From NCBI GenBank assembly GCA_964454835.1, contig CAYVTU010000011.1, positions 26,243 to 90,242 of the forward strand: a DNA stretch of 64,000 bases, written 5' to 3'. A model generated the notes under the pieces. The model ran no database searches. It was not told where the DNA came from and was given only the letters and a program-made list of their open reading frames with translations. Source of the stretch: an uncultured Brachyspira sp. Its GTDB lineage: Bacteria; Spirochaetota; JAAYUW01. The position numbers were made by a program, and so were the translations under genes. The stretch's first letter is position 1; each line of letters opens with the position of its first letter. Positions 1 to 64,000 of the stretch are shown one piece after another.

Positions 1-1180
1 CTATAGATATTAAATCTTCATTTTCAGTATAAATTGCAATAATTTGCCTGAGTTTTTTAACCATTTCTTTTTGTTCTTTTGAACTTATAGCTGAAAAAAG
101 TCGAGAAATTGATTTTAAAATATCTATTGAAGGATATTGATTTTTTTCTGCCAAAGCTCTTGAAAGGACAATATGCCCATCTAAGACTCCTCTTACTGTA
201 TCTGAAATTGGTTCATTTACATCGTCACCTTCTACAAGAACTGTATATATACCTGTTATACTTCCTCTATCTGAACAACCCGCTCTTTCAAAAATTTTAG
301 GTAATAAAGTAAAAACTGATGTAGGATACCCTCTTGTTGCAGGCGGCTCTCCAATCGATAAACCAATCTCTCTCTGAGCCCAGGCAAATCTTGTCATACT
401 ATCAACCATAAGTAAGACATCTTTTCCCAAATCTCGAAAATATTCTGCTATTGTTTGAGCGACATAGATAGATCTTACTCTTTCCAATGGTGAAGCGTCA
501 GAAGTTGCAACTACAACTACTGATCTTGAAAGACCTTCTTTTTGAAGAATATCTTCAATAAATTCTTTAACCTCTCTTCCTCTTTCACCAATAAGACATA
601 TGACATTTACATCGGCTTCTGTATAATGAGCAATCATCCCTAAAAGAGTGGATTTACCAACCCCTGAACCTGCAAATATACCTATTCTTTGACCTTTACC
701 AAGAGTCAAAGGTATATCAATAGCCTTGACTCCTACTGCCAATCTTGATTTTATTCTGCTTCGTTGAAGTGATGATGGAGCTTTATTGAATATAGGATAT
801 CTAGTCTGCGAATATATTTCACCAAGATTATCTATTGGGACACCCATCCCATTTAGAACTCTTCCAAGCAGTTTTTCGGAGACTGGTATTGTCAATGGTT
901 CACCAGTAGCAATAATTATCTGATTTGGTTCTATGCCTACCATATCTGAAAGAGGCATTAATAGCATTTCATTTTCATTAAATCCTACAACTTCTGCAGA
1001 GACAAAATGATCAAAATCATTAGGATCTTCTTTATTTTGAAATATTTTACAAATCTCCCCTACCTGAGCATAAGGACCTTTACCTTTTATTAAAAATCCT
1101 CTTACTTCTTTTACTCTACCTCTATATTTTATTGGATCTATGGTAGAAATAGTCTGTTCATATTTATCATATATAGACAT
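1..1180 (-). CDS. fliI: Flagellum-specific ATPase FliI. It is 3'-partial: the ORF runs off the window start and the C-terminal ~40 aa are missing.
   Basis: Manual translation from ATG at 1180 downward gives an uninterrupted frame to position 2. Walker A GSGVGKST and a Walker B-like LLMVDSMTRFA are present. It sits immediately downstream of fliH. Confidence 0.85.
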   Translation of the reverse strand, partial: MSIYDKYEQTISTIDPIKYRGRVKEVRGFLIKGKGPYAQVGEICKIFQNKEDPNDFDHFVSAEVVGFNENEMLLMPLSDMVGIEPNQIIIATGEPLTIPVSEKLLGRVLNGMGVPIDNLGEIYSQTRYPIFNKAPSSLQRSRIKSRLAVGVKAIDIPLTLGKGQRIGIFAGSGVGKSTLLGMIAHYTEADVNVICLIGERGREVKEFIEDILQKEGLSRSVVVVATSDASPLERVRSIYVAQTIAEYFRDLGKDVLLMVDSMTRFAWAQREIGLSIGEPPATRGYPTSVFTLLPKIFERAGCSDRGSITGIYTVLVEGDDVNEPISDTVRGVLDGHIVLSRALAEKNQYPSIDILKSISRLFSAISSKEQKEMVKKLRQIIAIYTENEDLISI

Positions 1181-1182
1181 TA

Positions 1183-2115
1183 TTACTTTGACTCCTCTAT
1201 CATTCTTTTTTTGATAGGCATAAGCTCGAGTATCTTATCCTCAATTTCCTTTAATTGGAGTGAAATTCTAGCATCAATTTCACCAAAATCTGTTTCTATG
1301 ATACATCCACCTCTTTCTATGGATGAATCTTCTAGGAATTGTATACCTTCTAATCCTTCGATCATCCTTATAAAATCCTCTTTATGCTTCGTAGCCATAC
1401 CTATATCTTCTAGATTTACTCTTATAATAACATTCTTAGAGCCTTTTACTTTTTTTAGTGCTTCAACAACATTGTTAATAATTACAGTTTTTTGATTCTC
1501 GGTAATTATTTTAATAATTTTTTTTACTATCAATAATACTATCGAAACAATTTGATATTCTGTTCCTTCTATTATTTCCTGTCTCTTTGCTATTACTTCA
1601 GAAATTATCTTATGCATTCTCTCTATAAGATGTTTAACTTCTTCTGAACCTTTATTAAATCCATCTTCATAACCCTGGTCATAACCTTGTTTTTTGTTTT
1701 CTTCAATTATCTCTTCACTCTTTTTTTCAGCAGTTTCTATTATCTGCTTCGCTTCTATTTTTGATTCATCTAGAATTCTTTGAGCTTCTTGCTTTATTTT
1801 TTCAATTTCTATATTTGCTTGAGCTTTTGATTCCTTTATTTTTGCAAATGCCAGATCTTCTGCTTTTTGGATTATCTGTTTTGCTTCAATATCTGCTTGA
1901 TTTTTAAGATTTTCATACTCTATTTTCCATTCTTGTTTCAATCTATCGATCTCAAGTTTTACATCTTCAATAGAAGGTCCCCTATAAACAGAAGTTTCAC
2001 CTGTTTTTTCTGTCCCTTCGGTGACTTCTTCTTTTGATTTCAATTTTGGTGGGGGAATTATATATTTTTTGTCAATTTTTCTAATTTCATCATTTTTTAG
2101 GACATTTTTCGCCAT
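1183..2115 (-). CDS. fliH: Flagellar assembly protein FliH (export ATPase regulator)
   Basis: Position between fliG and fliI. The central region is E/K-rich coiled coil, typical of long FliH forms. Its stop lies 2 nt before the fliI ATG. Confidence 0.6.
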   Translation of the reverse strand: MAKNVLKNDEIRKIDKKYIIPPPKLKSKEEVTEGTEKTGETSVYRGPSIEDVKLEIDRLKQEWKIEYENLKNQADIEAKQIIQKAEDLAFAKIKESKAQANIEIEKIKQEAQRILDESKIEAKQIIETAEKKSEEIIEENKKQGYDQGYEDGFNKGSEEVKHLIERMHKIISEVIAKRQEIIEGTEYQIVSIVLLIVKKIIKIITENQKTVIINNVVEALKKVKGSKNVIIRVNLEDIGMATKHKEDFIRMIEGLEGIQFLEDSSIERGGCIIETDFGEIDARISLQLKEIEDKILELMPIKKRMIEESK

Positions 2116-2130
2116 TTTTCATTCCTAAAA

Positions 2131-3162
2131 TTAATATATTATTTCATCTTCACTACCACGAGATATAGTGATTTCACCCGATTGTTCAAGTTTTCTTATA
2201 ATAGATACAATCTTTGATTGAGCTTCTTCAACATCCTTTAATCTTATTGGACCCATAAATTGCATGTCTTCTTTAAGCATTGTTGCTCCTCTTTTCGACA
2301 TGTTTCTGAATATTTTATCTTGAACTTCTGCTTCAACATTTTTTAATGCTTTTGCCAGATCGTTTGTATCTACTTCTCTAAGCAATCGCATAACTGAACG
2401 ATCATCAAGTTGAACAATATCTTCAAATACAAACATGTTTTTCTTGATCTCTTCTGCAAGCTCAGGATCTTCTTCTTCAAGTTTTTCAAGAATATTTTTC
2501 TGAGTAGTTTGATCTGAAGCATTAAGAATATTTACAGCAGCAGGAACGCCACCAACACTTGCAAACTCTTCTGAAGCTATAGCAGAGATCTGTCTTTCAA
2601 GAATTCTTTCAACTTCTCTTACTATTTCTGGTGATGTTCTATCCATTTTTGCTATTCTTCTAGTAACATCAGCCTGTAAAGTCGGATTTAACTGCTGCAA
2701 AATAGTGGCCGCTTTCTTTTGATCTAAATAAGATAAAATCAAAGAAATAGTTTGAGGATGTTCATTTTGAATAAAGTTTATAAGATGTTGTGGATCTGTT
2801 CTTCTAGCAAACTCAAATGGTCTTACAGCCATAGTAGTAGTTAGTCTGTTAATGATGTCTACTGCTTTTTGTGATCCAAGAGCCTTTTCAAGTAATTCTT
2901 TAGCATAATCTAAGCCACCAGTAGTAATAAAATCCTGAGCCATCATTAATTCCTGGAATTCCATTAGGACTTTATCTCTTTCTTCTGGATCTACCTTTTC
3001 TATTCTTGCTATTTCATAAGTAATTGAATCAACTTCTTCTTCTTTTAAATATTTTAATACCTGAGATGCTACTTCAGAACCTAAGGTAACAAGAAATATT
3101 GCTGCTTTTTTCTTTCCTGTTAGTTTTGTCTTTTCTTTTGTTTTAGGTGCAGCTTTTCCCAT
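2131..3162 (-). CDS. fliG: Flagellar motor switch protein FliG
   Basis: 343 aa. FliG-like N-terminal and C-terminal domains are recognisable. It sits in the conserved fliF-fliG-fliH order. Confidence 0.85.
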   Translation of the reverse strand: MGKAAPKTKEKTKLTGKKKAAIFLVTLGSEVASQVLKYLKEEEVDSITYEIARIEKVDPEERDKVLMEFQELMMAQDFITTGGLDYAKELLEKALGSQKAVDIINRLTTTMAVRPFEFARRTDPQHLINFIQNEHPQTISLILSYLDQKKAATILQQLNPTLQADVTRRIAKMDRTSPEIVREVERILERQISAIASEEFASVGGVPAAVNILNASDQTTQKNILEKLEEEDPELAEEIKKNMFVFEDIVQLDDRSVMRLLREVDTNDLAKALKNVEAEVQDKIFRNMSKRGATMLKEDMQFMGPIRLKDVEEAQSKIVSIIRKLEQSGEITISRGSEDEIIY

Positions 3163-3227
3163 TTTATTCCTCTTTTCTAATTTTTTTATTAAAACATTAT
3201 AATTTAGTTTAACAAAATCAATCAGTT

Positions 3228-4940
3228 TTAACCTACATCCTCAGCAAGCCATGTTCTAATAAGTTTAGCGACCTCTTCTGGATGTTCTCTTGCAACATTA
3301 ATTGCATTTTCCTGCATTTCAAGTCTAGCCTTTTCTTCCATAGAAAGCTCAACTTCAATTCCTTCTTTTTCAGCTGCTCTAAGGGCTTTTTCTCTAAGTT
3401 CCTGCTGCTTTCTGAGAAGTTCTTCTTCTTTAAGTTTTTTCCTTCTTTGAACTTCGGCTGAAATCACTCTATATAATACAATTATAAGAAGAAAAACTAA
3501 AATAGAAACAAATGATGTTATCAAAGCTTTTCTCAATAAATCTTTTCTTTTAATTATAGCATCTTCAGCTGCAAATTCTGCTTCATGGTTAAATGCTATA
3601 TTTTGAACTGTTACTAAATCACCCCTTGCCTTATCATATCCAATTGCACCTTTAACAACTTCTTCTATTTTACTTATATCTTCTTCTGAAAGTGGAGTAT
3701 ATTTTCTTTTGTATCCTAGTTTAGCTTTATCTACTACTAGATTACCTTTGCTATCTACCTCTATTTCCCATAATCCATCTACCATTACTGAACAGGATAT
3801 TTTCCCTATTTGATAAGGAGTCATAGAAGAAACAACTTTTTCTCTTGATAATTCATAATTTTTAGTCTGTTGATTTTCGTTTACAACAACCGAACTTGGT
3901 AAAAGTTCTTTATATCCTGGTGGGACATTAGGTTCTGTCCCTGGAGGACCTTCTGGTATTGTCTGAGGACCTTTATATTCTTTTTGTATACTCTGTTCAG
4001 AAATTGTGACATTTGGAACAACTACTGAGTCATCATAAGGGGTATTTGGGTTATCAGGTTTTATAACAACAGGAATTATTTTATTTGCTTCACTTTGTAC
4101 TTGATCGAATCTAATATCAATATCTAATTGAATATCTATCTTATTTTTACCTATTATTTTTTGAAGTTGTTCTCGAATTCTTTGCTCAATTTTTACTCTT
4201 TCTCTTTCTTTAATCTGAAGCTGTTGTTTAACTATTTCAAGATATGCTGCATTATCCTGAGAACTAAAATCAGAAACTATATTACCCGAAGGATCTGTTA
4301 TTACGACATTTTCTTCTTTAAGTCCAGGTATTCCAAAAGCAACAAGTTTCTTTATACCTTCAATTTGCTTCCTGTTTTCAAAAAGATTAGAATAAGGTTT
4401 TGGTATAATAGTTAAAGAAGCAGTAATTTCCTGTGTATTAGAGGTAAAAAGACTTTCTTTAGGCCATGCTATATTCAAATAACATTCCTCGACCCCATCA
4501 AGGAGTTTTAATTGCCTTTCAATTTCACCTTTTATTGCTCTTTTAAGATTAACATCTCTTTCAAAATCAGTTGTTGTCCATTTTTGAGTATCAAATAATT
4601 CCCAGCCTGTCACATTATTAGGAATTATTCCCTGCTGTCCTAGTTTCATTCTTAAAGTTTGAGCAGTTTTTTGATCCTTGACTATTATATATTTATCATC
4701 CTTAGTAGAAAAATCAGTATTCAAATCCTGCAAAGCCTTTGTAACTTTTGCATAATCTTCAGGTGAAAGTGGTTTTTGAAATAATAGAGTCTTATCGGGT
4801 TTTGATGAAAATCCTATTATAATTATTAATGCAATAACCACAACACCAATTACAGAAAATATTATGATTTTTTGTGTTTGATTTAATTTTGACAAATTTG
4901 ATGAGAAAAACTCACCAATTTTTTTGAAAAAATCTGCCAT
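3228..4940 (-). CDS. fliF: Flagellar MS-ring protein FliF
   Basis: About 570 aa, with an N-terminal TM segment, a large periplasmic region and a C-terminal TM. The likely start is ATG at 4940 (MADFFKK). The ORF track extends to a TTG at 4952 through a G9 run. Confidence 0.85.
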   Translation of the reverse strand: MADFFKKIGEFFSSNLSKLNQTQKIIIFSVIGVVVIALIIIIGFSSKPDKTLLFQKPLSPEDYAKVTKALQDLNTDFSTKDDKYIIVKDQKTAQTLRMKLGQQGIIPNNVTGWELFDTQKWTTTDFERDVNLKRAIKGEIERQLKLLDGVEECYLNIAWPKESLFTSNTQEITASLTIIPKPYSNLFENRKQIEGIKKLVAFGIPGLKEENVVITDPSGNIVSDFSSQDNAAYLEIVKQQLQIKERERVKIEQRIREQLQKIIGKNKIDIQLDIDIRFDQVQSEANKIIPVVIKPDNPNTPYDDSVVVPNVTISEQSIQKEYKGPQTIPEGPPGTEPNVPPGYKELLPSSVVVNENQQTKNYELSREKVVSSMTPYQIGKISCSVMVDGLWEIEVDSKGNLVVDKAKLGYKRKYTPLSEEDISKIEEVVKGAIGYDKARGDLVTVQNIAFNHEAEFAAEDAIIKRKDLLRKALITSFVSILVFLLIIVLYRVISAEVQRRKKLKEEELLRKQQELREKALRAAEKEGIEVELSMEEKARLEMQENAINVAREHPEEVAKLIRTWLAEDVG

Positions 4941-4941
4941 A

Positions 4942-4950
4942 CCCCCCCCC
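4942..4950 (-). repeat. Homopolymeric G9 (C9 on the + strand) directly upstream of, or at, the fliF start
   Basis: Read directly: ccccccccc at 4942-4950, in an otherwise very AT-rich region. Confidence 0.9.
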
Positions 4951-5053
4951 AATAAAAAAGCAGATATTATCTATCTAATTTATTAACCTTTACTCCCTTA
5001 AAGGTTATAAAATGTTATTTTTTATATTATTTTGCTCTTTATTCTTTACTTCC

Positions 5054-5082
5054 TTATATAGATTTTACTTATATAGATTTTA
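5054..5082. repeat. Tandem direct repeat in the fliE-fliF intergenic region: 2 x TTATATAGATTTTA with a 15-nt period
   Basis: Read directly at 5054-5067 and 5069-5082. Confidence 0.8.
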
Positions 5083-5130
5083 ATTTAATTTTTTTTTATT
5101 TCTATTAATTTCATCTTTTTTCTAATTTTT

Positions 5131-5508
5131 TTAACGAATATTAATCAATTCTTTATAACCAGTAATTAATTTATTAATAACTGACTTTGTAAGATTTAAT
5201 GCAATTTCTGCTTCTTTAGCAGCTATTGTAACATCGTCTATATTTGTGTTATCGGGATCTTCAATCAATTGTTGTTGAAGTAGTTCTGCATTGACAATTG
5301 CCATATTTGTATCATTGATGGATTTTGTCAAATAATTCAAAAAAGTCGGTGAACTAGAGTTATCTTTTTCAATATAATTAAAATGCTTTGGTGAAGTCGA
5401 ATTCATCTTAACTTTATGACCCGACGGATTAATAGAAGAAACATTTAAAACATTTGGAGCTTCGACTCCTCTGACAATACTTGAAATTGAATTAAAATAC
5501 TGTTGCAT
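5131..5508 (-). CDS. fliE: Flagellar hook-basal body protein FliE
   Basis: The C-terminal region matches the FliE consensus (…AIVNAELLQQQLI…AKEAEIALNLTKSVINKLITGYKELINI). It lies between flgC and fliF. A GGGGGAGGGG SD precedes the ATG. Confidence 0.7.
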   Translation of the reverse strand: MQQYFNSISSIVRGVEAPNVLNVSSINPSGHKVKMNSTSPKHFNYIEKDNSSSPTFLNYLTKSINDTNMAIVNAELLQQQLIEDPDNTNIDDVTIAAKEAEIALNLTKSVINKLITGYKELINIR

Positions 5509-5609
5509 CCCCTCCCCCTACTAAAAAAAATAAATCATTTTATATATTATAAAAATATAAAAATGTTTAACATAATTTTTTAAACAATTTCATATTTATA
5601 TATAAAACA

Positions 5610-6059
5610 TTATTTTAATATGTCAATACTTTTCATATATAATTGTTTAGCATTTGTTATAACAACACTATTTGCTTCGTAACTTCTTGAAGCACTTATT
5701 AAATCTGTCATTTCTTTTACAACGTTTACATTAGGCATCATCACATATCCTTTTTTAGGACCAGATTGAATTGCATCGGGATGATTAGGGTCCCATACAA
5801 GTCTAAAAGGGGACTCATCTGCTTCTATTTTTACAACTTTAACACCTTTCCCAATGCTATTTTCATAACCAGGCGGGGTAAATGGAGAAAGAAATTGAGG
5901 TTGTTCATCATAAGTTCTGAAAATAACCATCTTCCTTTTATATGCTCCTCCCTCAGGAGTTCTAGTTGTATTTGCGTTTGCAATATTGTTAGCAATAACA
6001 TCCATTCTTAGTCTTTGAGCTGACAATCCAGTAGAAGCTATATTAAATGCTCCAAGCAT
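5610..6059 (-). CDS. flgC: Flagellar basal-body rod protein FlgC
   Basis: N-terminus MLGAFNIASTGLSAQRLRMDVIANNIANANTT is the canonical FlgC rod motif. Confidence 0.85.
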   Translation of the reverse strand: MLGAFNIASTGLSAQRLRMDVIANNIANANTTRTPEGGAYKRKMVIFRTYDEQPQFLSPFTPPGYENSIGKGVKVVKIEADESPFRLVWDPNHPDAIQSGPKKGYVMMPNVNVVKEMTDLISASRSYEANSVVITNAKQLYMKSIDILK

Positions 6060-6087
6060 GATTTTACCTTTTTAGAGATTTAACTAA

Positions 6088-6095
6088 ATATCGGT
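6088..6095 (-). promoter_or_regulatory. Possible sigma28-type -10 element (ACCGATAT) upstream of flgC; the -35 element is weak
   Basis: The minus strand reads tACCGATATtt about 30 nt upstream of the flgC ATG. It matches the -10 seen at fliS and at the 13711 gene, but there is no good TAAA at N15. Confidence 0.25.
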
Positions 6096-6157
6096 AAAAT
6101 AGAAAATTTGATAATAGAAAAATTAAAAATATTTTTAAATTTTGAAAAATTTTTAAT

Positions 6158-7084
6158 TTATAAATTTTGAAGTTTTTTAATCATTAACGCTATTTTAGAT
6201 GCTACCTCTGTATTATTATATATTAAAGACATATTTGATTTTAAAGTTCTACCTTTACTTAAAAAAGAAAGCTTTTCCAGTAAATATGGTGTAACATCCT
6301 TTCCAGATATGTTTTTATTCTCTAATTCAATTATTGAAGAATCAATTATTTTTGAAATTTCAGAAAAAAGTATCTCATCTTTTTCTGGTATTGGATTAAC
6401 AACAAGAATAGTACTTGTCATTCCTATATTTTTATTAAAGATATATGAATTGGCAATTTGCTTTTCATCTTCTGCTACCAGTTGAAGTTTAATGCCTGAA
6501 TATCTAGAATAAAAAGCTGGAAAATCATCTGTTTTGTAGCCAATAACAGGGATTTCAAAGGTTTCTAAAATTTCTATTGTCTTAGGAATATCTAAAATCG
6601 ACTTACAACCCGCGCATACAACGATGCCAGAATATTTAGATAAGGCATGAACATCAGCAGAAATATCAAAAGTTTTTTCTGCATTTCTATGAACTCCACC
6701 AATACCACCAGTAGCAAAACAGTCAATTCCAACCAGGCTAGCAAGATATAATGTTGCTGCTACTGTTGTTCCTGCATTAAGTTTTTTTGAATAGCAATAT
6801 CCAAGATCTTTTGTAGATGATTTAAATGATTTAGAAGAATTTTTAGCAAGCATCTCTATTTCATCATCACTTAATCCAATTTTTGGAATCCCTTGAATAA
6901 TTCCAATGGTAGCTGGAATAACACCATATTCTCGGGCAATTTTCTGGCATTTCTTAGCAACTTCAAGATTTGTGGGATATGGTAATCCATGGGTAATTAT
7001 AGTTGATTCCAATGCAATAATAGGTTTTTTTTCATCTAATCCATTTTTTACTTCATCTGAAATCTTTAAAAATTCCATTTTCAT
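6158..7084 (-). CDS. psuG: Pseudouridine-5'-phosphate glycosidase
   Basis: IIALESTIITHGLPYPTNLEVAKK…IPATIGIIQG matches the PsuG (indigoidine synthase A-like) N-terminal signature. Confidence 0.8.
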   Translation of the reverse strand: MKMEFLKISDEVKNGLDEKKPIIALESTIITHGLPYPTNLEVAKKCQKIAREYGVIPATIGIIQGIPKIGLSDDEIEMLAKNSSKSFKSSTKDLGYCYSKKLNAGTTVAATLYLASLVGIDCFATGGIGGVHRNAEKTFDISADVHALSKYSGIVVCAGCKSILDIPKTIEILETFEIPVIGYKTDDFPAFYSRYSGIKLQLVAEDEKQIANSYIFNKNIGMTSTILVVNPIPEKDEILFSEISKIIDSSIIELENKNISGKDVTPYLLEKLSFLSKGRTLKSNMSLIYNNTEVASKIALMIKKLQNL

Positions 7085-7196
7085 TTTTTACCTTCTTAAC
7101 AATATTAACTTCTTACAATTTTATATTATTTCCTTAATGATGAAATTAAAATTTAATTACTTTCAAGTATATTATAAACTTTCATAACTAATATTT

Positions 7197-8120
7197 TCAT
7201 ATATTATTAATTTTATATAGATAATCCAGTACTTTTTCCATTCCTATAGTTATAGATTCCTTTATTGAAAAGCCATTCGCAATCGATTCTACAACTTTTG
7301 CGAACAAAAAATCCCCTGCGCCAGTTGTGTCTTTAGTATCCAATACTCTGGAAGGCTTGAAAACAAAAGAATTTTTATCTTTTTTCTTATATAAAATTGC
7401 TCCATCTGGTCCTTGTGTCTTTAATATATATTCTATATTTTGCTTTTCCATATATTCAAATACTGAGGTATTGCCTTCTACTAAAGAATTGAATTCATGG
7501 ATATCGGGTGAAGTAAAATAAATATCTTTTAAAACTTCTTTTGCCCTTTTTGCTTTTTCCATTGAAATTGTTTCAAAAAAAATCTTACATTTTTTAGTCT
7601 TTAATTTTAATAAAATTTTTTCTAATTCAAAATTGTCTATATTAGAATCAAGAATGCAAATATCTTTTTCTTCAATCTTTTCAAGAAATGGCAAAATATT
7701 TGAAAAATTAAGATTTTCTTCTATAATCCTAAAATCAGCGGTTGCAACATAGCAATCACCATTTTCCATAAGAGTATTATATATGGAAGTCGGGTATTTT
7801 TCTGACATTAAAAATATTATTTTAGGAATATTATCAATAATATTTTTTTCAATATTTTTAATATTTGAAATATCTTCAATCGTTGCTATATTAACTTCTT
7901 GATTATCTATATTATTAACAATAATTTTTCCAAAAGGATCATTTCCAATAATTGAAATAAAAAGTTTTTGTTTTATTTCTAGAAATTTAAAAATATTATA
8001 CCCTACTCCACCAATTCTATAATTGAATCTAGATGGATTTGAGGTCCCTCTTGAAAACTTTTCTTTTGTAAATATAAAATCACAGGATATTCCACCAAAT
8101 ATATATATCTTTTTGACTCT
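7197..8120 (-). CDS. psuK: PfkB-family carbohydrate kinase, probably pseudouridine kinase. The full-length frame has no canonical AUG at its 5' end.
   Basis: The track ORF 7197..7808 carries the C-terminal PfkB motif DTTGAGDFLF. The same frame is open upstream to a TAA at 8121-8123 and encodes a PfkB N-terminus (…KKIYIFGGISCDFIF…RIGGVGYNIF…ISIIGNDPFGKII). It is adjacent to psuG. Confidence 0.6.
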   Translation of the reverse strand, partial: RVKKIYIFGGISCDFIFTKEKFSRGTSNPSRFNYRIGGVGYNIFKFLEIKQKLFISIIGNDPFGKIIVNNIDNQEVNIATIEDISNIKNIEKNIIDNIPKIIFLMSEKYPTSIYNTLMENGDCYVATADFRIIEENLNFSNILPFLEKIEEKDICILDSNIDNFELEKILLKLKTKKCKIFFETISMEKAKRAKEVLKDIYFTSPDIHEFNSLVEGNTSVFEYMEKQNIEYILKTQGPDGAILYKKKDKNSFVFKPSRVLDTKDTTGAGDFLFAKVVESIANGFSIKESITIGMEKVLDYLYKINNI

Positions 8121-8314
8121 TTATTTCCTATTTTTAGCAGATTTTTTATGAAAAAATACTATTAAAAAACAAAAAAAAATCAATAATTTAAGAAACAAAA
8201 AAATAAAAAAATAATAAATTATACAATATTAAAAATAATTGAAAAAAAGAAGTATTAAAATAATACTTTGAAAATAATAAGAAAAAAATTAAGAAAAATT
8301 AAAAAATTACTAAT

Positions 8315-8623
8315 CTATTTTTCTGTAAAAGAATAAAGCCACTTTGAATACTTAAACGAAGCTATTACTTTATCTTTTGGGAAACTCAAGACTTTTTTCA
8401 GGTTTGTTTTCATAGAAGAAAAGTCTTTAGTTCTCTTTAATATACTTGAAGGTGAAGAAATAAATGGATAACCCGTATTTATCCTGATAAACCAATGTGT
8501 CGCTCCCTGACTTATTGCTCCTGGTGGAATTATATAGAAACCAGTAAAAAAATAAAAAATAAAAAGCAAAACCAGAATAAGAATAATCAAAAATCCAAAG
8601 AAATTTTTACTCTTTCTTCTCAT
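8315..8623 (-). CDS. Small membrane protein, function unknown
   Basis: 102-aa ORF with one hydrophobic helix. No recognisable family. Confidence 0.35.
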   Translation of the reverse strand: MRRKSKNFFGFLIILILVLLFIFYFFTGFYIIPPGAISQGATHWFIRINTGYPFISSPSSILKRTKDFSSMKTNLKKVLSFPKDKVIASFKYSKWLYSFTEK

Positions 8624-8809
8624 AATTTTTTCCTATTTTGTAATCAATTGTCTTCAGAAAATATTTTAATTTAATTTATCAAAAAAGAAAGAGTTGATAA
8701 AATTTTTATGATAAGTTTTAATGATATTATTGTCTTATTTAGTTATTTTTCTGCAATTAAAATTTAATATAAGATAATTTAATGAGGTCTTATAAATTAT
8801 TAATTAGAT

Positions 8810-9150
8810 TGGAGGTGGGGAGAGTCGAACTCCCGTCCTACAAGGTTTGATAATCGATATCTACATGCTTATGAATTTTTTAATCTCGTTTATTTCAGGG
8901 AAAATCCCAAACCTGAAATAAGCCAGTCTGTAAATTTACTTTCATCTTCCAGACAGAGATGAAAGTTTGCTTCTGTTGTCGGGGGAAGTTCTGAAACCAG
9001 AAGCAATCTCAGACTTCCCTGCTGCGCTTAATTAGGCAGCAAGTGCTAATGAATTGTTGTCAATTCGTTTTTTTCTGCGGTTTTAAGACATACAGAAAGT
9101 CTGCATGCAATCCATTACCTTGCCTTACAGTCGAAACCAGATTCACCCCC
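8810..9150 (-). ncRNA. ssrA: tmRNA (transfer-messenger RNA)
   Basis: On the minus strand the 5' end GGGGGTGAATCTGGTTTCGAC… pairs with the 3' end …GGACGGGAGTTCGACTCTCCCCACCTCCA (a tRNA-like acceptor and T-arm; CCA is not encoded). An internal tag reading frame ends …GACAACAATTCATTAGCACTTGCTGCCTAA, i.e. …DNNSLALAA-stop. Confidence 0.85.
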
Positions 9151-9300
9151 ATTAAAGGTATGATTATCTGTTCACTTATATAGATAATAAAAATTGGTAA
9201 AAATGTCAAATTTTTTAACAATCAATAAAAAATTTATTTTCCTCTTGTAAAATTTTTTTTTACTTTTATTAATAAGATGATTCATCCATGGGGAGAAAAA

Positions 9301-11070
9301 ATGATAAATTTAAAAATTGATGGAATAGAGATTTCTGTTGATAATGGTACAACAATTCTTAGAGCTGCACAAAAATTAGGTATAAATATACCAACACTCT
9401 GTTATCATGAAGATTTACCTCCTACTGGCAATTGTGGATTATGTATTGTCGAGCAAAAAGGTGGAAAAACAGTTAGAGCATGCTCGACTCCAGTAGCTAC
9501 TGGAATGGAGATATTTACTAGAACACCTTCTCTTTTAAGGGCTAGAAAAACTGTAGTTGAACTTCTTTTATCAAATCACCCAAATGATTGTTTAGAATGC
9601 CCTAAAAACGGAGTATGTGAATTACAGAAAATTGCTGCAAGTCTTGGTATAAGACAAATTTCATATAATCATATTGATAGAACAATAACTAAACTTGATG
9701 ATTCTTCTCCATCAATTATTTTAAGACCTTCTTATTGTATTCAATGTGGAAGATGTACTCAGGTCTGCCAAAATGTTCAGAATGTTCATGCACTTGAGAC
9801 AAGTTTTAGAGGATTCAATTCCTTTGTTGGACCAACAATGGAAAGAGTATTAGATAATTCTGAATGCGTAAAATGCGGACAATGTTCTGCTGTTTGTCCA
9901 GTTGGAGCAATAGTTGAAAAAGATGATACTTCATTGGTTCTCGATGCATTAAATAATCCCGAACTGGTTGTTGTTGCCCAAGAGGCACCAGCTGTAAGAG
10001 TAGCACTTGGAGAAGAATTTGGACTTCCAGTAGGAACAAATGTAGTTAAAAAGATGTATACTGCTTTAAGAAAACTTGGATTCAAATATGTTTTTGACAC
10101 AAATTTTGGAGCAGATTTAACAATAATAGAAGAAGCAAGTGAGTTTGTTGAAATTTTCAAAGAAAATCCCGATGAATTTCCTTTGATTACTTCTTGTTGT
10201 CCTTCCTGGGTTGACTATCTTGAAAAATTTTTCCCTGACTTAATTCCTCATTTTTCAACCGCTAAATCTCCTCATCAAATGCTTGGAACAATGGTTAAAA
10301 CTTATTGGGCACAGAAGATGAATATTTCAGCTGATAAAATATTTTTAGTTTCTGTAATGCCCTGCACTGCTAAAAAATATGAAATCGAAAGAATGGAAGA
10401 TATGTATGCTTCGGGGTATAAAGATGTTGATGCTACTATTACGACAAGAGAACTTGCAAGAATGCTTAAACAAGTAGGAATTGATTTACCAACCCTTGAA
10501 GAAAGTGAAGCAGATAATCCACTAGGTGAATATTCAGGAGCAGGAACAATATTTGGAGCATCAGGTGGAGTTATGGAAGCTGCACTAAGGACAGCATATT
10601 ATTATTTAACAAATAAAGAGCTTCCAAATCCCGATATTCCATTTGTTAGAGGAACTAAAGGGATAAAAGAAGGAGAGATTGAAGTTTTAGGAAAAAAAGT
10701 ACGAATTGCAGTTGCTTCTGGTCTTTCAAATGTTGAAAAAATTTTATTGAGAGTAAGAGAAGCTAAAGAAAATAAAAAAGAGATTCCATATCATTTCATA
10801 GAAGTAATGGCTTGTTTTGGAGGTTGCGTAGGTGGTGGTGGTCAACCTTATGGTTCAACAATCAAAAAGAGGGAAATCAGGGCGCAAGGATTATATAATG
10901 AAGATAAATCTTTACCTCATAGAGAATCACATAATAACCCTTCCATTCAAAAACTTTACAAAGAATTCTTAGAAAAGCCATTATCAACAAAATCAAAAAA
11001 GTATTTGCATACTCATTATATTCCAAGACCTCTATTCAAAGGAGTTCATGGAGGAAAATGGAGAGAATAG
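9301..11070 (+). CDS. hydA: [FeFe]-hydrogenase catalytic subunit, monomeric CpI-like
   Basis: N-terminal 2Fe-2S ferredoxin-like domain. Two CxxCxxCxxxCP motifs are present. The H-cluster motifs are TSCCPSW, MPCTAKKYE and EVMACFGGCVGGGGQP. A GGGGAG SD lies 6 nt before the ATG at 9301. Confidence 0.9.
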   Translation: MINLKIDGIEISVDNGTTILRAAQKLGINIPTLCYHEDLPPTGNCGLCIVEQKGGKTVRACSTPVATGMEIFTRTPSLLRARKTVVELLLSNHPNDCLECPKNGVCELQKIAASLGIRQISYNHIDRTITKLDDSSPSIILRPSYCIQCGRCTQVCQNVQNVHALETSFRGFNSFVGPTMERVLDNSECVKCGQCSAVCPVGAIVEKDDTSLVLDALNNPELVVVAQEAPAVRVALGEEFGLPVGTNVVKKMYTALRKLGFKYVFDTNFGADLTIIEEASEFVEIFKENPDEFPLITSCCPSWVDYLEKFFPDLIPHFSTAKSPHQMLGTMVKTYWAQKMNISADKIFLVSVMPCTAKKYEIERMEDMYASGYKDVDATITTRELARMLKQVGIDLPTLEESEADNPLGEYSGAGTIFGASGGVMEAALRTAYYYLTNKELPNPDIPFVRGTKGIKEGEIEVLGKKVRIAVASGLSNVEKILLRVREAKENKKEIPYHFIEVMACFGGCVGGGGQPYGSTIKKREIRAQGLYNEDKSLPHRESHNNPSIQKLYKEFLEKPLSTKSKKYLHTHYIPRPLFKGVHGGKWRE

Positions 11071-11084
11071 AATAATTAAGATAT

Positions 11085-13544
11085 TTATTCTTTCACTATA
11101 AAATTAATTATTTTATCCTGCACAAAAACAATGTTCTGTATTTTTTCTTCATTGACATATTTACTTACATTTGCTTGTTTTAAGCTTTCTTCCGAAACCA
11201 TCTCTTTATTTGAACCAGAAGGCATATCAATGGTTGCCCTTTTCTTACCATTTACCATTATAGCATAAGTGACAACATTATCTATAATTTTCTGAGAATC
11301 ATATTCTGGCCAGAGTGCTTCTCTTTTTCCAATAGGCAAAAATATAGGTTTACTATCTCCAACTCTTTCCCATAAATGCTCTGCAAGATGAGGTGCAAAA
11401 GGTGAAAGCAGGATAACATATTTTTGTGCAACTATTCTAGGTATTGAAGAAATTTTTATAAGTTCATTTAAAAGTATCATTAAAGCAGAAATTGCAGTGT
11501 TATATGCTGAAATAGATTCTATATCTTCTGATACTTTTTTAATTGTTTTATTTAATAGTTTATCAATTTCTTCTGGTAAAGTTTGAGAATTTAAGTCAAC
11601 TTTTATAAAATAAGAATAGACCCTTTCTAAAAATCTTCTTATTCCACCTATAGAATTTTTATTCCATGGCTTCGAAGTTTCCAAAGGCCCCATGAACATT
11701 TCATACATTCTAAATGTATCTGCGCCATATTCTTTAACTATATCATCAGGATTGATAACATTTCCTCTAGATTTAGACATCTTTTGATTATCTTCTCCAA
11801 GAATAATTCCTTGATTTCTCAATTTGATAAAAGGTTCAGCTGAATTTACAAGTCCCAAATCAAACAAAAACTTATGCCAGAATCTTGCATAAAGAAGGTG
11901 CAATACAGCATGTTCCTTCCCTCCCACATAAATATCTACTGGCATCCAATAATTTTGTTTTTGAATTGAAGTAAATTCTTTATCATTATGCGGATCAGTA
12001 TATCTCAGATAGTACCAACAGCTTCCAGCCCAGTTAGGCATTGTATTTGTTTCTCTTTCGGCATCTAAACCGCATTTAGGACATTTTACTTTAACCCAGG
12101 ATTCTACTTTGGCTAGTGGCGAATTTCCATCTCCAGATGGTTCATAAGATTCAACCTGAGGAAGTAACAGTGGAAGTTCGGTTTCTTTTAATGGTACATG
12201 ACCGCACTTTGGACAATTTATTATTGGAATTGGTTCTCCCCAATATCTCTGTCGGGAAAAAATCCAGTCTCTTAACTTATAGGTTACGGCAAATTTCCCT
12301 TTACCAATTTTTGTAAGTTTTTCTATTATTTTTTTTGTGCATTCTTTTGTTGTCAAATTTGAAAATTCGGCACTATTTATAGAAAAACCTTCCTCAACAA
12401 AAGCTTCCTTTAATTCATAGGTCTTACCTAATTCATTTGTAACGACTTGAATTATAGGAAGATCAAACTTTTTAGCAAATTCAAAATCTCTTTCATCATG
12501 GCCAGGAACAGCCATTATCGCACCTGTACCATACTGTATAAGTATATAATCTGAGATAAATATTGGTATTTTCTTACCTGTCAAAGGATGTATAGCATAA
12601 GCACCAGTAAAGGCACCGGTCTTATCTTTATTTAATGATGTTCTTTCGAGATCAGACTTATTTGTGGCTTCTTTTTTATATTTTGCTATAACCTCTTTTT
12701 GAGAAGTTGTTGTAATTTCATCCACAATGGGATGTTCAGGAGCAAGAACAAGATAAGTAGCACCATAAAGAGTATCAGCTCTTGTTGTGAAAACTTCTAT
12801 TTCCTTATCTTTTCCTTCAATATCAAATTTGATAATTGCACCTTCTGATCTACCTATCCAATTTCTTTGCATAGTTTTAATATCTTCTGGCCAATCAACC
12901 AGATCCAAATCTTTTAGCAATCTTTCTGCATAAGCTGTTATTTTTAATATCCATTGATCTATAAGTCTTCTTTCAACTGGTGTTCCACATCTTTCGCATT
13001 TTCCATCAACTACCTCTTCATTTGCAACGCCAGTTTTACAGGATGGACAATAATTTATAGGTGCTTTAGATTTATAAGCAAGACCTTTTTCAAAGAGTTT
13101 TAAAAATATCCATTGTGTCCATTTAAAATATTCTGGGTCAGTCGTACTGAATGACCTTGACCAATCATAAGAAAAACCAAGTGATTTTATCTGTTTAGTA
13201 AATGTTTTAATATTTTTTTCTGTTGTAACAGAAGGATGAATTTTAGTCTTTATTGCATAATTTTCTGCTGGTAAACCAAAAGAATCAAATCCCATAGGAT
13301 GAAGAACATTAAATCCTTTTAGTCTATAATATCTTGATAATATATCTGTGGCTGTATAACCTTCAGGGTGACCTACATGCAATCCTTCACCAGAAGGATA
13401 AGGAAACATATCGAGTATATATATTCTTTTATCTTTTGAATAAGATTCATCTTCCTTTACTTCGTTGCATTTGTTTTCTTCCCAATATTTTTGCCATTTC
13501 TGTTCGATTTCAGTATGATTATAGCTTTCCATATAATACCTCAT
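11085..13544 (-). CDS. leuS: Leucyl-tRNA synthetase
   Basis: 819 aa. The HIGH region (PYPSGEGLHVGH) and KMSKS are present, with the length and architecture of LeuS. Confidence 0.95.
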   Translation of the reverse strand: MRYYMESYNHTEIEQKWQKYWEENKCNEVKEDESYSKDKRIYILDMFPYPSGEGLHVGHPEGYTATDILSRYYRLKGFNVLHPMGFDSFGLPAENYAIKTKIHPSVTTEKNIKTFTKQIKSLGFSYDWSRSFSTTDPEYFKWTQWIFLKLFEKGLAYKSKAPINYCPSCKTGVANEEVVDGKCERCGTPVERRLIDQWILKITAYAERLLKDLDLVDWPEDIKTMQRNWIGRSEGAIIKFDIEGKDKEIEVFTTRADTLYGATYLVLAPEHPIVDEITTTSQKEVIAKYKKEATNKSDLERTSLNKDKTGAFTGAYAIHPLTGKKIPIFISDYILIQYGTGAIMAVPGHDERDFEFAKKFDLPIIQVVTNELGKTYELKEAFVEEGFSINSAEFSNLTTKECTKKIIEKLTKIGKGKFAVTYKLRDWIFSRQRYWGEPIPIINCPKCGHVPLKETELPLLLPQVESYEPSGDGNSPLAKVESWVKVKCPKCGLDAERETNTMPNWAGSCWYYLRYTDPHNDKEFTSIQKQNYWMPVDIYVGGKEHAVLHLLYARFWHKFLFDLGLVNSAEPFIKLRNQGIILGEDNQKMSKSRGNVINPDDIVKEYGADTFRMYEMFMGPLETSKPWNKNSIGGIRRFLERVYSYFIKVDLNSQTLPEEIDKLLNKTIKKVSEDIESISAYNTAISALMILLNELIKISSIPRIVAQKYVILLSPFAPHLAEHLWERVGDSKPIFLPIGKREALWPEYDSQKIIDNVVTYAIMVNGKKRATIDMPSGSNKEMVSEESLKQANVSKYVNEEKIQNIVFVQDKIINFIVKE

Positions 13545-13647
13545 ATTTTAATATAATTTTTTTTCTTAACTAACTTGAAATAAAAAATATTTTATTTTAT
13601 TTTGATGTCAATAGAAAAGTATTATATAGAAAGTATCATATTGCTAT

Positions 13648-13674
13648 TAAATGAATTAGATTAATTACCGATAT
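13648..13674 (+). promoter_or_regulatory. sigma28/sigmaD-type promoter: TAAA-N15-ACCGATAT
   Basis: TAAA at 13648-13651, a spacer of exactly 15 nt, then ACCGATAT at 13667-13674. It lies 37 nt upstream of the ATG at 13711. Same architecture as the fliS promoter in this window. Confidence 0.45.
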
Positions 13675-13710
13675 TTGAGGTAATGAAATAAAAAATATTC
13701 AGGAAGTCTT

Positions 13711-14736
13711 ATGCAAAAATTGATTAATCCAGATAATAATGATCTTATCTATGGTAAAATTGATGAAGAAATAATTATAAACTATAAAGATTATGAATTA
13801 AGATCGATTTTTGATAATAAACTACCCTCAATAATTCAAAAATATAGATTTCACAAATTTAATTTCGTTTTATTAATAACAGATACTCATGTTTTTGGAA
13901 TAGGAATAGTTGGTCTTTCCTATATCTCTAATATATTTATATTTTCCTATTCATTTCAAGATAAAGAATTTTTTGAAACAGATAGAAAAATCCCATTCGA
14001 AAAAAATCTTAAATATCCTGTTGATCCAGAAAATTTTATTATTTCATACAAAACAAAAAATGATTCATTGATTATAGAAAAAAATAAAATAAACTCAGAA
14101 TTAATTATAAAAGCTAATTTTAAAAATTTTATCGATATTGATTCCAAGTTTTTTTATGGAGCAAAAACAAATAATCCCTTAAGAATATGTGCACCAAATG
14201 GAGTTAATTGTTGGACTTTTACCGAAAAATGCACTGGCATTGAACCAACTTATTTGAAAATTAAAATCAAAGATAAGATTATTCAACCCGATATATCGAA
14301 AACAACTCTATTATACGATTGGTCATGTGGATATATGAAAAGGCTTACAAACTGGCATTGGGCTGCGTTTTCTGCTGTTGATCCAAATTTAAAGATGACT
14401 TTAGGGGGAAATTTTGCCTCTTTTATCAATGAAACATATATAACTGAAAATGCTTTCTGGGTTGACCACCAGATGAATAAGTTGAATCAGGTCATTTTCA
14501 GATTTGAAGATAATGATCCAAATAAAAATTGGTATATTAGTAGTGATGATAATAGAATAAAAATAACATTTGTTCCAATCAAATCAAGGATTCAAAAATT
14601 AAATGCGGGATTTTTAAAAATATATTTTAGACAATATTTAGGAATTTTTTCAGGAACTTTAAATACAGATAGTAAAAAAGAGATTCAGTTTGAAAATGCA
14701 TGGGGTGTTACTGAAATTCAGAGAGCTCTCTGGTAA
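13711..14736 (+). CDS. Uncharacterized 341-aa protein (no recognisable catalytic motif), apparently under a sigma28-type promoter
   Basis: Long clean ORF, Trp-rich in the C-terminal half. No TM segment or signal peptide is obvious. Confidence 0.6.
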   Translation: MQKLINPDNNDLIYGKIDEEIIINYKDYELRSIFDNKLPSIIQKYRFHKFNFVLLITDTHVFGIGIVGLSYISNIFIFSYSFQDKEFFETDRKIPFEKNLKYPVDPENFIISYKTKNDSLIIEKNKINSELIIKANFKNFIDIDSKFFYGAKTNNPLRICAPNGVNCWTFTEKCTGIEPTYLKIKIKDKIIQPDISKTTLLYDWSCGYMKRLTNWHWAAFSAVDPNLKMTLGGNFASFINETYITENAFWVDHQMNKLNQVIFRFEDNDPNKNWYISSDDNRIKITFVPIKSRIQKLNAGFLKIYFRQYLGIFSGTLNTDSKKEIQFENAWGVTEIQRALW

Positions 14737-15720
14737 TTAAAAATAACCTTGAGGGAATAGAATAACATCTTCTATTTTTTCTTTACATAATAAAATCATA
14801 ATCAGTCTATCAATTCCAAGAGCAATTCCACTGGTTTGAGGCATTCCTTTTTTCAAGTTTTCAATAAATCTATTATCAAGATGGTATTTATTCATTTTTT
14901 TTTCTTCTCTTATTTTCAGTTCTTCCTGGAATCTTTTTTCCTGTTCAAATCCATCAGTAAGTTCATCAAAGCCATTTGCAAGTTCTATACCTTGAATATA
15001 TAACTCAAATCTTTCAGCTATTTTATCAGAACCTTTTCTTAGTTTAGCCAAAGAAGCCTGATAATAAGGGTATCCACAAAGGAAAACAGCTTTTTTCTTT
15101 TGTAAAAATGGTTCAATCTTTGTTACCATATCTATATCAAATCTCTTGGGATCAAAAGTTTCAATAGGGTCCCATCCGCAAAGCTGTTTATAAATATCTC
15201 TTATTTCAATCTTCTCAAAAGGAAAATTTAAAGACGAAAATAAATTCTCGCACTTCTTTTTATCTATTTCATAATTAGGAGTGGATTCAAGAAATTTTTG
15301 AATCATTTCAATTTCTAGTTTAATAATTTGCTCACAATCGCTCATTATCTTTTCTATTGAACTATTTTTTCTATACCATTCACACATAGTAAATTCTGTT
15401 TGATGTAAATCTGAACAATTTTCTTTTCTAAAGCATTTTATAATTTGAAATATTTTATCGTATCCTGCCATAATCAAAAGCTTCATCTGTATTTCAGGAG
15501 AAGCTATTAAAAATCTTTCCTCACTTTTAAATGTTTCTATATTTGATTCAGGTGCGGGTGATTTTATTCTTATAGGAGTATCAACTTCGATGAAATTTTG
15601 CTGGGTAAAATATTCTCTTATTACTTTATAAAATTCCATTCTTAGCTTAGAAATTACTTTTTTTCTTTCTAAAATGAACCTTTCTTTTTCAACCAAAATA
15701 ATCTCTTTATCATCTGTCAT
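14737..15720 (-). CDS. epmA: EF-P lysine beta-lysyltransferase (GenX/PoxA-type truncated class II LysRS paralogue)
   Basis: RFELYIQGIELANGFDELTD and GMPQTSGIALGIDRL match EpmA class II motifs. At 327 aa it lacks the anticodon-binding domain. Confidence 0.8.
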   Translation of the reverse strand: MTDDKEIILVEKERFILERKKVISKLRMEFYKVIREYFTQQNFIEVDTPIRIKSPAPESNIETFKSEERFLIASPEIQMKLLIMAGYDKIFQIIKCFRKENCSDLHQTEFTMCEWYRKNSSIEKIMSDCEQIIKLEIEMIQKFLESTPNYEIDKKKCENLFSSLNFPFEKIEIRDIYKQLCGWDPIETFDPKRFDIDMVTKIEPFLQKKKAVFLCGYPYYQASLAKLRKGSDKIAERFELYIQGIELANGFDELTDGFEQEKRFQEELKIREEKKMNKYHLDNRFIENLKKGMPQTSGIALGIDRLIMILLCKEKIEDVILFPQGYF

Positions 15721-15902
15721 ATGAAACCTTTAACATTTTATTCACAATTTACTAACAATATTTTTGATTAAAAAAACATATATATTTATTGTTGTAAAAA
15801 ATATTGACAATTTTTTAGTCATTATTTATCAAGAGATTTAGGATTTTAATTTTAAAAATTTAATTTTTAATAATTTTAGAACAAATTTTTTTCACAGCTT
15901 AT

Positions 15903-17261
15903 TCACATAATTTTGTCTGCTGAATTTTTTAAAGTTTCAAGATCAAATCCCAACATTTCAGGCTTAATTCTTCCTCCTTTCATTTTTTGCATCATCTTTT
16001 TCATATTATCAAAATCTCTTTGAAGTTGAATTATATCTATAAGTTTTTTACCTGAACCTTTAGAAATTCTTTTTCTTCTAGAAGGGTTATTTATTAATAA
16101 AGGATTTTCTCTTTCTTTTTTTGTCATGGATTGAATAATTACTTTGTAATTAATAAATTTTTTTATTTGATTATTTACCTTATCTTGATTTATTTTTGCG
16201 GCACCAGGAATCATAGATAAGACCTGATCAAAACCACCCATTTTAGCTATACTTTCCAGTTGAACTAGCATATCATTATAATCAAATTTATTAGATTCTA
16301 TTTTTTTTGCTAATTTCTCTGCTTCTACAGCTGAAAACTCTTTTTCTGCCTTTTCTACAAGGGTTAAAATATCTCCCATTCCAACTATTCGTTGTGCAAT
16401 CCTTTCAGGGTAAAAATATTCAATTTTATCTAATTGTTCACCACTTGTTACAAAAACAATTGGAACTTTAGAAATATATTTTACAGATAAAGCTGCCCCA
16501 CCTTTTGCATCAGAATCAAATTTAGATAGAATTACTCCTGTTAATTTAACATATTTTGAAAACTCGGCCGCGACATCAGCAGCAACCTGCCCCGTCATTG
16601 AATCGACTACCAGTAAAGTTTCATCAGGTTTTGCTATCTTTGAAATTGTGTTGAGTTCATCCATCAGTTGTTTGTCTATTTGGAGTCTTCCAGCAGTATC
16701 AATAATTACAAGATCTAATCCTTTGGAATCTGCATAGTTAATAGCTTCTTTTACTATTCTATCGGGAGTTTTATTGGGAAGGCTAAAAACCTCTACACCC
16801 ACCTGTTGCCCAAGGATTTTTAGTTGGTCAATAGCAGCTGGTCTATATATATCAGCTGCTACAAGAAGTGGAAATTTCTGTCCCTTATACATTCTCGCAA
16901 TTTTTGCAGCTGTCGTAGTTTTACCGCTTCCCTGTAATCCCGCTAATATAATAGTGCTTCTATTTCCTTTATTTTTAATTTTAATCTCTTTTTTCCCTTC
17001 ACCAAGGAAAAAAACAAGTTCATCATATACTATTTTAATAAACTTCTCTCTTGCTGAAATTCCTTTTACGATTTGCTGCCCTATTGCTTTTTCTTTTATA
17101 TTCTTAAGAAATTCTTCTAATACTTCAAAATTGACATCTGCATCTATAAGAATTTTCTTCAACTCCTCTAATGCTTCATTAATTTTCCCTTCTGTTATTA
17201 ATCCTTTTTTAAATATTAAAGTAAGAGCATTATCGAAACCCCTTGCTATTGCTTCAAGCAT
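15903..17261 (-). CDS. ffh: Signal recognition particle protein Ffh
   Basis: The SRP54 N domain, a GTPase P-loop (GLQGSGKTTTAAKIA) and a Met-rich M domain (MKKMMQKMKGG) are present. Confidence 0.9.
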   Translation of the reverse strand: MLEAIARGFDNALTLIFKKGLITEGKINEALEELKKILIDADVNFEVLEEFLKNIKEKAIGQQIVKGISAREKFIKIVYDELVFFLGEGKKEIKIKNKGNRSTIILAGLQGSGKTTTAAKIARMYKGQKFPLLVAADIYRPAAIDQLKILGQQVGVEVFSLPNKTPDRIVKEAINYADSKGLDLVIIDTAGRLQIDKQLMDELNTISKIAKPDETLLVVDSMTGQVAADVAAEFSKYVKLTGVILSKFDSDAKGGAALSVKYISKVPIVFVTSGEQLDKIEYFYPERIAQRIVGMGDILTLVEKAEKEFSAVEAEKLAKKIESNKFDYNDMLVQLESIAKMGGFDQVLSMIPGAAKINQDKVNNQIKKFINYKVIIQSMTKKERENPLLINNPSRRKRISKGSGKKLIDIIQLQRDFDNMKKMMQKMKGGRIKPEMLGFDLETLKNSADKIM

Positions 17262-17322
17262 CTACTTCTCCTTATTAAAATATTAGTTTTACATTTTATA
17301 AGTTATTATAATTATTTATTTA

Positions 17323-18327
17323 CTAATGAAAATCTAAAAAATTAGTTTCAATATTCTTCATAAGCTCTATGACTTTTTGATAAAATTCGAAAGAGCTGTT
17401 GGTAATCTTTTTTAAAAAACCATATGCAGTATAAAAATCTTTTCTTCCATCATAATATGCCATAGCTATATAATAATTGAAGTAATCTTTATAAATAGAA
17501 CTATCTAAAATATCTATCTTTGGATATATTAATAAAATAATATGTTCATAATCTTTTTTCTCAAAATATATTGATGAAATTAAAAAATATGAATTATCAA
17601 ATAGTGAATCCTGAGGTTCTAATTTATAGATTAGATAAAATAAATTATCTAGTGCAACATCTACATTGCCTAAGACTATTTGAGTTTTAGCCATATAATA
17701 ATAAGAATATGTCTTTATTTCTGAGTTCGTTGATAACTTTGATAATGCAAAATAAGATGATGCAACGTTATATTGTTTTAGGTTAAAATAGCATACTCCA
17801 AGATAATAAGCAATTTTGGAAGCACCAATTTGTTGATATAATAATGGTTCGCTTTCTTTACCTTTAAAAAAATAATTTATTGCATCTTGGTACATACCAT
17901 TAGCAAACAAAAAAAAAGCAATATCAAAACTGGATGTTGAATTTGATGAATTTGAAATATTAGAATTCTCTAAAAATGAATCCGTAAAACCTGGATTTAT
18001 AGGAATATTGTTGTTTATAGAAATATAATAGACAATACTTCCCTTTCTAGCATTATCATAAAACTCTATAGTTGTTTGTCCGGTTTTTTTTGGCTTAAAA
18101 TGAAAGGCAACAGTATCATATGTGATATCTTTAGATACTAATGTTAGATATTCTTTGTCAATAGTCTGAATTATCCATGAATTACTATCAAACTGAATAG
18201 AAAAAATTGAATTTAATAGAACACTTTTTTGGTACTTTGATTCCTGAGCAGTTGAAAAAAAAGAAAAAATAAATAATTCAATTAAGATTATTAAGATAAA
18301 TGAAAAAGAAATTTTATGCTTTTTCAA
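17323..18327 (-). CDS. Secreted/lipoprotein-like protein with TPR-like repeats
   Basis: Signal peptide followed by Y/A-rich helical repeats (…YYMAKTQIVLGN…). Confidence 0.4.
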   Translation of the reverse strand: MKKHKISFSFILIILIELFIFSFFSTAQESKYQKSVLLNSIFSIQFDSNSWIIQTIDKEYLTLVSKDITYDTVAFHFKPKKTGQTTIEFYDNARKGSIVYYISINNNIPINPGFTDSFLENSNISNSSNSTSSFDIAFFLFANGMYQDAINYFFKGKESEPLLYQQIGASKIAYYLGVCYFNLKQYNVASSYFALSKLSTNSEIKTYSYYYMAKTQIVLGNVDVALDNLFYLIYKLEPQDSLFDNSYFLISSIYFEKKDYEHIILLIYPKIDILDSSIYKDYFNYYIAMAYYDGRKDFYTAYGFLKKITNSSFEFYQKVIELMKNIETNFLDFH

Positions 18328-18336
18328 CCTAATTCC

Positions 18337-18714
18337 TTATTTATGTAGTAAAGAATTACTAAGCTTTTTATAAACTTCTAAATTTAAATAATAATCAGTA
18401 TAATCACCAAACTCATGATATTTAATCAAATCTTGATAATCTTCTTCTTTAATATCCTTATTTATTTTATAAAATATATCAAATTTATATTCTTTTTCTA
18501 TGTAGTATTTTGGTTCAATTAATTCAAACTCGTTTTTTTCAATTATTTTAATATCCTTTTCATCATTGCTCATTGAGGTCTTTCTTGAATTTTTAACGAT
18601 AATAAAAGTAAAAATTGAAGATAAAACAACAATAATTATTATTATAATAATCGCAATTATTTTTATAGACTCATCTGGGAAAAGATAGTTTAAAAAATCT
18701 TTTAGTTTTTTCAT
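18337..18714 (-). CDS. Small membrane-anchored protein, unknown
   Basis: 125 aa with a single TM (IIAIIIIIIIVVLSSIFTFIIV). Confidence 0.35.
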   Translation of the reverse strand: MKKLKDFLNYLFPDESIKIIAIIIIIIIVVLSSIFTFIIVKNSRKTSMSNDEKDIKIIEKNEFELIEPKYYIEKEYKFDIFYKINKDIKEEDYQDLIKYHEFGDYTDYYLNLEVYKKLSNSLLHK

Positions 18715-18771
18715 ATTTTTTAATCTATAAATTAATAATTAATATTTTTAATAAATATTTTCAACTTAAAT

Positions 18772-21591
18772 TTAAGATATTGTATCTTTAATATCTTCTA
18801 ATTTTACTGACACGACCTTTGAAATTCCATCTTGCTCCATAGTAATACCATATAAAACATCTGCAATATCAAGAGTAAGTTTGTTGTGAGAAATTAAAAA
18901 AAATTGGGTTTCTTTTGAAAATCTCTGAATTAATCTTTTATATAGCAATACATTATTCTCATCAAATGCAGCATCTGCTTCATCCATTACACAAAAAGGT
19001 GAAGGACAATATAAGAAAAATGCGAACAATAATGAAATCGAAGACATTGCAGTCTCCCCACCTGATAATAATGAAATATTTGAGATATTTTTTCCTGGAG
19101 GCTGAATAATAATCTCAATACCAGTTTCAAATATGTTTTCTGGTTTAGTTAAAATCATTGAAGCATTACCACCTTTAAATACTTCAATGAAAATATTTTT
19201 AAAATTTTCATTAATCTTATTAAATGCATCAATAAACTTTTCCTTAAGATTTGTATCTAATTTTTCAATTAATTCCAAAATTCTCTCTTTTGTTAACAAT
19301 ATATCTTCTTTCTGTTTCTTAATAAAATTATATCTTTTTGAGACTTCCTCGTATTCTTCTAAAGCTAAAAAATTTACCTGTCCAATTTCATCTAAATTTT
19401 TTCTTGCCTCGAAAATTCTATTTCTTAATTCACTTTCTTTTAAATTCTGATATTTCTCATCATTTAATAATTCTTCATTAAGAACTATTCGATAATTTTC
19501 GTAAAAATTAGTTCTTATAGATTCACATTGAGTTTCATATTTTACCTTTGAAATATTAAAGTTTTCTCTTAAAGATAAAAGATTATTTATTTCCTTAATA
19601 AAAGATTCATTTTTTACATAGCATTTTGTCAATTCTTCTCTATATTTATCAATTTCTTTTTCATATTCTCTTATCTCTGAATCAATTTTCTTTTTTTCTG
19701 AAAATATAATATCTTTTTTATCAATTAGTTCAATACTTTCCTGTTTTATTTTATTCATATTATTTTCAATCTGAGATAATTCTTCTTCTTTTTGTTTAAT
19801 ATTATAAATAATCTCTACTTTTTCATTCTCAGACCTTGTTTTATTAATTTGATAATTTTTGATTTTTTCCTCAGATTGAAAAATCCTTTTATTAGCTTCT
19901 TCGATTCTTTTTTTCATTAAATTTCTAGTTTCGATTATAGAATCTAACTCTTGTTGTAAATGACTTATATTGTTTTTTTCATATTCGATTTTTTCATCCA
20001 GTTCATTTATTATATCATTTGATTGTTGAAATTTAGTAAAAATTGAATCTTTTCCAAATAATAAACCTTCAATTTCCTTTAATTCATTAATAGAAATATT
20101 TATTTTTGATAAAAAACTATCATAATCATTAATTATATTCTCAATTTCATTCCTTATCTGTTCTATAAAACCAAAGGTTTCTTTTGATGATATACTTTCT
20201 CCATATTTAATAATATCTTCAATCCTGTTTCTAATTCCAGTTAATTTTGTTTTTTGGATATTAGTCAAATCATTAATATTATTTGAATTTGAAAAAAGAC
20301 TTGAAACTTTCATTCTAGCTACATAAAGATTAGAAAATAATGTCGAAATTTCATTATTTAAAAATTCTTCCTGTTCTTTATAATTTTCTTTTAATTGTTT
20401 TTCTAGTTTTTTTATTTCAGCATTATTTTTTTCAATTTTATGAGTAAAATCACTAATTTTTTCATTTATTTTGCTTAATTCAATTTCAATTTCATCTTTT
20501 TTCTGCAAATCTTGACTTAATTCTTCTTTTATCTCTTCTATTGGAAAAGATAATATTTCGTCTAATTTTATTACTCTATTTTTAAAAAAATTCAAATCTT
20601 CAATTTTTCTTCTTTTTTCAAGACTAAGTTCTTCATATCTTTTTTGAGAAAGTAAGATTGTTTTTTCTATTACTGCAATTTCAGATTCATACTTATAAAT
20701 AGATTGCTTTTTTTCCTCAATAATATTCTCAATATCTTTTATTTTTACATTGATAAGAGATTTTTCTTTTTCTATTTCAGATATTTTATCTTCAAATTCT
20801 TTGAGATTTTTTGAACTTTCATCGTATTCTTGTTGTAATTTGGATATGTTTTCATAAATTTTTCTATATTTTAATATTTGTAAAGCTTGCTCTGCAAAAA
20901 TAATACTATCATTGGAAATCTTGAAAATTCTGGTTTTTTCTGCTTGTTGTTTTAGCTTATTAACCTCATTTTCAAGTTCTTCTACTAATAGTGAAACTGA
21001 TTTCAGATTCTCTTCTGTTTTTGTTAATTCAAAAAAGGCTTTTGTTCTTTCATTCTTTATATTTTTAATACCAGCAGCAGATTCAATCATCTCTGTTCTT
21101 TCTTCAGGAGTCATATCTATTATTTTTGACACTGAACCCTGAGCAATTATTGAATAATCAATGGAATTAATAGAATAATTTTTTAGAAATTCTGTTATAT
21201 CTTTTGGTCTAACCTCTTTTTTATTTAAGTAATAGATTATTTCACCAGAAGGATATAATCTTTTTTTAATAGAAAACTCTTCGTCATAATTTTCTAATTC
21301 AATATTTTCAATATTATCTTCTTTATATACATAAAAAATAAGCTCTACTTCTGCAAATCCAGCAGGTGGTTTTATATCGTTGCCCTTAAATATTAAATCC
21401 TGTTTTTCATTAGCTCTAATAACCTTTAATCCATAATTTTGAAATACCCAATAAATTGCATCGACAATATTAGATTTTCCGCAACCATTTGGGCCAACTA
21501 TACCTGTTATATTTTTATTGAAAACAAATTGTGTCTTTTCTGCAAATGACTTAAAACCATATATATTTAGTTTTGTTAATTTTACTTTCAT
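18772..21591 (-). CDS. smc: SMC-family chromosome condensation ATPase (compact, ~939 aa)
   Basis: N-terminal motif FKSF…GIVGPNGCGKSNIVDAI, a C-terminal signature LSGGETAMSSISLLFA, and D-loop MDEADAAFD. The likely start ATG at 21591 overlaps the stop of the upstream gene (TAATG). Confidence 0.8.
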   Translation of the reverse strand: MKVKLTKLNIYGFKSFAEKTQFVFNKNITGIVGPNGCGKSNIVDAIYWVFQNYGLKVIRANEKQDLIFKGNDIKPPAGFAEVELIFYVYKEDNIENIELENYDEEFSIKKRLYPSGEIIYYLNKKEVRPKDITEFLKNYSINSIDYSIIAQGSVSKIIDMTPEERTEMIESAAGIKNIKNERTKAFFELTKTEENLKSVSLLVEELENEVNKLKQQAEKTRIFKISNDSIIFAEQALQILKYRKIYENISKLQQEYDESSKNLKEFEDKISEIEKEKSLINVKIKDIENIIEEKKQSIYKYESEIAVIEKTILLSQKRYEELSLEKRRKIEDLNFFKNRVIKLDEILSFPIEEIKEELSQDLQKKDEIEIELSKINEKISDFTHKIEKNNAEIKKLEKQLKENYKEQEEFLNNEISTLFSNLYVARMKVSSLFSNSNNINDLTNIQKTKLTGIRNRIEDIIKYGESISSKETFGFIEQIRNEIENIINDYDSFLSKINISINELKEIEGLLFGKDSIFTKFQQSNDIINELDEKIEYEKNNISHLQQELDSIIETRNLMKKRIEEANKRIFQSEEKIKNYQINKTRSENEKVEIIYNIKQKEEELSQIENNMNKIKQESIELIDKKDIIFSEKKKIDSEIREYEKEIDKYREELTKCYVKNESFIKEINNLLSLRENFNISKVKYETQCESIRTNFYENYRIVLNEELLNDEKYQNLKESELRNRIFEARKNLDEIGQVNFLALEEYEEVSKRYNFIKKQKEDILLTKERILELIEKLDTNLKEKFIDAFNKINENFKNIFIEVFKGGNASMILTKPENIFETGIEIIIQPPGKNISNISLLSGGETAMSSISLLFAFFLYCPSPFCVMDEADAAFDENNVLLYKRLIQRFSKETQFFLISHNKLTLDIADVLYGITMEQDGISKVVSVKLEDIKDTIS

Positions 21592-24107
21592 TAAAAAACA
21601 TTCTCCCAATTTTCAGAAAATTCATAACCACTTAAAAAAGTAGAAATTATATAAATTGAATAGGAAATTACAAAATTATATTGAGTCTTATCCGATGATA
21701 GTACAAAAGAACCTGCTATTTGAAATTGTACTGTCATATCATGAAGAAATCTTGTTATTGATAATGAGATAGACCTTAAATCAAAATAAGAATATAATCT
21801 TGCATAATAATCGAAAAAATTAAATGAATTTATCAAATCTATAATAGCTTCTTCCAATGAAGAATATCTATAAAGAAATTGATTGTATGAAGAAACTCTA
21901 AAATTTATTTGTATTTCATTATCAATAGAAAAAGTCATATTAAAATTATTTTCAAACAACTGTGAAAAAGGATTTGTTTGGTCAAGTCTTAAGCTCATAG
22001 TATTAGAAATATTAAACCAGAAAAAAAGTAATTTAATTTTGGGAATTGCTAAAGAAAAATTAAATTGTTGATTAGTAAGACTTTGAATATCTATATAATA
22101 TTTACCATTCCAGGTAAAAGTTAAATATTTATCTTTAAATTGTGCACTTAGATTGACTATATCGAAATTCTCTATAGAAAATACCCAGAGTTCACCATTT
22201 TCTGACTCTAGAAAATTATAGTTCAATGAAGCAGAAAAACTTAAAAAACTAAAAGGATTAAAAATTAACGAAGCAGAAGCTCTATTAGATAACCATCCAA
22301 AATCGATTGGTTCGAGTAAGGAATTTCTATAGCTTTGAGATAAATTGAAAGAAATTCTTAATAGTGGAATTAGAAAATTCAATGAGTTTGAAATTGTTGT
22401 ATAATATATCAAGGATTCAGAAGTATCCTCTGTTGTAGTTTTCGAATATGATAGATTATTGTTCATTGAAAAAGAATATGTTAAAAAATCAAATTTCAAT
22501 GAAAAATTAGGATTTATAGTAGTAGTAGCTATAAAACTTTCTTTTTGTAACTCTGAATTTGAGTCATAATAAGTGTAATAATTTGAAAAATTAGAATTTG
22601 ATATCGAAAAACTGAACCAATCTTTTGATACATTTAACAGATTCCCGCCAAATGATGTTGAGTACCATTTTATCGAGCTTATATAATATTGATAATATTT
22701 AGGAGAATATAAATAATAATTTAATACGGACTCTCCAATAGAACTATTCTTACTAGCTGTAAAATATAGAGAAGATGCAATATTAACATTGAAATTAAGT
22801 ATTTTAAAGCTTGTTGAAAGTTCCTCATTAAAACTCAAATTTGAAGAAGGAAAAATATTTGAATCATTTTGCCAATCAAAAGATGAGAATTGAGTAATGT
22901 CAAATCTTAAAAATCTTTCTCTTGAAAAATAGTCGAACTTAAAATATGGATCTGAGTAATATGAATAATTTAAATTAATAGTGAAACCTTTAAAGACATT
23001 TAATTTCAAGGTTCCATATAATCCCGCTCTTAAATTGATATTATAGAAAGTAAACTCATCATCTGGTGGAATAATTGTCCAACTATTATTATAATCGTCA
23101 TAAAATAAGTCGGGACTAATAGCAAAACCAGATACAAGTGAAAAGTTGCCATTTTTCCATTTAAATGAAGTTTTAAATCCAAGGTATATTCCTAATCTTT
23201 CATAAATATCAATATACATCTCATAATTTTTTCTAATTAATGTATTAAAGAACATAAATCCTTCACGATAACCATAATCCATACCAAAAAGTAAAGGATA
23301 TGAATATCCTCTTTCATATGAAATATATAGCGGGAAAAACAATAATTTTTCAGAGCCTATAACAAATTCAATATCATAAAAATATAATATGGATTCTGAA
23401 TATAAGACTTTGTTGACTATCAAGTAATAATGAGGTTTTTCCATATCACATTGAGTCACTGTTGCTTTTTCAGTAGTTAAAACATTATTATTTGAAATAT
23501 TAGCTTTATTAGATGAAATAATGTATTTATCAACATAAATAGTGGCATTATTTAAAACACCATTTTTCTTTGGTATAGAATATTCAAAACTTTCTGCTGT
23601 ACAAAAAAAATTACTGGATTTTAAACTGACATTACCATAACCAAAAAAAACTTCTTCATCTAAATAAAAAATTATTCTATCTGCTTTAAATAAATAACCT
23701 TTGTACACTATTAGATTATTCCCTATAAGGTCAATAATTTTATCCTCTTCTGAAATATTTATAATATCAGTACTTTTGATGTACAGAACTTCATCAGATT
23801 TTTCTTTTCTAATTTCTGTAAAATTATAGTATTTATATAATAATTCCCTTAATTTCTCAATTGTTACATCTTCAGGAAAACTAATTCCAAGCGATATTGC
23901 CATTTTTTTTAATTCTTCGAGATTTGAATAAGCTATCAGAAAAAAAGCTTCTTCAGGAGTAAGATAAATATATATAGAATCATATGAATCATCACCACCA
24001 TTTTCTTGAGCAGCAATATTAATATTTATAAATAAAACTAAATAGACAAATAGAAAAAAAGTCATTACTATAGCAAAATAAGTTTTATTTCTCATTAATA
24101 ACTGCAT
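21591..24107 (-). CDS. LptD/OstA-like outer-membrane beta-barrel protein
   Basis: Signal/TM at the N-terminus and an OstA-like beta-jellyroll segment (…IGNNLIVYKGYLFKADRIIFY…GYGNVSL…). The long C-terminal region is rich in Y/F/S/N, with alternating hydrophobics typical of OM barrels. Confidence 0.5.
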   Translation of the reverse strand: MQLLMRNKTYFAIVMTFFLFVYLVLFININIAAQENGGDDSYDSIYIYLTPEEAFFLIAYSNLEELKKMAISLGISFPEDVTIEKLRELLYKYYNFTEIRKEKSDEVLYIKSTDIINISEEDKIIDLIGNNLIVYKGYLFKADRIIFYLDEEVFFGYGNVSLKSSNFFCTAESFEYSIPKKNGVLNNATIYVDKYIISSNKANISNNNVLTTEKATVTQCDMEKPHYYLIVNKVLYSESILYFYDIEFVIGSEKLLFFPLYISYERGYSYPLLFGMDYGYREGFMFFNTLIRKNYEMYIDIYERLGIYLGFKTSFKWKNGNFSLVSGFAISPDLFYDDYNNSWTIIPPDDEFTFYNINLRAGLYGTLKLNVFKGFTINLNYSYYSDPYFKFDYFSRERFLRFDITQFSSFDWQNDSNIFPSSNLSFNEELSTSFKILNFNVNIASSLYFTASKNSSIGESVLNYYLYSPKYYQYYISSIKWYSTSFGGNLLNVSKDWFSFSISNSNFSNYYTYYDSNSELQKESFIATTTINPNFSLKFDFLTYSFSMNNNLSYSKTTTEDTSESLIYYTTISNSLNFLIPLLRISFNLSQSYRNSLLEPIDFGWLSNRASASLIFNPFSFLSFSASLNYNFLESENGELWVFSIENFDIVNLSAQFKDKYLTFTWNGKYYIDIQSLTNQQFNFSLAIPKIKLLFFWFNISNTMSLRLDQTNPFSQLFENNFNMTFSIDNEIQINFRVSSYNQFLYRYSSLEEAIIDLINSFNFFDYYARLYSYFDLRSISLSITRFLHDMTVQFQIAGSFVLSSDKTQYNFVISYSIYIISTFLSGYEFSENWENVF

Positions 24108-24116
24108 AAAACCTCA

Positions 24117-24692
24117 TTAAAGAAGTAAAGCAATGACAATAGATATTATTGATACTACTAGAGAGGAAATTGAAATAAAAAAAGCTGTTTGGTTCTTCTC
24201 AAGAGCTGCAACTCTTAATTCCAAAGATTTGTATTGAGATTCCAATGAAATTAATTCATTTTTAAACTCATTTATCAAATCTTTAATTATCTTAAGTTCT
24301 TCTTCGGTCAATTTAGATTTTTGTAATATCTCATTGACAACCTGTTCAAAATTGCTATTAGTCAAATTTGTATTCGACAAATTAGTATTGGTCGATTTTA
24401 TTTGAGATTGAAGATATATTAATACTTTGTATATGACAAGGGCAATCTCATATCTTGACATGGATTGATTTCCCTTATAGGTACCATCAGGATAACCTGT
24501 TATAAGCCCTAGTTGGTATAATTTTAATAGAGCTTCGTAAGCCCAATGATTAGTAGGAACATCTGTAAAAAAATTTGGGGGGAGAGTTGGTGAAACCTGT
24601 GCAAAACATTTTTGTGAAAAAAGAGTATTAAAACTAATTAAAGATAATAAAATAATAGTAGTTATAATTAATAGATTTTTTTTTATAATCAT
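24117..24692 (-). CDS. SLH-domain envelope protein with coiled coil and C-terminal TM (Omp-alpha-like)
   Basis: Signal peptide (MIIKKNLLIITTIILLSLISF…AQ). SLH motif: NHWAYEALLKLYQLGLITGYPDGTYKGNQSMSRYEIALVIY. Coiled-coil stretch, then a C-terminal hydrophobic anchor FFISISSLVVSIISIVIALLL. Confidence 0.6.
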   Translation of the reverse strand: MIIKKNLLIITTIILLSLISFNTLFSQKCFAQVSPTLPPNFFTDVPTNHWAYEALLKLYQLGLITGYPDGTYKGNQSMSRYEIALVIYKVLIYLQSQIKSTNTNLSNTNLTNSNFEQVVNEILQKSKLTEEELKIIKDLINEFKNELISLESQYKSLELRVAALEKNQTAFFISISSLVVSIISIVIALLL

Positions 24693-24708
24693 ATCTACCC
24701 CTTTATTC

Positions 24709-27564
24709 CTATAAGTCATTGATTTCTTTTTTTAAATAATATGATGTGTATGAATTTTCAAATTTTAAAAAGCTATCCATAAATCCTTGAAAAACGATAT
24801 TTCCTCCTTGTTCTCCACCTTCAGGTCCTAAATCTATTATATAATCTGCTGATTTTATTAAATCAAGATTATGCTCGATAACTACTACGGTATTTCCGTT
24901 ATCAACCAATCTCTGTAATATTAAAATAAGTTTTTCAATATCATCAAAATGAAGTCCCGTAGTTGGTTCGTCAAGAAAATAAATATTTGAATTACTATTT
25001 TTATTTGTTCTACCAAGTTCTCTTGTTAGTTTCAGTCTTTGTGCTTCTCCTCCAGAAAGAGTTGTGGCAGATTGTCCTAATTTCAAGTATCCTAATCCCA
25101 CATCAATAAGGAGTTTTAATCTATTTGATATTGAAGGAATAGTACTAAAAAAATCATATGCTTCTTCAATAGATAGATCAAGGACATCAGCAATATTTTT
25201 GTTTTTATAATATACTTCAAGCGTCTGAGAATTAAATCTTTTCCCTTTACATACTTCACATGTCACTGAAATATCTGGTAAAAAATGCATATGTATCGTT
25301 GTCTGTCCTTCCCCTTGACAATGTTCACATCTTCCACCTTTAACATTAAATGAAAATCTTCCCTGATTATATCCTCTTGCTTTGGATTCGGGTAAAGAAG
25401 CATATAGGGCTCTAATATGATCAAAAACCTTCGAATATGTTGCGGGATTTGATCTTGGAGTTCTTCCAATTGGAGATTGGTCAATATGATAAACATAATT
25501 GATGTTTTCGATTCCTTCCAATTTAGAATAATAATCTGATAATTCTGAATTTTTCTTTTTATATGATTTTTCGTATAAAATTGCTGGATATAAAAGATCT
25601 ATTATTAAACTTGATTTTCCAGAACCCGAAACTCCAGTAATGACAGTAAAGGTTTGAAGTGGTATCTTAATATCAATATTTTTTAAATTATGAAGACTGG
25701 CTTTTTCAATTTTAATAAAGCTATTTTTGCCCTCTCTTCTTTTTTTTGGAACTGTAATTTTCTTAGAACCATTTAAATATTTACTTGTCAATGTATCTGC
25801 TTTAATAAGCTGCTCCACTGAACCTTCAAACATTACATTTCCACCTTTTATACCTGCATAAGGACCAAGGTCGATTACATAATCTGACTCCAATATAGTT
25901 TGCTTATCATGTTCAACAATTATCAATGTATTTCCAATACTTTGAAGTTCTTTTAATGCTGAAATTAATTTTTCATTATCTTTTTGATGAAGCCCTATTG
26001 TTGGTTCATCTAAAACATACATGACACCCGAAAGCTGACTTCCAATTTGTGTAGCAAGATGTATTCTCTGAGCTTCTCCTCCCGAAAGAGTATATGATTT
26101 TCTCTCTAAAGTAATATATCCTAAGCCAACATCCTGCAAAAATTTAAGTCTATTATAAATCTCCTTCAAAACATCTTTAACTATCATTTTTTGAGTTTCA
26201 GTTAATTTAATATTTTCAATTAATGTAAGAGATTTCTCAACTGAATTTTTTGTAAGATCAATTATATTTAAACCTTCGATTTTAATTGATAAGGCATAAT
26301 CATTTAATCTATTACCATTGCACTTATTACAAATACTTTCCTTCATATACTGTTCAAGCCAGGTTCTTATATCTTCTGAATTTGTTTCTTTATATCTTCT
26401 TTCAAGTAAAGGAATTAAACCCTCAAATATTTTTTTACCTTTAAACTCACTTTTTTCAGATTTATACGATACTGTAATTTCTTTCTGACTACCATAAAGA
26501 AGTAAATCAAGTTTATCCTTAGAAATTTTCCCTAAGGGTAAATTCATAGGTATATCAAATGCCTTACAAGCAGAGTTTATTATAGATCCAAACCAGCTAT
26601 TTTCATCATATGAAAACGGAATTATTGCTCCTTCTTCAACTGATAATGATAAATCCAAGATTTTTTCAATATCAAATTCTAGATTTATCCCCAACCCATG
26701 ACATGCAGAACATGCGCCATCTGGTGCATTGAACGAAAATAAGGCTGGTGAAATATCGGGATATGATATATCACATACAGGGCATGATAACTTTGTAGAA
26801 TACAAAATATCTCTCGTTTTATTTTCTTCTAAAAGTAATCGGACTAAAACCTTATCATTTCCATATTTAATTGCCTGTTCAATAGAATCAAAAATTCTAC
26901 TTTTTTTATCATTTGCTAATTGAACTCTATCTACTATGATATAAACATCATGCTTCTCATTTTTATTTATCTCAATATTCTGATCTAAAGTATATTCAAC
27001 CCCATCAACATTGACTCTATAAAAACCTATTTTCCGTAGATTTTCAAAATCAGTTTTAAATGTACCTTTTTTATTGAGAGCATAAGGAGATAAAATAATT
27101 ATTTTTGTACTTTCAGGAATAGAAAATACAGAAGAAACAATTTGGTCTATTGTTTGCTTTTCTAATTTCCTTCCACATTTATAACAATGAATTTCGCCGA
27201 TATTTGCATATAGAAGACGAAGATAATCATATATTTCTGTTATAGTTCCAACAGTTGATCTAGGATTTCGATTAAGTTTTTTCTGTTCTATTGATATTGC
27301 AGGGGATAACCCTTCGATATAGTCTACATCAGGTTTTTTCATTAACCCTAAAAATTGTCGGGCATAAGATGATAGACTTTCAACATATCTTCTTTGCCCT
27401 TCTGCATAAAGAGTATCAAAAGCAAGTGATGATTTTCCTGAACCAGAAACACCAGTAATAACAGTAAAAGAATTTCTAGGAATTGTAACAGAAATATTTT
27501 TTAAGTTATGTTCTTTAGCACCAATAATCTTTATATCTTGAAGTTTTATTTCCTTTCTTTTCAT
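24709..27564 (-). CDS. uvrA: Excinuclease ABC subunit A
   Basis: 951 aa with two ABC ATPase modules ([10 protein letters not shown] at both ends) and zinc-finger Cys pairs. Confidence 0.95.
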
Positions 27565-27619
27565 TTAATTACCTTAATATATATACAGAAAATACAGTCA
27601 TTTAATGAAAAATATATTT

Positions 27620-28378
27620 TTATTTTATCAGTTTTACAAAATAAAATGATTTAACATATTTTCTGTGATAAACAAGATTAAATAAATTTGAAAAAAAGAA
27701 AAGAAAATTGTCAATTTTTTTTATTTCTAATCTTTGAAAATTAAAGATAAATTTTTCTAACAAATTATAATCATTTAAATTTATTGATAATAATGAAATA
27801 AACTCTTCAATATATTCTATTTTCCAATCTTTAAAAAGATGATTGTCCTCTGATATAAAAAATTCATTTGTAGATGGATTGTAATATAAAAATGCTTTAT
27901 CTATATTATCACAAGAATAATTTTTAATATCAACATTTAATGCACCAGAATTAATAACTAAAAAATAGATAAAAATTGTAATAATAGTCAAATAGTATCT
28001 TTTATCTTCTGTTGTTGTTTTTGATAATAGATTTATAAAAAAAATAATATTATCATATTTTACTAAAGAACTGCTTCCTTCTATAAGAGAGTTTTTTAAA
28101 TAATCACAGAGGATTGCTCCAGTAACCAATTTATTGTAATTTTTTCTCAACTCGGTAAACTTATCTATAATATCATATTCCAATTTTTTACTTTTCTTTT
28201 GCAATTCATATTTGATTAATACAAGATAATCAATACTTTCAGTTGAGTGTGATGTAAATAACCTTGATTTTGAAGGATAGATATAGAATTTTTCCATATA
28301 AGAATCTTTTGAAAAGACAAAAATGACCTTATTATTCACTCCAAAATCTAGTGCATCTATTATCAAACCTTCATTCAT
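27620..28378 (-). CDS. Possible DNA repair protein RecO (divergent)
   Basis: The N-terminal pattern EGLIIDALDFGVNNKVIFVFSKD…SKSRL… resembles the RecO OB-fold start. It sits downstream of ybeY/corC, as in many phoH-ybeY-…-recO clusters. Weak. Confidence 0.35.
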   Translation of the reverse strand: MNEGLIIDALDFGVNNKVIFVFSKDSYMEKFYIYPSKSRLFTSHSTESIDYLVLIKYELQKKSKKLEYDIIDKFTELRKNYNKLVTGAILCDYLKNSLIEGSSSLVKYDNIIFFINLLSKTTTEDKRYYLTIITIFIYFLVINSGALNVDIKNYSCDNIDKAFLYYNPSTNEFFISEDNHLFKDWKIEYIEEFISLLSINLNDYNLLEKFIFNFQRLEIKKIDNFLFFFSNLFNLVYHRKYVKSFYFVKLIK

Positions 28379-29174
28379 TACTGTTCTCTTTGATTTTCAA
28401 TAGAATTCTATCTATTTTATAACCTGTCATCGAGTGTATTGTAAAGTCATAGTTTTTATAACTAAAACAATCTCCTTTTTTTGGGATATCCCCTAAATTT
28501 TCCATAATAAAACCTCCCAAAGTATCAGCCAGATCTTCTGGAAGGTTTAGATTTAACTCTTCATTTAAATCGAATATTGATATTTTTGAGATTATTAAAT
28601 ACTCATTATCAGATAATTTTTCTATAAGTCTTTCTTCAGTATCATATTCATCAAATATTTCACCTACTATTTCTTCTAAAATATCTTCAAGGCATACAAT
28701 TCCAGAAAATCCACCATATTCATCAAGAACTATAGCTATATGTACCTTTTTTTCTTTGAATTCGCGCAATAAATCTGATACCTTTTTTGTTTCTGGAATA
28801 AAAAAGGGTTCTCTTAAAATTTTCTTTACATTTATTTCTTTTTTTTGATCATCGATGAAAAATTTCAATAAATCCTTTGCGTAAAGAACTCCTACAATAT
28901 TATCAATAGATTCATCATAAGCTGGAATTCTTGAATGTCCACAGGTTATTACTTTTTCAAATATTTGCTCAAGAGATTCATTGACATCGATAGATTCAAC
29001 ATCTATTCTAGGCTTCATAATTTCATGAGCATATGTATCAGATAATGTAATTATACCATTTATCATCTTGATTTGTTCTTTTTTTAAATCTTTCAAGCTA
29101 CTCTGGTCTGGAATTTCATCCTCTTTAATTTTAGAATCTTTTTTTCTATTAAATATTGAATGGAAAAAACTCAT
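28371..29174 (-). CDS. corC: CBS-pair plus CorC/HlyC C-terminal domain protein (YbeX/CorC-like)
   Basis: Two CBS motifs and a C-terminal transporter-associated domain. No DUF21 TM domain. ATGA overlap with ybeY. Confidence 0.7.
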   Translation of the reverse strand: MSFFHSIFNRKKDSKIKEDEIPDQSSLKDLKKEQIKMINGIITLSDTYAHEIMKPRIDVESIDVNESLEQIFEKVITCGHSRIPAYDESIDNIVGVLYAKDLLKFFIDDQKKEINVKKILREPFFIPETKKVSDLLREFKEKKVHIAIVLDEYGGFSGIVCLEDILEEIVGEIFDEYDTEERLIEKLSDNEYLIISKISIFDLNEELNLNLPEDLADTLGGFIMENLGDIPKKGDCFSYKNYDFTIHSMTGYKIDRILLKIKENSNE

Positions 29175-29626
29175 AGATTTATATACCTCCCGAGTAATTC
29201 TTCAGTTTTTTCTTCTATAATATTATATTCTTCTTCTGAATCATGATTATAACCTGATAAATGCAAAAATGAATGAAATATCAAATATACTAATGTATTT
29301 TCAATACTATCTTCTTCCATTTTTGCTCTTTGTAATATCTTTTCAAAACATATTAAGATTTCTCCTAAAAAATCGTTATCAATATTATTATTAAAAGAAA
29401 GAACATCTGTTGGGCTATCAATATTTCTATACTTAAAGTTTAAAGATTTCATAGTATCAGATTCGACAAAAAACAATGAAAATCCTTTATTTTGACTACA
29501 AATCTCAATTATTATTCTATTAATTTTCTCAATAATTTCCTGAAAATTTGGTAAATTGTTGAAAACTTTGATTTCTTCATCCTTCGTTTCAAAGTCATAA
29601 ATTACTATCTTTTTTCTTCTGTTCAT
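29171..29626 (-). CDS. ybeY: rRNA maturation endoribonuclease YbeY
   Basis: H-x-x-x-H-x-x-x-x-x-H zinc motif (HSFLHLSGYNHD) in a ~150-aa protein. Confidence 0.8.
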   Translation of the reverse strand: MNRRKKIVIYDFETKDEEIKVFNNLPNFQEIIEKINRIIIEICSQNKGFSLFFVESDTMKSLNFKYRNIDSPTDVLSFNNNIDNDFLGEILICFEKILQRAKMEEDSIENTLVYLIFHSFLHLSGYNHDSEEEYNIIEEKTEELLGRYINL

Positions 29627-31839
29627 TTGTTTTCTTCTTCCAATTTTTTTAGTTCATATTCATCTGGATAGTTTATTCTATTATGAAACATTGAGTATAG
29701 ATTGTTAATAAGCAAATTTTGTATACTAGATAAATCCTTTAATGTTAAAGGAGATTCTTCAAGTTGACCATCTTTTGATTTATTTGAAATAACATCACTT
29801 ACAATTTTTTCAATGCTTTTTTTATCTGTATTTTTTAATGTTCTGGAAGCAGCTTCAATAGCGTCAACGATCATGATAATTGCTGCTTCTTTTGATTTAG
29901 GTTTAGGATAATTATAGCAAAAGTTTATTTTCTCAACATTTTCTTTCTTTTTTTCAAGAGCTTTTACATAAAAATAACTGATTAAAGATGTTCCATGATG
30001 TTGTTCAATAATATCTATAACTTCTTTTGGTAAACGAAGTTTTTTTGCTTCTGAAATTCCGAATTTTACATGATTTTTGATTATTGTTACTGCCATATTA
30101 GGATTCAAAACTTCTACAGTAGGATTTTCACCATGTTGGTTTTCGATGAAATATTTTGAATATCTAATTTTTCCAATATCATGATATAGACCACCAGCTT
30201 TTGCTATATAGGGGTTTGCATTACAATTAGCAGCAGCTTTTTCTGCCAATGTTGCAACTATTACTGAATGATGGTAAGTTCCAGGTGCTTTAAGCATGAA
30301 ATCAGAGAAAAAACTATTATTTAAATCACATATTTCAAGTAATTTTGATGCTGTTGGGAAGTTGAATATGTTCTCAAGTATTGGTGTCAGCCCAAAAAAT
30401 AATACCATAGAAAAAACTATATTAAAAATACCAGAAAACAATAATTCAACTAAATTAAAAGATTTTGAAAATATTAAATTAGTAGATAAAGAATAAATTG
30501 TAGTTATTATCATAGAAATCATGATTTTGGTAAAAATTGCTTTTTTATAACTTTGTATTTGTAAAGGGAAAAAAGATAAGGCAGTATAAAGCATCAATCC
30601 ATATAAAAGCAATATATAATCAAATCCTGTTATCACAAATAGAATAAATATAAAAGATAGATATACAATTACTCTATCATTTATTGAATATGCAAATTCA
30701 ATTAAAAGATAAAAAAGCAAAAGAGGAAAAAGAAAAAATGGTGGTATAAAACTTATTGTTTTTAGTTCATATAATATATAGAAAAAGAAAGAAAGAAATA
30801 TAAGAATAAAAAAATAAACAGAATACCTTCTATATAATTTAAAAGATGTAGAAAAACTAAAAAGATAAAAGGAAATAATTAAACCAATAAAGACAAGTAA
30901 AATTAGAGAAGAAAAAAGATTAGATAGTTGATTGTTTTTTAAAGATTTTCGAATCAATATTAGTAGCCTTTTTATTTCCGGATTAACTTTTTCACCTTTT
31001 CTAATAATAATTGTTCCAGCAGAAATATCGATGGTTTTTGGAGTAAAATTTGTTAATGCTGTATTTTTTAGTTCATCACTTTGTAACTGATCAAAAACAA
31101 GGTTCTCTTTCAAGTTCTTCTTAATAAATTCATAGAATATTATTCTTTCTTCGTTAAGAAGATTTTGATCAAAAATAGTTCCCTTAAAAATTTGATTGTA
31201 CAATTGATCTATTTTTAAATCCTTATTATCCTCACAGATAAATGTATCTATCGATACTTCTTTTCTTATAGTGTCAAATTGTCGATACCAATCAACATAG
31301 ACGACATTTTTTGAATTATTAACTAATTGACTTGAATCTAAATTTGTTATTCCTTTACTATATAAAGTATATAAAAAATTTCTAAATAGTTTGATAGTAG
31401 TTTCATTATCTGACATAATAATCAAAATTGGAATAATTTTTGAATTTACAAGACTTAAATCTGTTTGATTAATCATAAATTTCGAAATTTCATCTGGAAT
31501 TGGTCTTTCACTGGAAATAAATTTAAACAATCTTTCAAAACTATTCCACTGTCTATAAAAAACAGAATCATAAATATTATATACAGAAGGAATATCTTGT
31601 AAAAAAATTTTTTTTTCTTCTTCAGTTTTTAATTCATCAATTATCTTTATATCTTTAGTTACAATTATATCTTCTTTAATTATTTCATCTGATCCTGGTA
31701 TTATATTAAAACCATTAATTGAAAAAATCTGAAAAAAAATATAAAAAATTATTAAGATAATATAGCAAATTATGAAAATAAAAAATGAAGAATTTTTTTC
31801 AAAAAAAATGTGGTTTTTATTTTTGTATTCTTTGTTCAT
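29623..31839 (-). CDS. pgpH: 7TM-receptor HD-domain phosphohydrolase (PgpH/YqfF-like)
   Basis: Large N-terminal extracytoplasmic region, a multi-TM core, and a C-terminal HD domain (…YHHSVIVATLAEKAA…HDIGK…). Confidence 0.7.
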   Translation of the reverse strand: MNKEYKNKNHIFFEKNSSFFIFIICYIILIIFYIFFQIFSINGFNIIPGSDEIIKEDIIVTKDIKIIDELKTEEEKKIFLQDIPSVYNIYDSVFYRQWNSFERLFKFISSERPIPDEISKFMINQTDLSLVNSKIIPILIIMSDNETTIKLFRNFLYTLYSKGITNLDSSQLVNNSKNVVYVDWYRQFDTIRKEVSIDTFICEDNKDLKIDQLYNQIFKGTIFDQNLLNEERIIFYEFIKKNLKENLVFDQLQSDELKNTALTNFTPKTIDISAGTIIIRKGEKVNPEIKRLLILIRKSLKNNQLSNLFSSLILLVFIGLIISFYLFSFSTSFKLYRRYSVYFFILIFLSFFFYILYELKTISFIPPFFLFPLLLFYLLIEFAYSINDRVIVYLSFIFILFVITGFDYILLLYGLMLYTALSFFPLQIQSYKKAIFTKIMISMIITTIYSLSTNLIFSKSFNLVELLFSGIFNIVFSMVLFFGLTPILENIFNFPTASKLLEICDLNNSFFSDFMLKAPGTYHHSVIVATLAEKAAANCNANPYIAKAGGLYHDIGKIRYSKYFIENQHGENPTVEVLNPNMAVTIIKNHVKFGISEAKKLRLPKEVIDIIEQHHGTSLISYFYVKALEKKKENVEKINFCYNYPKPKSKEAAIIMIVDAIEAASRTLKNTDKKSIEKIVSDVISNKSKDGQLEESPLTLKDLSSIQNLLINNLYSMFHNRINYPDEYELKKLEEENK

Positions 31840-32812
31840 AATCTTCTAGTACATTAAGCATTTTTCTCACAAGACTATGCCTGATAATATCTTTTTTCAT
31901 AAATTCGATGATTGAAATATCATCAATAGATTTAAAAAGTTCTATTATTGAAGATAGCCCAGAATCACTCTTTTTCTCGAGATCAATTTGTGTTATATCA
32001 CCTGTTATTATTACTTTTGAATGGAATCCCATTCTTGTAAGAAACATTTTTAGTTGAGAGTAGGTAGCATTTTGAGCTTCATCCAAAATAATAATTGCAT
32101 CATTTAAGGTTCTCCCTCTCATATAAGCCAATGGGATGATTTCGATAATATCAGAATGTATCAAGTATTCATATGTCTGAGGACCAACAATATCAAATAT
32201 TGAATCATACAATGGCTTCAAATAAGGGCTGATTTTTTCAATAAAGTCACCTGGTAAAAAACCCAGCTTCTCTCCTGCTTCTACCACCGGTCTTGTTAAA
32301 ATTATTCTTTTATAATTGTTCATAAACAACTGTTGAAGTGCAAATCCAACAGCTAAATAAGTTTTGCCTGTTCCTGCTGGACCATAACATATAGTTAAAT
32401 CATAATTAGTCATTGAATCAAAATAATGTATCTGATTTTCTGTTTTTGGTTCAATTTTTTTACCAATTCTTTGAAGTTTGATTGAACTTTTAGTTCTATT
32501 TTCTGGGTTCAGTAAATTATCCTGCTCAGCCTGTTCAACAAGTAATCTTACTTCATCAAAAGGTATATGTCCATTTTTTTTTGCAATTGAAATCAGGTTT
32601 TCAAATATTGGGATTGCATAATTTAATTTCTCTGTAAGTCCCTGAATAATATATTCATCTTCGCTGATATAAATATCTATATTAAAGTGATTCTCAAGAT
32701 ATCTTATTATAGAATCATTAATTCCATTTATTATTGGAATAATATTACTTGGAACTTTAATCTTCTCTTCTGATGTTTTTGTTATATTTTTTTCTCTCTT
32801 ACCAGTTTTCAT
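31817..32812 (-). CDS. phoH: PhoH-like ATPase (YbeZ)
   Basis: Walker A GPAGTGKTYLAV and the PhoH family C-terminal region. Confidence 0.85.
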   Translation of the reverse strand: MKTGKREKNITKTSEEKIKVPSNIIPIINGINDSIIRYLENHFNIDIYISEDEYIIQGLTEKLNYAIPIFENLISIAKKNGHIPFDEVRLLVEQAEQDNLLNPENRTKSSIKLQRIGKKIEPKTENQIHYFDSMTNYDLTICYGPAGTGKTYLAVGFALQQLFMNNYKRIILTRPVVEAGEKLGFLPGDFIEKISPYLKPLYDSIFDIVGPQTYEYLIHSDIIEIIPLAYMRGRTLNDAIIILDEAQNATYSQLKMFLTRMGFHSKVIITGDITQIDLEKKSDSGLSSIIELFKSIDDISIIEFMKKDIIRHSLVRKMLNVLEDYEQRIQK

Positions 32813-32823
32813 TAATCTGTTTT

Positions 32824-33399
32824 TTAAGAAATTCTATCCTTTACATTTAATTTTGAATAAATAAACAAAGAAATGATTAATTTATAAATATCAAATATAA
32901 TAAAAGATAAAACACCAACAATAAATGCCTGCAAAGGTTTCATAAATCTTAATAGTCCTAAAAATCCGAAAAAATAAACTGTAATCAAAGCTAATATTCC
33001 TCTTATGGAAAGAGAAATATAGTCTATTTTATTAATATTATTTTTACTATTATCTGTTTTACAAGCAAAAAAAGAGGCAAATAAAAAGCCTACAAGATAT
33101 CCTCCTGTTGGTCCAAATAGAGATAGAAAACCAAAATTCTTTGAAAAGACATTGAAATTTAATAACCCAAGGGTCAAATAAGAGGAAATAGCTATAAAAG
33201 CTGTTTTTTTATCTTCAAAAAAAATAATAAAAAATATAATAAGTGTCTGAAATGTAAAAGGAACAATTGAAAATGGTAGGTAAAACTTGATTTTCGCAGA
33301 TATTGCAAGGAGAATTACATAAAAAAATATTGAAATAAATTTATATTCTACTTTTGAAAGATAAGTATTCGCTAATTTTTTATTAGAATAAAATTCCAT
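32824..33399 (-). CDS. bioY: Biotin ECF-transporter S component BioY-like
   Basis: 191 aa and multi-TM, with BioY-like motifs (…FTFQTL…GPTGGYLVGF…). Confidence 0.6.
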   Translation of the reverse strand: MEFYSNKKLANTYLSKVEYKFISIFFYVILLAISAKIKFYLPFSIVPFTFQTLIIFFIIFFEDKKTAFIAISSYLTLGLLNFNVFSKNFGFLSLFGPTGGYLVGFLFASFFACKTDNSKNNINKIDYISLSIRGILALITVYFFGFLGLLRFMKPLQAFIVGVLSFIIFDIYKLIISLFIYSKLNVKDRIS

Positions 33400-33596
33400 G
33401 CAAATTCCTTTTATATCTTTACTTAACCTTTTTTACTATTTTTATAAAATATTGCAACTGAAAACTTTTAATAATTTTTAATAATTAGAACTAAAAGACA
33501 AAAATAATTTGTATATTTATTTTTTTATATAGTTTAAATTTTACTATTATTCTTAATAAATTTTGACGATAAAATAGATAAGAAAAGGAGTTTGAT

Positions 33597-33770
33597 ATGA
33601 TAACCATGGAAGGTGTAAATGAATATCAAAACTCTCGAATTATATTAAATGCACAAATTTATTTCATCAAAAAAATGCTTGATGTTACAAAAGAACAACA
33701 AACAGTAATTCGAGAAAGTTTAAAAGACCCCCCACAAAATCCTGATTCAACTTTTACAAAAGTAGTTTAA
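33597..33770 (+). CDS. Small hypothetical protein (57 aa)
   Basis: ATG preceded by AAAAGGAG at -14 to -7. Clean 57-codon ORF in an otherwise empty 500-nt intergenic region. Confidence 0.3.
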   Translation: MITMEGVNEYQNSRIILNAQIYFIKKMLDVTKEQQTVIRESLKDPPQNPDSTFTKVV

Positions 33771-33818
33771 ATTTTAAATTTTACTCTTAATTTTCTAAGT
33801 ACCATTAAAGGGGGATAA

Positions 33819-33889
33819 ATGGTACAATTTAATTGCAAAATTCCTACAATGTGTTATTTTTGAAGTAGCAGTAAAGAATATACTGCTAC
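33819..33889 (+). promoter_or_regulatory. Leader-like mini-ORF (MVQFNCKIPTMCYF, 14 aa) with a strong SD, followed 2 nt later by hairpin GTAGCAGT-loop-ACTGCTAC and a short U tract. It lies 13 nt upstream of tsaD.
   Basis: Read directly: AAAGGGGGATAAATG at 33808-33821, stop TGA at 33861-33863, hairpin at 33865-33889. Confidence 0.35.
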
Positions 33890-33901
33890 TTTAATATTAA
33901 T

Positions 33902-34945
33902 ATGTATATATTAGGAATAGAAACTTCTTGTGATGATACATCTGTTTCCATCGTTCAAGATGGAAAAAAAATCATATCTCTTTTTTCAGTTTCACAGAAT
34001 AAAGCTCACGAATCATTTCAAGGTGTAGTACCTGAAATTGCCTCTCGCGAACATCTTAAAGTCATATATAAAACCACTGAAGAGACTCTAATAAAATCAA
34101 ATCTTGCATTTGAACAAATGGATGCAATAGCTGTCACTTCTCAGCCTGGTTTAATAGGTTCATTGATAATTGGATTAAATTTTGCTAAAGGTCTAGCATA
34201 TAATTTCAATAAACCTCTTATTCCAGTAAATCATCTTATAGCTCATGTTTATTCTAATTTTTTTAATAATAATATAGAATTTCCTTTTATTTCTTTATTG
34301 ATTTCTGGGGGACATACTGCTTTATTTGTTTTTTACTCTTTTGATGAGTATAAGATAATTGGAAAAACTATTGATGATTCATGTGGGGAAGCCTTTGATA
34401 AAATTTCAAAATATTTTAATCTAGGTTATCCAGGAGGTCCTATCATAGATAAGTTATCTAAAAATGGAAATTGTTTAACATATAAATTTCCTTTAGCCTT
34501 AGCAGATATAAAAAAATACGGTTTAAACTTTTCTTTTTCTGGATTGAAAACATCAGTTATACATTTTAGAGATAAATATAAAGTAGGACATGGAGAAAAC
34601 CAAAAAGAAAAAATTGAAGATATTCTCGCATCTTTTCAATATTCGGTTGCAAAGACTCTATTATTAAAAACTAAAAACGCGATATCTAAAACTGGAATAA
34701 AAAGAATTGTAGTAGCAGGAGGTTCTGCTGCAAATTCTGAAATTAGAAGAACATTTGAAGAACTAAAAAATGATGGTGTAGAGGTATTTTTCCCCCCTAT
34801 TAATCTTTGTTCTGATAATGGAGCAATGGTTGCTGGTTTAGCATATAATTATTATTTACGACAAAAGAATATCAATCAAGACTATTTATCATTAGATGCT
34901 AAATCAAGAATGGCTGAAATGAAAAGAAATAATTTGATTACTTAA
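33902..34945 (+). CDS. tsaD: tRNA N6-adenosine threonylcarbamoyltransferase
   Basis: MYILGIETSCDDTSVSIV… and the ASKH fold (Kae1/YgjD family) with metal-binding His pair (NHLIAHV). Confidence 0.9.
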   Translation: MYILGIETSCDDTSVSIVQDGKKIISLFSVSQNKAHESFQGVVPEIASREHLKVIYKTTEETLIKSNLAFEQMDAIAVTSQPGLIGSLIIGLNFAKGLAYNFNKPLIPVNHLIAHVYSNFFNNNIEFPFISLLISGGHTALFVFYSFDEYKIIGKTIDDSCGEAFDKISKYFNLGYPGGPIIDKLSKNGNCLTYKFPLALADIKKYGLNFSFSGLKTSVIHFRDKYKVGHGENQKEKIEDILASFQYSVAKTLLLKTKNAISKTGIKRIVVAGGSAANSEIRRTFEELKNDGVEVFFPPINLCSDNGAMVAGLAYNYYLRQKNINQDYLSLDAKSRMAEMKRNNLIT

Positions 34946-35075
34946 TTTAATTTAATTTTTTTAATAATTTTATAATAAAATTAATTATTTGTTGAAAAAA
35001 ATATTTTAAAAACTATATTTGAAATGAATAAAGGTCTGAAACTACTAATAATTTATAAGAAAGAGGAGTATTACA

Positions 35076-36005
35076 ATGAGCAAAAAGATATTATTAGCTA
35101 CTGAAAAACCTTTTGCAAAATCTGCGGTTGAATCAATTAAAAATGTATTTGAAAATGCTAAATTTGAATTACTTATTCTTGAATCCTATAAATCAGTGGA
35201 TGAACTTAAAGAATCGATCAAAGATGTTGATGGTATAATAGTTAGATCAGATAAACTTACTTCGGATATAATTCAAGCAGCTTCAAATCTTAAAATTGCA
35301 GTTAGAGCTGGTGCGGGCTATGATAATATTGATCTTGATGCTGCTTCAAAAAAGAAAATAGTTGTGATGAATACTCCTGGACAAAATTCTAATGCTGTTG
35401 CAGAACTTGCTTTTGGACTCATGCTTTACATTGCACGAAGAGGTTTTACTGGAAAAGATGGAACCGAACTTCGTGATAAAACAATAGGTATTCATGCCTA
35501 TGGATACGTAGGTAAATATGTTGCAAAAATTGCAAAAGGATTTGGTATGAAAATTATTGCATTTGATCCTTATGTGGATAAAAAAATCATGCAAAATGAC
35601 GGAGTAGAACCTGTATCTACTGTGGAAGAATTATATAAAACTTCTGATTATATTTCTATTCATTTACCACTATTACCTCAAACTGAAAAATCGATAAATT
35701 ACAAGCTCTTTAATTTACTAAAAAAAGGTGCTACCATTGTTAACACAGCAAGAACAGAGGTTATTGATGAAAATGATCTTATGAAAATAATGGAAGAAAG
35801 AAATGATGTACTTTACTGTGCCGATGTAGCTCCAACAAATAGGCAAGAATTTGAAAACAAATTTGAAAATCGTGTGTTTTTTACTGCAAAAAAAATAGGC
35901 GCTCAAACTATAGAAGCTAATAATAATGCAGGAATAGCTGCAGCTCAGCAAATAGTCAATTTCTTTATGAAAAATGATACAACATTTCAGGTAAATAAGT
36001 TTTAG
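35076..36005 (+). CDS. D-isomer-specific 2-hydroxyacid dehydrogenase family protein
   Basis: NAD-binding Rossmann segment (IGIHAYGYVGKYVA), a catalytic Arg (NTARTEVID) and overall SerA/GyaR-like layout. The position aligned to the TPHIG catalytic His reads TAKKIG. Confidence 0.65.
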   Translation: MSKKILLATEKPFAKSAVESIKNVFENAKFELLILESYKSVDELKESIKDVDGIIVRSDKLTSDIIQAASNLKIAVRAGAGYDNIDLDAASKKKIVVMNTPGQNSNAVAELAFGLMLYIARRGFTGKDGTELRDKTIGIHAYGYVGKYVAKIAKGFGMKIIAFDPYVDKKIMQNDGVEPVSTVEELYKTSDYISIHLPLLPQTEKSINYKLFNLLKKGATIVNTARTEVIDENDLMKIMEERNDVLYCADVAPTNRQEFENKFENRVFFTAKKIGAQTIEANNNAGIAAAQQIVNFFMKNDTTFQVNKF

Positions 36006-36078
36006 TTTTTAATTTTTATCTTAATTATAATAGGGTAACTTTGTTATTTTTGTTACCCTAATTTTTTTACTTTGTTTT

Positions 36079-36270
36079 TTAAGAAGCTAAAGAAAAAACA
36101 TTGCAAATATTTGCACATTTTCCACATTTTATACATTTACTTTCATCGATTCTTGGTGCTTTAAAGGGAGAATCTTGTAGTATTGCTCCAACAGGACAAA
36201 TATTAACTGCGGGACAATGATGATTTTTTGGACAAAATTGTTCTTTTACTTGAATTTTCTTCATATTCAC
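36079..36270 (-). CDS. Small ferredoxin-like Fe-S protein
   Basis: 63 aa, with CIKCGKCANIC (CxxCxxCxxxC) and a second Cys cluster CPKNHHCPAVNICP. Confidence 0.5.
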   Translation of the reverse strand: MNMKKIQVKEQFCPKNHHCPAVNICPVGAILQDSPFKAPRIDESKCIKCGKCANICNVFSLAS

Positions 36271-36420
36271 TGGATTTCCTTAAATTAATTATTATTTTTA
36301 TAAATATATAAAATAATAAATTTTAAGGCAATATCAAATTAAATTGAAAAATGCAGTGGTGATTACATAAAAATTACTAATAACATTTTTAAATATCAAT
36401 AATCATATATTAAGATAAAA

Positions 36421-36473
36421 TAAAAAAGGCTACCTCATAAGATTTGAGGCAGCCTAATATTGATTTTTTTTTA
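36421..36473. terminator. Rho-independent terminator (bidirectional-looking) downstream of the OTCase gene
   Basis: A run followed by hairpin GGCTACCTCA-taagattt-GAGGCAGCC, then a T run (gattttttttt). Confidence 0.5.
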
Positions 36474-36489
36474 TTATTGAAATAAAAGT

Positions 36490-37470
36490 TTATTTACCCA
36501 TTGTAGCTATCATTATTGCTTTGATTGTGTGCACTCTATTTTCTGCTTCATCAAATACTAGAGAATGTTTTGATTCGAATACTTCTTCTGTAGCTTCACA
36601 AATGTCAGGGAATTTTTTAGAAAGATCTGTGTCATTATTGTGAAATGATGGCAAGCAATGTAAAAAGATTACTTCATCGTTACCAGTCTTTTTTATCATT
36701 TCCATAGTAATCTGATATGGTTTTAATAGTTTTATTCTTTCTGGAATTTTATCTTCTTCCCCCATTGAAGCCCAAACATCCGTATAGATTACATCAGCTC
36801 CTTTTACACCTTCAGCAACATTATCGGTAACAGTAATTTTTGCACCAGTTTTTTTAGCAAAATCATTACATTCATTCAATAATTCTTTCTCAGGGTGAAG
36901 TGAAGAAGGAGCAACTATTCTATAATCCATTCCAACCATAGCGGCTCCTTCCATTAATGAGTTCGCCATATTATTTCTTCCATCACCAACATATGCAAAT
37001 TTTATTCCTTTCAAATAACCAAATTTTTCTTTAACAGTCTGGAAATCTGCAAGAACCTGAGTCGGATGAAATTTATCAGTTAGACCATTCCATACAGGTA
37101 CTCCAGCCCATTTGGCAAGTTGTTCAACTGTATCATGCTTAAAACCTCTAAATTGAATACCATCGAACATTCTTCCTAATACTCTTGCTGTATCTTTGAC
37201 TGTTTCTTTTTTCCCAAGCTGAATATCATCTTTTCCAAGATATTCGGGATGAGCACCTTCATCATAACAAGCAACGACAAATGCACATCTTGTTCTTGTG
37301 GATGCTTTTTCAAAGATAAGAGCAACATTTTTTCCTTCAAGATTTTTCCCAAAAACACCTATTCTTTTTTGTTTCTTCAAATCGATAGCCATATCAATAA
37401 GCATTTCGACTTCATAAGGTGAACAATCCATCAATCTTAGAAAACTTCTTCCTTTCATGTTAACTGGCAT
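36490..37470 (-). CDS. argF: Ornithine carbamoyltransferase
   Basis: The carbamoyl-phosphate motif STRTR and the ornithine-binding HCLP motif are present. 326 aa. Confidence 0.85.
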
Positions 37471-37607
37471 TTTTTTCTCCTTGTTGATTTTTGTTTAAAG
37501 CAAATCTATGTACTATGTCAAAAACATATTCAACTGCCATAAATTAATTACAATCTTAAAATTTAATGTCAAGATTATTAACAAATATTAGATTTTATAA
37601 AGAAAAA

Positions 37608-37679
37608 TAGCGGCGAAGGGATTTGAACCCCTGACCAATCGGATATGAGCCGAGTGCTCTACCACTGAGCTACGCCGCC
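37608..37679 (-). tRNA. tRNA-Met (anticodon CAU). Could alternatively be a lysidine-modified tRNA-Ile2.
   Basis: Reverse complement: GGCGGCGTAGCTCAGTGGTAGAGCACTCGGCTCATATCCGATTGGTCAGGGGTTCAAATCCCTTCGCCGCTA. It has a cloverleaf with a 7-nt anticodon loop CTCATAT and a T-loop TTCAAAT. CCA is not encoded. Confidence 0.85.
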
Positions 37680-37752
37680 ATTTTGTTTAATGACTAGTAG
37701 AAATTAACACAATCAATATTATTGTCAAATATTTTATTAATTTAGTAAGATA

Positions 37753-39264
37753 TTACCTTCCTATACTTAACATAAGACTCATACCTTTTCTATTAATCAA
37801 GATAATTATTTTTTTTGCATTTTTTAGTTTATCAAGTACTTCATAAAATTGTTCTGGATCTGTTATTTCATAATCATTTATTTGATATATTACATCACCT
37901 TCTGCTATTCCCAGTTGAGCAGCGGGAGAATTTGGAGCAACTCCTAGCACAATTACTCCATTTTTTACACCATATGCTCTATATTTTTCCTTTGTCTGCT
38001 GGTCCATGGCTCCCACAAGAACTCCTAACCAATTATTAGGTTTATCTAATGTAGAAGTCTTACTTTGCCTTTTTTCTATTATGATATTTAAACTAAGACT
38101 CTTTAATTTCCCTTCTTCTTTTCGTAAAATTTGCAGCGTTACTTTATCACCTGGTTTAGTACTTTTAACTTGAAATGCAAGATCACCAGGATTATTTATT
38201 TTGATTCCATTATATGTCAATATAACATCTAAGTTTTTAAGACCTGCTTTTGCAGAAGGTGAACCTGGCTCAATAGAAGCCACAATGACACCTGTTATTT
38301 CCTTTAATCCGAAGTATTCAGCTTTATTTTTATCCATAGGATAAACTGTAACTCCAATATAACCATACTCAATTGGTTTACCAGAAATTAATTCGCTCAA
38401 ATTTTTCTTTACAATATTTATTGGAATAGCAAAACCTACTCCCGCATAATTTCCAGTCTGGGAATATATAGCGTCATTTATTCCAATTACTTCACCTTTT
38501 ATGTTAAGTAAAGGACCTCCTGAATTTCCAGGGTTAATTGCGGCATCAATTTGGATGAAGTTTTCAAACTGATTAATTCCCAAAGATGTTCTTCCTTTAG
38601 CAGATACTATACCTTGAGTAAAAGTTCCATCTAATCCAAAAGGATTTCCTATAGCAAATATTATATCGCCGATTTCTATCGAATCAGAATCACCCAATTT
38701 TACAACTGGAAGAATTTTGCCAGGGGCATTTATCTTAATAACTGCGACATCGAGATCTTTATCTACTCCTAAAACCTTTCCTTCATATTCAGAACCATCC
38801 ATCAATTTTATTTTAAGATCTTTAACATTATTTACAACATGATAATTGGTAAGAATATGGCCTTCTTTTGAAATTATAAAACCCGAACCAAATACCTCTA
38901 CTTCTCTTTTAGATGGTTGATTTTGAGAAAAAGGATCACCAAAAGGGAAGAAAAAAGGAAAATTTGGAACTTCTTGCTCAATTAATGAAGTGATATGCAC
39001 AACAGCATTAAGATTTTCTTTAGCTATTTTCCTAAACTGTTGCTGAATAGAAAGATATATTGATGAATTGTCATTTAAATTTATTTGATTATTAGTTTGG
39101 TTTTGATTTTGATTTGTATCTTGAGCATTTACAATACTATTTACAGTACTATTTTTATGGTTTATTGCATTATTAATTAATAGTGCGGTAGTAATAGAAG
39201 CTGTAAGTAAAATAAAAAGAATAACATAGGAAAATAGATTTTTTAATTTCATATAATCCTCCAA
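37753..39264 (-). CDS. htrA: Periplasmic serine endoprotease HtrA/DegP family with two PDZ domains
   Basis: Signal peptide, a trypsin-like domain with GNSGGPLLN around the catalytic Ser, and two PDZ segments. Confidence 0.9.
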   Translation of the reverse strand: MEDYMKLKNLFSYVILFILLTASITTALLINNAINHKNSTVNSIVNAQDTNQNQNQTNNQINLNDNSSIYLSIQQQFRKIAKENLNAVVHITSLIEQEVPNFPFFFPFGDPFSQNQPSKREVEVFGSGFIISKEGHILTNYHVVNNVKDLKIKLMDGSEYEGKVLGVDKDLDVAVIKINAPGKILPVVKLGDSDSIEIGDIIFAIGNPFGLDGTFTQGIVSAKGRTSLGINQFENFIQIDAAINPGNSGGPLLNIKGEVIGINDAIYSQTGNYAGVGFAIPINIVKKNLSELISGKPIEYGYIGVTVYPMDKNKAEYFGLKEITGVIVASIEPGSPSAKAGLKNLDVILTYNGIKINNPGDLAFQVKSTKPGDKVTLQILRKEEGKLKSLSLNIIIEKRQSKTSTLDKPNNWLGVLVGAMDQQTKEKYRAYGVKNGVIVLGVAPNSPAAQLGIAEGDVIYQINDYEITDPEQFYEVLDKLKNAKKIIILINRKGMSLMLSIGR

Positions 39265-39416
39265 ATTTTAAACAAAATTAAAATTAAGTAAAAATAACAA
39301 ATATCAAAATAATTTTATTAATAAATGAAATTTAATTATTTTTATTATTTAATTTTTATTTTTTTCTCTATAATAAATTAATAAAAATTTAATTATCAGT
39401 CAATTGAATAAAATAT

Positions 39417-40109
39417 TTATCTAAAAAAAGAAGCAAATGTGTTAAATAATTTAGAAGATAAACCATTATTTCCTGAATCGTTAAGGTAGCTATTTATAAC
39501 TTCTCCATTAATCATGTGTAGGTCATTTTTCAACAGATTCATATACCCTTTTACTACTCCTGAATTTGATTTATGAATATATATAATTGTTCCATCATCT
39601 TTTATTTCGACTATCAAAGCAACATGAGTAAATAGATCATCATTTTTTCCATTTTTATTTCTATCATAAGTATTGTCAAATATTATAATATCACCAATAT
39701 TAAAAGACATTTGACTTACTGAAAAATAATTATTTGCTATTAGATAAAGTTGGTGAACTCCTCCAAAAGGGGTCTGATCGACAAGATATAGACCAAGATC
39801 TACTCCTGCTTTATAATAGACATAAAATATAAATCCTGAACAATCAAATAGAAATGATCTTGAGTTAAATGAGAAAGAAGAAATACCTAACGATTGATTG
39901 GCAATTAACACTATTTTTTTTCTTAATTCATCCTGCTCTTCTTTATTAACTTGTATTTTGTCGATAGGTTTATTTATTATTTTAAATGAATAAAAATTCT
40001 TTATATATTCATAATCTCTATAATATTTATATGATGATGAACACCCAAATAAAAAAATAGATGAAAACATTGTAAAAATCAGACATAAGATAATCAATTT
40101 TTTTTTCAT
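39417..40109 (-). CDS. NlpC/P60-family cell-wall peptidase lipoprotein
   Basis: Lipobox LFGCSS, a catalytic Cys in DCSGFIFYVYY and a His in THVALIV. Confidence 0.6.
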   Translation of the reverse strand: MKKKLIILCLIFTMFSSIFLFGCSSSYKYYRDYEYIKNFYSFKIINKPIDKIQVNKEEQDELRKKIVLIANQSLGISSFSFNSRSFLFDCSGFIFYVYYKAGVDLGLYLVDQTPFGGVHQLYLIANNYFSVSQMSFNIGDIIIFDNTYDRNKNGKNDDLFTHVALIVEIKDDGTIIYIHKSNSGVVKGYMNLLKNDLHMINGEVINSYLNDSGNNGLSSKLFNTFASFFR

Positions 40110-40112
40110 TTC

Positions 40113-40694
40113 TTAAAATTCAAATATTTCTTTATATATCGGTTTTGTAGGAGTAAGTATAGATTGAAACAATTTAAGTTTTCCTAAGGAAAAATCTAAT
40201 TTTTGAACTTCAAACCCAGGTAAAGTCTCCCATAAATTAAAATTATTGAAATTAAAGTAACTAAAATTTTTAATTCTAGCAAGTGTCAAATGTGGGATAA
40301 ATCTTCTGTTTTCTTTATTAATTCCTATTTTTTCAAGAATTTTTTCAATATCTTTTTGATTCTTCTCTATTATATTTTGATTATTATGAATCTTTAAAAT
40401 CAAAACCTTTGGTTCTTTTCGATTTGGGAATGCATCCAATCCGCTTAAATTAAAAAGATATTCCTCTCTATTAAAATTAAAATTATGTTTTTTAAGAGCA
40501 TTTATGATTAAGTCTGGATTTTGATTTTCGAAAAATTTTATTGTTAAATGAATATCAGAGATATCTACATATTTTATATTGATATTCTTTTCTCTAGAAA
40601 TTTGTTGATCAAACTCTATTTTTATTATATCAATAATTTTCTTGAGCTTTGCCAGTAGAGCATCATCGAAAGTATAAGCTAGAAACAATCTCAT
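40113..40694 (-). CDS. thpR: 2H phosphoesterase: RNA 2',3'-cyclic phosphodiesterase (ThpR/LigT)
   Basis: Two H-x-T-x motifs (HLTIKF and HLTLARI) in a ~190-aa protein. Confidence 0.7.
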   Translation of the reverse strand: MRLFLAYTFDDALLAKLKKIIDIIKIEFDQQISREKNINIKYVDISDIHLTIKFFENQNPDLIINALKKHNFNFNREEYLFNLSGLDAFPNRKEPKVLILKIHNNQNIIEKNQKDIEKILEKIGINKENRRFIPHLTLARIKNFSYFNFNNFNLWETLPGFEVQKLDFSLGKLKLFQSILTPTKPIYKEIFEF

Positions 40695-40776
40695 AAAAGA
40701 AAATTTACATATTATTGAAAATATTCAATATTAAAATTATAATTTAGGAGGAAATAATAATAAAAAAATTGTCAAA

Positions 40777-41283
40777 ATGAGGTTTTTCATGATTAAAGAT
40801 AAAGTTAAATTATCTAATGAAGGATATAATATTTTTTTAGAGGCATTGACATATTGCAAAGAAGTTCTTGATAAAGGTCAAATTGTTCATACACGGGTAT
40901 TTTTTCCTTCAAAAGAGAAAGACGATATTTATTTTATTGAACTATCTAAATTAATAGATGAATTGATAGAAAAATTTGAATTAAAAAATCCATTTGATAA
41001 TAGAAAATCAGAATATTTTGAATTTATCAAGGAAACAGCTTTAGATATTATGAGGATGAAAATCAGCCAGGAATCGCCAGATCACTATCTTTATTTGACT
41101 CAATTTGAAGATAATTCTATCAATTTTATAATTAGAGACCCTGAATCTTTTGGTGTAACTAAAATAACATTAAAATATAAAAATAAAGATTTTGATATTG
41201 AAAAGATTGAGAATATGCCATCTAATCCTTATACAAACCCTATGAGTTCACTTTCTACTGAAAAAAATGATTTTTCTATTTAA
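40777..41283 (+). CDS. Uncharacterized 168-aa protein immediately upstream of rtcB
   Basis: Clean ORF with an AGGAGG-like SD (aatttaggagg). No recognisable motif (not archease: no HTAD). Confidence 0.45.
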   Translation: MRFFMIKDKVKLSNEGYNIFLEALTYCKEVLDKGQIVHTRVFFPSKEKDDIYFIELSKLIDELIEKFELKNPFDNRKSEYFEFIKETALDIMRMKISQESPDHYLYLTQFEDNSINFIIRDPESFGVTKITLKYKNKDFDIEKIENMPSNPYTNPMSSLSTEKNDFSI

Positions 41284-41407
41284 ATAAATATTTTATATTA
41301 TTGTTAAATATTCGATAGATATTTTTTATTTAAGTTATTTATTTGAGATATTTTAAAAAAAATAAATTAAAAGATAATAAAAAATTAAAAAAAATTAATT
41401 TAAAAAA

Positions 41408-42841
41408 ATGAAAATAGAAAAGATTAATAATAACAAATTTATCATAAACAAAACAGGAGAGATGAAAGCTCCTGCAATTATATATTGCAATGAACAGATG
41501 ATTTCAAATATTCTTTCTGATAAATCTCTTAATCAAATTATTAATGTCGCAAGTCTTCCAGGAATAGTAAATTATGCAATTGCTATGCCTGATATTCATC
41601 AGGGATATGGCTTTCCTATTGGAGGGGTTGCTGCTTTCGATAGTGAACAGGGAATTATCTGTCCTGGAGGAGTTGGCTTTGATATTAATTGTGGTGTAAG
41701 ATTAATAAAAACCAATTTGACAAAAGATGAAATAGAAAAAAATATTACAAAACTTTCATATCTTCTTTTTTCATCAATTCCTTCTGGTTTAGGTTCACAA
41801 AGTAATAAAAAATTTGAAAAAAAAGAGATGAAAAATTTTATTGATGACGGAATAAAATGGATGATTAAAAGAGGATATGCTGACAATATAGATTCAGATA
41901 GTATTGAAGATAATGGGGCTTTAAGTCAAACAGATTCAGAAATTATTTCGGAGGAAGCATTTAACAGAGGAAAAGATGAATTAGGAACTTTAGGATCAGG
42001 AAATCATTTTCTTGAAATAGATTATATCTCTCAAATTTTTGATAAAAAAATAGCAAAAGAATTTGGATTGTTTCCAAATCAAATTGTCATCTGGATTCAT
42101 ACCGGCTCAAGAGGTTTTGGTCATCAAATTGCAAAAGAATATATTGATAAAATGAAGAAAAAAATGATAAAAAATGGAATAAAACTTAAAGATCCAGAAC
42201 TTGTGTACCTTCCAATATCTGATCCAATCTCTCAACAATATATTACTGCAATGAATTGTGCAGCAAATTATGCCTATTGCAACAGACAATTGATAACTTT
42301 TCACATTAGAGAGTCATTTCAGAAGATTTTTAACAAAACTTGGGATAAATTAGGACTTTTTATTCTTTATGATGTATGTCACAACATTGCAAAATATGAA
42401 AATCACATTGTTGACAATAAAATTAAAAAATTATTAATTCACCGAAAAGGAGCCACACGAGCATTTCCAAGCCAGAACAAAAATATCCCTATGAAATTTT
42501 ATAATATTGGACAACCAGTTTTAATCCCTGGTGATATGGAGCGAGGGTCATATATTCTTGTTGGCACAAACCAATGTATGATAGAGACTTTTGGTTCGGT
42601 TTCTCATGGAGCTGGAAGAGTTATGAGTCGAAATCAAGCAAAAAAAAGTTTTGATTTTTCGTCTATACAAAAAGAACTATCTAGCAAAAATATTTTTCTT
42701 ATAGCAAAAGATAACACTTTAATATTAGAAGAAGCTCCCTTAGCATACAAAAATATAGATAATATAATAAATATCCTAATATTAAATAACCTTTCAAAGA
42801 TTGTAGCAAAATCTTTACCAATTTCAGTTGTTAAAGGATAG
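41408..42841 (+). CDS. rtcB: RNA-splicing ligase RtcB
   Basis: The metal-binding and GTP motifs of RtcB are present: MPDIHQGYGFPIGGVAAFD, GSGNHFLEIDY, HNIAKYENH and SVSHGAGRVMSR. Confidence 0.9.
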   Translation: MKIEKINNNKFIINKTGEMKAPAIIYCNEQMISNILSDKSLNQIINVASLPGIVNYAIAMPDIHQGYGFPIGGVAAFDSEQGIICPGGVGFDINCGVRLIKTNLTKDEIEKNITKLSYLLFSSIPSGLGSQSNKKFEKKEMKNFIDDGIKWMIKRGYADNIDSDSIEDNGALSQTDSEIISEEAFNRGKDELGTLGSGNHFLEIDYISQIFDKKIAKEFGLFPNQIVIWIHTGSRGFGHQIAKEYIDKMKKKMIKNGIKLKDPELVYLPISDPISQQYITAMNCAANYAYCNRQLITFHIRESFQKIFNKTWDKLGLFILYDVCHNIAKYENHIVDNKIKKLLIHRKGATRAFPSQNKNIPMKFYNIGQPVLIPGDMERGSYILVGTNQCMIETFGSVSHGAGRVMSRNQAKKSFDFSSIQKELSSKNIFLIAKDNTLILEEAPLAYKNIDNIINILILNNLSKIVAKSLPISVVKG

Positions 42842-42879
42842 CAAAAAATAAAAATTTTTATTTTTTTTTATTAAAATTA

Positions 42880-42908
42880 TTGACAATTTATATCTATACT
42901 CTTAAAAT
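42880..42908 (+). promoter_or_regulatory. sigma70-type promoter for the liv operon: TTGACA-N17-TAAAAT
   Basis: TTGACA at 42880-42885, a 17-nt spacer, then TAAAAT at 42903-42908. It lies about 40 nt upstream of the livK ATG. Confidence 0.45.
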
Positions 42909-42947
42909 AGAATCAAGAGTGTTAAATTTTTTTTGGAGGTAGTTATT

Positions 42948-44087
42948 ATGAAACGAAATTTACGCTTCTTGGTTTTCACTCTTTTTATTCTTCTAGTCAT
43001 CGGATTAGTCTTCTCCGGTTGTAAGAAAGAAGTAAAAGAAATTGTCATTGGTGGCGTTGGTCCAGTATCTGGTGAAGCTGCTACTTTTGGACAATCAACA
43101 AAAGAAGGCGCAGAACTTGCTGTTGAAGAATGGAATGCTGCTGGTGGGTTACTTGGTAAAAATATTAAGTTGATTTACCAGGATGATAAAGGTGATCCAA
43201 CAGAAGCAGCTACTGTATGGACAAAACTCATTACTCAAGATAAAGTTGTAGCAATAGTTGGAACAGTTATGAGTAAATGTTCTTTGGCAGGAGCTCCAAT
43301 AAGCCAACAGTATAAAGTTCCTATGATAAGCCCAACTTCAACAAACCCAAAAGTAACAGAAGTTGGCGATTATATTTTTAGAGCTTGCTTTATAGATCCT
43401 TTCCAGGGAACTGTTGGTGCAAAATTTGCCTTTGAAAATTTAAATGCAAAAAAAGCTGCTTGTATTTTTGATGTTGGAAATGATTATACAAAAGGTCTTT
43501 CTGAATTCTTCAGAGATAAATTTACTGAACTTGGCGGTACAATTGTTGCTTTTGAAGCTCATCCAACAGGAACAACCGATTTCAAAGCTCAGTTGACAAA
43601 AATCATTGCTGCAAAACCTGATGTAATCTATATTTCTGACTATTACAATGATGTTGCTTTAATTGCAAAACAAGCACGAGAACTTGGTTTTAAGGGACCT
43701 ATCGTTGGTGGTGATGGATGGGATTCACCTGATTTAGTTAAAATTGGTGGAACAGCAGTAGAAAATGGTTATTTTACAAACCATTTCTCAAAAGATGACC
43801 CAAGACCTATTGTTCAAGAATTTGTTAAAAAATATCAGGCTAAATTCGGAAAAGTTCCTGATGCTCTTGCTGCATTGGCATACGATGCTACTATTATCAT
43901 GCTTGATGCTATAAAGAGAGCTGGCTCAACTGATCCAGAAAAGATTAAGAAAGCTCTTGCTGAAACAAATATCAATGTAGTTTCTGGATTAGTAACTTTT
44001 GATAAAAATAGAAATCCTATTAAATCTGCTGTTATAATTGCTATTAAAAATGGACAGCAGGTTTATCAAGCTACAGTTAATCCTTAG
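42948..44087 (+). CDS. livK: Branched-chain amino acid ABC transporter substrate-binding lipoprotein
   Basis: Signal peptide with lipobox (LVFSGCKK). Type I periplasmic binding-protein fold of the LivJ/K family. A GGAGG SD lies 9 nt before the ATG at 42948. Confidence 0.8.
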   Translation: MKRNLRFLVFTLFILLVIGLVFSGCKKEVKEIVIGGVGPVSGEAATFGQSTKEGAELAVEEWNAAGGLLGKNIKLIYQDDKGDPTEAATVWTKLITQDKVVAIVGTVMSKCSLAGAPISQQYKVPMISPTSTNPKVTEVGDYIFRACFIDPFQGTVGAKFAFENLNAKKAACIFDVGNDYTKGLSEFFRDKFTELGGTIVAFEAHPTGTTDFKAQLTKIIAAKPDVIYISDYYNDVALIAKQARELGFKGPIVGGDGWDSPDLVKIGGTAVENGYFTNHFSKDDPRPIVQEFVKKYQAKFGKVPDALAALAYDATIIMLDAIKRAGSTDPEKIKKALAETNINVVSGLVTFDKNRNPIKSAVIIAIKNGQQVYQATVNP

Positions 44088-44099
44088 TTTATATTATAT

Positions 44100-44129
44100 C
44101 AGGGGGAGTATTCCCCCTGACTTTTTTTT
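44100..44129 (+). terminator. Intra-operon hairpin plus U tract between livK and livH (partial terminator/attenuator)
   Basis: CAGGGGGA-gtat-TCCCCCTG followed by ACTTTTTTTT. The next gene starts 14 nt later with its own GGGGGA SD. Confidence 0.5.
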
Positions 44130-44143
44130 ATCAGGGGGATCAA

Positions 44144-45073
44144 ATGAATATTAGTTCTTTTATACAACAGATTTTTAATGGGCTTCAGCTAGGTAGTATT
44201 TATGCCCTAATTGCACTTGGATATACAATGGTATACGGTATAGTTAGACTTATTAATTTTGCACATGGTGATTTTTTCATGATTGGTGCTTATGCATCAT
44301 ATGGACTTTTCTTTGCTATTGGAACAATAATGGCCTCTTCTTTTTCTGGTCCAACAGCAGCAATTATCTTATTTCTAGTAATTTTAATTGGTAGTATGAT
44401 TAGTGGTGGTTCTATTGCTCTTATAGCAAATCAATTCGCATATAAACCACTTCGAAATAAACCAAGACTCTCTTCGTTGATTACAGCTATTGGTGTTTCT
44501 ATGTTTCTTGAATACTTTTTATCAGCATTACCAGTAGTAGGTCCTTCATATAGAGGGTTTCCAGAATTAATAAAAAAACAAACATATAATTTTGGTCCAG
44601 CAATAGTATCTAACTATGTTTTATTGGATTTAGGTGTGGCTGCAGTATTAATGATTTTTTTAACGATATTAGTAAAGTATACAAAAATTGGAAAGGCCAT
44701 GAGAGCAGTTTCTCAAGATAAAGATGCGGCGAAACTCATGGGAATTAATATAGAAAAAGTTATAGCAACCACCTTTTTAATTGGTGGTTCTTTTGCAGGA
44801 GTAGCTGGTTTACTCGCTGGCTTGACATATCCAAGAATTTATCCATATATGGGTATTTTACCTGGTTTAAAAGCTTTTATAGCAGCGGTATTAGGTGGAA
44901 TTGGAAACATTCCTGGTGCAGTGCTTGGAAGTTACATTATGGGTATAGCTGAGACTTTTGCTACTGCCATGAATTCACTTATAGGCGAAGGTATAGCATT
45001 TGCAATTTTGATAGTTGTGCTTCTTTTTAGACCTCAAGGATTACTTGGTGAAAAAGTCGCTGACAAGATTTAG
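44144..45073 (+). CDS. livH: Branched-chain amino acid ABC transporter permease
   Basis: 309 aa, multi-TM, LivH family. Confidence 0.8.
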   Translation: MNISSFIQQIFNGLQLGSIYALIALGYTMVYGIVRLINFAHGDFFMIGAYASYGLFFAIGTIMASSFSGPTAAIILFLVILIGSMISGGSIALIANQFAYKPLRNKPRLSSLITAIGVSMFLEYFLSALPVVGPSYRGFPELIKKQTYNFGPAIVSNYVLLDLGVAAVLMIFLTILVKYTKIGKAMRAVSQDKDAAKLMGINIEKVIATTFLIGGSFAGVAGLLAGLTYPRIYPYMGILPGLKAFIAAVLGGIGNIPGAVLGSYIMGIAETFATAMNSLIGEGIAFAILIVVLLFRPQGLLGEKVADKI

Positions 45074-45084
45074 GAGCATAAAAT

Positions 45085-46149
45085 ATGAAATTAAACAATA
45101 CAAAAGAAAAAAAATCGATTTTTATTCAAATAATTACATTTTTTAAAAGAAGAATTGTTCTTTTCTTTATTGCATCAATGGTAGTTATGCTGTTGGTAAT
45201 GATGCTTCACTATTTTGATGTTTTAAACTCATATATTATACAAATAATAAATGTTTCTCTTGTCTATGTTATTTTAGCAGTTTCTCTCAATCTAATAAAT
45301 GGTTTTACAGGACAGTTTTCAATAGGACACATGGGTTTTGCAGCAGTTGGAGCTTATACTTCTGCAACTATCACAACATTACTTTTAAAAATAACACCAA
45401 CTTCATTTCCCAATTACATGATATTTATAATATCTCTTCTAATTGGAGGATGCCTTGCAGGAATTGTAGGTTTTATTATAGGATTCCCTTCTCTAAGACT
45501 TAAAGGTGATTATCTAGCAATTATGACTCTTGGATTTGGTGAAATAATTCGAACTATTTTTAATAATATTGATTATGTTGGTGGACCAAGAGGATTACTT
45601 GGCATACCAAAATTTTCTACATTTCCAATTATTTTTATTACAGCCATCGTTACAATAATTATTATTAGAAATCTTATTTTTTCTACTCATGGAAGAGCTT
45701 TGCTTTCAATAAGAGAAAATGAGGTAGCATCTGAATTAGTAGGCATTAATACAACCTACTATAAGATAGTTGCTTTTGTTGTAGGTGCTTTTTTTGCAGG
45801 TATTGGAGGTGGTTTACTTGCTCATTTAATTCAGATAGCTCATCCTACTCAATTTGGATTTATGTATTCAATACTTGTTTTAATAATGGTTTATGCAGGA
45901 GGTATGGGAAGTATTTCTGGTTCTGTAATAGCTGCATTTGTATTGACATTTTTATCTGAAGGTCTTAGAGTGGGACTTGCATCACTTTCTGATCTTCTCA
46001 AATTTCCAGTAGGAGATCAATGGCGAATGGTTATTTATTCTTTACTTCTTATTTTTATAATGCTTTTTAGAACAGAAGGATTGATGGGAATGAAAGAACT
46101 TCGCTTTTTAATCCCTGAAGAGGAGGATATTCATGAAAAGTGTTCTTAA
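45085..46149 (+). CDS. livM: Branched-chain amino acid ABC transporter permease
   Basis: 354 aa, multi-TM, LivM family. Confidence 0.8.
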   Translation: MKLNNTKEKKSIFIQIITFFKRRIVLFFIASMVVMLLVMMLHYFDVLNSYIIQIINVSLVYVILAVSLNLINGFTGQFSIGHMGFAAVGAYTSATITTLLLKITPTSFPNYMIFIISLLIGGCLAGIVGFIIGFPSLRLKGDYLAIMTLGFGEIIRTIFNNIDYVGGPRGLLGIPKFSTFPIIFITAIVTIIIIRNLIFSTHGRALLSIRENEVASELVGINTTYYKIVAFVVGAFFAGIGGGLLAHLIQIAHPTQFGFMYSILVLIMVYAGGMGSISGSVIAAFVLTFLSEGLRVGLASLSDLLKFPVGDQWRMVIYSLLLIFIMLFRTEGLMGMKELRFLIPEEEDIHEKCS

Positions 46150-46954
46150 AATAAATAAACTAACTCATTACTTTGGAGGTCTTAGAGCTGTATCAGATTT
46201 TAACATTGATTTACCTTTTTCCGCTTTATGGGGTTTAATTGGTCCCAATGGCGCTGGTAAAACAACTATTTTTAATCTTGTTACTGGAATATATAAACCT
46301 ACCAATGGTTCTATAGAATTTTTAGATAATCAGATAACTGGGAAAAAACCATATCAGATCGTCCATATGGGTATAGCAAGGACATTTCAAAACCTTAGAA
46401 TCTTTAATTCATTATCTGTTCTTGATAATATAAGAATTGCCCGACATTATACTACTCAATCTTCTAAACATACTCATACGAGAGATGCAAAATACACGAA
46501 ACAATTTTTAAAAACAACAATATTTGATTCATTCTTCAGGACACCAAGGTACTCTCATATTGAGCAGCAGATTAAAGAAGAAGCTTATGATTTACTTAAA
46601 ATTTTTAAATTAGAAAATTGTATGTTTGATACAGCAAAAAATCTTCCTTATGGAATGCTTCGAAAACTTGAAATAGCTAGAGCTTTAGCTACTCACCCTT
46701 CCCTTCTTTTGCTTGACGAACCAGCAGCGGGAATGAACCCAGCTGAAGTTGCAAATCTTATGGAATTGATTCATTTCATTAGAGACAAATTTAACCTGAC
46801 TATACTTTTAATTGAACATCATATGAAAGTTGTTATGGGTATCTGTGAATACATCAAAGTCATTGATTTTGGCGAGACTATTGCAGAAGGTAAACCTCAC
46901 GAAGTAGCAAATAATCCAAAAGTAATCGAAGCATATCTTGGTAAAGGAGAATAG
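46133..46954 (+). CDS. livG: Branched-chain amino acid ABC transporter ATP-binding protein
   Basis: Walker A GPNGAGKTT and ABC signature motif. Overlaps livM. Confidence 0.85.
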   Translation: MKSVLKINKLTHYFGGLRAVSDFNIDLPFSALWGLIGPNGAGKTTIFNLVTGIYKPTNGSIEFLDNQITGKKPYQIVHMGIARTFQNLRIFNSLSVLDNIRIARHYTTQSSKHTHTRDAKYTKQFLKTTIFDSFFRTPRYSHIEQQIKEEAYDLLKIFKLENCMFDTAKNLPYGMLRKLEIARALATHPSLLLLDEPAAGMNPAEVANLMELIHFIRDKFNLTILLIEHHMKVVMGICEYIKVIDFGETIAEGKPHEVANNPKVIEAYLGKGE

Positions 46955-46955
46955 C

Positions 46956-47660
46956 ATGCTAAAAGTCGAAAATCTTGAAGTATCATATGGAGCTATTAAA
47001 GCATTGAAAGGGATATCATTCGAAGTCCCAGAAAAAAAGGTAGTCACTTTAATCGGAGCAAATGGAGCTGGAAAAACAACAACATTAAGGACATTAAGTG
47101 GCTTGATGAAAGCAAGTAAAGGGAAAATAACTTTTAAAAATCAGGATATTTTTAATCTTCAAGCTCATCAACTAGTCGCTCTTGGTATATCCCATGTTCC
47201 TGAAGGAAGAAGAATCTTTGCTACTTTGACTGTTCAAGAAAATCTTGATATGGCTGCATGGTTAATTAAAAATAAAGGTGAAAAACAAAAAAGATATGAT
47301 GAAGTATTCGAACTTTTTCCAAGACTTAAAGAAAGAAGAAGACAACTTGGTGGCACACTATCAGGAGGTGAACAACAGATGTTAGCAGTAGCAAGAGCTC
47401 TTGTTACTGGTGGAAGCCTTTTACTTTTTGATGAACCTTCTATGGGACTTGCTCCTGTATTAGTAGAAGAGATTTTTAATACTATCATTAAAATAAATAA
47501 AAATGGTTCAACAATTTTACTTGTTGAACAAAATGCAAAAAAAGCTCTTGAAATATCTGATTATGCCTATGTGCTTGAAGTTGGAACAATAAGCTTTCAC
47601 GGACCAGCAAAGGAAATTGCAAATAATTCAAAGGTAAAAGAAGCATATTTAGGAGTTTAG
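46956..47660 (+). CDS. livF: Branched-chain amino acid ABC transporter ATP-binding protein
   Basis: Walker A GANGAGKTT, signature LSGGEQQM and Walker B LLLFDEPS. AAAGGAG SD before the ATG at 46956. Confidence 0.85.
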   Translation: MLKVENLEVSYGAIKALKGISFEVPEKKVVTLIGANGAGKTTTLRTLSGLMKASKGKITFKNQDIFNLQAHQLVALGISHVPEGRRIFATLTVQENLDMAAWLIKNKGEKQKRYDEVFELFPRLKERRRQLGGTLSGGEQQMLAVARALVTGGSLLLFDEPSMGLAPVLVEEIFNTIIKINKNGSTILLVEQNAKKALEISDYAYVLEVGTISFHGPAKEIANNSKVKEAYLGV

Positions 47661-48011
47661 TTCTTAGCTTTTTAATATTTAATTTATCTTTTTAATAAAA
47701 TTAATTAACTGGGTCATAAGTAATACTTAATTTTTCCTTTAGTTTATGTGAATTTTAGTTTAAAGTGAATTTTACTTATCTTCTATTCAATGTGTTCAAA
47801 GATTAGTGATTATTTATTTTTTTAATAACTAATTTATTGTTGAAAACAATATTAGATTTTTTAAAACATGGAAACTTACGAATAATTTCAATAAGAAGTC
47901 ATATCAAAATTAAAATATAAAAGAATTTTTCTTTAAAATTTAAGAATTTTTAATAGTTTTTCTCAACAAATAAATCTATTGATTACAATATTCAGATTTT
48001 TAGCAAATAAT

Positions 48012-48869
48012 TTACTTTCCGATAAAATTTTGTAATATTTTACAGTTATCTATATCCTCGTGATAATCATCGCTTTTTTCAGTTTCTAATAAAAATGGAA
48101 TGTCTTGAAAATATTCAAAATTAATAAAAAACTTAAATGCATCTAATCCTATAAATCCTTTACCTATATGTTCATGTCTATCTTTTTTTGAGGATAATGG
48201 ATATTTTGAATCATTTACATGAATAGCCTTAATTTGTTTTAATCCTATAATCTTATCAAATATTGCCATAGTATTATTAAATGATTTTTCATCTCTAATA
48301 TCATATCCCGCAGAAAATGTATGGCAGGTATCGTAACATACTCCAAAAGATGAAGTTGATTTTACGTGGGATATTATGTAAGCTATATCTTCAAAACTAT
48401 TTCCAAGATTTGAACCCTGTCCAGAAGTAGTTTCTATAAGTATCATAACATTAGATGGTATTTTTATTGAATTGAAAGATTTAATGACCTGTTCTAATCC
48501 CTTTTCTACCCCAAATCCCATATGGGAACCTGGATGAATTACATAATATGGAATATTATATAAATGACATCTATCAAGTTCATCCTGTATCGATATCAGA
48601 CTTTTTTCAAGTATTTCTTTATCGAAAGATGCAAGATTAATCAAATATGAAGCGTGTGCAACAATTTTAAAAAAAAATTGATCTTTTATTTTTTTATTGA
48701 AATCTTCTATATCTTTTATATCTGGCGCTTTAGAATTCCATCTTGTTGCATTTTTAGTAAAAATTTGAAGGGAATGAAATCCAAGATTTTTAGCAATATT
48801 TAAGGCAAAAACTAACCCGTTTTTAATAGAAATATGCGAACCAAATCTTCTATCGAATTCTATTATCAT
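48012..48869 (-). CDS. nfo: Endonuclease IV (AP endonuclease, xylose-isomerase-like TIM barrel)
   Basis: HASYLINLAS and other metal-binding His/Asp/Glu positions of the Nfo family. 4-nt overlap with fliS. Confidence 0.8.
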   Translation of the reverse strand: MIIEFDRRFGSHISIKNGLVFALNIAKNLGFHSLQIFTKNATRWNSKAPDIKDIEDFNKKIKDQFFFKIVAHASYLINLASFDKEILEKSLISIQDELDRCHLYNIPYYVIHPGSHMGFGVEKGLEQVIKSFNSIKIPSNVMILIETTSGQGSNLGNSFEDIAYIISHVKSTSSFGVCYDTCHTFSAGYDIRDEKSFNNTMAIFDKIIGLKQIKAIHVNDSKYPLSSKKDRHEHIGKGFIGLDAFKFFINFEYFQDIPFLLETEKSDDYHEDIDNCKILQNFIGK

Positions 48870-49318
48870 ATTTTATAATTAAATGATGAACCTTCTGAAC
48901 TATCATTTGATGTTTGTTTTTTAACAGTGTCCTTCTTTTCAAGTTCTGCCCATGCAGTCCTTAACTCGGAAAGAATTTTTACAACATTTGCAAGCATATC
49001 AGGATCTTTTTTTATATTTCCCTCTATCATCTCTTTCATACAATAATCATAAATAGCAAATAAATTTTGAGCAATTTCTCCACCTTGTTCAAAGTCTAAT
49101 GACAACATTAATTCAGAAACTATATCTTGAGCTCTTATTATATTATTGTTAATCAAATCATATTTAATAGATTTCTTTTTAATAAATTCAATTGCAGTAT
49201 TAAGACTTACAATTGCTTTATCATAAAGCATAATAACAAGCTGAATTGGGCTTGCTGTTTTGACTTTCATCTCAAGATAGCTTTGAGCTTGTTTGTTATC
49301 TGACAATGTAACCCCCAA
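48866..49318 (-). CDS. fliS: Flagellar export chaperone FliS
   Basis: SYLEMKVKTASPIQLVIMLYDKAI matches the FliS N-terminal consensus (…TASP…L..MLYDGA). Apparent TTG start. Confidence 0.7.
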   Translation of the reverse strand: MGVTLSDNKQAQSYLEMKVKTASPIQLVIMLYDKAIVSLNTAIEFIKKKSIKYDLINNNIIRAQDIVSELMLSLDFEQGGEIAQNLFAIYDYCMKEMIEGNIKKDPDMLANVVKILSELRTAWAELEKKDTVKKQTSNDSSEGSSFNYKI

Positions 49319-49336
49319 TCCTCAGCGTTTTTTGTA

Positions 49337-49363
49337 TTATCGGTATTTTTTCAAAGGATTTTA
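49337..49363 (-). promoter_or_regulatory. sigma28/sigmaD-type promoter: TAAA-N15-ACCGATAA
   Basis: The minus strand reads TAAA (49363-49360), a 15-nt spacer, then ACCGATAA (49344-49337), about 20 nt upstream of the fliS start. Confidence 0.55.
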
Positions 49364-49390
49364 CATAAAATATCAATTTGAAAATATATT

Positions 49391-51130
49391 TCAACAAAAT
49401 AAGAAATCTGTATATTTTATTAAAAATTCAATCGCAAGTCTTTGCGATTTTTCTTTATCACTATACTTAAAATAATAGTAAGAAACAATGTTAAAAAAGT
49501 AATTTTGTACTACTTCTCTATTATTTAAATATTTTTTATCTTTTTCAGTATTTTTTTCAAAAAAAATTTCAAGTTTTTTTTCTTTTATTTTTTCCCATTC
49601 TTCCTGATATTTCTCAAATAAAAACCTTTCTCCCTTTTTTATGCATGTAATTACAGATTTATTTTGAGTTGAACTTAAGTAAGTTTGTCTAGTATTATGA
49701 AAATTATAAAAATATGAATTAGAATAGTAATATTTTTTCTCAGCCATCGAAAAATCTATTCCATAAGTTTTAATTTCTTTAAATCCAAGATAATCTGCAA
49801 CAAGATATGAAAAAGCACCAACATTTTGAACTTCAATTGAAAATAAAGGAATATTACAGAAAAAAGAACCTAATAAATTTAATTTATTGATTATTTTTTG
49901 AAAATTAATATTTTTTAATTCTTTTTCTTTTCTATACATAATAAATGCTTCCACAAAACCTATTATGTCTTCAAAATATTTGAGTGAAAACAAATAGATA
50001 TTATTAAAATTTTTTAAAACCTTTTTTGAAACAGATAAAGGTACAATTACTGGTATTTTCTTAAATTCTTCTGCAAGACCAACCAACATTAAACTTAAAA
50101 TATTTCTACTATCAAGAATTATAATCAAATCTGGCAATATTTTGTTTGCTAAGAAAAAGTTTATTGCATTATCAACACAAATTACAAAACTACTTTTTAC
50201 TTTTCTTTTTTCAATTAATTCATCTTTAATCGAAATTTTATCCAATGAAGGAGAAGCTCCGACAATTATAGCAGTCTCATAATATTCTTTTTTCAAAGAT
50301 TTAATATTATTATTTTTTTTAATTTTGTCTACTATATCCTTGTTAGATATAATAGAATTAATGTTAGACAAAGTATTTCCTAATTCAATTTTAAAATTAA
50401 TTATAAATGATTTAATATTAAAAATTACTTCTTTTCTGAAATCATCCCATTCTCTTTCTAATTCATTTAAATTTTTTTGTAATAGACAATTGATATTTTC
50501 TTTTCTAACTATTTTATCTATTAAAATAGGATTAAAAATATTTGCGTACTCATTTATAAAAAATGATTTTAATTTTGGATAATTATTTATTCCTTTGATA
50601 TAAATATGGATATTATTATTTAAGAATATTTGATAAATTTCCATATAACAGCATGCTAGAAGAAATAGATCTAAGTCAAAATCTATTAATATAAAATAGT
50701 ATTTGGTATTTTTCTTATTTTCAATAATATCAAAATCTGAATTAATATTTTCATTTTTATTATTACTTATTGTTTTTAAGCCATAAAGTGAATATAAGAA
50801 TCCTATCCCAAAAATTTCGAAACATATATCATTATTTGTATATTCTTCAATTTTTATTGCTTCTCTTTTTGGATTATATGAAGAATGTATTTTTCTATTT
50901 GAAGATCTTTCAACAGGAATAAATAAGTTGTCTTCTAACTTAATAATCTCGTATTTTCCCTTTATTTTAATTATGTAATTGGCAAGCAAATTAAAATCAT
51001 CTTCTAAATCTATATTAAATGAAAGTTTTTCATTAAAATATATATTTTTAAGAATATCACTAAAATAAGGTCTAATCCTGGAAATTATTGAAATATTTTC
51101 TTTCAAAAGATTCTTATTAATATCAACCAT
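49391..51130 (-). CDS. Motility accessory factor (Maf/DUF115, MptE-like) probably involved in flagellin glycosylation
   Basis: Core motif AIIVGASPSLDK…FVICVDNAINFFLANKILPDLIIILDS matches the DUF115 signature. 579 aa. Adjacent to fliS. Confidence 0.55.
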   Translation of the reverse strand: MVDINKNLLKENISIISRIRPYFSDILKNIYFNEKLSFNIDLEDDFNLLANYIIKIKGKYEIIKLEDNLFIPVERSSNRKIHSSYNPKREAIKIEEYTNNDICFEIFGIGFLYSLYGLKTISNNKNENINSDFDIIENKKNTKYYFILIDFDLDLFLLACCYMEIYQIFLNNNIHIYIKGINNYPKLKSFFINEYANIFNPILIDKIVRKENINCLLQKNLNELEREWDDFRKEVIFNIKSFIINFKIELGNTLSNINSIISNKDIVDKIKKNNNIKSLKKEYYETAIIVGASPSLDKISIKDELIEKRKVKSSFVICVDNAINFFLANKILPDLIIILDSRNILSLMLVGLAEEFKKIPVIVPLSVSKKVLKNFNNIYLFSLKYFEDIIGFVEAFIMYRKEKELKNINFQKIINKLNLLGSFFCNIPLFSIEVQNVGAFSYLVADYLGFKEIKTYGIDFSMAEKKYYYSNSYFYNFHNTRQTYLSSTQNKSVITCIKKGERFLFEKYQEEWEKIKEKKLEIFFEKNTEKDKKYLNNREVVQNYFFNIVSYYYFKYSDKEKSQRLAIEFLIKYTDFLFC

Positions 51131-51185
51131 TTTTTCTTTTTTTATTTAATTTTTATAATGTTTCTGTATTTAATTTTGAAAAAAA

Positions 51186-53450
51186 TTAATAACTAAAATA
51201 ATTTAAGATTTCATTAAAAATTTCAAATAAAAACTCAAAAAAAGTCTTTTTTTCCTTAAAATTATCAGAATAGATAATATCAAATTTAATTTCATCCTCA
51301 GAAAAACCAGATTGTTTTATAATGAGATTAATTAAATTATTAAAATCAATTATAAAATCAGAAAGATTAATTCCAACCGAATCATATCCCGAAAGAAAAG
51401 ACTTTTCATCCAGTATTTTAAGAATTTTTAATAGAATATTTCTTTGCTTTTCTATGTAAAATTTAATATATTCTTTATTTTTTTTCAAAAGATCTTCAAA
51501 TAATTTTTTTAATTCAGAATTTTCACTTAATGTAAAAAGCATTAAAATTGTATCCTCATAATTTGATGAATTTTCATTCGCGAAGGCATCAACTATTTGG
51601 GGCAAAGAAAAAAACTGATCAAAAAAATATGGAATGATGAGAGTATTTTGGTGAGTATAAAGATTTTTACTCATAAGAGAAGATATTAATGAACTTGATG
51701 AAATAATAGAATTTTGAAGGATAAAAACAGGTATTTTTAAACTAAATTCTTTTAATAAAGATAATATTTTGATACCTTCAGATAATTCCCCACCAGGTGA
51801 ATCAATAATTAAAACTACTGATAGATAATTTTCTTTTTTTATTTTGTTTAAAATTTTTTCAACTTTTTGATATGTTAAAATCTCAAAATTCATTTCTGAG
51901 CTAGTTTTACTAGATTTATAATTTTTTTCTGATAAAATAATTCCTTTAAGATATACTATTGCAACATTTTGACTTTTATAAAATTTATTTATATTTAACT
52001 TATTATATTCAATAAATAATTTCTCAGTTTTTTTTATCTTTATTTTTTCTTTCTCAGAAATTTCTTTAATTTTTTTTATAATATCATCTTTATCTATGAT
52101 AAAATCAATCAATTTCAGCTTTAGTGCAATATCATTATCCATTATCTTCTTCTGAATTGATAAATTTAAAATCTCAGACTCATTTAAATTTTTATTTAAT
52201 GATATTATCTTTATTAAATAAAATAAGACCTGATTAAAATAATCTTTAAAAGACTCTTCTTTTATTATAGAATCTTTAATTATATTTGAAATTTTTTCTC
52301 TTGTAATTTCATTTAGAGAAGTTAAAGTAAAAAATAAATTAAATTGATTTATTATTTCATCAACCAAGTTATTTTGCAAACCTTGAGAAGAAATATTGAA
52401 ATAATCTAATTTATCTAAAAAAGCAAAACGGAAATTAGTGGCAAATGAAATATTAATTAAATCAGATTTTTCAATATATATAAAACAAAGATTGTTTTTC
52501 TTTAATTCTTTTATCAAATCAGTTAAATCTTCAATATCTACTATTTTTTTAAGATTTTTACCTGTTATAAAAAGAAATATGTTTCCTTTAATTTTAGATT
52601 TTTCTCTAAGACTTAAATATAGATTTGCATCTGGTTTTATTTCATTAAAATCAACTATATATAAATTCCCATTTGAATGACTATCATGAACATTCTTTTC
52701 TTTAGATATAGAAAAACCAAATGAATATGAGTCTGATTTTTCATCCAGTGAAAAAATTAGATGAAAAGAGTTAAATTTATTATAAAATGAAAAAATAAGT
52801 TTCCATATTTTTTCAGAGGAATAAGAAATTAAAAATGAGGAATCATATAAATCAACAAATAAATCAATTTCCAAATTTACATAATTAAAAAAAAGTTCTT
52901 CAATATTTATGTTTTGATAAAAAACAGAATTGCTAAAATAAAAATAAGTAGAGAATCTAATTTTTTTAAATAAATTTATTCCAATCTCAAATTGATAGTT
53001 ATAATTTTTTAAACTATAAAAATTATTATTTAAAGGATATAAAATCGAAAATCCTGAATCAAAATAACGAAATAGTTTAATGTAATATGATATACTTAAG
53101 TAGATATTTGAAAGTAAAAAACCAAAAGAAATTGGTAGATTATTTAGCTTAAAAAAAAGAGGAATTCCTACAAATATAATTGGATTATCCTGTTTATTAA
53201 AAATGGTATAACTAAATAAAAAGAAATTACCTAAATTTAGGGAAATCTGATTGAAACTATTTTCATAGAATAAGTAAGAAAAAGAAAATATTGTTTCATC
53301 ATAAGAATAATAAGCTAAATTTGAATAAAGACCAAATATATAATCAGATCCTGCCAATAAAGCCGGTTGTTGAGCTAAGACATTACAAGAATTAGTGAAT
53401 ATAAATATAACTATTAATATTAATGCTAAAATAATAAAAAGCTTTTTCAT
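51186..53450 (-). CDS. Signal-peptide-peptidase A-like (S49) protein with an unusual N-terminal domain rich in aromatic and Ser/Asn residues
   Basis: C-terminal S49 motif: VAIVYLKGIIL…VVLIIDSPGGELSEGIKILSLLKEF…IPVFILQNSIISSSSL. The N-terminal ~300 aa have a signal peptide and Y/F/S/N-rich segments with alternating hydrophobics. Confidence 0.55.
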   Translation of the reverse strand: MKKLFIILALILIVIFIFTNSCNVLAQQPALLAGSDYIFGLYSNLAYYSYDETIFSFSYLFYENSFNQISLNLGNFFLFSYTIFNKQDNPIIFVGIPLFFKLNNLPISFGFLLSNIYLSISYYIKLFRYFDSGFSILYPLNNNFYSLKNYNYQFEIGINLFKKIRFSTYFYFSNSVFYQNINIEELFFNYVNLEIDLFVDLYDSSFLISYSSEKIWKLIFSFYNKFNSFHLIFSLDEKSDSYSFGFSISKEKNVHDSHSNGNLYIVDFNEIKPDANLYLSLREKSKIKGNIFLFITGKNLKKIVDIEDLTDLIKELKKNNLCFIYIEKSDLINISFATNFRFAFLDKLDYFNISSQGLQNNLVDEIINQFNLFFTLTSLNEITREKISNIIKDSIIKEESFKDYFNQVLFYLIKIISLNKNLNESEILNLSIQKKIMDNDIALKLKLIDFIIDKDDIIKKIKEISEKEKIKIKKTEKLFIEYNKLNINKFYKSQNVAIVYLKGIILSEKNYKSSKTSSEMNFEILTYQKVEKILNKIKKENYLSVVLIIDSPGGELSEGIKILSLLKEFSLKIPVFILQNSIISSSSLISSLMSKNLYTHQNTLIIPYFFDQFFSLPQIVDAFANENSSNYEDTILMLFTLSENSELKKLFEDLLKKNKEYIKFYIEKQRNILLKILKILDEKSFLSGYDSVGINLSDFIIDFNNLINLIIKQSGFSEDEIKFDIIYSDNFKEKKTFFEFLFEIFNEILNYFSY

Positions 53451-53613
53451 TTTATTTTAATATTTTATAATAAAAATTTTAGAAAAAAATTAATAATAAT
53501 GCTTATAATTAATTTGTCGTTATATTCTTAAAACAATTTATAAAAATTAAAAGATTGAAATTTAAAAATTTAATTATACTTTGATTCAAAAACACCTATA
53601 TTCTGGAGGAATT

Positions 53614-54999
53614 ATGTTCTTCTCCATTGATTTATCTGATTTAGTAAAAAAAAGTAATCAATATTGTGAATTGCGAGTTCAAGAAAACCAAAATATTAAA
53701 ATATCCCTATTAAATGGTGATATTGTTCAGAATTCCTTTTCCAATATCAAAGGAATGTCTGCAAGAAGTTTTAGTGGAGGTAAATGGGGATTTTCTTCAA
53801 GTTGTGAGATAACTCCTAAAATAGCTATAGAGTTAATAAAAGAATCAGGAGAAAATGCCTCATTTATTTCAAGAAACAATTCTAACACAAACTTACCTTC
53901 TAACTCATCATCATTTTTCTTTAATTATGATGAATTTAATAGCATTAAGTTAGAAGAATCTCCATTTATATATATTAACTATCTAAAAGAATTAGATAAT
54001 TATCTGGTCAAAAACTTTTCGGATCTGCAATCAAGAACTATTATCTTTTCTCAACAAATATTTTATAAAGATCTTGCGACCTCTGATGGTTCTAAATTAA
54101 GTATCTTATATCCAAGAAGTTATATATATGTAATATTAACATTACAAAAAGAAGAAGAACCAATAGAGTTGGGTGATGTTTATGGAGGAATAGGTAGATT
54201 TTCACATAACTTTTTTTCTTTAAAAGACATGTACAATAATTTAAATATTTTATATGAAAACCTTAAAAAGAAATCTGAAGGAGTTTTTGCTGAATCTGGA
54301 ATTAAAAAATGTATTTTAGATGCAAGAATTTCTGGAATGCTAGCTCATGAAGCTATAGGACATACTGTTGAAGCAGATATAGTTCTTGGAGGTTCAGTTG
54401 CAAATGAATATTATAACAAAGAAGTTGCCTCTCCTTTAATTAGTCTGGTTGATTTTGCTCATCATTATTCTTCTAAACTTTGCCCAGTTCCAGTTTTTAT
54501 TGATGATGAAGGCACACTTGCTGAAGATGCACTAATTATAGAAAATGGTATTTTGAAGAATTATCTTCATTCTAAAGAAACATCAAAAATTTTCAATATG
54601 AAACTTACCGGAAATGCAAGAGCTTATCAATACAACGACGAACCTATAATTAGAATGCGAAATACAGCTATACTTCCTGGAAAAAGTAAACTTGATGAGA
54701 TGATTACTTCTATTGATGATGGATATTATTTCATACAAAGCCAAAATGGTCAAGCAGACACTACGGGAGAATTTATGTTTTCTATTTCTCAAGGTTATGA
54801 AATAAAAAAAGGTAAAATTGGAAGGGCAATAAGAGACACAACAATTTCAGGTGTAGCTTTTAATTTATTAAAAACTGTTGAAATGGTTTCAGATGAATTT
54901 ATATGGGATTCTTCCGGATTTTGTGGAAAAAAACAACCAATCCCTGTTGGATTAGGTGGACCTGCTATAAAGTGTGAAGTTATGGTAGGAGGAAAATAA
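53614..54999 (+). CDS. tldD: Metalloprotease TldD
   Basis: HEAIGHTVEAD (HExxH plus E) and a GGxWGFSSS-type N-terminal motif. A GGAGGA SD lies before the ATG at 53614. Confidence 0.85.
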   Translation: MFFSIDLSDLVKKSNQYCELRVQENQNIKISLLNGDIVQNSFSNIKGMSARSFSGGKWGFSSSCEITPKIAIELIKESGENASFISRNNSNTNLPSNSSSFFFNYDEFNSIKLEESPFIYINYLKELDNYLVKNFSDLQSRTIIFSQQIFYKDLATSDGSKLSILYPRSYIYVILTLQKEEEPIELGDVYGGIGRFSHNFFSLKDMYNNLNILYENLKKKSEGVFAESGIKKCILDARISGMLAHEAIGHTVEADIVLGGSVANEYYNKEVASPLISLVDFAHHYSSKLCPVPVFIDDEGTLAEDALIIENGILKNYLHSKETSKIFNMKLTGNARAYQYNDEPIIRMRNTAILPGKSKLDEMITSIDDGYYFIQSQNGQADTTGEFMFSISQGYEIKKGKIGRAIRDTTISGVAFNLLKTVEMVSDEFIWDSSGFCGKKQPIPVGLGGPAIKCEVMVGGK

Positions 55000-56312
55000 T
55001 GTATATATTTGATAACGTTGAAAAAGATAAAATTGTATGCGAAAAAATAATTGAATCAAGCAAGAAAAAAGGGATTGAAAAGCTTTTCGTTTATAGTGGG
55101 AGAAGTGAATCTCACGAGTTGAATGTTCATGCTAATAATATAGATCTTTTTAGAACCACATTTACTGAAGCAATATCAATCACAGGCTATATAGGACATA
55201 AAAAAGGATCTATCACTGTAAATAACATAAATTTGGAGGAAATCGAAGGGCAACTTCAAAATTTAAAAAAAATTATAGAATCTTCATTTGAGGATAATGC
55301 AAATGAGTTGGCTCCTTTTGAGGGAGAAAAAGAGTTCTTTAGTGGAAATATTAATTTTTCTAAAGAAGAACTTGTTAAAAAATTCAGCGAATTCATAGAA
55401 AATAGCAGAAAAAAATATCCAATTTTAAACTTTGAAGATGGAACATTGGACTACTCAAGGGGTTACTCATTTCTAGTTACTTCGAATGGTACAAAATTCT
55501 TTGATAAAAGTGGAAAGTATTCCATAAACATCTCCTATTCATCTAAAGAGAACGAAAATGTTTCATCTTTTAATTTTTTTAGTTATTCAAAAAAAGATTT
55601 ATCTAAACCAATTTTAGAATGGGAAGACATAGATAATCTTTTAAATCAGAGTACCCAACAGATAAAGTGTCAAAATATATCTGAAAAATTTGAAGGAACT
55701 ATTATTTTTACTCCAAATAGCGTTTTTGAGATGTTAGGATTTCTTCTTAATAGTTTAAGTGATAGAGCCATTATTAGTGGTACAAGTATTTACAAAGAAG
55801 AAGTAGGAAACTTAATTTCATCTGATATCCTTACGATAGAAGCGAATCCTTTATCCGATTTGTTTGTCACAAATAGTTTTTATACATCAGATGGGTTTTT
55901 AACTGCTCCCATGAATATCATTGAAAATGGAGTATTGAAGACTCTTCTTTTATGTTACTATGGTTCTTTGAAAACTGGAAAACCAAGGGCTAAGAACTAT
56001 GGCAATGGAATAATAGTAAAAGGGAAAACAAGTTCATTAAATGACATTATCAAATCTACGAAAAAAGGAATTTTACTTTCAAGGCTTTCAGGAGGAGAAG
56101 TATCTCCAAATGGCGATTTTTCTGGAGTAGCAAAAAATAGTTATTTTATAAAAGAAGGGCAAATTTTATTTCCTATAAAAGAAACAATGGTTAGTGGAAA
56201 TTTTGCGTCTTTATTAAAAAATATTAGCGGGATTTCTTCAGAAACAATAAATGATGGTTATAATATTCTACCTTATATTAAAGCAGAAGGAATAATAATT
56301 AGTGGTAAATAA
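54999..56312 (+). CDS. pmbA: TldD partner PmbA/TldE
   Basis: TldE-family length and C-terminal conservation. The start overlaps the tldD stop (TAATG). Confidence 0.75.
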   Translation: MYIFDNVEKDKIVCEKIIESSKKKGIEKLFVYSGRSESHELNVHANNIDLFRTTFTEAISITGYIGHKKGSITVNNINLEEIEGQLQNLKKIIESSFEDNANELAPFEGEKEFFSGNINFSKEELVKKFSEFIENSRKKYPILNFEDGTLDYSRGYSFLVTSNGTKFFDKSGKYSINISYSSKENENVSSFNFFSYSKKDLSKPILEWEDIDNLLNQSTQQIKCQNISEKFEGTIIFTPNSVFEMLGFLLNSLSDRAIISGTSIYKEEVGNLISSDILTIEANPLSDLFVTNSFYTSDGFLTAPMNIIENGVLKTLLLCYYGSLKTGKPRAKNYGNGIIVKGKTSSLNDIIKSTKKGILLSRLSGGEVSPNGDFSGVAKNSYFIKEGQILFPIKETMVSGNFASLLKNISGISSETINDGYNILPYIKAEGIIISGK

Positions 56313-56350
56313 AAATATTTATTTTTAATAATCAAATGGTAAAGATAAAT

Positions 56351-56395
56351 AAAAAAGGGGCTGTTTCATAAACTGAGACAGCCCCTATTCATTTT
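56351..56395. terminator. Bidirectional rho-independent terminator between pmbA (+) and the RRM gene (-)
   Basis: AAAAAA-GGGGCTGTTTCA-taaac-TGAGACAGCCCC-TATTCATTTT. Confidence 0.6.
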
Positions 56396-56409
56396 CTACT
56401 ATCTATATT

Positions 56410-56700
56410 CTAGTAGCTTCTTCTTTGATATCCTCTTTGATTAGGTCTTGAGTTCTTGTCAATGGCTTCATTAACCTTTAAAGGTCTTCCATCAATTTCT
56501 TTACCATTAAGAGCGTTAATGGCATTAATAGCTTCTGAATCATTAGCCATTTCAACAAAAGCAAAACCCTTTGATCTTCTGCTCATTTGATCAATGACAA
56601 TTTTAGCAGAAAGAACTTCACCAAAAGCCTCAAATTCTTTTCTTAGTGTTTGTTCGTCGGTTTTATAATTCATGTTACCGACATAAATCTTCTTAGACAT
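56410..56700 (-). CDS. RRM-type RNA-binding protein
   Basis: RNP2-like IYVGNMNY and RNP1-like KGFAFVEM, with an RGG/Y-rich C-terminal tail. Confidence 0.8.
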   Translation of the reverse strand: MSKKIYVGNMNYKTDEQTLRKEFEAFGEVLSAKIVIDQMSRRSKGFAFVEMANDSEAINAINALNGKEIDGRPLKVNEAIDKNSRPNQRGYQRRSY

Positions 56701-57073
56701 AAAAAAAACTCCTTAAATTCCTTACAGAAAGCATCTTAAAACATTTTGATGAGTTTTATATCGATAAATTTTGGGATTTTTTATCAAAACTATTCGACAT
56801 TAAAACAAATATCTAAAATATTAGATGCTACCTGTTACAATTAAAATAATACTAAATTATTTTTAAAAAGCAAGCATATTTTTATAATTTTTGAATTTTT
56901 TTTAATAAATTTTAAAATTTTTCTAAAATACTTTAATTTATAAAAGTAAAATTATTTTAGTTGACTAAAAAGATTTAATTTTGCTCAAAAAATGATTAGA
57001 TATTATAATCTAGTAAAGATTTTTAATACTATTTTAAACTTGGTAATTAGAATATACTTAATAATTAGAATAT

Positions 57074-57895
57074 ATGAAGAAGTCTGGATTATCAAAATCT
57101 ATTTTACTTTTATCAGCAATCCCATTAGAGTACAGATTAAATATAATTTCTCATCTTTCATTATTTGAAAAATTTAAGCTCCTTAATAAAGCAAACCAAT
57201 ATGGAGGTTTTGAACAAATAAAAGAAAGTATTTCTTTAGAAAAGAAATTATATTTATTCAATATATTAATAGATCAAAATAAAAATAGCATAACCGGTGA
57301 TAGTGTAAATTTCTTAATATCTTTTCTTATATTTTTATTTGGAATTTCTATATTAGTTATTAAAATTATAATTTCTGGATTTTATGATTTCTTACTTTTT
57401 TTTTCTTCTGTCGGTTATTCAACATTTTTCACTCCGATACTACTTTTTTCTCTTTTATTAAAAAATAAATTTTCCTTTAAACTAAATTTTTCAAGATTTT
57501 CGTTATTATTAAGACATGTCTTAGAAGGAATAATAGGTTCAATTATGCTTTTTATTATTTTGATGCAAATAAATGCCTTTTATCCAGAAATTATCTTAAA
57601 AAATTACGATATACTATTTTTAATTAATGGGATATTTTTTGTACCAATTCTTGAAGAAATGTTATATAGATATATTTTAATGACTTTAATACTAAGAAAA
57701 CAAAAGTTTATTATTAGGATAATTTTAAGTAGCTTTATTTTTGGATTTTTTCATTTACCTTTTATATCATTTTATACTTTTTTGCTTTATTTTCTTGCGG
57801 GTCTAATTTTATCATTATTATATGGTTTAGAAAACTATCTATTACCATCGATTTTAGCTCATAGTATTTCCAATTTTTTAATATTTTTCATTTGA
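57074..57895 (+). CDS. CPBP-family (CAAX/Abi) intramembrane metalloprotease
   Basis: EEMLYRYIL (EExxxR), FGFFHL (FxxxH) and HSISNFL (HxxxN) in a multi-TM protein. Confidence 0.7.
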   Translation: MKKSGLSKSILLLSAIPLEYRLNIISHLSLFEKFKLLNKANQYGGFEQIKESISLEKKLYLFNILIDQNKNSITGDSVNFLISFLIFLFGISILVIKIIISGFYDFLLFFSSVGYSTFFTPILLFSLLLKNKFSFKLNFSRFSLLLRHVLEGIIGSIMLFIILMQINAFYPEIILKNYDILFLINGIFFVPILEEMLYRYILMTLILRKQKFIIRIILSSFIFGFFHLPFISFYTFLLYFLAGLILSLLYGLENYLLPSILAHSISNFLIFFI

Positions 57896-58034
57896 TTTTA
57901 TAAAAATCGGGTTTAATAGAAATAGGAATGAGAAAAAATTAAATAATATTTCTAAATCTGAAAAAAAAGAATTCAATAATATAAGTAAGTTATTAATATT
58001 TTATCTTTTGTATATAAATCAAAAATGAGGTCTT

Positions 58035-58421
58035 ATGCAAACAATTTTATCAATAGCTTTAGGTGGAGCATTAGGAGCAGTCTTAAGATTTTTAATATCC
58101 CGCTTTATAGGCTCCCTAAATATATCATCTTTCCCTTATGGTACATTCACTGTAAATATGATTGGATGTTTTATAATAGGATTTCTTTACACAGTTTTTG
58201 AAAAAACTCTTGCTTCAACTATGACTCGTGCCTTTTTTCTTATAGGATTAATAGGTGCTTTTACTACTTTTTCAACATATATTCTCGAAACATTAAACTT
58301 ATTCCGAGATAATGAAATTTTACTGGGATTTTTAAATATTTTTTTAAGTAATTTATTCGGATTTATCAGTCTTATTTTGGGGATAATTTTAGCTAGAATT
58401 ATGTTTTTGGGTAAAATATAA
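58035..58421 (+). CDS. crcB: Fluoride channel CrcB/Fluc
   Basis: 128 aa, four TM helices, N-terminus typical of CrcB (…ALGGALGAVLRF…GTFTVNMIGCFIIGF). Confidence 0.8.
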   Translation: MQTILSIALGGALGAVLRFLISRFIGSLNISSFPYGTFTVNMIGCFIIGFLYTVFEKTLASTMTRAFFLIGLIGAFTTFSTYILETLNLFRDNEILLGFLNIFLSNLFGFISLILGIILARIMFLGKI

Positions 58422-58454
58422 TATTACTCAAAATAAATAAATAAAGGAATCCAG

Positions 58455-58787
58455 ATGAAATTGGCAGAAAATTCAATGTTATTAAGAATTTTTATTGGTG
58501 AATCAGATATGTACAAAGGGAAACCTCTATATGAATCAATAGTTCAAAAAGCAAGAGAATTGCATCTTGCAGGAGCAACAGTAATTAGAGGAATTTTAGG
58601 TTATGGGGCTGATAGTAGAATGCATAGAGCTAAATTTTTAGATCTTTCAGAGGATTTACCTATAATTATAGAAATTGTAGACAGTGAAGAAAAACTAAAT
58701 ATGCTAATTCCATTTCTTGATACCACTGTAACTGAAGGTCTTATAACTATGGAAGAAGTTAAAGTAATAAAATATAGACATACTTAA
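58455..58787 (+). CDS. DUF190/PII-like protein commonly co-encoded with crcB
   Basis: 110 aa. Adjacent to and co-oriented with crcB. Confidence 0.55.
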   Translation: MKLAENSMLLRIFIGESDMYKGKPLYESIVQKARELHLAGATVIRGILGYGADSRMHRAKFLDLSEDLPIIIEIVDSEEKLNMLIPFLDTTVTEGLITMEEVKVIKYRHT

Positions 58788-58859
58788 ATATATTGTTAAT
58801 TTCTTTTCACTTTTTTATGATTTTTCAACACTTCTATTTATTTTGATGTTAATTATTCA

Positions 58860-60423
58860 ATGGAGAATATTATGCAACCAATTAAAAATGCCATAACAGA
58901 AGGAAGGCTTATAAATTTAGAAGGCTTATCAAAAGATGAAGTCTTAAAAACATTATCTTTTGCTATTGAAAAAAGTAAGCAAACTCCCCCTGAATTAGAT
59001 ATTTATAAATCTATCTTAGATAGAGAGATGATTACAAATACATATCTTGGATTTAATATTGCATGTCCTCATACCAGAATTCCATGGGAAGGAGAGATTT
59101 TATGTTCTATAGGCTGGAATCATGAAGGTATATTATATAATTCAGCGACAAACGATAGTGCTAAGCTAGTTTTTCTTTTTATTATTCCTAAGAATAAAAG
59201 CAATGAATATTTAAATATGATTGCCTCATTAATTAAATTTTTAATGAAATTTGAAAAATTGAGAGATTTCGAGAATATTTATGATTTAAATGCTATCCAA
59301 TCAAGAATACTTGAATGGATTTATATTATAGAAAACCCAGAGAATGATGAAATTGATACTATTTCTGCCCACGCTAACATGTCTTTAATCATTGATATGA
59401 TACTTCCAGACATAAAGGAGTTAATTGAAGCAAAAAGATTTAGTAAATTACAAAAGTTTATAAATGAACAGGATTCAGTAGAAATAGCAGAAATCATGAA
59501 CTGCTTAAATATTGAATCATCAACTATAATATTTAGAATTTTATCAAAATCAAAAGCAGAGGAAATTTTTTCTTTGCTTGAAAGTGAAGCTCAGAACAAT
59601 TTAATCAATAATCTAGCAAAAGAAGAGATTGTCAGATAATATATAGCATGGCTTCTGATGATAGGACAATGCTATTAGAAGAATTACCAGTAAAAATTGT
59701 TCAGCAAATTCTTGATCTTTTTGATAAAAATGAAAGAAAAAAGGTTCTTACTCAATTAAACTACCAGGAAGATAGTATTGGTAGATTATTTTCTAATAAA
59801 TATATCTCAGTATACTCATATGTAATGGTTAAAGATGTATTGGAGCATATCAGAAAGAAAGGAATTGATTCTGAAAGTATAGAAATGATATATGTTACAA
59901 ATGAAAAAGGTAAGCTAATTGATGATCTTTCACTAAGGAAAATAATTCTTGCAAATCCTGAAACTCCATTGGAAGAAATTTTTGATTGTCATTTTGTTTC
60001 CCTATACTCCAATCAAGATAAAGAAGAAGCTGCCCAGATATTTAAAAAATATGATATGTATGCTATGCCAGTAGTTGATTCTGATGGTATGCTTATTGGA
60101 ATAGTTACTAATGATGATATAATAGATGTAGTTGATGAGGAAGCAACTGAAGACTTTCACAAAGGTAGTGCATTTTACTATTAGAAAAAAAATTTTTAAA
60201 TACACCAATAATGGATCTATGGAAAAGCAGGATTTCCTGGTTTATTGTTCTTATATTTATTAATATTTTTTCTGGTGCTGGTCTAGCTCATTTTGAAAAC
60301 TTAATCCAATCTGTGGTCGCTCTTGTATTTTTTCTTCCTTTACTTGTAGACAGTGGAGGTAATGCTGGTGCTCAATCAGCAGGATCCAAAGAATTAATTT
60401 TCATTGAGACTACTCTTAAATAA
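58860..60423 (+). pseudogene. mgtE: Disrupted Mg2+ transporter gene mgtE with an N-terminal PTS EIIA-2-like domain. It is split over three frames and truncated in the TM domain.
   Basis: ORF1 has an EIIA-2-like core (…FNIACPHTR…LVFLFIIP…) plus the start of MgtE_N. ORF2 (59648-60184) continues MgtE_N plus the CBS pair in a different frame. ORF3 (60211-60423) begins the TM domain (…LLVDSGGNAGAQSA) and stops after 70 aa. Only 167 nt remain before the next gene. Confidence 0.55.
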
Positions 60424-60544
60424 TCAATAAAATAGGTTGTCGGAATTATTAATGAAGACCCATTCCCCAAAAAATTTGAGTAATAAATAAACCACCAATC
60501 ATTCCTATCAGGTAATATTGATTTTTATCCTATCCTTTCATTCT

Positions 60545-60572
60545 TTGACAAACAAAATAAAAGTAATATTTT
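60545..60572 (+). promoter_or_regulatory. Candidate sigma70 promoter for the MFS gene: TTGACA-N16-TATTTT
   Basis: Read directly. An AAAGGAG SD lies 7 nt before the ATG at 60591. Confidence 0.3.
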
Positions 60573-60590
60573 TAATAAAAGGAGTCACAA

Positions 60591-61823
60591 ATGGTAAATA
60601 CAGACGAGGCTCTTATTCAACAAAGAAAAAGAGCAATTTTCTTAATTATTATTTTTGGTATCATTAGCTTACTCGGAGATATAATTTATGAAGGAGCAAG
60701 AAGCATATATGGACCTTATACCAAATCTATTGGAATGGATATTGCTCTTGTTGGCTTAATTACTGGTCTCGCAGAATTTTTTGGCTACTTTATTAGACTG
60801 GTTTCAGGATATCTATCCGATAAATCCAGAAATTACTGGTTATTTACTATAATAGGTTATTTCTTGCTTATTACCGTACCATTAATGGCGATATCTTCAA
60901 CCTGGCAAATTATCAGTATATTTATTATCTTTGAAAGAATTGGTAAAGCCATTCGATCCCCAGCAAAAGACACAATTTTATCTTCTGCTACGAAACATGT
61001 TGGCACTGGCTTTGGATTTGCCATACATGAGGCAATGGATCAGATAGGAGCAGTCATTGGACCTCTAGCTTTTAGCTTAATTCTTCTATTGACTAAAAAA
61101 AATGGAAGTGAAATAATCGGCTATAAAAATGCTTTTCTTTCAATGCTTTTACCATTTGCTATTTTGATGATCTTTCTACTCTTAGCAAAAGTGAAAGTAC
61201 CTCATCCTGATAAACTTGAGATTGTTGATGAAAAAATAACAGAAAAATTGTCAAAAACATTCTGGTTATACTCATTCTTTACAATATTCACAACTATGGG
61301 ATTTATAACTTTCGCAATCATAGGTTATTATTTCAAAGAAAAAAATATATTAACCGATCCTCAAATACCATTTTTCTATGCTATAGGTATGGGTATAGAT
61401 GCTGTTGCTGCTTTAATAATAGGAAAAATATATGATAAAATGAAAGAAAAATATCAAAATTCCAGTTCGGGACTAAATGTTCTTATTACAATACCATTAT
61501 TTACAATATTAATACCATTTTTTGCATTCAAAGGCAATTTTATTACTGCAATTATAAGTATATTAATCTGGGGTATTGTCATGGGTTGTCATGAAACAAT
61601 CATGAAATCAGCAATTGCTGATTTGACTCACTTGAAGAAAAGAGGAACAGGTTATGGAATTTTTAACACATTTTATGGACTTTCTATATTTGCAGCGAGT
61701 TCTCTTTTTGGATTTTTATATAAATTTAATATCAACCTTATTATTATAGCTATTATTATTTTTCAATTAATCTCAATTGTCATATATTTTATTATGATAA
61801 AAAACATAAAGAAAAATATTTGA
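60591..61823 (+). CDS. MFS-type transporter
   Basis: 410 aa, about 12 TM segments. Confidence 0.65.
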   Translation: MVNTDEALIQQRKRAIFLIIIFGIISLLGDIIYEGARSIYGPYTKSIGMDIALVGLITGLAEFFGYFIRLVSGYLSDKSRNYWLFTIIGYFLLITVPLMAISSTWQIISIFIIFERIGKAIRSPAKDTILSSATKHVGTGFGFAIHEAMDQIGAVIGPLAFSLILLLTKKNGSEIIGYKNAFLSMLLPFAILMIFLLLAKVKVPHPDKLEIVDEKITEKLSKTFWLYSFFTIFTTMGFITFAIIGYYFKEKNILTDPQIPFFYAIGMGIDAVAALIIGKIYDKMKEKYQNSSSGLNVLITIPLFTILIPFFAFKGNFITAIISILIWGIVMGCHETIMKSAIADLTHLKKRGTGYGIFNTFYGLSIFAASSLFGFLYKFNINLIIIAIIIFQLISIVIYFIMIKNIKKNI

Positions 61824-61845
61824 TTAGTAATTAAATAAAAACTTT

Positions 61846-63507
61846 TTATTTTGTCTTCAAAAATAGAAAAGCAAGAAATTTAGATAGAAATAAGATAGAT
61901 AATATAATTAAATAAATGATTATTGAATCTTTTGTTCTTTCAAATTCATATTCTTGTTGATTTTTTATTGTGTAAATTTCATTTATATCAATATTTTTAA
62001 AATAAAGCTTTTCACCTTTTTTATATAAAATTGATGTACTGTTTGTTTCTAAAATTGATAGATTTTTTATTTTATCTGAGTTGATATTATTAATAAAATT
62101 AATTTGAGAATTATTATTAGTATTTTGCACTAACCCTGAAAGCATATAAAAGTAAATTATAATCTGAGGTTTTAATATAAATTTACTATTAATGTTTATA
62201 GGATAAATATTGGTATCTTTTTTAATATCATTATTAGTATTGTATAATAGATAGTTTTCAAGTATAGGATATCCTGCCTTTTTTAGCAGATTAATTGTTG
62301 CTATTAAATTTTCTTCATTTGCTCCAATTAAAAATCCCCCTGTTAATTCTGGATCAATAATTAAATCTATGTCATTATTGTTAAATTCAATATTAAAGGC
62401 AACAATCTTTTTATCCTTTCTTGATGATTTTCTAATTTTATTTATATATTCTGAAATCGAATCCCCCTGAAAAAAAGCTAAAATTGGAATTCTTTTATTT
62501 TCAATATTAAAACCTCTCTCTTTAAATTTATTAAAAAAACTTTGATAAATTGAATCATTAAAAATAATAGATTTTAAAATATCGGGATATTTACCTTTTG
62601 ATTCTACTAAAAAGGGGATATTTGCAAGATTTATATAATAAGTTTGATTGAATAAACTGACCTTTAAAAGAGTTTTTTCATTTGTTTTAATAATAATTGA
62701 GTTTTCATTATTAAAATCTATTTTAACTTTATCTTCTGCCTTTATAAAAAGCTTTTTTTTATCATATATTTCGACCTTAGGTAAATAGCTTCCTTTAGAT
62801 TTTAAAAATAAACAAAAAATCATATCTGAAAGCGGTTCATATATGATAGAAATTGGATAAAAAAAATCTTTATCTACCTTTCCCATCTCCACAATTTCAA
62901 ATTTTTTCTCAATATTCTGATTAGTATTATAGGGAAAAATATCTGTAAGAAATATTACTTTTTTATATTTATTCAATTTTTTACTTTTAATTAATAGGTC
63001 AACATCAAAATTAAAAGGAAAGAAACTCTTTTGAAAAATATCAGTAAAACTTTTAGGATTAATTATTTTTTTTAGTTTATTGATGGAAACTATCTCTGAT
63101 TTACAATTTTTCTCATTGAATGTTGCAGCAAATATATCAAAAGATTTATAATTATTTTTATGAGTATAATAATATAAAACAGCTTTATCAAATGGAGAGA
63201 TACCATTTATATCTGTTTTCATCATTGAATAAGAACCATCTATGACGAAAGCTACTCTATTTGAAATGTTAATGTTGATAATAAGATTGGCAAAGACAAG
63301 AGAAAGTATTATTGCTATTGTGATATCAAAGATAATATCATAAAACAATTGTATGAGTTTTAATAGAATCTGCTTGAAAGATTGACTTTTGAATCTCTGT
63401 AAAAAAGTAAAAGAATAAGATACTCTTTTTCTTCTTATTTGTCTTACAAATAAAAGTATAAAAATCGGTATAAGTAAAATAGATAAAATAATAAAAAAAT
63501 TATTCAT
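61846..63507 (-). CDS. Membrane-anchored vWA-domain protein (BatA-like)
   Basis: N-terminal TM helix, a basic patch (RRKRV) and a second TM as in BatA. MIDAS-like motif FVIDGSYSM. C-terminal TM. Confidence 0.45.
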   Translation of the reverse strand: MNNFFIILSILLIPIFILLFVRQIRRKRVSYSFTFLQRFKSQSFKQILLKLIQLFYDIIFDITIAIILSLVFANLIININISNRVAFVIDGSYSMMKTDINGISPFDKAVLYYYTHKNNYKSFDIFAATFNEKNCKSEIVSINKLKKIINPKSFTDIFQKSFFPFNFDVDLLIKSKKLNKYKKVIFLTDIFPYNTNQNIEKKFEIVEMGKVDKDFFYPISIIYEPLSDMIFCLFLKSKGSYLPKVEIYDKKKLFIKAEDKVKIDFNNENSIIIKTNEKTLLKVSLFNQTYYINLANIPFLVESKGKYPDILKSIIFNDSIYQSFFNKFKERGFNIENKRIPILAFFQGDSISEYINKIRKSSRKDKKIVAFNIEFNNNDIDLIIDPELTGGFLIGANEENLIATINLLKKAGYPILENYLLYNTNNDIKKDTNIYPININSKFILKPQIIIYFYMLSGLVQNTNNNSQINFINNINSDKIKNLSILETNSTSILYKKGEKLYFKNIDINEIYTIKNQQEYEFERTKDSIIIYLIILSILFLSKFLAFLFLKTK

Positions 63508-64000
63508 ATAGTTTTTCTAAAATTTCCCAATATAAATCTTTCATACTATGCTCAAAACTTTCTTTCTGCAACTGAAAATAAAAAGAATTTAATTGCTTGG
63601 AATTTAACATATTTAAAAATTTTTCCTGTTTATCCTTTAATTCATAATATGTAGATGAATCAAAAGGTATTATCAAAGTATTTTCTTCTTCATAATCTAA
63701 AACTTCATAATCTGTATATGTATTAAAAATCTTTTCAAATGGAGTAAAGAAATGTATTATAAAAAGCTTCTTTAATAAGCTTTTAAATGCAAGTTTATTG
63801 TTTATATCAAAAAAATCAGAAAAAATAAATAAAATTTTAGGTTTGAATTGTTTATATATATTTTTTACAGCAAGGTTAATATCTGTTTTTCCTTCAAATG
63901 AAATTGATTCAATATAGGAAGAAAGTTTTGAATAGTTATTTTCTCCTTTAATCATAGATAAAATTGAACTTATTTGAGAATTAAAAGTAACAATATTCAA
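63500..64000 (-). CDS. Hypothetical protein, 5'-partial (runs off the window end). Possibly the DUF58-like partner of the vWA gene.
   Basis: The open frame overlaps the start of the vWA gene. No motif recognised. Confidence 0.3.
   Translation of the reverse strand: MNIVTFNSQISSILSMIKGENNYSKLSSYIESISFEGKTDINLAVKNIYKQFKPKILFIFSDFFDINNKLAFKSLLKKLFIIHFFTPFEKIFNTYTDYEVLDYEEENTLIIPFDSSTYYELKDKQEKFLNMLNSKQLNSFYFQLQKESFEHSMKDLYWEILEKLYE

Follow-up and report, generated by a model that had tools for sequence, protein, structure and literature searches.

A conserved sigma-28-type promoter in front of a DUF2804 gene in Exilispira-like spirochaetes suggests co-regulation of an enzyme-like protein with flagellar genes

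The 64-kb stretch of DNA analyzed here (the window; G+C content about 27%) has its closest relatives among MAGs labeled Exilispira sp., "Spirochaetales bacterium" or Brachyspira, and the Brachyspira label carried by some of these is apparently a mislabeling. The window opens on flagellar genes in the order flgC-fliE-fliF-fliG-fliH, read on the minus strand from 6059 to 1183, followed by psuG and a pfkB-type kinase gene. Beyond these lie a small membrane ORF, a tmRNA gene, an [FeFe] hydrogenase gene, leuS on the minus strand and, on the plus strand, a gene for a DUF2804 protein, past which epmA, ffh, a gene for a TPR protein and smc are all found on the minus strand. This local gene order is kept in six related genomes (L001-L006), and within the conserved block about 7.6 kb separates the DUF2804 gene from the flgC operon. 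The features of the DUF2804 locus and of the tmRNA gene are as follows.

8809-9150, minus strand: tmRNA gene (Rfam RF00023, 159.5 bits), tag peptide AEKNELTTIH
13648..13651, plus strand: TAAA, -35 element of the sigma-28-type promoter, invariant in 7/7 aligned genomes
13667..13674, plus strand: ACCGATAT, -10 element, 15 nt past TAAA, with CGATAT invariant in the 7 genomes
13701..13706, plus strand: AGGAAG, ribosome-binding site, 4 nt before the ATG, with AGG invariant in the 7-genome alignment
13711..14736, plus strand: DUF2804 gene, monocistronic, encoding 341 aa with a predicted AttH/CrtC-like double beta-barrel fold

Several smaller observations concern the neighborhood of these genes. The long gap that separates the hydrogenase gene from the small membrane ORF is for the most part taken up by the tmRNA gene. 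In the window, as in L081, the ORF of the pfkB-type kinase (7197-7808, minus strand) encodes 203 aa; in L082-L084 it is called at 304 aa, a difference that could come from a frameshift, from another start or from truncation of the N-terminus. Farther along, two adjacent ORFs at 58860-60184 (plus strand), the first carrying PTS_EIIA_2 and the first half of MgtE_N and the second the rest of MgtE_N with CBS, look like one split gene, or a frameshift. The stop codons of the DUF2804 gene and the convergent epmA abut (14736/14737). As 13400-15000 contains no predicted terminator-like site, a sigma-28 transcript of the DUF2804 gene could read antisense into epmA and ffh. A DUF2804-EpmA gene pair was suspected from a convergent 327-aa gene that also abuts DUF2804 in L009 and L019, and was ruled out when the abutting genes in those two loci proved to encode MobA-like nucleotidyltransferases rather than EpmA.

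The sequence-only reading of this locus had proposed a near-perfect sigmaD/sigma28 promoter, TAAA-N15-ACCGATAT, in front of the ORF at 13711. The arrangement is present, with a gap between the -10 element and the ATG of 36 nt rather than the 37 nt originally given. With TAAA, a 15-nt spacer and a -10 element of the form (G/A)CCGATA(A/T), the segment at 13648-13674 conforms to the sigma-28 promoter class, and it stands in the sense orientation and at promoter distance from a gene that has a ribosome-binding site. A sigma-70-type scan of 13400-15000 produced matches no commoner than in shuffled sequence, none of them conserved before the DUF2804 gene. The strict pattern TAAA-N16-CCGATA occurs twice in the window against an expectation of 0.18, and for CCGATA alone the count is 17, with 7.1 expected. 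Only three of these 17 copies are intergenic; all three are in the sense orientation and directly precede the DUF2804 gene, fliS and flgC, and the absence of any further intergenic CCGATA in the 64 kb bears out the earlier impression, formed by eye, that there were no other non-coding copies. Taken by themselves, such counts would leave some room for a chance match without function, as TAAA is common in DNA of 27% G+C and at least two strict matches, the number seen, are reached by 3 of 100 dinucleotide shuffles of the window.

Comparison with relatives is more informative on this point. An orthologous DUF2804 gene is found in the six related genomes at 55-75% identity, and in these TAAA-N15-nCCGATAT lies 54-82 nt before the ATG, with AACGATAT taking the place of the -10 element in L005. 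In the alignment of the upstream regions from all seven genomes, mean column identity is 57%, and the only invariant blocks are TAAA, CGATAT with a following T, the AGG of the ribosome-binding site and the ATG; the longer CCGATAT is present in six of the seven, the exception being ACGATAT in L005. The motif is retained even where the neighboring genes have changed: in L001 four extra minus-strand genes separate leuS from the DUF2804 gene, and in L005 a different plus-strand gene lies upstream. Boxes that are conserved at orthologous loci between flanks that have diverged form the footprint expected of a functional promoter rather than of neutral retention, and the proposal of a sigma-28-type promoter is to that extent borne out. 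A chance match is hardly credible when six further genomes keep the boxes in the same place with respect to the ATG, and when, as described below, intergenic CCGATA is found almost exclusively before flagellar genes and the DUF2804 gene.

The flagellar genes available for comparison were the flgC operon, fliS and fliD, the flaB, flgK/L, flgM and che genes of the lineage lying outside the sequence covered. Their features are listed here.

1183..6059, minus strand: start of the large flagellar operon, flgC-fliE-fliF-fliG-fliH (NCBIfam matches)
6088..6095, minus strand: ACCGATAT, -10-like element 30 nt before flgC, with TTAT replacing TAAA at -35
48866..49318, minus strand: fliS, flagellar export chaperone (TIGR00208, 87.4 bits)
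49337..49363, minus strand: TAAA-N15-ACCGATAA, sigma-28-type promoter of fliS, in-window reference site, with the second strict match at 49363-49338
L087 16608-16613, L088 12318-12323 and L090 16611-16616: CCGATA sites of fliD

The full motif is present at fliS, in the 72-nt gap directly before the gene, as the sequence-only reading had also noticed. It is kept in four relatives, as TAAA-N15-(A/T)CCGATAA in L125, L127 and L128 and with GACGATAA at -10 (ACGATAA) in L126. The start codon of fliS itself is probably the TTG at 49306, giving a protein of 146 aa, judging from a database protein (P0133) that is 99% identical and of that length. Directly upstream of fliS, in the window (49391-51130, minus strand) as in L125-L128, lies a gene for a 579-aa protein with an MptE-like domain (DUF115, Maf-type) that may be a flagellin-modification enzyme.

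At flgC and fliD only the -10 element is present. The recurrence of the -10 box before flgC had likewise been recorded from the sequence, and TTAT-N16-CCGATA precedes this gene in all four genomes compared (window, L002, L003 and L004). Before fliD, the -10 element takes the form (G/A/T)CCGATA(T/A), as GCCGATAT, ACCGATAT or TCCGATAA, in 3/3 genomes and is not accompanied by TAAA at -35; in L085 and L086, which are more distant relatives, fliD has only degenerate -10-like elements. Since the fliD sites lack TAAA and the flgC site carries TTAT, what stays constant in this lineage's promoter class seems to be the -10 box. In Treponema, too, operons for the hook and motor have sigma-28-like promoters, which would fit the site at flgC.

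By extending the window through L081 and L082, contigs whose FliH is identical to that of the window, the flagellar operon could be followed through fliI-fliJ-fliK-flgD-flgE-flbD-motA-motB-fliL-fliM-fliY. The operon opens with flgC without an adjoining flgB (window 5610-7084, minus strand; likewise L002, L003 and L004), and the upstream neighbor of flgC in the window and these three relatives is psuG (Indigoidine_A family); in most bacteria, and also in Borrelia, the gene immediately before flgC is flgB. After fliM-fliY and before fliD lie three conserved genes (L087 12075-16438, with equivalents in L085, L086 and L090). The first and third, for products of 206 aa and about 833 aa, have no Pfam match, and the second encodes a cNMP-binding protein (about 415 aa); all three may be lineage-specific flagellar accessory genes.

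The specificity of the -10 box for flagellar genes extends to the rest of the sequence examined. In the window and its same-species extensions, 4/4 intergenic CCGATA copies are in the sense orientation, 20-114 nt before flgC, fliS, fliD and the DUF2804 gene. Across 224 kb from relatives, 13 of 19 intergenic sites are at one of these four genes, and three of the other six fall between orf102 and hydA, an interval that in the window holds the tmRNA gene, so that these copies probably lie inside the tmRNA gene. No such motif was found upstream of two MCP genes (in L125 and L126). These MCP genes lie between nfo and branched-chain amino-acid ABC transporter genes (L125 11285-13099 and L126 11294-13075, both minus strand), and the window has no MCP gene at the corresponding place (about 47661-48011).

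Related promoters have been described in other spirochetes. The PflaB2 promoter of T. denticola has -35 TTAA and -10 CCGATAA with an experimentally mapped start site, and flaB1 and flaB2 of Brachyspira are sigma-28 dependent (PMC9481697). A survey reports Borrelia as the only spirochete group without sigma-28, although it does not name Exilispira (PMC11607428), and our literature searches on Exilispira or Brevinema for flagellar or fliA content returned nothing useful. The motif could in principle be functional and yet be read by another alternative sigma factor, or by a DNA-binding regulator shared by these genes, rather than by FliA. In agreement with this, tblastn with an approximate E. coli FliA query gave no fliA match in about 0.3 Mb of lineage loci, a small part of any genome and therefore weak negative evidence; an flhA-flhF-flhG-fliA module was absent along an operon walk through FliH and FliM homologues to fliD; and the retention of the CCGATA half only at flgC and fliD would also suit a single-box binding site. 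We nevertheless regard such a regulator as improbable, because at the DUF2804 gene and fliS two boxes with an exact 15-nt spacer match the sigma-28 consensus in many genomes, because the sites occupy a promoter-like place, 20-60 nt before start codons, and are always in the sense orientation, and because sigma-28 is reported in all spirochete groups other than Borrelia. Two candidates for FlgM in the window, the ORFs at 8315-8623 and 18337-18714, were rejected, as both encode small membrane proteins.

The product of the gene belongs to a recognizable family, contrary to what was first thought. The 341-aa ORF matches Pfam DUF2804 (PF10974) with 154.4 bits against a cut-off of 26.9 (E = 5.8e-45), residues 42-341 aligning to profile positions 37-339 of 339. 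This is its only Pfam match; NCBIfam models gave none, and neither collection indicates homology to a flagellar or chemotaxis family. The protein was correctly described as lacking a TM segment and a signal peptide, as no N-terminal signal peptide or TM helix was detected and a hydrophobic stretch at residues 50-82 is modeled as beta strands. The predicted structure, with which Foldseek agrees, consists of two consecutive antiparallel beta-barrel/sandwich domains characteristic of the AttH/CrtC-like superfamily. It resembles AttH (2ICH), kievitone hydratase/CrtC (7A0Q), a 25-phosphosteroid lyase (9FZN) and the Diels-Alderases Fsa2, Phm7 and CghA (7E5T, 7DMO and 6KBC) in fold, but at sequence identities of only 5-12%. 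Searching PDB sequences with a profile gave no match, and the relationship is therefore visible at the level of the fold only. Among the enzymes with AttH/CrtC-type folds are hydratases, lyases and pericyclases whose substrates are hydrophobic (isoprenoids, polyketides and steroids, for example), and by analogy the substrate here is probably lipid-like or otherwise hydrophobic. The polar residues that are invariant in an alignment of 13 sequences (R158, K173, D203, Y208, R211, N234, N240, E241, E246, N247, R293, Q308 and E335) are consistent with those expected of an enzyme. The modeled protein thus has the features of an enzyme more than those of a flagellar component, a role we infer from fold resemblance at 5-12% identity together with a weak context.

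DUF2804 is widespread, with 368 confirmed stretches in species-representative genomes. Among spirochetes, close homologues were found only in the Exilispira-like lineage, the next matches being proteobacterial proteins of about 32% identity, and the gene is therefore not a member of the common spirochete flagellar gene set. None of 74 non-spirochete DUF2804 loci has flgC, fliF, fliG, fliI, flgE, motA, motB or fliM within 10 kb, and CCGATA lies within 250 nt upstream at just one of the 56 such loci with a defined start, that one being unconvincing. Judged from these loci, the sigma-28 link is not a property of the DUF2804 family as a whole. A Hydrolase_4 alpha/beta hydrolase gene lies directly upstream of DUF2804 in two Desulfobacterales loci, and other contexts vary. 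P. aeruginosa PA3342, which belongs to the same Pfam family as the window protein, is induced 15-fold in the glycerolipid regulon of GliR, an AraC-type regulator for which its promoter has a binding site, and is controlled together with glycerolipid-metabolism genes and not by sigma-28 (PMC8151288). Pseudomonas homologues are about 28% identical to the window protein over the full length, and their loci have no CCGATA upstream, unlike the window gene.

These results divide the original proposal, in which an unclassified protein under a sigma-28 promoter was put forward as a candidate new member of the motility regulon: the promoter part holds, and the idea of a familyless flagellar, chemotaxis or late-class motility factor does not. 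One could still imagine that the DUF2804 protein is itself an undescribed factor of that sort, either structural or acting on the motor or filament, as its gene has a conserved promoter of the class common to fliS, flgC and fliD, is part of the same conserved block as the flgC operon, and shows conserved promoter elements of the sigma-28 type only, with no conserved sigma-70 hexamers. We consider this unlikely. The protein has an enzyme-type AttH/CrtC fold resembling no flagellar protein, it matches no flagellar Pfam or NCBIfam model, and it represents a widespread family that elsewhere is associated with flagellar neighbors at none of the loci and with the sigma-28 -10 element at one, its close spirochete homologues having been found in one lineage only.

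We favor instead, with a probability of roughly 0.6, a sigma-28-type promoter that reflects a lineage-specific recruitment of a DUF2804 enzyme to the sigma-28 regulon rather than a new flagellar component. RNA polymerase carrying FliA would bind TAAA and ACCGATAT, 15 nt apart, and begin transcription at about 13681, some 7 nt past 13674, producing a monocistronic mRNA with a leader of about 30 nt that includes AGGAAG. Its translation would yield a soluble cytoplasmic DUF2804 protein of 341 aa. With a promoter class in common with fliS, and a -10 element in common with fliD and the flgC operon, the gene would be switched on together with these flagellar genes. The product would then most likely be a co-regulated enzyme of lipid or hydrophobic small-molecule metabolism, and not a structural flagellar or chemotaxis component.

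A bolder and more tentative version, which we think possible but doubtful, is that the AttH-fold enzyme is a dedicated part of the motility program in Exilispira-like spirochetes, with sigma-28 as its sole conserved promoter and a product needed for building or using the periplasmic flagella. The molecule in question could be a modified lipid, or an isoprenoid-like or other hydrophobic compound, and might serve, for example, in remodeling the envelope around the flagella or as a motility-linked signal. If true, this would provide a first physiological handle on the DUF2804 family.

For the favored reading, recruitment of the enzyme to the sigma-28 regulon, the consequences are more modest. Should the promoter be FliA-dependent, the little-studied Exilispira lineage would use a sigma-28 class that reaches even the basal-body operon, a non-flagellar, enzyme-like gene would be added to the sigma-28 regulon, and a testable expression condition would be available for a widespread family of unknown function. 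The value of the locus thus lies mainly in the clue it gives to DUF2804 expression and in the evidence on flagellar gene control in an unstudied spirochete lineage.

In comparison with known systems, the promoter resembles the spirochete sigma-28 promoters of T. denticola PflaB2 and Brachyspira flaB1 and flaB2: two boxes with -35 T(T/A)AA and -10 CCGATA(A/T), a short distance before the gene, and the presence of the same class before flagellar genes of the same genome. Those promoters serve flagellins, whereas the gene served here encodes a DUF2804 enzyme-like protein, and its sigma-28 dependence is suggested by the conserved boxes. Sigma-28 regulons are also known to include non-flagellar members, among them the autolysin genes lytC, lytD and lytF under SigD in B. 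subtilis, the FliA targets ycgR and yhjH in E. coli, and hctB under sigma-28 in Chlamydia. For these genes, connections to motility, cell separation or development are established; we know of no such link for DUF2804. As regulons of this composition are well known, the locus reveals no new kind of system, and what it would share with the examples above is a gene without a structural flagellar role that is co-transcribed with motility genes by way of its promoter class.

Follow-up and report, generated by a model that had tools for sequence, protein, structure and literature searches.

The window analyzed here, a stretch of 64 kb, encodes the 2H-family phosphodiesterase ThpR and the RNA ligase RtcB on either side of a small gene of unassigned family, designated UNK below, which raises the question of whether the three genes form an RNA-repair module. 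The initial annotation had proposed UNK as a lineage-specific cofactor or regulator of RtcB, or as part of a response to ribotoxin or VapC-type damage. We consider it rather likely that the arrangement is instead a juxtaposition particular to one lineage, and neither a conserved nor a dedicated RNA-repair module.

All three open reading frames were found where the initial annotation had placed them, and the identities given to the two enzymes agree with family profiles and catalytic motifs (table 1). ThpR scores 97.5 bits against the TIGR02258 equivalog "RNA 2',3'-cyclic phosphodiesterase" (cutoff 65.7), matches PF02834 (LigT_PEase) with an E value of 1.4e-14, and has both HxT motifs, each as HLT, at residues 49 and 135. 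RtcB spans the entire PF01139 profile (positions 1–426 of 426; E 2.8e-160, 534.6 bits, cutoff 27) and has all motifs of the family (DINCG at 92, GSGNH at 196, HTGSRG at 231, CHN at 324, and HGAGR at 400), which we take to be the metal-binding Asp, Cys, and His residues and the GMP-accepting His assigned after the P. horikoshii RtcB structures. The neighboring genes encode HtrA, the NlpC/P60 lipoprotein, and livKHMGF. The absence of rtcA and rtcR was likewise confirmed, both next to the three genes and among the size-matched open reading frames elsewhere in the window, which belong to other families.

Table 1. Features of the thpR, UNK, and rtcB locus (positions as counted in the window)
Feature	Position	Strand	Remarks
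NlpC/P60-type lipoprotein gene	39417..40109	-	PF00877, E 1e-6; N-terminal lipobox LFGC
thpR, 2H-family RNA 2',3'-cyclic phosphodiesterase, 193 aa	40113..40694	-	TIGR02258, PF02834, HLT motifs
Sigma-70-like promoter TTGAAA-17-TATAAT	40715..40743	+	Faces UNK and rtcB; putative function
Palindrome TTGAA-N4-TTCAA	40715-40728		Contains the -35 hexamer of the sigma-70-like promoter
Shine-Dalgarno TGAGG	40778..40782	+	6 nt 5' of the likely true UNK start codon
UNK, orphan acidic cytoplasmic protein, 164 aa	40789..41283	+	Maximal ORF from 40777
Coding region of the C-terminal UNK peptide E-N-M-P-S-N-P-Y-T-N-P-M	41209..41244	+	PSNPYTNP core invariant
UNK-rtcB spacer, 124 bp, 6% GC	41284..41407	+	Terminator-like and promoter-like sites absent
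rtcB, 3'-phosphate/5'-hydroxyl RNA ligase, long type, 477 aa	41408..42841	+	PF01139, catalytic motifs

The middle reading frame, annotated as a gene of 168 amino acids (40777–41283, plus strand), does exist, but its length is likely overstated. The homologs all start at the position corresponding to M5 (MIKDK...), and across the loci of the clade a TGAGG sequence, or one much like it, is kept 6–7 nt before the ATG; UNK is therefore most likely 40789–41283, with 164 codons. Its product is a soluble, acidic (pI 5.0) alpha+beta protein of about 19 kDa. The initial annotation had called it unannotatable, and Pfam, NCBIfam, PADLOC, and PHROG all returned no match. The family itself is tiny, with about 20 sequence clusters recovered by a profile search of 1.84 billion representative proteins (12 matches) and two word-index searches (11 and 15 matches), and only two source names occur among these clusters, Exilispira sp. 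and Brevinematales bacterium. UNK is a well-conserved orphan known only from Brevinematales spirochaetes. A metagenome scan with alignment A3 gave no match, and no additional paralogs were found in the window or in the surroundings of foreign rtcB genes; two paralogs at unrelated sites are carried by GCA_013177895.1. The Exilispira literature holds nothing on this locus.

That UNK is not archease, as had been proposed from the missing HTAD motif, was upheld by profile, motif, and fold. PF01951 was matched at E<=1 neither by UNK nor by any of the 14 family members, sequence searches of the PDB at E<=10 returned no archease chain, and HTAD occurs neither in UNK nor in any of the window's six reading frames. 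The closest string in UNK is HTRV, whose counterpart in the other family members is R-T-[RK]. Two AlphaFold2 models are confident (pLDDT 81 and 83.5), are not archease-like, and have no significant structural relative; the predicted order of secondary structure elements is a1-b1-b2-a2-a3-b3-b4-b5-b6, followed by a disordered tail.

UNK is under strong purifying selection, with dN/dS values of 0.03–0.07 that resemble those of LivK, LivH, and OTCase (0.02–0.056); the constraint on it is two to three times tighter than that on RtcB (0.10–0.13). Conserved residues of the family fall in RT[RK], DRxSEY, SPxxY, and [IV]RD, and only Y76 and D117 are invariant throughout; an enzyme would be expected to show a set of invariant residues of catalytic type, which UNK does not have. 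On our favored reading, which leans on these missing signatures, UNK would be a non-enzymatic binding or adaptor protein that docks onto a partner through the peptide PSNPYTNP in its disordered tail. This peptide lies within or beside the low-confidence segment of both models, is found in the Exilispira branch only, a branch that includes every UNK copy adjacent to rtcB, and is invariant in all tail-bearing members, down to 41% identity. The synonymous codons of the motif vary, and the constraint therefore acts on the protein; the same free variation led us to reject the idea that the motif conceals a signal at the DNA level, for instance a promoter of rtcB inside the gene. A degenerate DNA pattern for the motif recovered five true loci and two chance matches, one (L023) with a stop codon just 5' of the motif and the other (L024) antisense to a 1478-aa open reading frame in GC-rich DNA. 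As a very small orphan family that is under strong constraint and has no structural assignment, UNK could be entered in databases as a domain of unknown function.

To what extent UNK is tied to rtcB can be judged from the genomic contexts of its homologs. Only in the core Exilispira clade (L001–L005, L025, L026, and L029) are the two genes adjacent; there they lie on the same strand with spacers down to 22–30 bp. The block from HtrA or OTCase through livKHM is wholly syntenic in this clade, so the adjacency is in itself little informative. Outside the core clade, rtcB is absent from the local neighborhoods of UNK in seven of seven visible contexts, and these differ from one another: an HD domain with an RlmI-like methyltransferase; a PAS-like open reading frame with TetR and a DHH protein; adenylosuccinate lyase with a GATase; serpin–serpin–caspase with GNAT; a radical SAM protein with a beta-lactamase-fold protein; an alkaline phosphatase; and a dehydrogenase. 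For P0013, the deepest tail-bearing member, the downstream side is not visible because the contig ends 17 bp past the stop codon. In the reverse direction, neither UNK nor ThpR is encoded within 5–6 kb of the closest non-clade RtcB (53% identity) or of two archaeal RtcB loci. A genome scan with RtcB, which used low-complexity peptide patterns, returned only two Woesearchaeota loci. It should be noted, as a separate observation, that phosphoesterases recur around UNK members (HD, PHP, metallophosphatase, DHH, alkaline phosphatase, and 2H); this excess was noticed post hoc and in too few loci, so that we make no claim from it.

The sister lineage appears to encode an intact and constrained UNK followed by livK, with rtcB missing at the site. 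Locus L027 has an intact UNK with thpR upstream, and shares 99.2% identity with L028 across 527 bp, a stretch that takes in the whole 236 bp available for L027 past the UNK stop codon; in L028, a spacer of 481 bp after UNK runs into livK without rtcB or any remnant of it. L028 is a 1.5-kb metagenome contig with a truncated UNK N terminus and an other end that is rearranged or chimeric, and it shows rtcB to be missing from that position, not from the genome. UNK of this lineage is still constrained (dN/dS 0.077). Wherever adjacency can be judged, the proposal of an RtcB cofactor or regulator, or of a ribotoxin-damage module, fails the refutation test named in the initial annotation: homologs outside the core clade are not beside rtcB, apparently including the sister lineage, and three of three foreign rtcB loci are without UNK. 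Since UNK is found beside rtcB in one genus-level clade only, a dedicated RtcB helper is unsupported.

Upstream of UNK, the sequence TTGAAA-17-TATAAT agrees with the promoter consensus at 11 of 12 positions, and six of the seven clade loci keep the two hexamers at the 17-nt spacing. Promoter-like sites are no more common here than in shuffled sequence, and this site is supported by its cross-species conservation alone. The spacer between thpR and UNK ranges from 89 to 440 bp despite the conserved promoter, and the start codon of thpR always lies some 20 nt away from the block of promoter and palindrome. The orthologous UNK–rtcB spacers (22–304 bp) contain AT-rich repeat expansions, and their comparison revealed no common conserved element. 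Going by these conserved motifs, it is most likely that UNK and rtcB are transcribed together from the sigma-70-type promoter in the core Exilispira clade. Because such co-transcription is probable, a functional link specific to this clade may exist. Operon partners are often functionally linked, and the closeness, shared strand, and probable co-transcription of UNK and rtcB, which hold for every core-clade genome with a visible downstream side, were counted against the reading as a juxtaposition.

ThpR and RtcB are both unremarkable accessory enzymes, intact and fast-evolving. The dN/dS of thpR is 0.18–0.52, and RtcB is only 67–68% identical between species whose LivK proteins are 91–95% identical. 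The NlpC/P60 gene follows thpR in the same orientation after a gap of 3 nt, a pairing retained in five loci (L001, L003, L020, L025, and L029), and thpR is most likely transcribed with this gene as its operon partner. ThpR yields a 2'-phosphate end, which is not an RtcB substrate, and the two enzymes therefore form no obvious pathway. Their proximity is a single evolutionary event inherited within one clade and not a recurrent association.

Considering the alternatives, it is unlikely that UNK is a clade-specific partner of RtcB in Exilispira, one that would activate RtcB in the manner of archease, regulate it, or serve as its chaperone, being produced from the same transcript and docking through PSNPYTNP. 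In every core-clade locus UNK immediately precedes rtcB on the same strand, no terminator separates the two genes, the promoter before them is conserved, and the tail motif is an innovation of this branch under constraint at the protein level. Archease is acidic, UNK is likewise small and acidic, and archease itself is absent from the window. Against this, UNK has no relation to archease in sequence or fold, no member of its family from outside the core clade sits beside rtcB, the sister lineage apparently maintains it intact and constrained with no rtcB adjacent, and the closest non-clade RtcB proteins have no UNK nearby. The supposed helper is also much more constrained than the RtcB it would serve, which we counted in favor of juxtaposition. 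A more specific version, in which UNK would be a Brevinematales-specific, non-homologous functional analog of archease that gained the PSNPYTNP docking peptide in Exilispira and came to activate or regulate, from a shared transcript, a long-type RtcB acquired by horizontal transfer, is somewhat less likely again. If UNK did modulate RtcB, it would represent a second, unrelated solution to the RtcB turnover problem solved by archease, and would open a way into the study of RNA repair in bacteria of a deep spirochaete lineage.

UNK could also be tied to the divergent thpR–nlpC/P60 unit, for example by modulating this operon or its products through the conserved intergenic control region that they share. 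The divergent pairing with thpR is wider than that with rtcB, holding in the P0011 lineage (L020 and L027) where rtcB is apparently missing from the site, and the fixed distance of the promoter and palindrome block from the thpR start codon would fit such a link. However, UNK has no recognizable DNA-binding domain, P0013 and all more distant members have no adjacent thpR, and ThpR is weakly constrained whereas UNK is strongly constrained, so that we hold this connection to be improbable. A response to ribotoxin damage, a toxin–antitoxin pair, or an anti-phage RNA-repair module with UNK as its sensor, antitoxin, or immunity component is very improbable: no PADLOC model matches ThpR, UNK, or RtcB, and no defense or toxin–antitoxin model was matched, searches of PHROGs, phages, and plasmids with UNK were negative, the adjacent genes include neither a nuclease nor a toxin, and the locus is part of a stable block of housekeeping genes and not of an island. 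Searches for a defense, toxin–antitoxin, or mobile-element origin were negative throughout (PADLOC, PHROGs, plasmids, phages, and BFVD).

Under the favored reading as a lineage-specific juxtaposition, the function of UNK would be older than, and independent of, its position beside rtcB. Either the core clade would have gained rtcB by insertion between UNK and livK, or the sister lineage would have lost it from this site, with UNK kept under strong selection through this gain or loss, and the two-gene transcript would be restricted to the core Exilispira clade. The cluster of thpR, UNK, and rtcB should accordingly not be propagated as an "RNA-repair operon".

Compared with known systems, the locus resembles the RtcB–archease pair of archaea, eukaryotes, and some bacteria in that a small acidic protein is encoded beside, and possibly co-expressed with, an RtcB of the long type (about 480 aa) with all catalytic motifs. 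It differs in that UNK shares neither the PF01951 domain, the HTAD motif, nor the fold of archease, and in that UNK and rtcB are associated in a single genus-level clade only, without conservation in the wider UNK family. In the RtcB-centred RNA-repair operons surveyed by Burroughs and Aravind in 2016, the defining associations reportedly recur in distantly related genomes. As in those operons, the RtcB gene here lies beside another RNA-end-processing enzyme and an uncharacterized small gene; unlike them, the arrangement belongs to a single lineage and sits inside conserved housekeeping synteny. ThpR compares well with the ThpR/LigT 2H phosphoesterase of Escherichia coli in exceeding the equivalog cutoff and having both HxT motifs, and is set apart by its same-strand NlpC/P60 lipoprotein partner and a dN/dS of up to 0.52. 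With the E. coli rtcBA operon and its sigma-54 activator RtcR, the locus shares an RtcB ligase acting on 2',3'-cyclic-phosphate or 3'-phosphate ends; it differs from that operon in having no rtcA or rtcR next to it or among the size-matched reading frames of the window, and its conserved promoter is of the sigma-70 and not the sigma-54 type.

The arrangement of thpR, an orphan gene (UNK) and rtcB, described in the initial annotation as an RNA-repair neighbourhood, is best supported as a lineage-specific juxtaposition. The region, in an AT-rich window (GC about 20-32%), holds these three ORFs and no others, as had been described. ThpR and RtcB are both ordinary representatives of families already known: their proposed identities were borne out by family models and by intact motifs, with two HxT motifs in ThpR (residues 49 and 135) and DINCG, GSGNH, HTGSRG, CHN and HGAGR all retained in RtcB. 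The third protein, introduced as an unannotatable 168-aa product, indeed lacks a family match, but its true length is most likely 164 aa, because all homologues start at the position equivalent to M5, whose ATG is preceded at 6-7 nt by a conserved TGAGG ribosome-binding site. The initial annotation was also right that rtcA and rtcR are missing: neither these nor archease occur near the locus or among the size-matched ORFs of the whole window. Nor is UNK an archease, as the HTAD motif is absent from every frame of the window and archease appears in none of the fold-search lists.

Features of the window, with positions, strands and supporting evidence
Feature	Position	Strand	Remarks
tmRNA	8809-9150	-	Rfam, 159.5 bits
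thpR-NlpC/P60 unit	39417-40694	-	NlpC/P60 lipoprotein gene downstream of thpR, same strand, gap 3 nt; HtrA follows
thpR	40113-40694	-	NCBIfam equivalog RNA 2',3'-cyclic phosphodiesterase, 97.5 bits (cutoff 65.7); Pfam LigT_PEase match
Palindrome	40715-40728		TTGAA-N4-TTCAA, 14 bp
Predicted sigma-70-type promoter	40715-40743		TTGAAA-17-TATAAT
UNK, maximal ORF	40777-41283	+	no family match
UNK, likely gene	40789-41283	+	164 aa; start at M5 of maximal ORF
rtcB	41408-42841	+	PF01139 end to end, E 2.8e-160
livK/H/M/G/F-type ABC transporter			downstream of rtcB
Lowest-GC stretch	49391-53450	-	GC 0.20; 579-aa MptE-like protein and 754-aa ORF
553-aa ORF	61846-63507	-	no Pfam family at E<=1e-5

UNK had no match in Pfam, NCBIfam, PADLOC, PHROGs or the PDB sequences, and the profile search proposed in the initial annotation found no known family. 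A word-index search returned 11 relatives (63-100% identity; one labelled Exilispira sp.), and an HMMER profile search run exhaustively on 1.84 billion cluster representatives gave 12 proteins only, 10 of them more distant (23-41% identity); a second search with a broadened profile added nothing new, and one member is labelled 'Brevinematales bacterium'. Judging from these few matches, the family is real but tiny, with both named members in the Brevinematales.

Two independent AF2 runs, one on a close and one on a diverse alignment, gave the same confident topology, a1-b1-b2-a2-a3-b3-b4-b5-b6 (pLDDT 80.9, pTM 0.76; pLDDT 83.5, pTM 0.79), with a C-terminal tail of low confidence in both; Foldseek against PDB and BFVD found no relative with E<=0.001. 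The protein is acidic (pI 5.0), hydrophilic and without signal peptide. Only Y76 and D117 are invariant across the family, with T35, F63 and Y100 nearly so, a pattern unlike that of a catalytic constellation. The tail peptide PSNPYTNP is invariant in the Exilispira branch and in the family member P0013 (41% identity), and since its synonymous codons vary, selection acts on the peptide itself; among the more distant members whose C-terminus is complete, most show another conserved tail, with the pattern PFH-x-[ST]-[RK]. As a real orphan that is well conserved and without recognisable fold relatives, UNK merits a domain-of-unknown-function entry.

Between clade members, dN/dS was 0.03-0.07 for UNK, the same range as in LivK, LivH and OTCase (0.02-0.056), 0.10-0.13 for RtcB and 0.18-0.52 for the very weakly constrained ThpR. 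Amino-acid identities between the window and the Exilispira locus L001 were 95% for OTCase and LivK, 93% for LivH, 86% for HtrA, 78% for UNK, 70% for NlpC, 68% for RtcB and 51% for ThpR. By both measures UNK is better conserved than RtcB and ThpR beside it, and its substitution pattern is that of a real, constrained gene.

Throughout the core Exilispira clade (loci L001-L005, L025, L026 and L029), UNK lies on the same strand as rtcB and directly upstream of it. Of 7 clade loci, 6 preserve both hexamers of the predicted promoter and the distance between them, and the UNK-rtcB spacer, 22 to 304 bp long, contains no conserved element and no terminator in the clade loci; in two species it measures 22 and 30 bp, too short for a promoter. 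Co-transcription of UNK and rtcB in the core clade is therefore likely. The palindrome contains the promoter -35 hexamer, and its right half with flank (ATTCTTCAAC) is retained even in L020, the most divergent locus. Its distance to the thpR start codon is always about 20 nt, whereas that to UNK varies (45 to 400 nt), and it could be an operator for some regulator, with a Crp/Fnr-like TTGA-N6-TCAA core.

The spacers around UNK (orthologous to 41284-41407 and 40695-40788) carry lineage-specific AT-rich tandem-repeat expansions (L029:2139-2316, L001:6484-6787, L025:7053-7425), among them (AAACTAAAATG)n in L029 and, in L025, an A-rich run of 370 bp. Contigs L007 and L020 stop no more than 25 bp from the UNK stop codon, a hint that such low-complexity DNA interrupts assembly.

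In the core clade, synteny extends over the whole block and includes unrelated housekeeping genes, so the UNK-rtcB adjacency there reflects inheritance rather than selection acting repeatedly. Beyond this clade, rtcB neighbours UNK in none of seven visible contexts: a divergent dehydrogenase (P0013, contig ending 17 bp past the stop codon), an HD-domain protein and RlmI-like methyltransferase (P0014), a PAS-like ORF, TetR and a DHH protein (P0015), adenylosuccinate lyase and GATase (P0017), two serpins, a caspase-like peptidase and GNAT (P0019, a paralog of P0015 in the same genome), a radical-SAM and a beta-lactamase-fold protein (P0021), and alkaline phosphatase (P0022). The most telling case is the sister lineage, that of P0011, in which purifying selection on UNK persists (dN/dS 0.077) and L020 and L027 keep an intact UNK with thpR upstream. 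In L028, a short metagenome contig with its other end rearranged or chimeric and an N-terminally truncated UNK, a 481-bp spacer after UNK runs straight into livK, with no rtcB or rtcB remnant there; L027 is colinear with L028 at 99.2% identity over 527 bp, covering all 236 bp of L027 past the UNK stop. Conversely, the closest RtcB outside the clade (53% identity) is encoded between aminotransferase and AP-endonuclease-2 genes with neither UNK, ThpR nor archease beside it, and neither this locus nor two archaeal rtcB loci gave a match to the UNK family HMM.

The initial proposal of a lineage-specific RtcB cofactor thus fails its own refutation test wherever homologues could be compared outside the core clade, and no comparative evidence makes UNK an RtcB factor. 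A cofactor role confined to the core clade, with which the probable co-transcription and the branch-specific tail would agree, is unlikely, and the negative defence (PADLOC) and phage (PHROGs) searches make the suggested toxin-damage response or defence module very unlikely. We favour a picture in which UNK is resident and under strong constraint, belongs to a small, apparently Brevinematales-restricted family, is most likely non-enzymatic and probably acts by binding to some partner; in the Exilispira branch its disordered, invariant tail would serve as docking peptide. In the core clade alone, rtcB separates UNK from livK; it either entered this site there or disappeared from it in the sister lineage, and in the core clade probably uses UNK's predicted promoter.

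The ThpR product carries a 2'-phosphate end and is not an RtcB substrate, so that ThpR and RtcB form no obvious pathway; the proximity of their genes is a single historical event in this lineage and was not seen at the three other rtcB loci examined. Throughout the clade, P0011 lineage included, thpR is paired with the NlpC/P60 lipoprotein gene, in what is probably an operon and an odd one, joining a cytoplasmic RNA phosphodiesterase to a cell-wall hydrolase. RtcB itself is 67-68% identical between species with flanking transporter proteins 90-95% identical, and no other Brevinematales RtcB is among its top 120 matches; together with the distance to its nearest outside relatives, this would fit horizontal acquisition and a later relaxation of constraint.

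UNK family members at L006, L008, L016 and in the window adjoin phosphoesterases of differing superfamilies (HD, PHP plus metallophosphatase, DHH, alkaline phosphatase and 2H, i.e., ThpR), a pattern noticed post hoc in very few loci, which may be due to chance. Immediately upstream of P0019, L014:4116-7972 (GCA_013177895.1, Brevinematales bacterium) holds two serpin genes in tandem and then a caspase-like Peptidase_C14 gene, a bacterial serpin-caspase cluster on the same strand as P0019 with a 29-bp gap. The tag peptide that ARAGORN predicts for the window's tmRNA, AEKNELTTIH, does not finish at its C-terminus in the usual hydrophobic Ala-Ala: either the degradation tag is an unusual one or the resume codon was mis-set. 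For the lowest-GC stretch, an island of glycosylation or flagellin-modification genes is possible.

Follow-up and report, generated by a model that had tools for sequence, protein, structure and literature searches.

Gating of MgtE Mg2+ channels is so far explained by the action of cytosolic Mg2+ and ATP on the N and CBS domains, and the canonical channel of Thermus thermophilus (TIGR00400; TC 1.A.26) is arranged N-CBS-TM. EIIA-Ntr (PtsN) is a stand-alone regulator of PTS-Ntr that acts in trans on K+ transport (TrkA, KdpD), and PTS-Ntr is already linked to K+ homeostasis. A 2025 classification of MgtE proteins from 27,742 genomes recognizes N-CBS-TM, CBS-TM, TM and mini-N architectures, and an EIIA fusion is not among them (10.1101/2025.05.26.656215). 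A covalent arrangement is described for LacS, a non-PTS lactose transporter with an attached EIIA-Glc-like domain, in which phosphorylation by HPr~P modulates transport (PMC10710835).

The window analyzed here (the whole 64-kb stretch of DNA) carries at 58872-60381 a locus that we read, with a probability of roughly 0.9, as a recently inactivated pseudogene of an MgtE Mg2+ channel with an N-terminal EIIA domain (EIIA-N-CBS-TM), in an Exilispira-like spirochaete of ~27% GC. In itself this is routine but clean gene decay: comparison with intact relatives allows two point frameshifts and three deletions to be ordered, and relics of the neighboring ABC transporter are still readable in the scar. 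The wider value of the dead gene is that it reveals a conserved, rare subfamily of MgtE proteins bearing an EIIA-2 domain.

Layout of the disrupted gene

The forward strand from 58872 to 60381 is colinear, in three frames, with an intact 621-aa protein of Exilispira sp. (P0272, locus L006) that has the architecture PTS_EIIA_2, MgtE_N, CBS and MgtE. By tblastn, identity to this protein over residues 1-504 is 71-84% across three segments. The open reading frames are arranged as an earlier note on this DNA had described, at 58860-59639 (ORF1, frame 0), 59648-60184 (ORF2, frame 2) and 60211-60423 (ORF3, frame 1), all on the plus strand. The true start of ORF1, as judged from the sequence, is probably the ATG at 58872 rather than position 58860. 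This ATG corresponds to Met1 of P0272 in the alignment, a Shine-Dalgarno-like GGAG (58862-58865) lies 6 nt upstream, the two elements together spanning 58862-58874 of the plus strand, and the public gene call (P0001, 255 aa) begins at the same codon.

Segment 1 (58872-59630, plus strand, frame 0) corresponds to orthologue residues 1-253, comprising the EIIA-2 domain, a flexible linker and the first half of the MgtE N domain; it aligns without gaps at 71% identity, and its translation stops at the TAA at 59637-59639. Segment 2 (59633-60171, plus strand, frame 2; residues 255-434, 77% identity) covers the rest of the N domain, then the CBS pair and the plug/connecting helix. Segment 3 (60172-60381, plus strand, frame 1; residues 435-504, 84% identity) supplies TM1 and TM2 up to GGNAGAQSA, and the match ends at residue 504. 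Residues 505-621 have no match anywhere in the window.

Profile searches give the same picture. ORF1 contains PTS_EIIA_2 at residues 18-151 (E = 1.1e-18) together with positions 3-55 of MgtE_N, so the in-frame fusion of EIIA to the start of the N domain that had been proposed is real. ORF2 contains MgtE_N positions 61-102 and CBS (E = 9e-15); MgtE_N is thus split over two frames. ORF3 has no Pfam match, PF01769 included, and matches NCBIfam TIGR00400 (mgtE) at positions 282-334 only. The TIGR00400 matches run in order through ORF1 (8-84), ORF2 (90-262) and ORF3 (282-334), leaving positions 335-450 absent. Pfam, TIGR00400 and tblastn therefore all agree with the earlier description of the remainder of MgtE as lying in two other frames and ending after TM2. 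The three fragments score 35.9, 161.2 and 56.7 bits, each below the equivalog cut-off of 232.75, which P0272 exceeds with 418 bits over positions 8-449 of 450. The window copy has neither a complete five-helix TM domain (PF01769) with pore helices nor a single uninterrupted frame scoring above that cut-off.

The EIIA domain

The N-terminal domain (58911-59312, plus strand) had been likened to EIIA-2/PtsN, and the Pfam profile, a sequence search against solved structures (alignment to 1a3a and 2a0j) and the predicted fold all bear this out. PF00359 matches over profile positions 10-142 of 144 with 68.1 bits (cut-off 27; E = 1.1e-18). The AF2 model has a pLDDT of 88.9 and a pTM of 0.82, and its best Foldseek matches are PtsN (1a6j, 2a0j, 3urr) and IIA-Mtl (1a3a), with target TM scores of 0.70-0.75 (0.70-0.73 for the three PtsN structures). 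PtsN equivalogs are not matched at their cut-offs (TIGR01419 and NF008145; 38.5 bits vs 138.7 and 27.7 vs 221). The domain is PtsN-like in fold only, being fused to MgtE and not a stand-alone protein of ~150-160 aa.

The NIACPH motif had been taken for the histidine site. Its His71 (codon 59070-59072) aligns with phospho-His65 of Escherichia coli IIA-Mtl (1a3a) and with the matching His of PtsN, making it a putative phospho-acceptor. Upstream, Arg55 aligns to Arg49 of 1a3a. In an alignment of ORF1 with 29 intact proteins, His71 is invariant (30/30 rows) and Arg55 is at least 90% conserved. Where a second active-site His would be expected (His111 in 1a3a, the GEHLEVL His in 2a0j), the alignment has Tyr117; this Tyr is conserved to 90% or more across the fused family. 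A motif search found no HPr/NPr-like GxHxRP in the window or in the flanks of 19 loci (L001-L019).

An intact subfamily in related bacteria

The fusion is genuine, as a search of related genomes recovers intact orthologues of the same architecture. PF00359, PF03448, PF00571 and PF01769 occur together in intact proteins of 612-685 aa, which form at least 37 clusters and come from Spirochaetota, Kiritimatiellia, Lentisphaerae, Fibrobacterota, Hydrogenedentes and WOR-3. A genome scan shows single-ORF fusions at nine loci, in five named lineages and on one probably mis-binned contig. ORF1 is 28-35% identical to members from other phyla across the EIIA and N domains. Recovery depends on the search: a word-indexed search with ORF1 matched just the organism itself and one strain, and the fusions came through an exhaustive search of representatives and the genome scan. 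A query with the N-terminal 310 residues of P0004 was flooded by unfused MgtE of Kiritimatiellia and Lentisphaerae, without the fusions being listed; the clusters were obtained with the full-length L006 protein.

Every database member is annotated just as "magnesium transporter", and our literature search found no paper describing an EIIA-fused MgtE. By sequence criteria, EIIA-N-CBS-TM MgtE is a rare, conserved and uncharacterized subfamily that is intact in related bacteria, and the window copy is assigned to it by both colinear homology and orthologous position. The flanks crcB, DUF190, gene ... MFS are common to the window and to loci L005, L006 and L007.

Lesions and the downstream scar

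Exactly two single-base gaps, at ~59630/31 and 60171/72, separate 58872-60381 from the L006 and L007 sequences. The first (59628-59635, plus strand) is a 1-nt deletion in the Ile253/Arg254 codons that shifts frame 0 to 2; it is a lone gap column shared by the window and contig L003 against L006 and L007, and tblastn switches frame between residues 253 and 255. The second (60168-60175, plus strand) removes the third base of the codon for Ala434 (GCT ATT to GCATT); it shifts frame 2 to 1 and is likewise a lone gap column in the same comparison.

Homology to mgtE stops at 60381, short of the final 117 codons, which span the end of TM2 to TM5. The scar is bounded by an intact MFS transporter gene (60591-61823, plus strand; Pfam MFS_1, syntenic in L005, L006 and L007). 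Between this gene and the mgtE remnant lie 206 nt of non-mgtE sequence, in which an ABC-2 permease gene has left two relics on the minus strand, each found by blastn and tblastn. Relic A (60381-60455; orthologue residues 262-286) abuts mgtE codon 504; its blastn match pairs 60394-60455 with L006 8201-8262 at 82%, and 19/25 residues are identical by tblastn, SLIIPTTYFIDYLRVVSMKINSLDP. Relic B (60458-60517; residues 120-139 of the same gene) pairs 60455-60518 with L006 8626-8689 at 84%, with 20/20 residues identical, YYLIGMIGGLFITQIFWGMG. Their counterpart in L006 is a Pfam ABC2_membrane gene, which lies downstream of mgtE in relatives.

In those relatives the distance from mgtE to MFS is ~2.6 kb (L006) or ~3.3 kb (L007). 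In the window, one deletion fuses mgtE codon 504 to codon ~286 of the convergent ABC-2 permease gene, and two more strip the remaining ABC operon, whose ATPase gene is gone. Through these deletions ~3 kb of ancestral DNA (the mgtE 3' end and the ABC operon) has been reduced to a scar of ~240 nt. The earlier judgment that too little DNA is left for the rest of the channel is therefore correct: 117 codons are not encodable in the 206 nt before the MFS gene, which are in any case relics of another gene. No channel can be produced, since TM2 breaks off before its end and TM3-TM5 are missing altogether, a part of the protein that includes pore-lining helices. Two frameshifts and a relic junction likewise support the earlier call of a pseudogene requiring at least two frameshifts plus a deletion.

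A GGATCC at the junction (60382-60387) was considered as a cloning artefact and rejected; the junction occurs in two natural samples and runs into the permease relics. In an Rfam scan neither an M-box nor a fluoride riboswitch turned up close to the locus, and promoter and terminator predictions were not better than those for shuffled sequence.

Age of the inactivation and alternative readings

The window copy is no more diverged from L006 than its neighbors are (75.7% amino acid identity, compared with 73.9% for MFS and 69.1% for TldD), which argues that inactivation is recent. It carries five private substitutions at family-invariant positions, all after frameshift 1; the same count in intact proteins is 0-4, with a median of about 1.

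The alternative that survives best, though we consider it unlikely, is that the channel is dead while ORF1 (58872-59639: EIIA, linker and half of the N domain) is still expressed and has been retained as a soluble regulator of the PtsN type. Neither the start codon nor the GGAG is damaged, every lesion in the window lies downstream of the EIIA domain, and the AF2 model is confident (pLDDT 88.9). ORF1 also lacks private substitutions at family-invariant positions, but it has few invariant columns, so that a count of zero is weak evidence. Between the window and L003, pN/pS is 0.35 in the EIIA segment, where replacements are mostly conservative, and 0.07 in the linker/N segment (small numbers); the pseudogene as a whole stays below 1. 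Its overall value of ~0.28 is nonetheless about ten times the 0.03 of the adjacent DUF190 gene, with small numbers and patchy differences. All 6 differences past frameshift 1 are nonsynonymous, again a small number. The patchiness suggests recombination tracts or a strain-mixed assembly and makes pN/pS a weak test of selection here. In L003 an extra frameshift at 59308 cuts into helix 143-158, the last one of the EIIA fold. L005, a syntenic sister lineage, has an independently and more heavily decayed copy with at least two frameshifts, at least two in-frame stops, a 25-aa deletion and excess divergence, and its EIIA part is hit by one frameshift and one nonsense codon. L007 has a single TAG, located inside the EIIA domain. 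These lesions indicate that there is no clade-wide pressure to keep the EIIA domain.

It is very improbable that sequencing or assembly introduced the disruptions and that EIIA-mgtE is intact in the organism; assembly error was the proviso that the earlier note had attached to its pseudogene call. The window does come from a metagenome assembly, and errors often take the form of single-base indels. However, L003 derives from a separate sample (DRR438505) and carries both indels and the exact deletion junction at 97.6% nucleotide identity, while differing from the window at 58 other positions; this recurrence shows that the lesions are not assembly errors. The indel sites are not long homopolymers, and ~3 kb is missing and replaced by recognizable relics of another gene. 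The identical ORF1 is found on six contigs (JGI, NCBI, Logan); this presumes that JGI and Logan assembled the window's own sample independently of each other.

A functional gene read through two programmed -1 ribosomal frameshifts, or a split channel, has a negligible probability and is effectively refuted: two strains do share both shifts, and each shift goes the same way (frame 0 to 2, then 2 to 1), but neither site has an X XXY YYZ slippery heptamer, intact orthologues use one frame, L003 has a third, different frameshift, and TM3-TM5 are encoded nowhere in the window.

Proposed history and function

Under the preferred reading of a recently inactivated channel gene, mgtE would have become dispensable in the clade, with sister lineages bearing their own, different lesions, and the usual bacterial deletion bias would then have removed it. 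The earlier note saw in the loss a sign of relaxed selection or genome reduction. Genome reduction is partly supported, in that the neighborhood has lost several genes and sister lineages have lost this one, but the window overall is ~89% coding. The 64-kb window contains no second mgtE, no credible CorA protein with a GMN motif and, judged by N-terminal sequence, no MgtA-like long ORF.

The intact ancestral protein was presumably a Mg2+-gated MgtE channel. A PTS/PTS-Ntr-type phosphorelay (HPr/NPr~P) or a partner-binding switch may have acted through the N-terminal EIIA domain with its invariant phospho-acceptor-type His; such input would modulate the gating clamp formed by the N and CBS domains and couple Mg2+ influx to metabolic state. 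The replacement of the second active-site His by Tyr and the lack of an HPr/NPr-like gene in the window and related-locus flanks would speak against the phosphorelay version. Tentatively, and at somewhat under even odds, the locus may be the fossil of an uncharacterized MgtE class, a coherent clade in the MgtE core with members in at least six named lineages, in which a phospho-His domain on the gating clamp would connect a phosphorelay to Mg2+ homeostasis. If this is true, the loss in at least two, possibly three, Exilispira-like lineages marks a change of niche or regulation that made the input or the channel dispensable. A covalent PTS-type domain on MgtE would add a signaling input tied to carbon, nitrogen or energy status. 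Given their generic annotation and an architecture missing from the 2025 classification, the intact proteins of Exilispira, Kiritimatiellia or Hydrogenedentes are ready targets for functional and structural work.

Comparison with known systems

The use of an EIIA-2-like fold as a cytoplasmic N-terminal regulatory domain recalls the SLC4/band-3 anion exchangers, which appear as weak Foldseek matches (5jho, 8zle, 7x1i). Bacterial fusions are also present among the EIIA homologues (P0030 and P0025; Na_H_Exchanger with two EIIA domains, and EIIA with PhoU). Both the exchangers and these fusions belong to other transporter families, and there is no evidence for shared descent of the fusion events. 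LacS offers a precedent for a covalent EIIA-type domain on a non-PTS transporter; it differs in having the EIIA-Glc rather than the EIIA-2 fold, in carrying the domain at the C- rather than the N-terminus, and in being a GPH symporter and not an ion channel.

PtsN resembles the MgtE-fused domain in fold (Foldseek 1a6j, 2a0j, 3urr, 4gqx), in the conserved His of xIAxPH and the upstream Arg, and in the regulation of ion transport, which would also be the role of the fused EIIA. Unlike PtsN, the fused domain is covalently joined to its transporter rather than acting in trans, has Tyr117 in place of the second His, and lacks rpoN/ptsN-type context. With canonical MgtE, P0272 shares the MgtE_N, CBS and MgtE TM domains. 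The window copy departs from the canonical protein in its two frameshifts and the loss of TIGR00400 positions 335-450, and the fused family as a whole in its ~175-aa N-terminal extension, which consists of the EIIA-2 domain (~150 aa) and the linker.

A frame-broken mgtE with an N-terminal EIIA-type domain

Three successive ORFs on the plus strand, each in another frame, lie within 58860-60423 of the window. ORF1 (58860-59639) carries a Pfam PTS_EIIA_2 domain at residues 18-151 (E = 1.1e-18; 68 bits, gathering score 27), with the opening half of the MgtE N domain (Pfam profile positions 3-55) following in frame. ORF2 (59648-60184) continues with N-domain positions 61-102 and a CBS domain, and ORF3 (60211-60423), with zero matches in the Pfam profile search, aligns to positions 282-334 of TIGR00400, the 450-position NCBIfam mgtE equivalog model. 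This model is matched in order by ORF1 (8-84), ORF2 (90-262) and ORF3 (282-334), and the profile search places none of the three on positions 335-450. The E-values of the domain matches are far past chance. The most likely start codon is ATG 58872, which matches Met1 of the intact orthologue and has GGAG 6 nt upstream.

The window has a GC content of ~27%. Rce1-like, crcB and DUF190 genes lie upstream of the locus and an MFS transporter gene downstream. The crcB (fluoride channel) and DUF190 pair, at 58035-58787, is directly upstream in four of four Exilispira-like loci; neither a fluoride riboswitch nor an M-box matches the window at Rfam gathering scores.

The best solved-structure match of ORF1 is E. 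coli IIA-Mtl (1a3a, E = 3e-6), followed by PtsN (2a0j, 1a6j). In the alignment with 1a3a, His71 corresponds to the phosphorylated His65 and Arg55 to Arg49, and the position of the second catalytic histidine, His111, is occupied by Tyr117. His71 never varies across ORF1 and 29 intact proteins, and conservation is at least 90% for both Arg55 and Tyr117. With this 30-sequence family alignment as input, AlphaFold2 gives a confident model of ORF1 (pLDDT 88.9, pTM 0.82), in which residues 164-172 form a disordered linker. The best Foldseek matches of the model are PtsN (1a6j, 2a0j, 3urr, 4gqx) and IIA-Mtl, with target TM-scores of 0.65-0.75; EIIA-like cytoplasmic domains of SLC4 transporters match more weakly. 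The domain scores far under the PtsN equivalog cut-offs. It is no PtsN orthologue, though EIIA-2/PtsN-like by predicted fold and active-site histidine. Profile, structure and Foldseek matches together uphold the earlier note, which had proposed an EIIA-like domain fused in frame to the start of MgtE.

Among HMMER matches outside the window, the closest EIIA-only relatives are ~260-aa proteins (P0005, P0007-P0024; 31-34% identity), in which an EIIA-2 domain precedes a ~110-aa C-terminal region without a Pfam match. They share the N-terminal 'ALxEGRLIxL' and 'ACPHARxP' motifs with the fused domain. Other EIIA fusions among the homologues are EIIA+PhoU (P0025) and Na_H_Exchanger+2xEIIA (P0030).

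Frameshifts and deletion scar

A degenerate-pattern scan of GTDB species genomes located an intact homologue in L006, an Exilispira sp. MAG, as one unbroken 621-codon ORF with 71% identity to ORF1. By tblastn, the L006 protein falls on the window in three colinear pieces: residues 1-253 at 58872-59630 (frame 0, 71% identity), 255-434 at 59633-60171 (frame 2, 77%) and 435-504 at 60172-60381 (frame 1, 84%). Residues 505-621, from the end of TM2 to TM5, have no match at the locus or elsewhere in the window. In nucleotide alignments with L006 and a further relative, L007 (CAZOPR010000003.1), exactly two single-base gaps fall inside the mgtE span: one at ~59630/31, in the Ile253/Arg254 codons, and one at 60171/72, where the Ala434 codon lacks its third base (GCT ATT to GCATT). 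Neither site contains a long homopolymer. The window copy is unable to form a channel.

Between mgtE and the MFS gene, L006 and L007 have a convergent two-gene ABC operon that encodes an ABC2_membrane permease and an ABC_tran ATPase. Two minus-strand relics of this permease gene survive in the window. The first (60394-60455) matches L006 8201-8262 with 82% nucleotide identity and reaches 60381 at the protein level, where 19 of 25 residues are identical to permease residues 262-286. The second (60455-60518) matches L006 8626-8689 at 84%, and 20 of 20 residues are identical to permease residues 120-139. One deletion therefore joined codon 504 of mgtE to codon ~286 of the permease; another took out permease residues 140-261, and a third the N-terminal part of the permease together with the ATPase gene and spacer. 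Some 3 kb (L006 7512-10508) has thereby shrunk to ~240 nt in the window. The earlier note had called for alignment to intact orthologues and had deduced at least two frameshifts plus a deletion, with the rest of MgtE in two other frames and ending inside the TM domain; all of this is borne out, 60381-60518 being permease relics.

Genes for C_GCAxxG_C_C (150 aa) and LMWPc (139 aa) proteins are also missing between the Rce1-like gene and crcB (window 57896-58034 against L006 3958-4905 and L007 3853-5066), a further local gene loss beside the mgtE scar. L005, a Logan contig from SRR23854659, retains only the GCAxxG gene of this pair. Because the rest of the window is ~89% coding, the gene loss is local and does not amount to evidence of genome-wide decay; the genome reduction suggested earlier is partly supported.

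Elsewhere, a 553-aa ORF without a Pfam match (61846-63507, minus strand) adjoins a Bat-like cluster of DUF58/VWA and MoxR-type AAA genes; L005 conserves this ORF, and part of it is visible where L006 is truncated. The window also contains a tmRNA (8809-9150, minus strand; tag AEKNELTTIH) and a tRNA-Met (37607-37680, minus strand). Non-coding gaps at 17896-18336, 33400-33901 and 36006-36489 each exceed 440 nt. From N-terminal sequences alone, positions 1-7100 resemble a flagellar gene cluster, as would be expected of a spirochaete.

Age and independent decay

The reconstructed window protein is 75.7% identical to that of L006, similar to the intact neighbours (MFS 73.9%, TldD-like 69.1%, DUF190 80%, CrcB 66%), and inactivation is therefore recent relative to species divergence. 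Intact genes occur in other relatives (P0272-P0278, 66-100% identity to L006). L005 represents a third lineage with a fully syntenic locus and a more heavily decayed EIIA-mgtE. Among the lesions are frameshifts near residue 129 and at residue 598, a nonsense codon at 142, the loss of 25 aa and, near 293, a stop within a scrambled stretch. No lesion is common to L005 and the window; the L005 copy decayed independently. Its mgtE shows excess divergence (73.0% versus 78.9% identity for MFS). The decayed L005 gene (4900-7100) keeps its TM domain, and the contig has neither an ABC operon nor clear relics of one between mgtE and MFS. In L007, a GTDB representative labelled 'uncultured Brachyspira sp.', the gene is intact over 621 codons except for a single in-frame TAG (6217-6219) in the EIIA domain, at the position of L006 Asp73, which may reflect either a genuine nonsense mutation or an error in the consensus.

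A further copy, on contig L003 from a different sample, DRR438505, is 97.6% identical to the window across 2,468 nt (58 substitutions). It shares both missing bases, the mgtE/permease junction and the relics, and has lost one more base, at window position 59308, which the window, L006 and L007 all retain. The shared lesions are therefore older than the split of the two strains. Between these copies, differences in the pseudogene number 20 synonymous and 23 nonsynonymous (pN/pS ~0.28), and those in adjacent DUF190 10 and 1 (0.03); past frameshift 1 the pseudogene counts are 0 and 6. Five window-private substitutions, all past frameshift 1, affect positions invariant in 37 intact proteins, which themselves have 0-4 such changes. 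These small numbers, from patchy strain differences, may point to relaxed constraint. The differences form two dense patches (58895-58997 and 59246-59410, ~10-15% divergence) with identical sequence between, which suggests recombination tracts or strain-mixed assembly and complicates the dN/dS reading.

ORF1 might still yield a soluble EIIA protein, but we consider this unlikely: the extra L003 frameshift lies in the last EIIA helix, and L005 and L007 also have EIIA lesions. Assembly error is effectively excluded, since L003, from a separate sample, has identical lesions; this is more decisive than the recurrence of the exact ORF1 protein on six JGI, NCBI and Logan contigs. Programmed frameshifting that keeps the gene functional is likewise effectively excluded. 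The locus is a real pseudogene of recent origin, set in a scar of three deletions, and a member of an EIIA-fused MgtE subfamily that is rare, conserved and uncharacterised. Both the earlier observation and its interpretation are upheld.

The EIIA-MgtE family

The search for such fusions in related genomes was productive. An exhaustive HMMER search matched ORF1 over both domains to P0004, a 625-aa Kiritimatiellae protein, and single-ORF fusions (615-640 aa) turned up in a genome scan in Hydrogenedentes, Lentisphaerae, Kiritimatiellia and WOR-3, with one more on a probably mis-binned 'Oceanicaulis' contig. Searching with the L006 protein gave 37 clusters (90% identity; 612-685 aa; PF00359+PF03448+PF00571+PF01769), which add Chitinispirillaceae/Fibrobacter and whose members bear the sole name 'magnesium transporter'. 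Compared over the MgtE core, all fused proteins but P0287 have another fused protein as nearest neighbour; P0287 lies nearest to the EIIA-less P0308 (438 aa, 95% core identity). One origin with later spread fits this pattern. P0308, which has a partial N domain, reflects either truncation of the gene call or secondary loss of EIIA. A 485-aa MgtE, P0316, is labelled as from a eukaryote assembly (Eukaryota sp. TZLM3-RCL).

With cytosolic Mg2+ and ATP bound, the MgtE N and CBS domains reportedly clamp the pore closed (Hattori and colleagues). In the intact protein, the EIIA domain, linked by a flexible tether to the N domain at its first helix, could bias this clamp, either by binding a partner or according to whether HPr/NPr~P has phosphorylated His71, and would thereby couple Mg2+ uptake to metabolic state. 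More speculatively, the tyrosine conserved in place of the second catalytic histidine might fit a domain that receives or senses phosphate and does not hand it to an EIIB. No phosphodonor gene was seen in the DNA searched.

The dead locus is ordinary, and the family is a modestly interesting variant of a known channel. Our full-text literature search found no description of MgtE fused to EIIA, PtsN or PTS_EIIA_2. A 2025 MgtE classification across 27,742 genomes distinguishes N-CBS-TM, CBS-TM, TM and mini-N architectures and mentions neither EIIA nor PTS (10.1101/2025.05.26.656215). A 2023 transporter regulation review (PMC10710835) gives LacS, with its EIIA-Glc-like domain, as the precedent for attaching an EIIA to a transporter outside the PTS; LacS resembles the EIIA-MgtE fusion in carrying a covalent EIIA-type domain.
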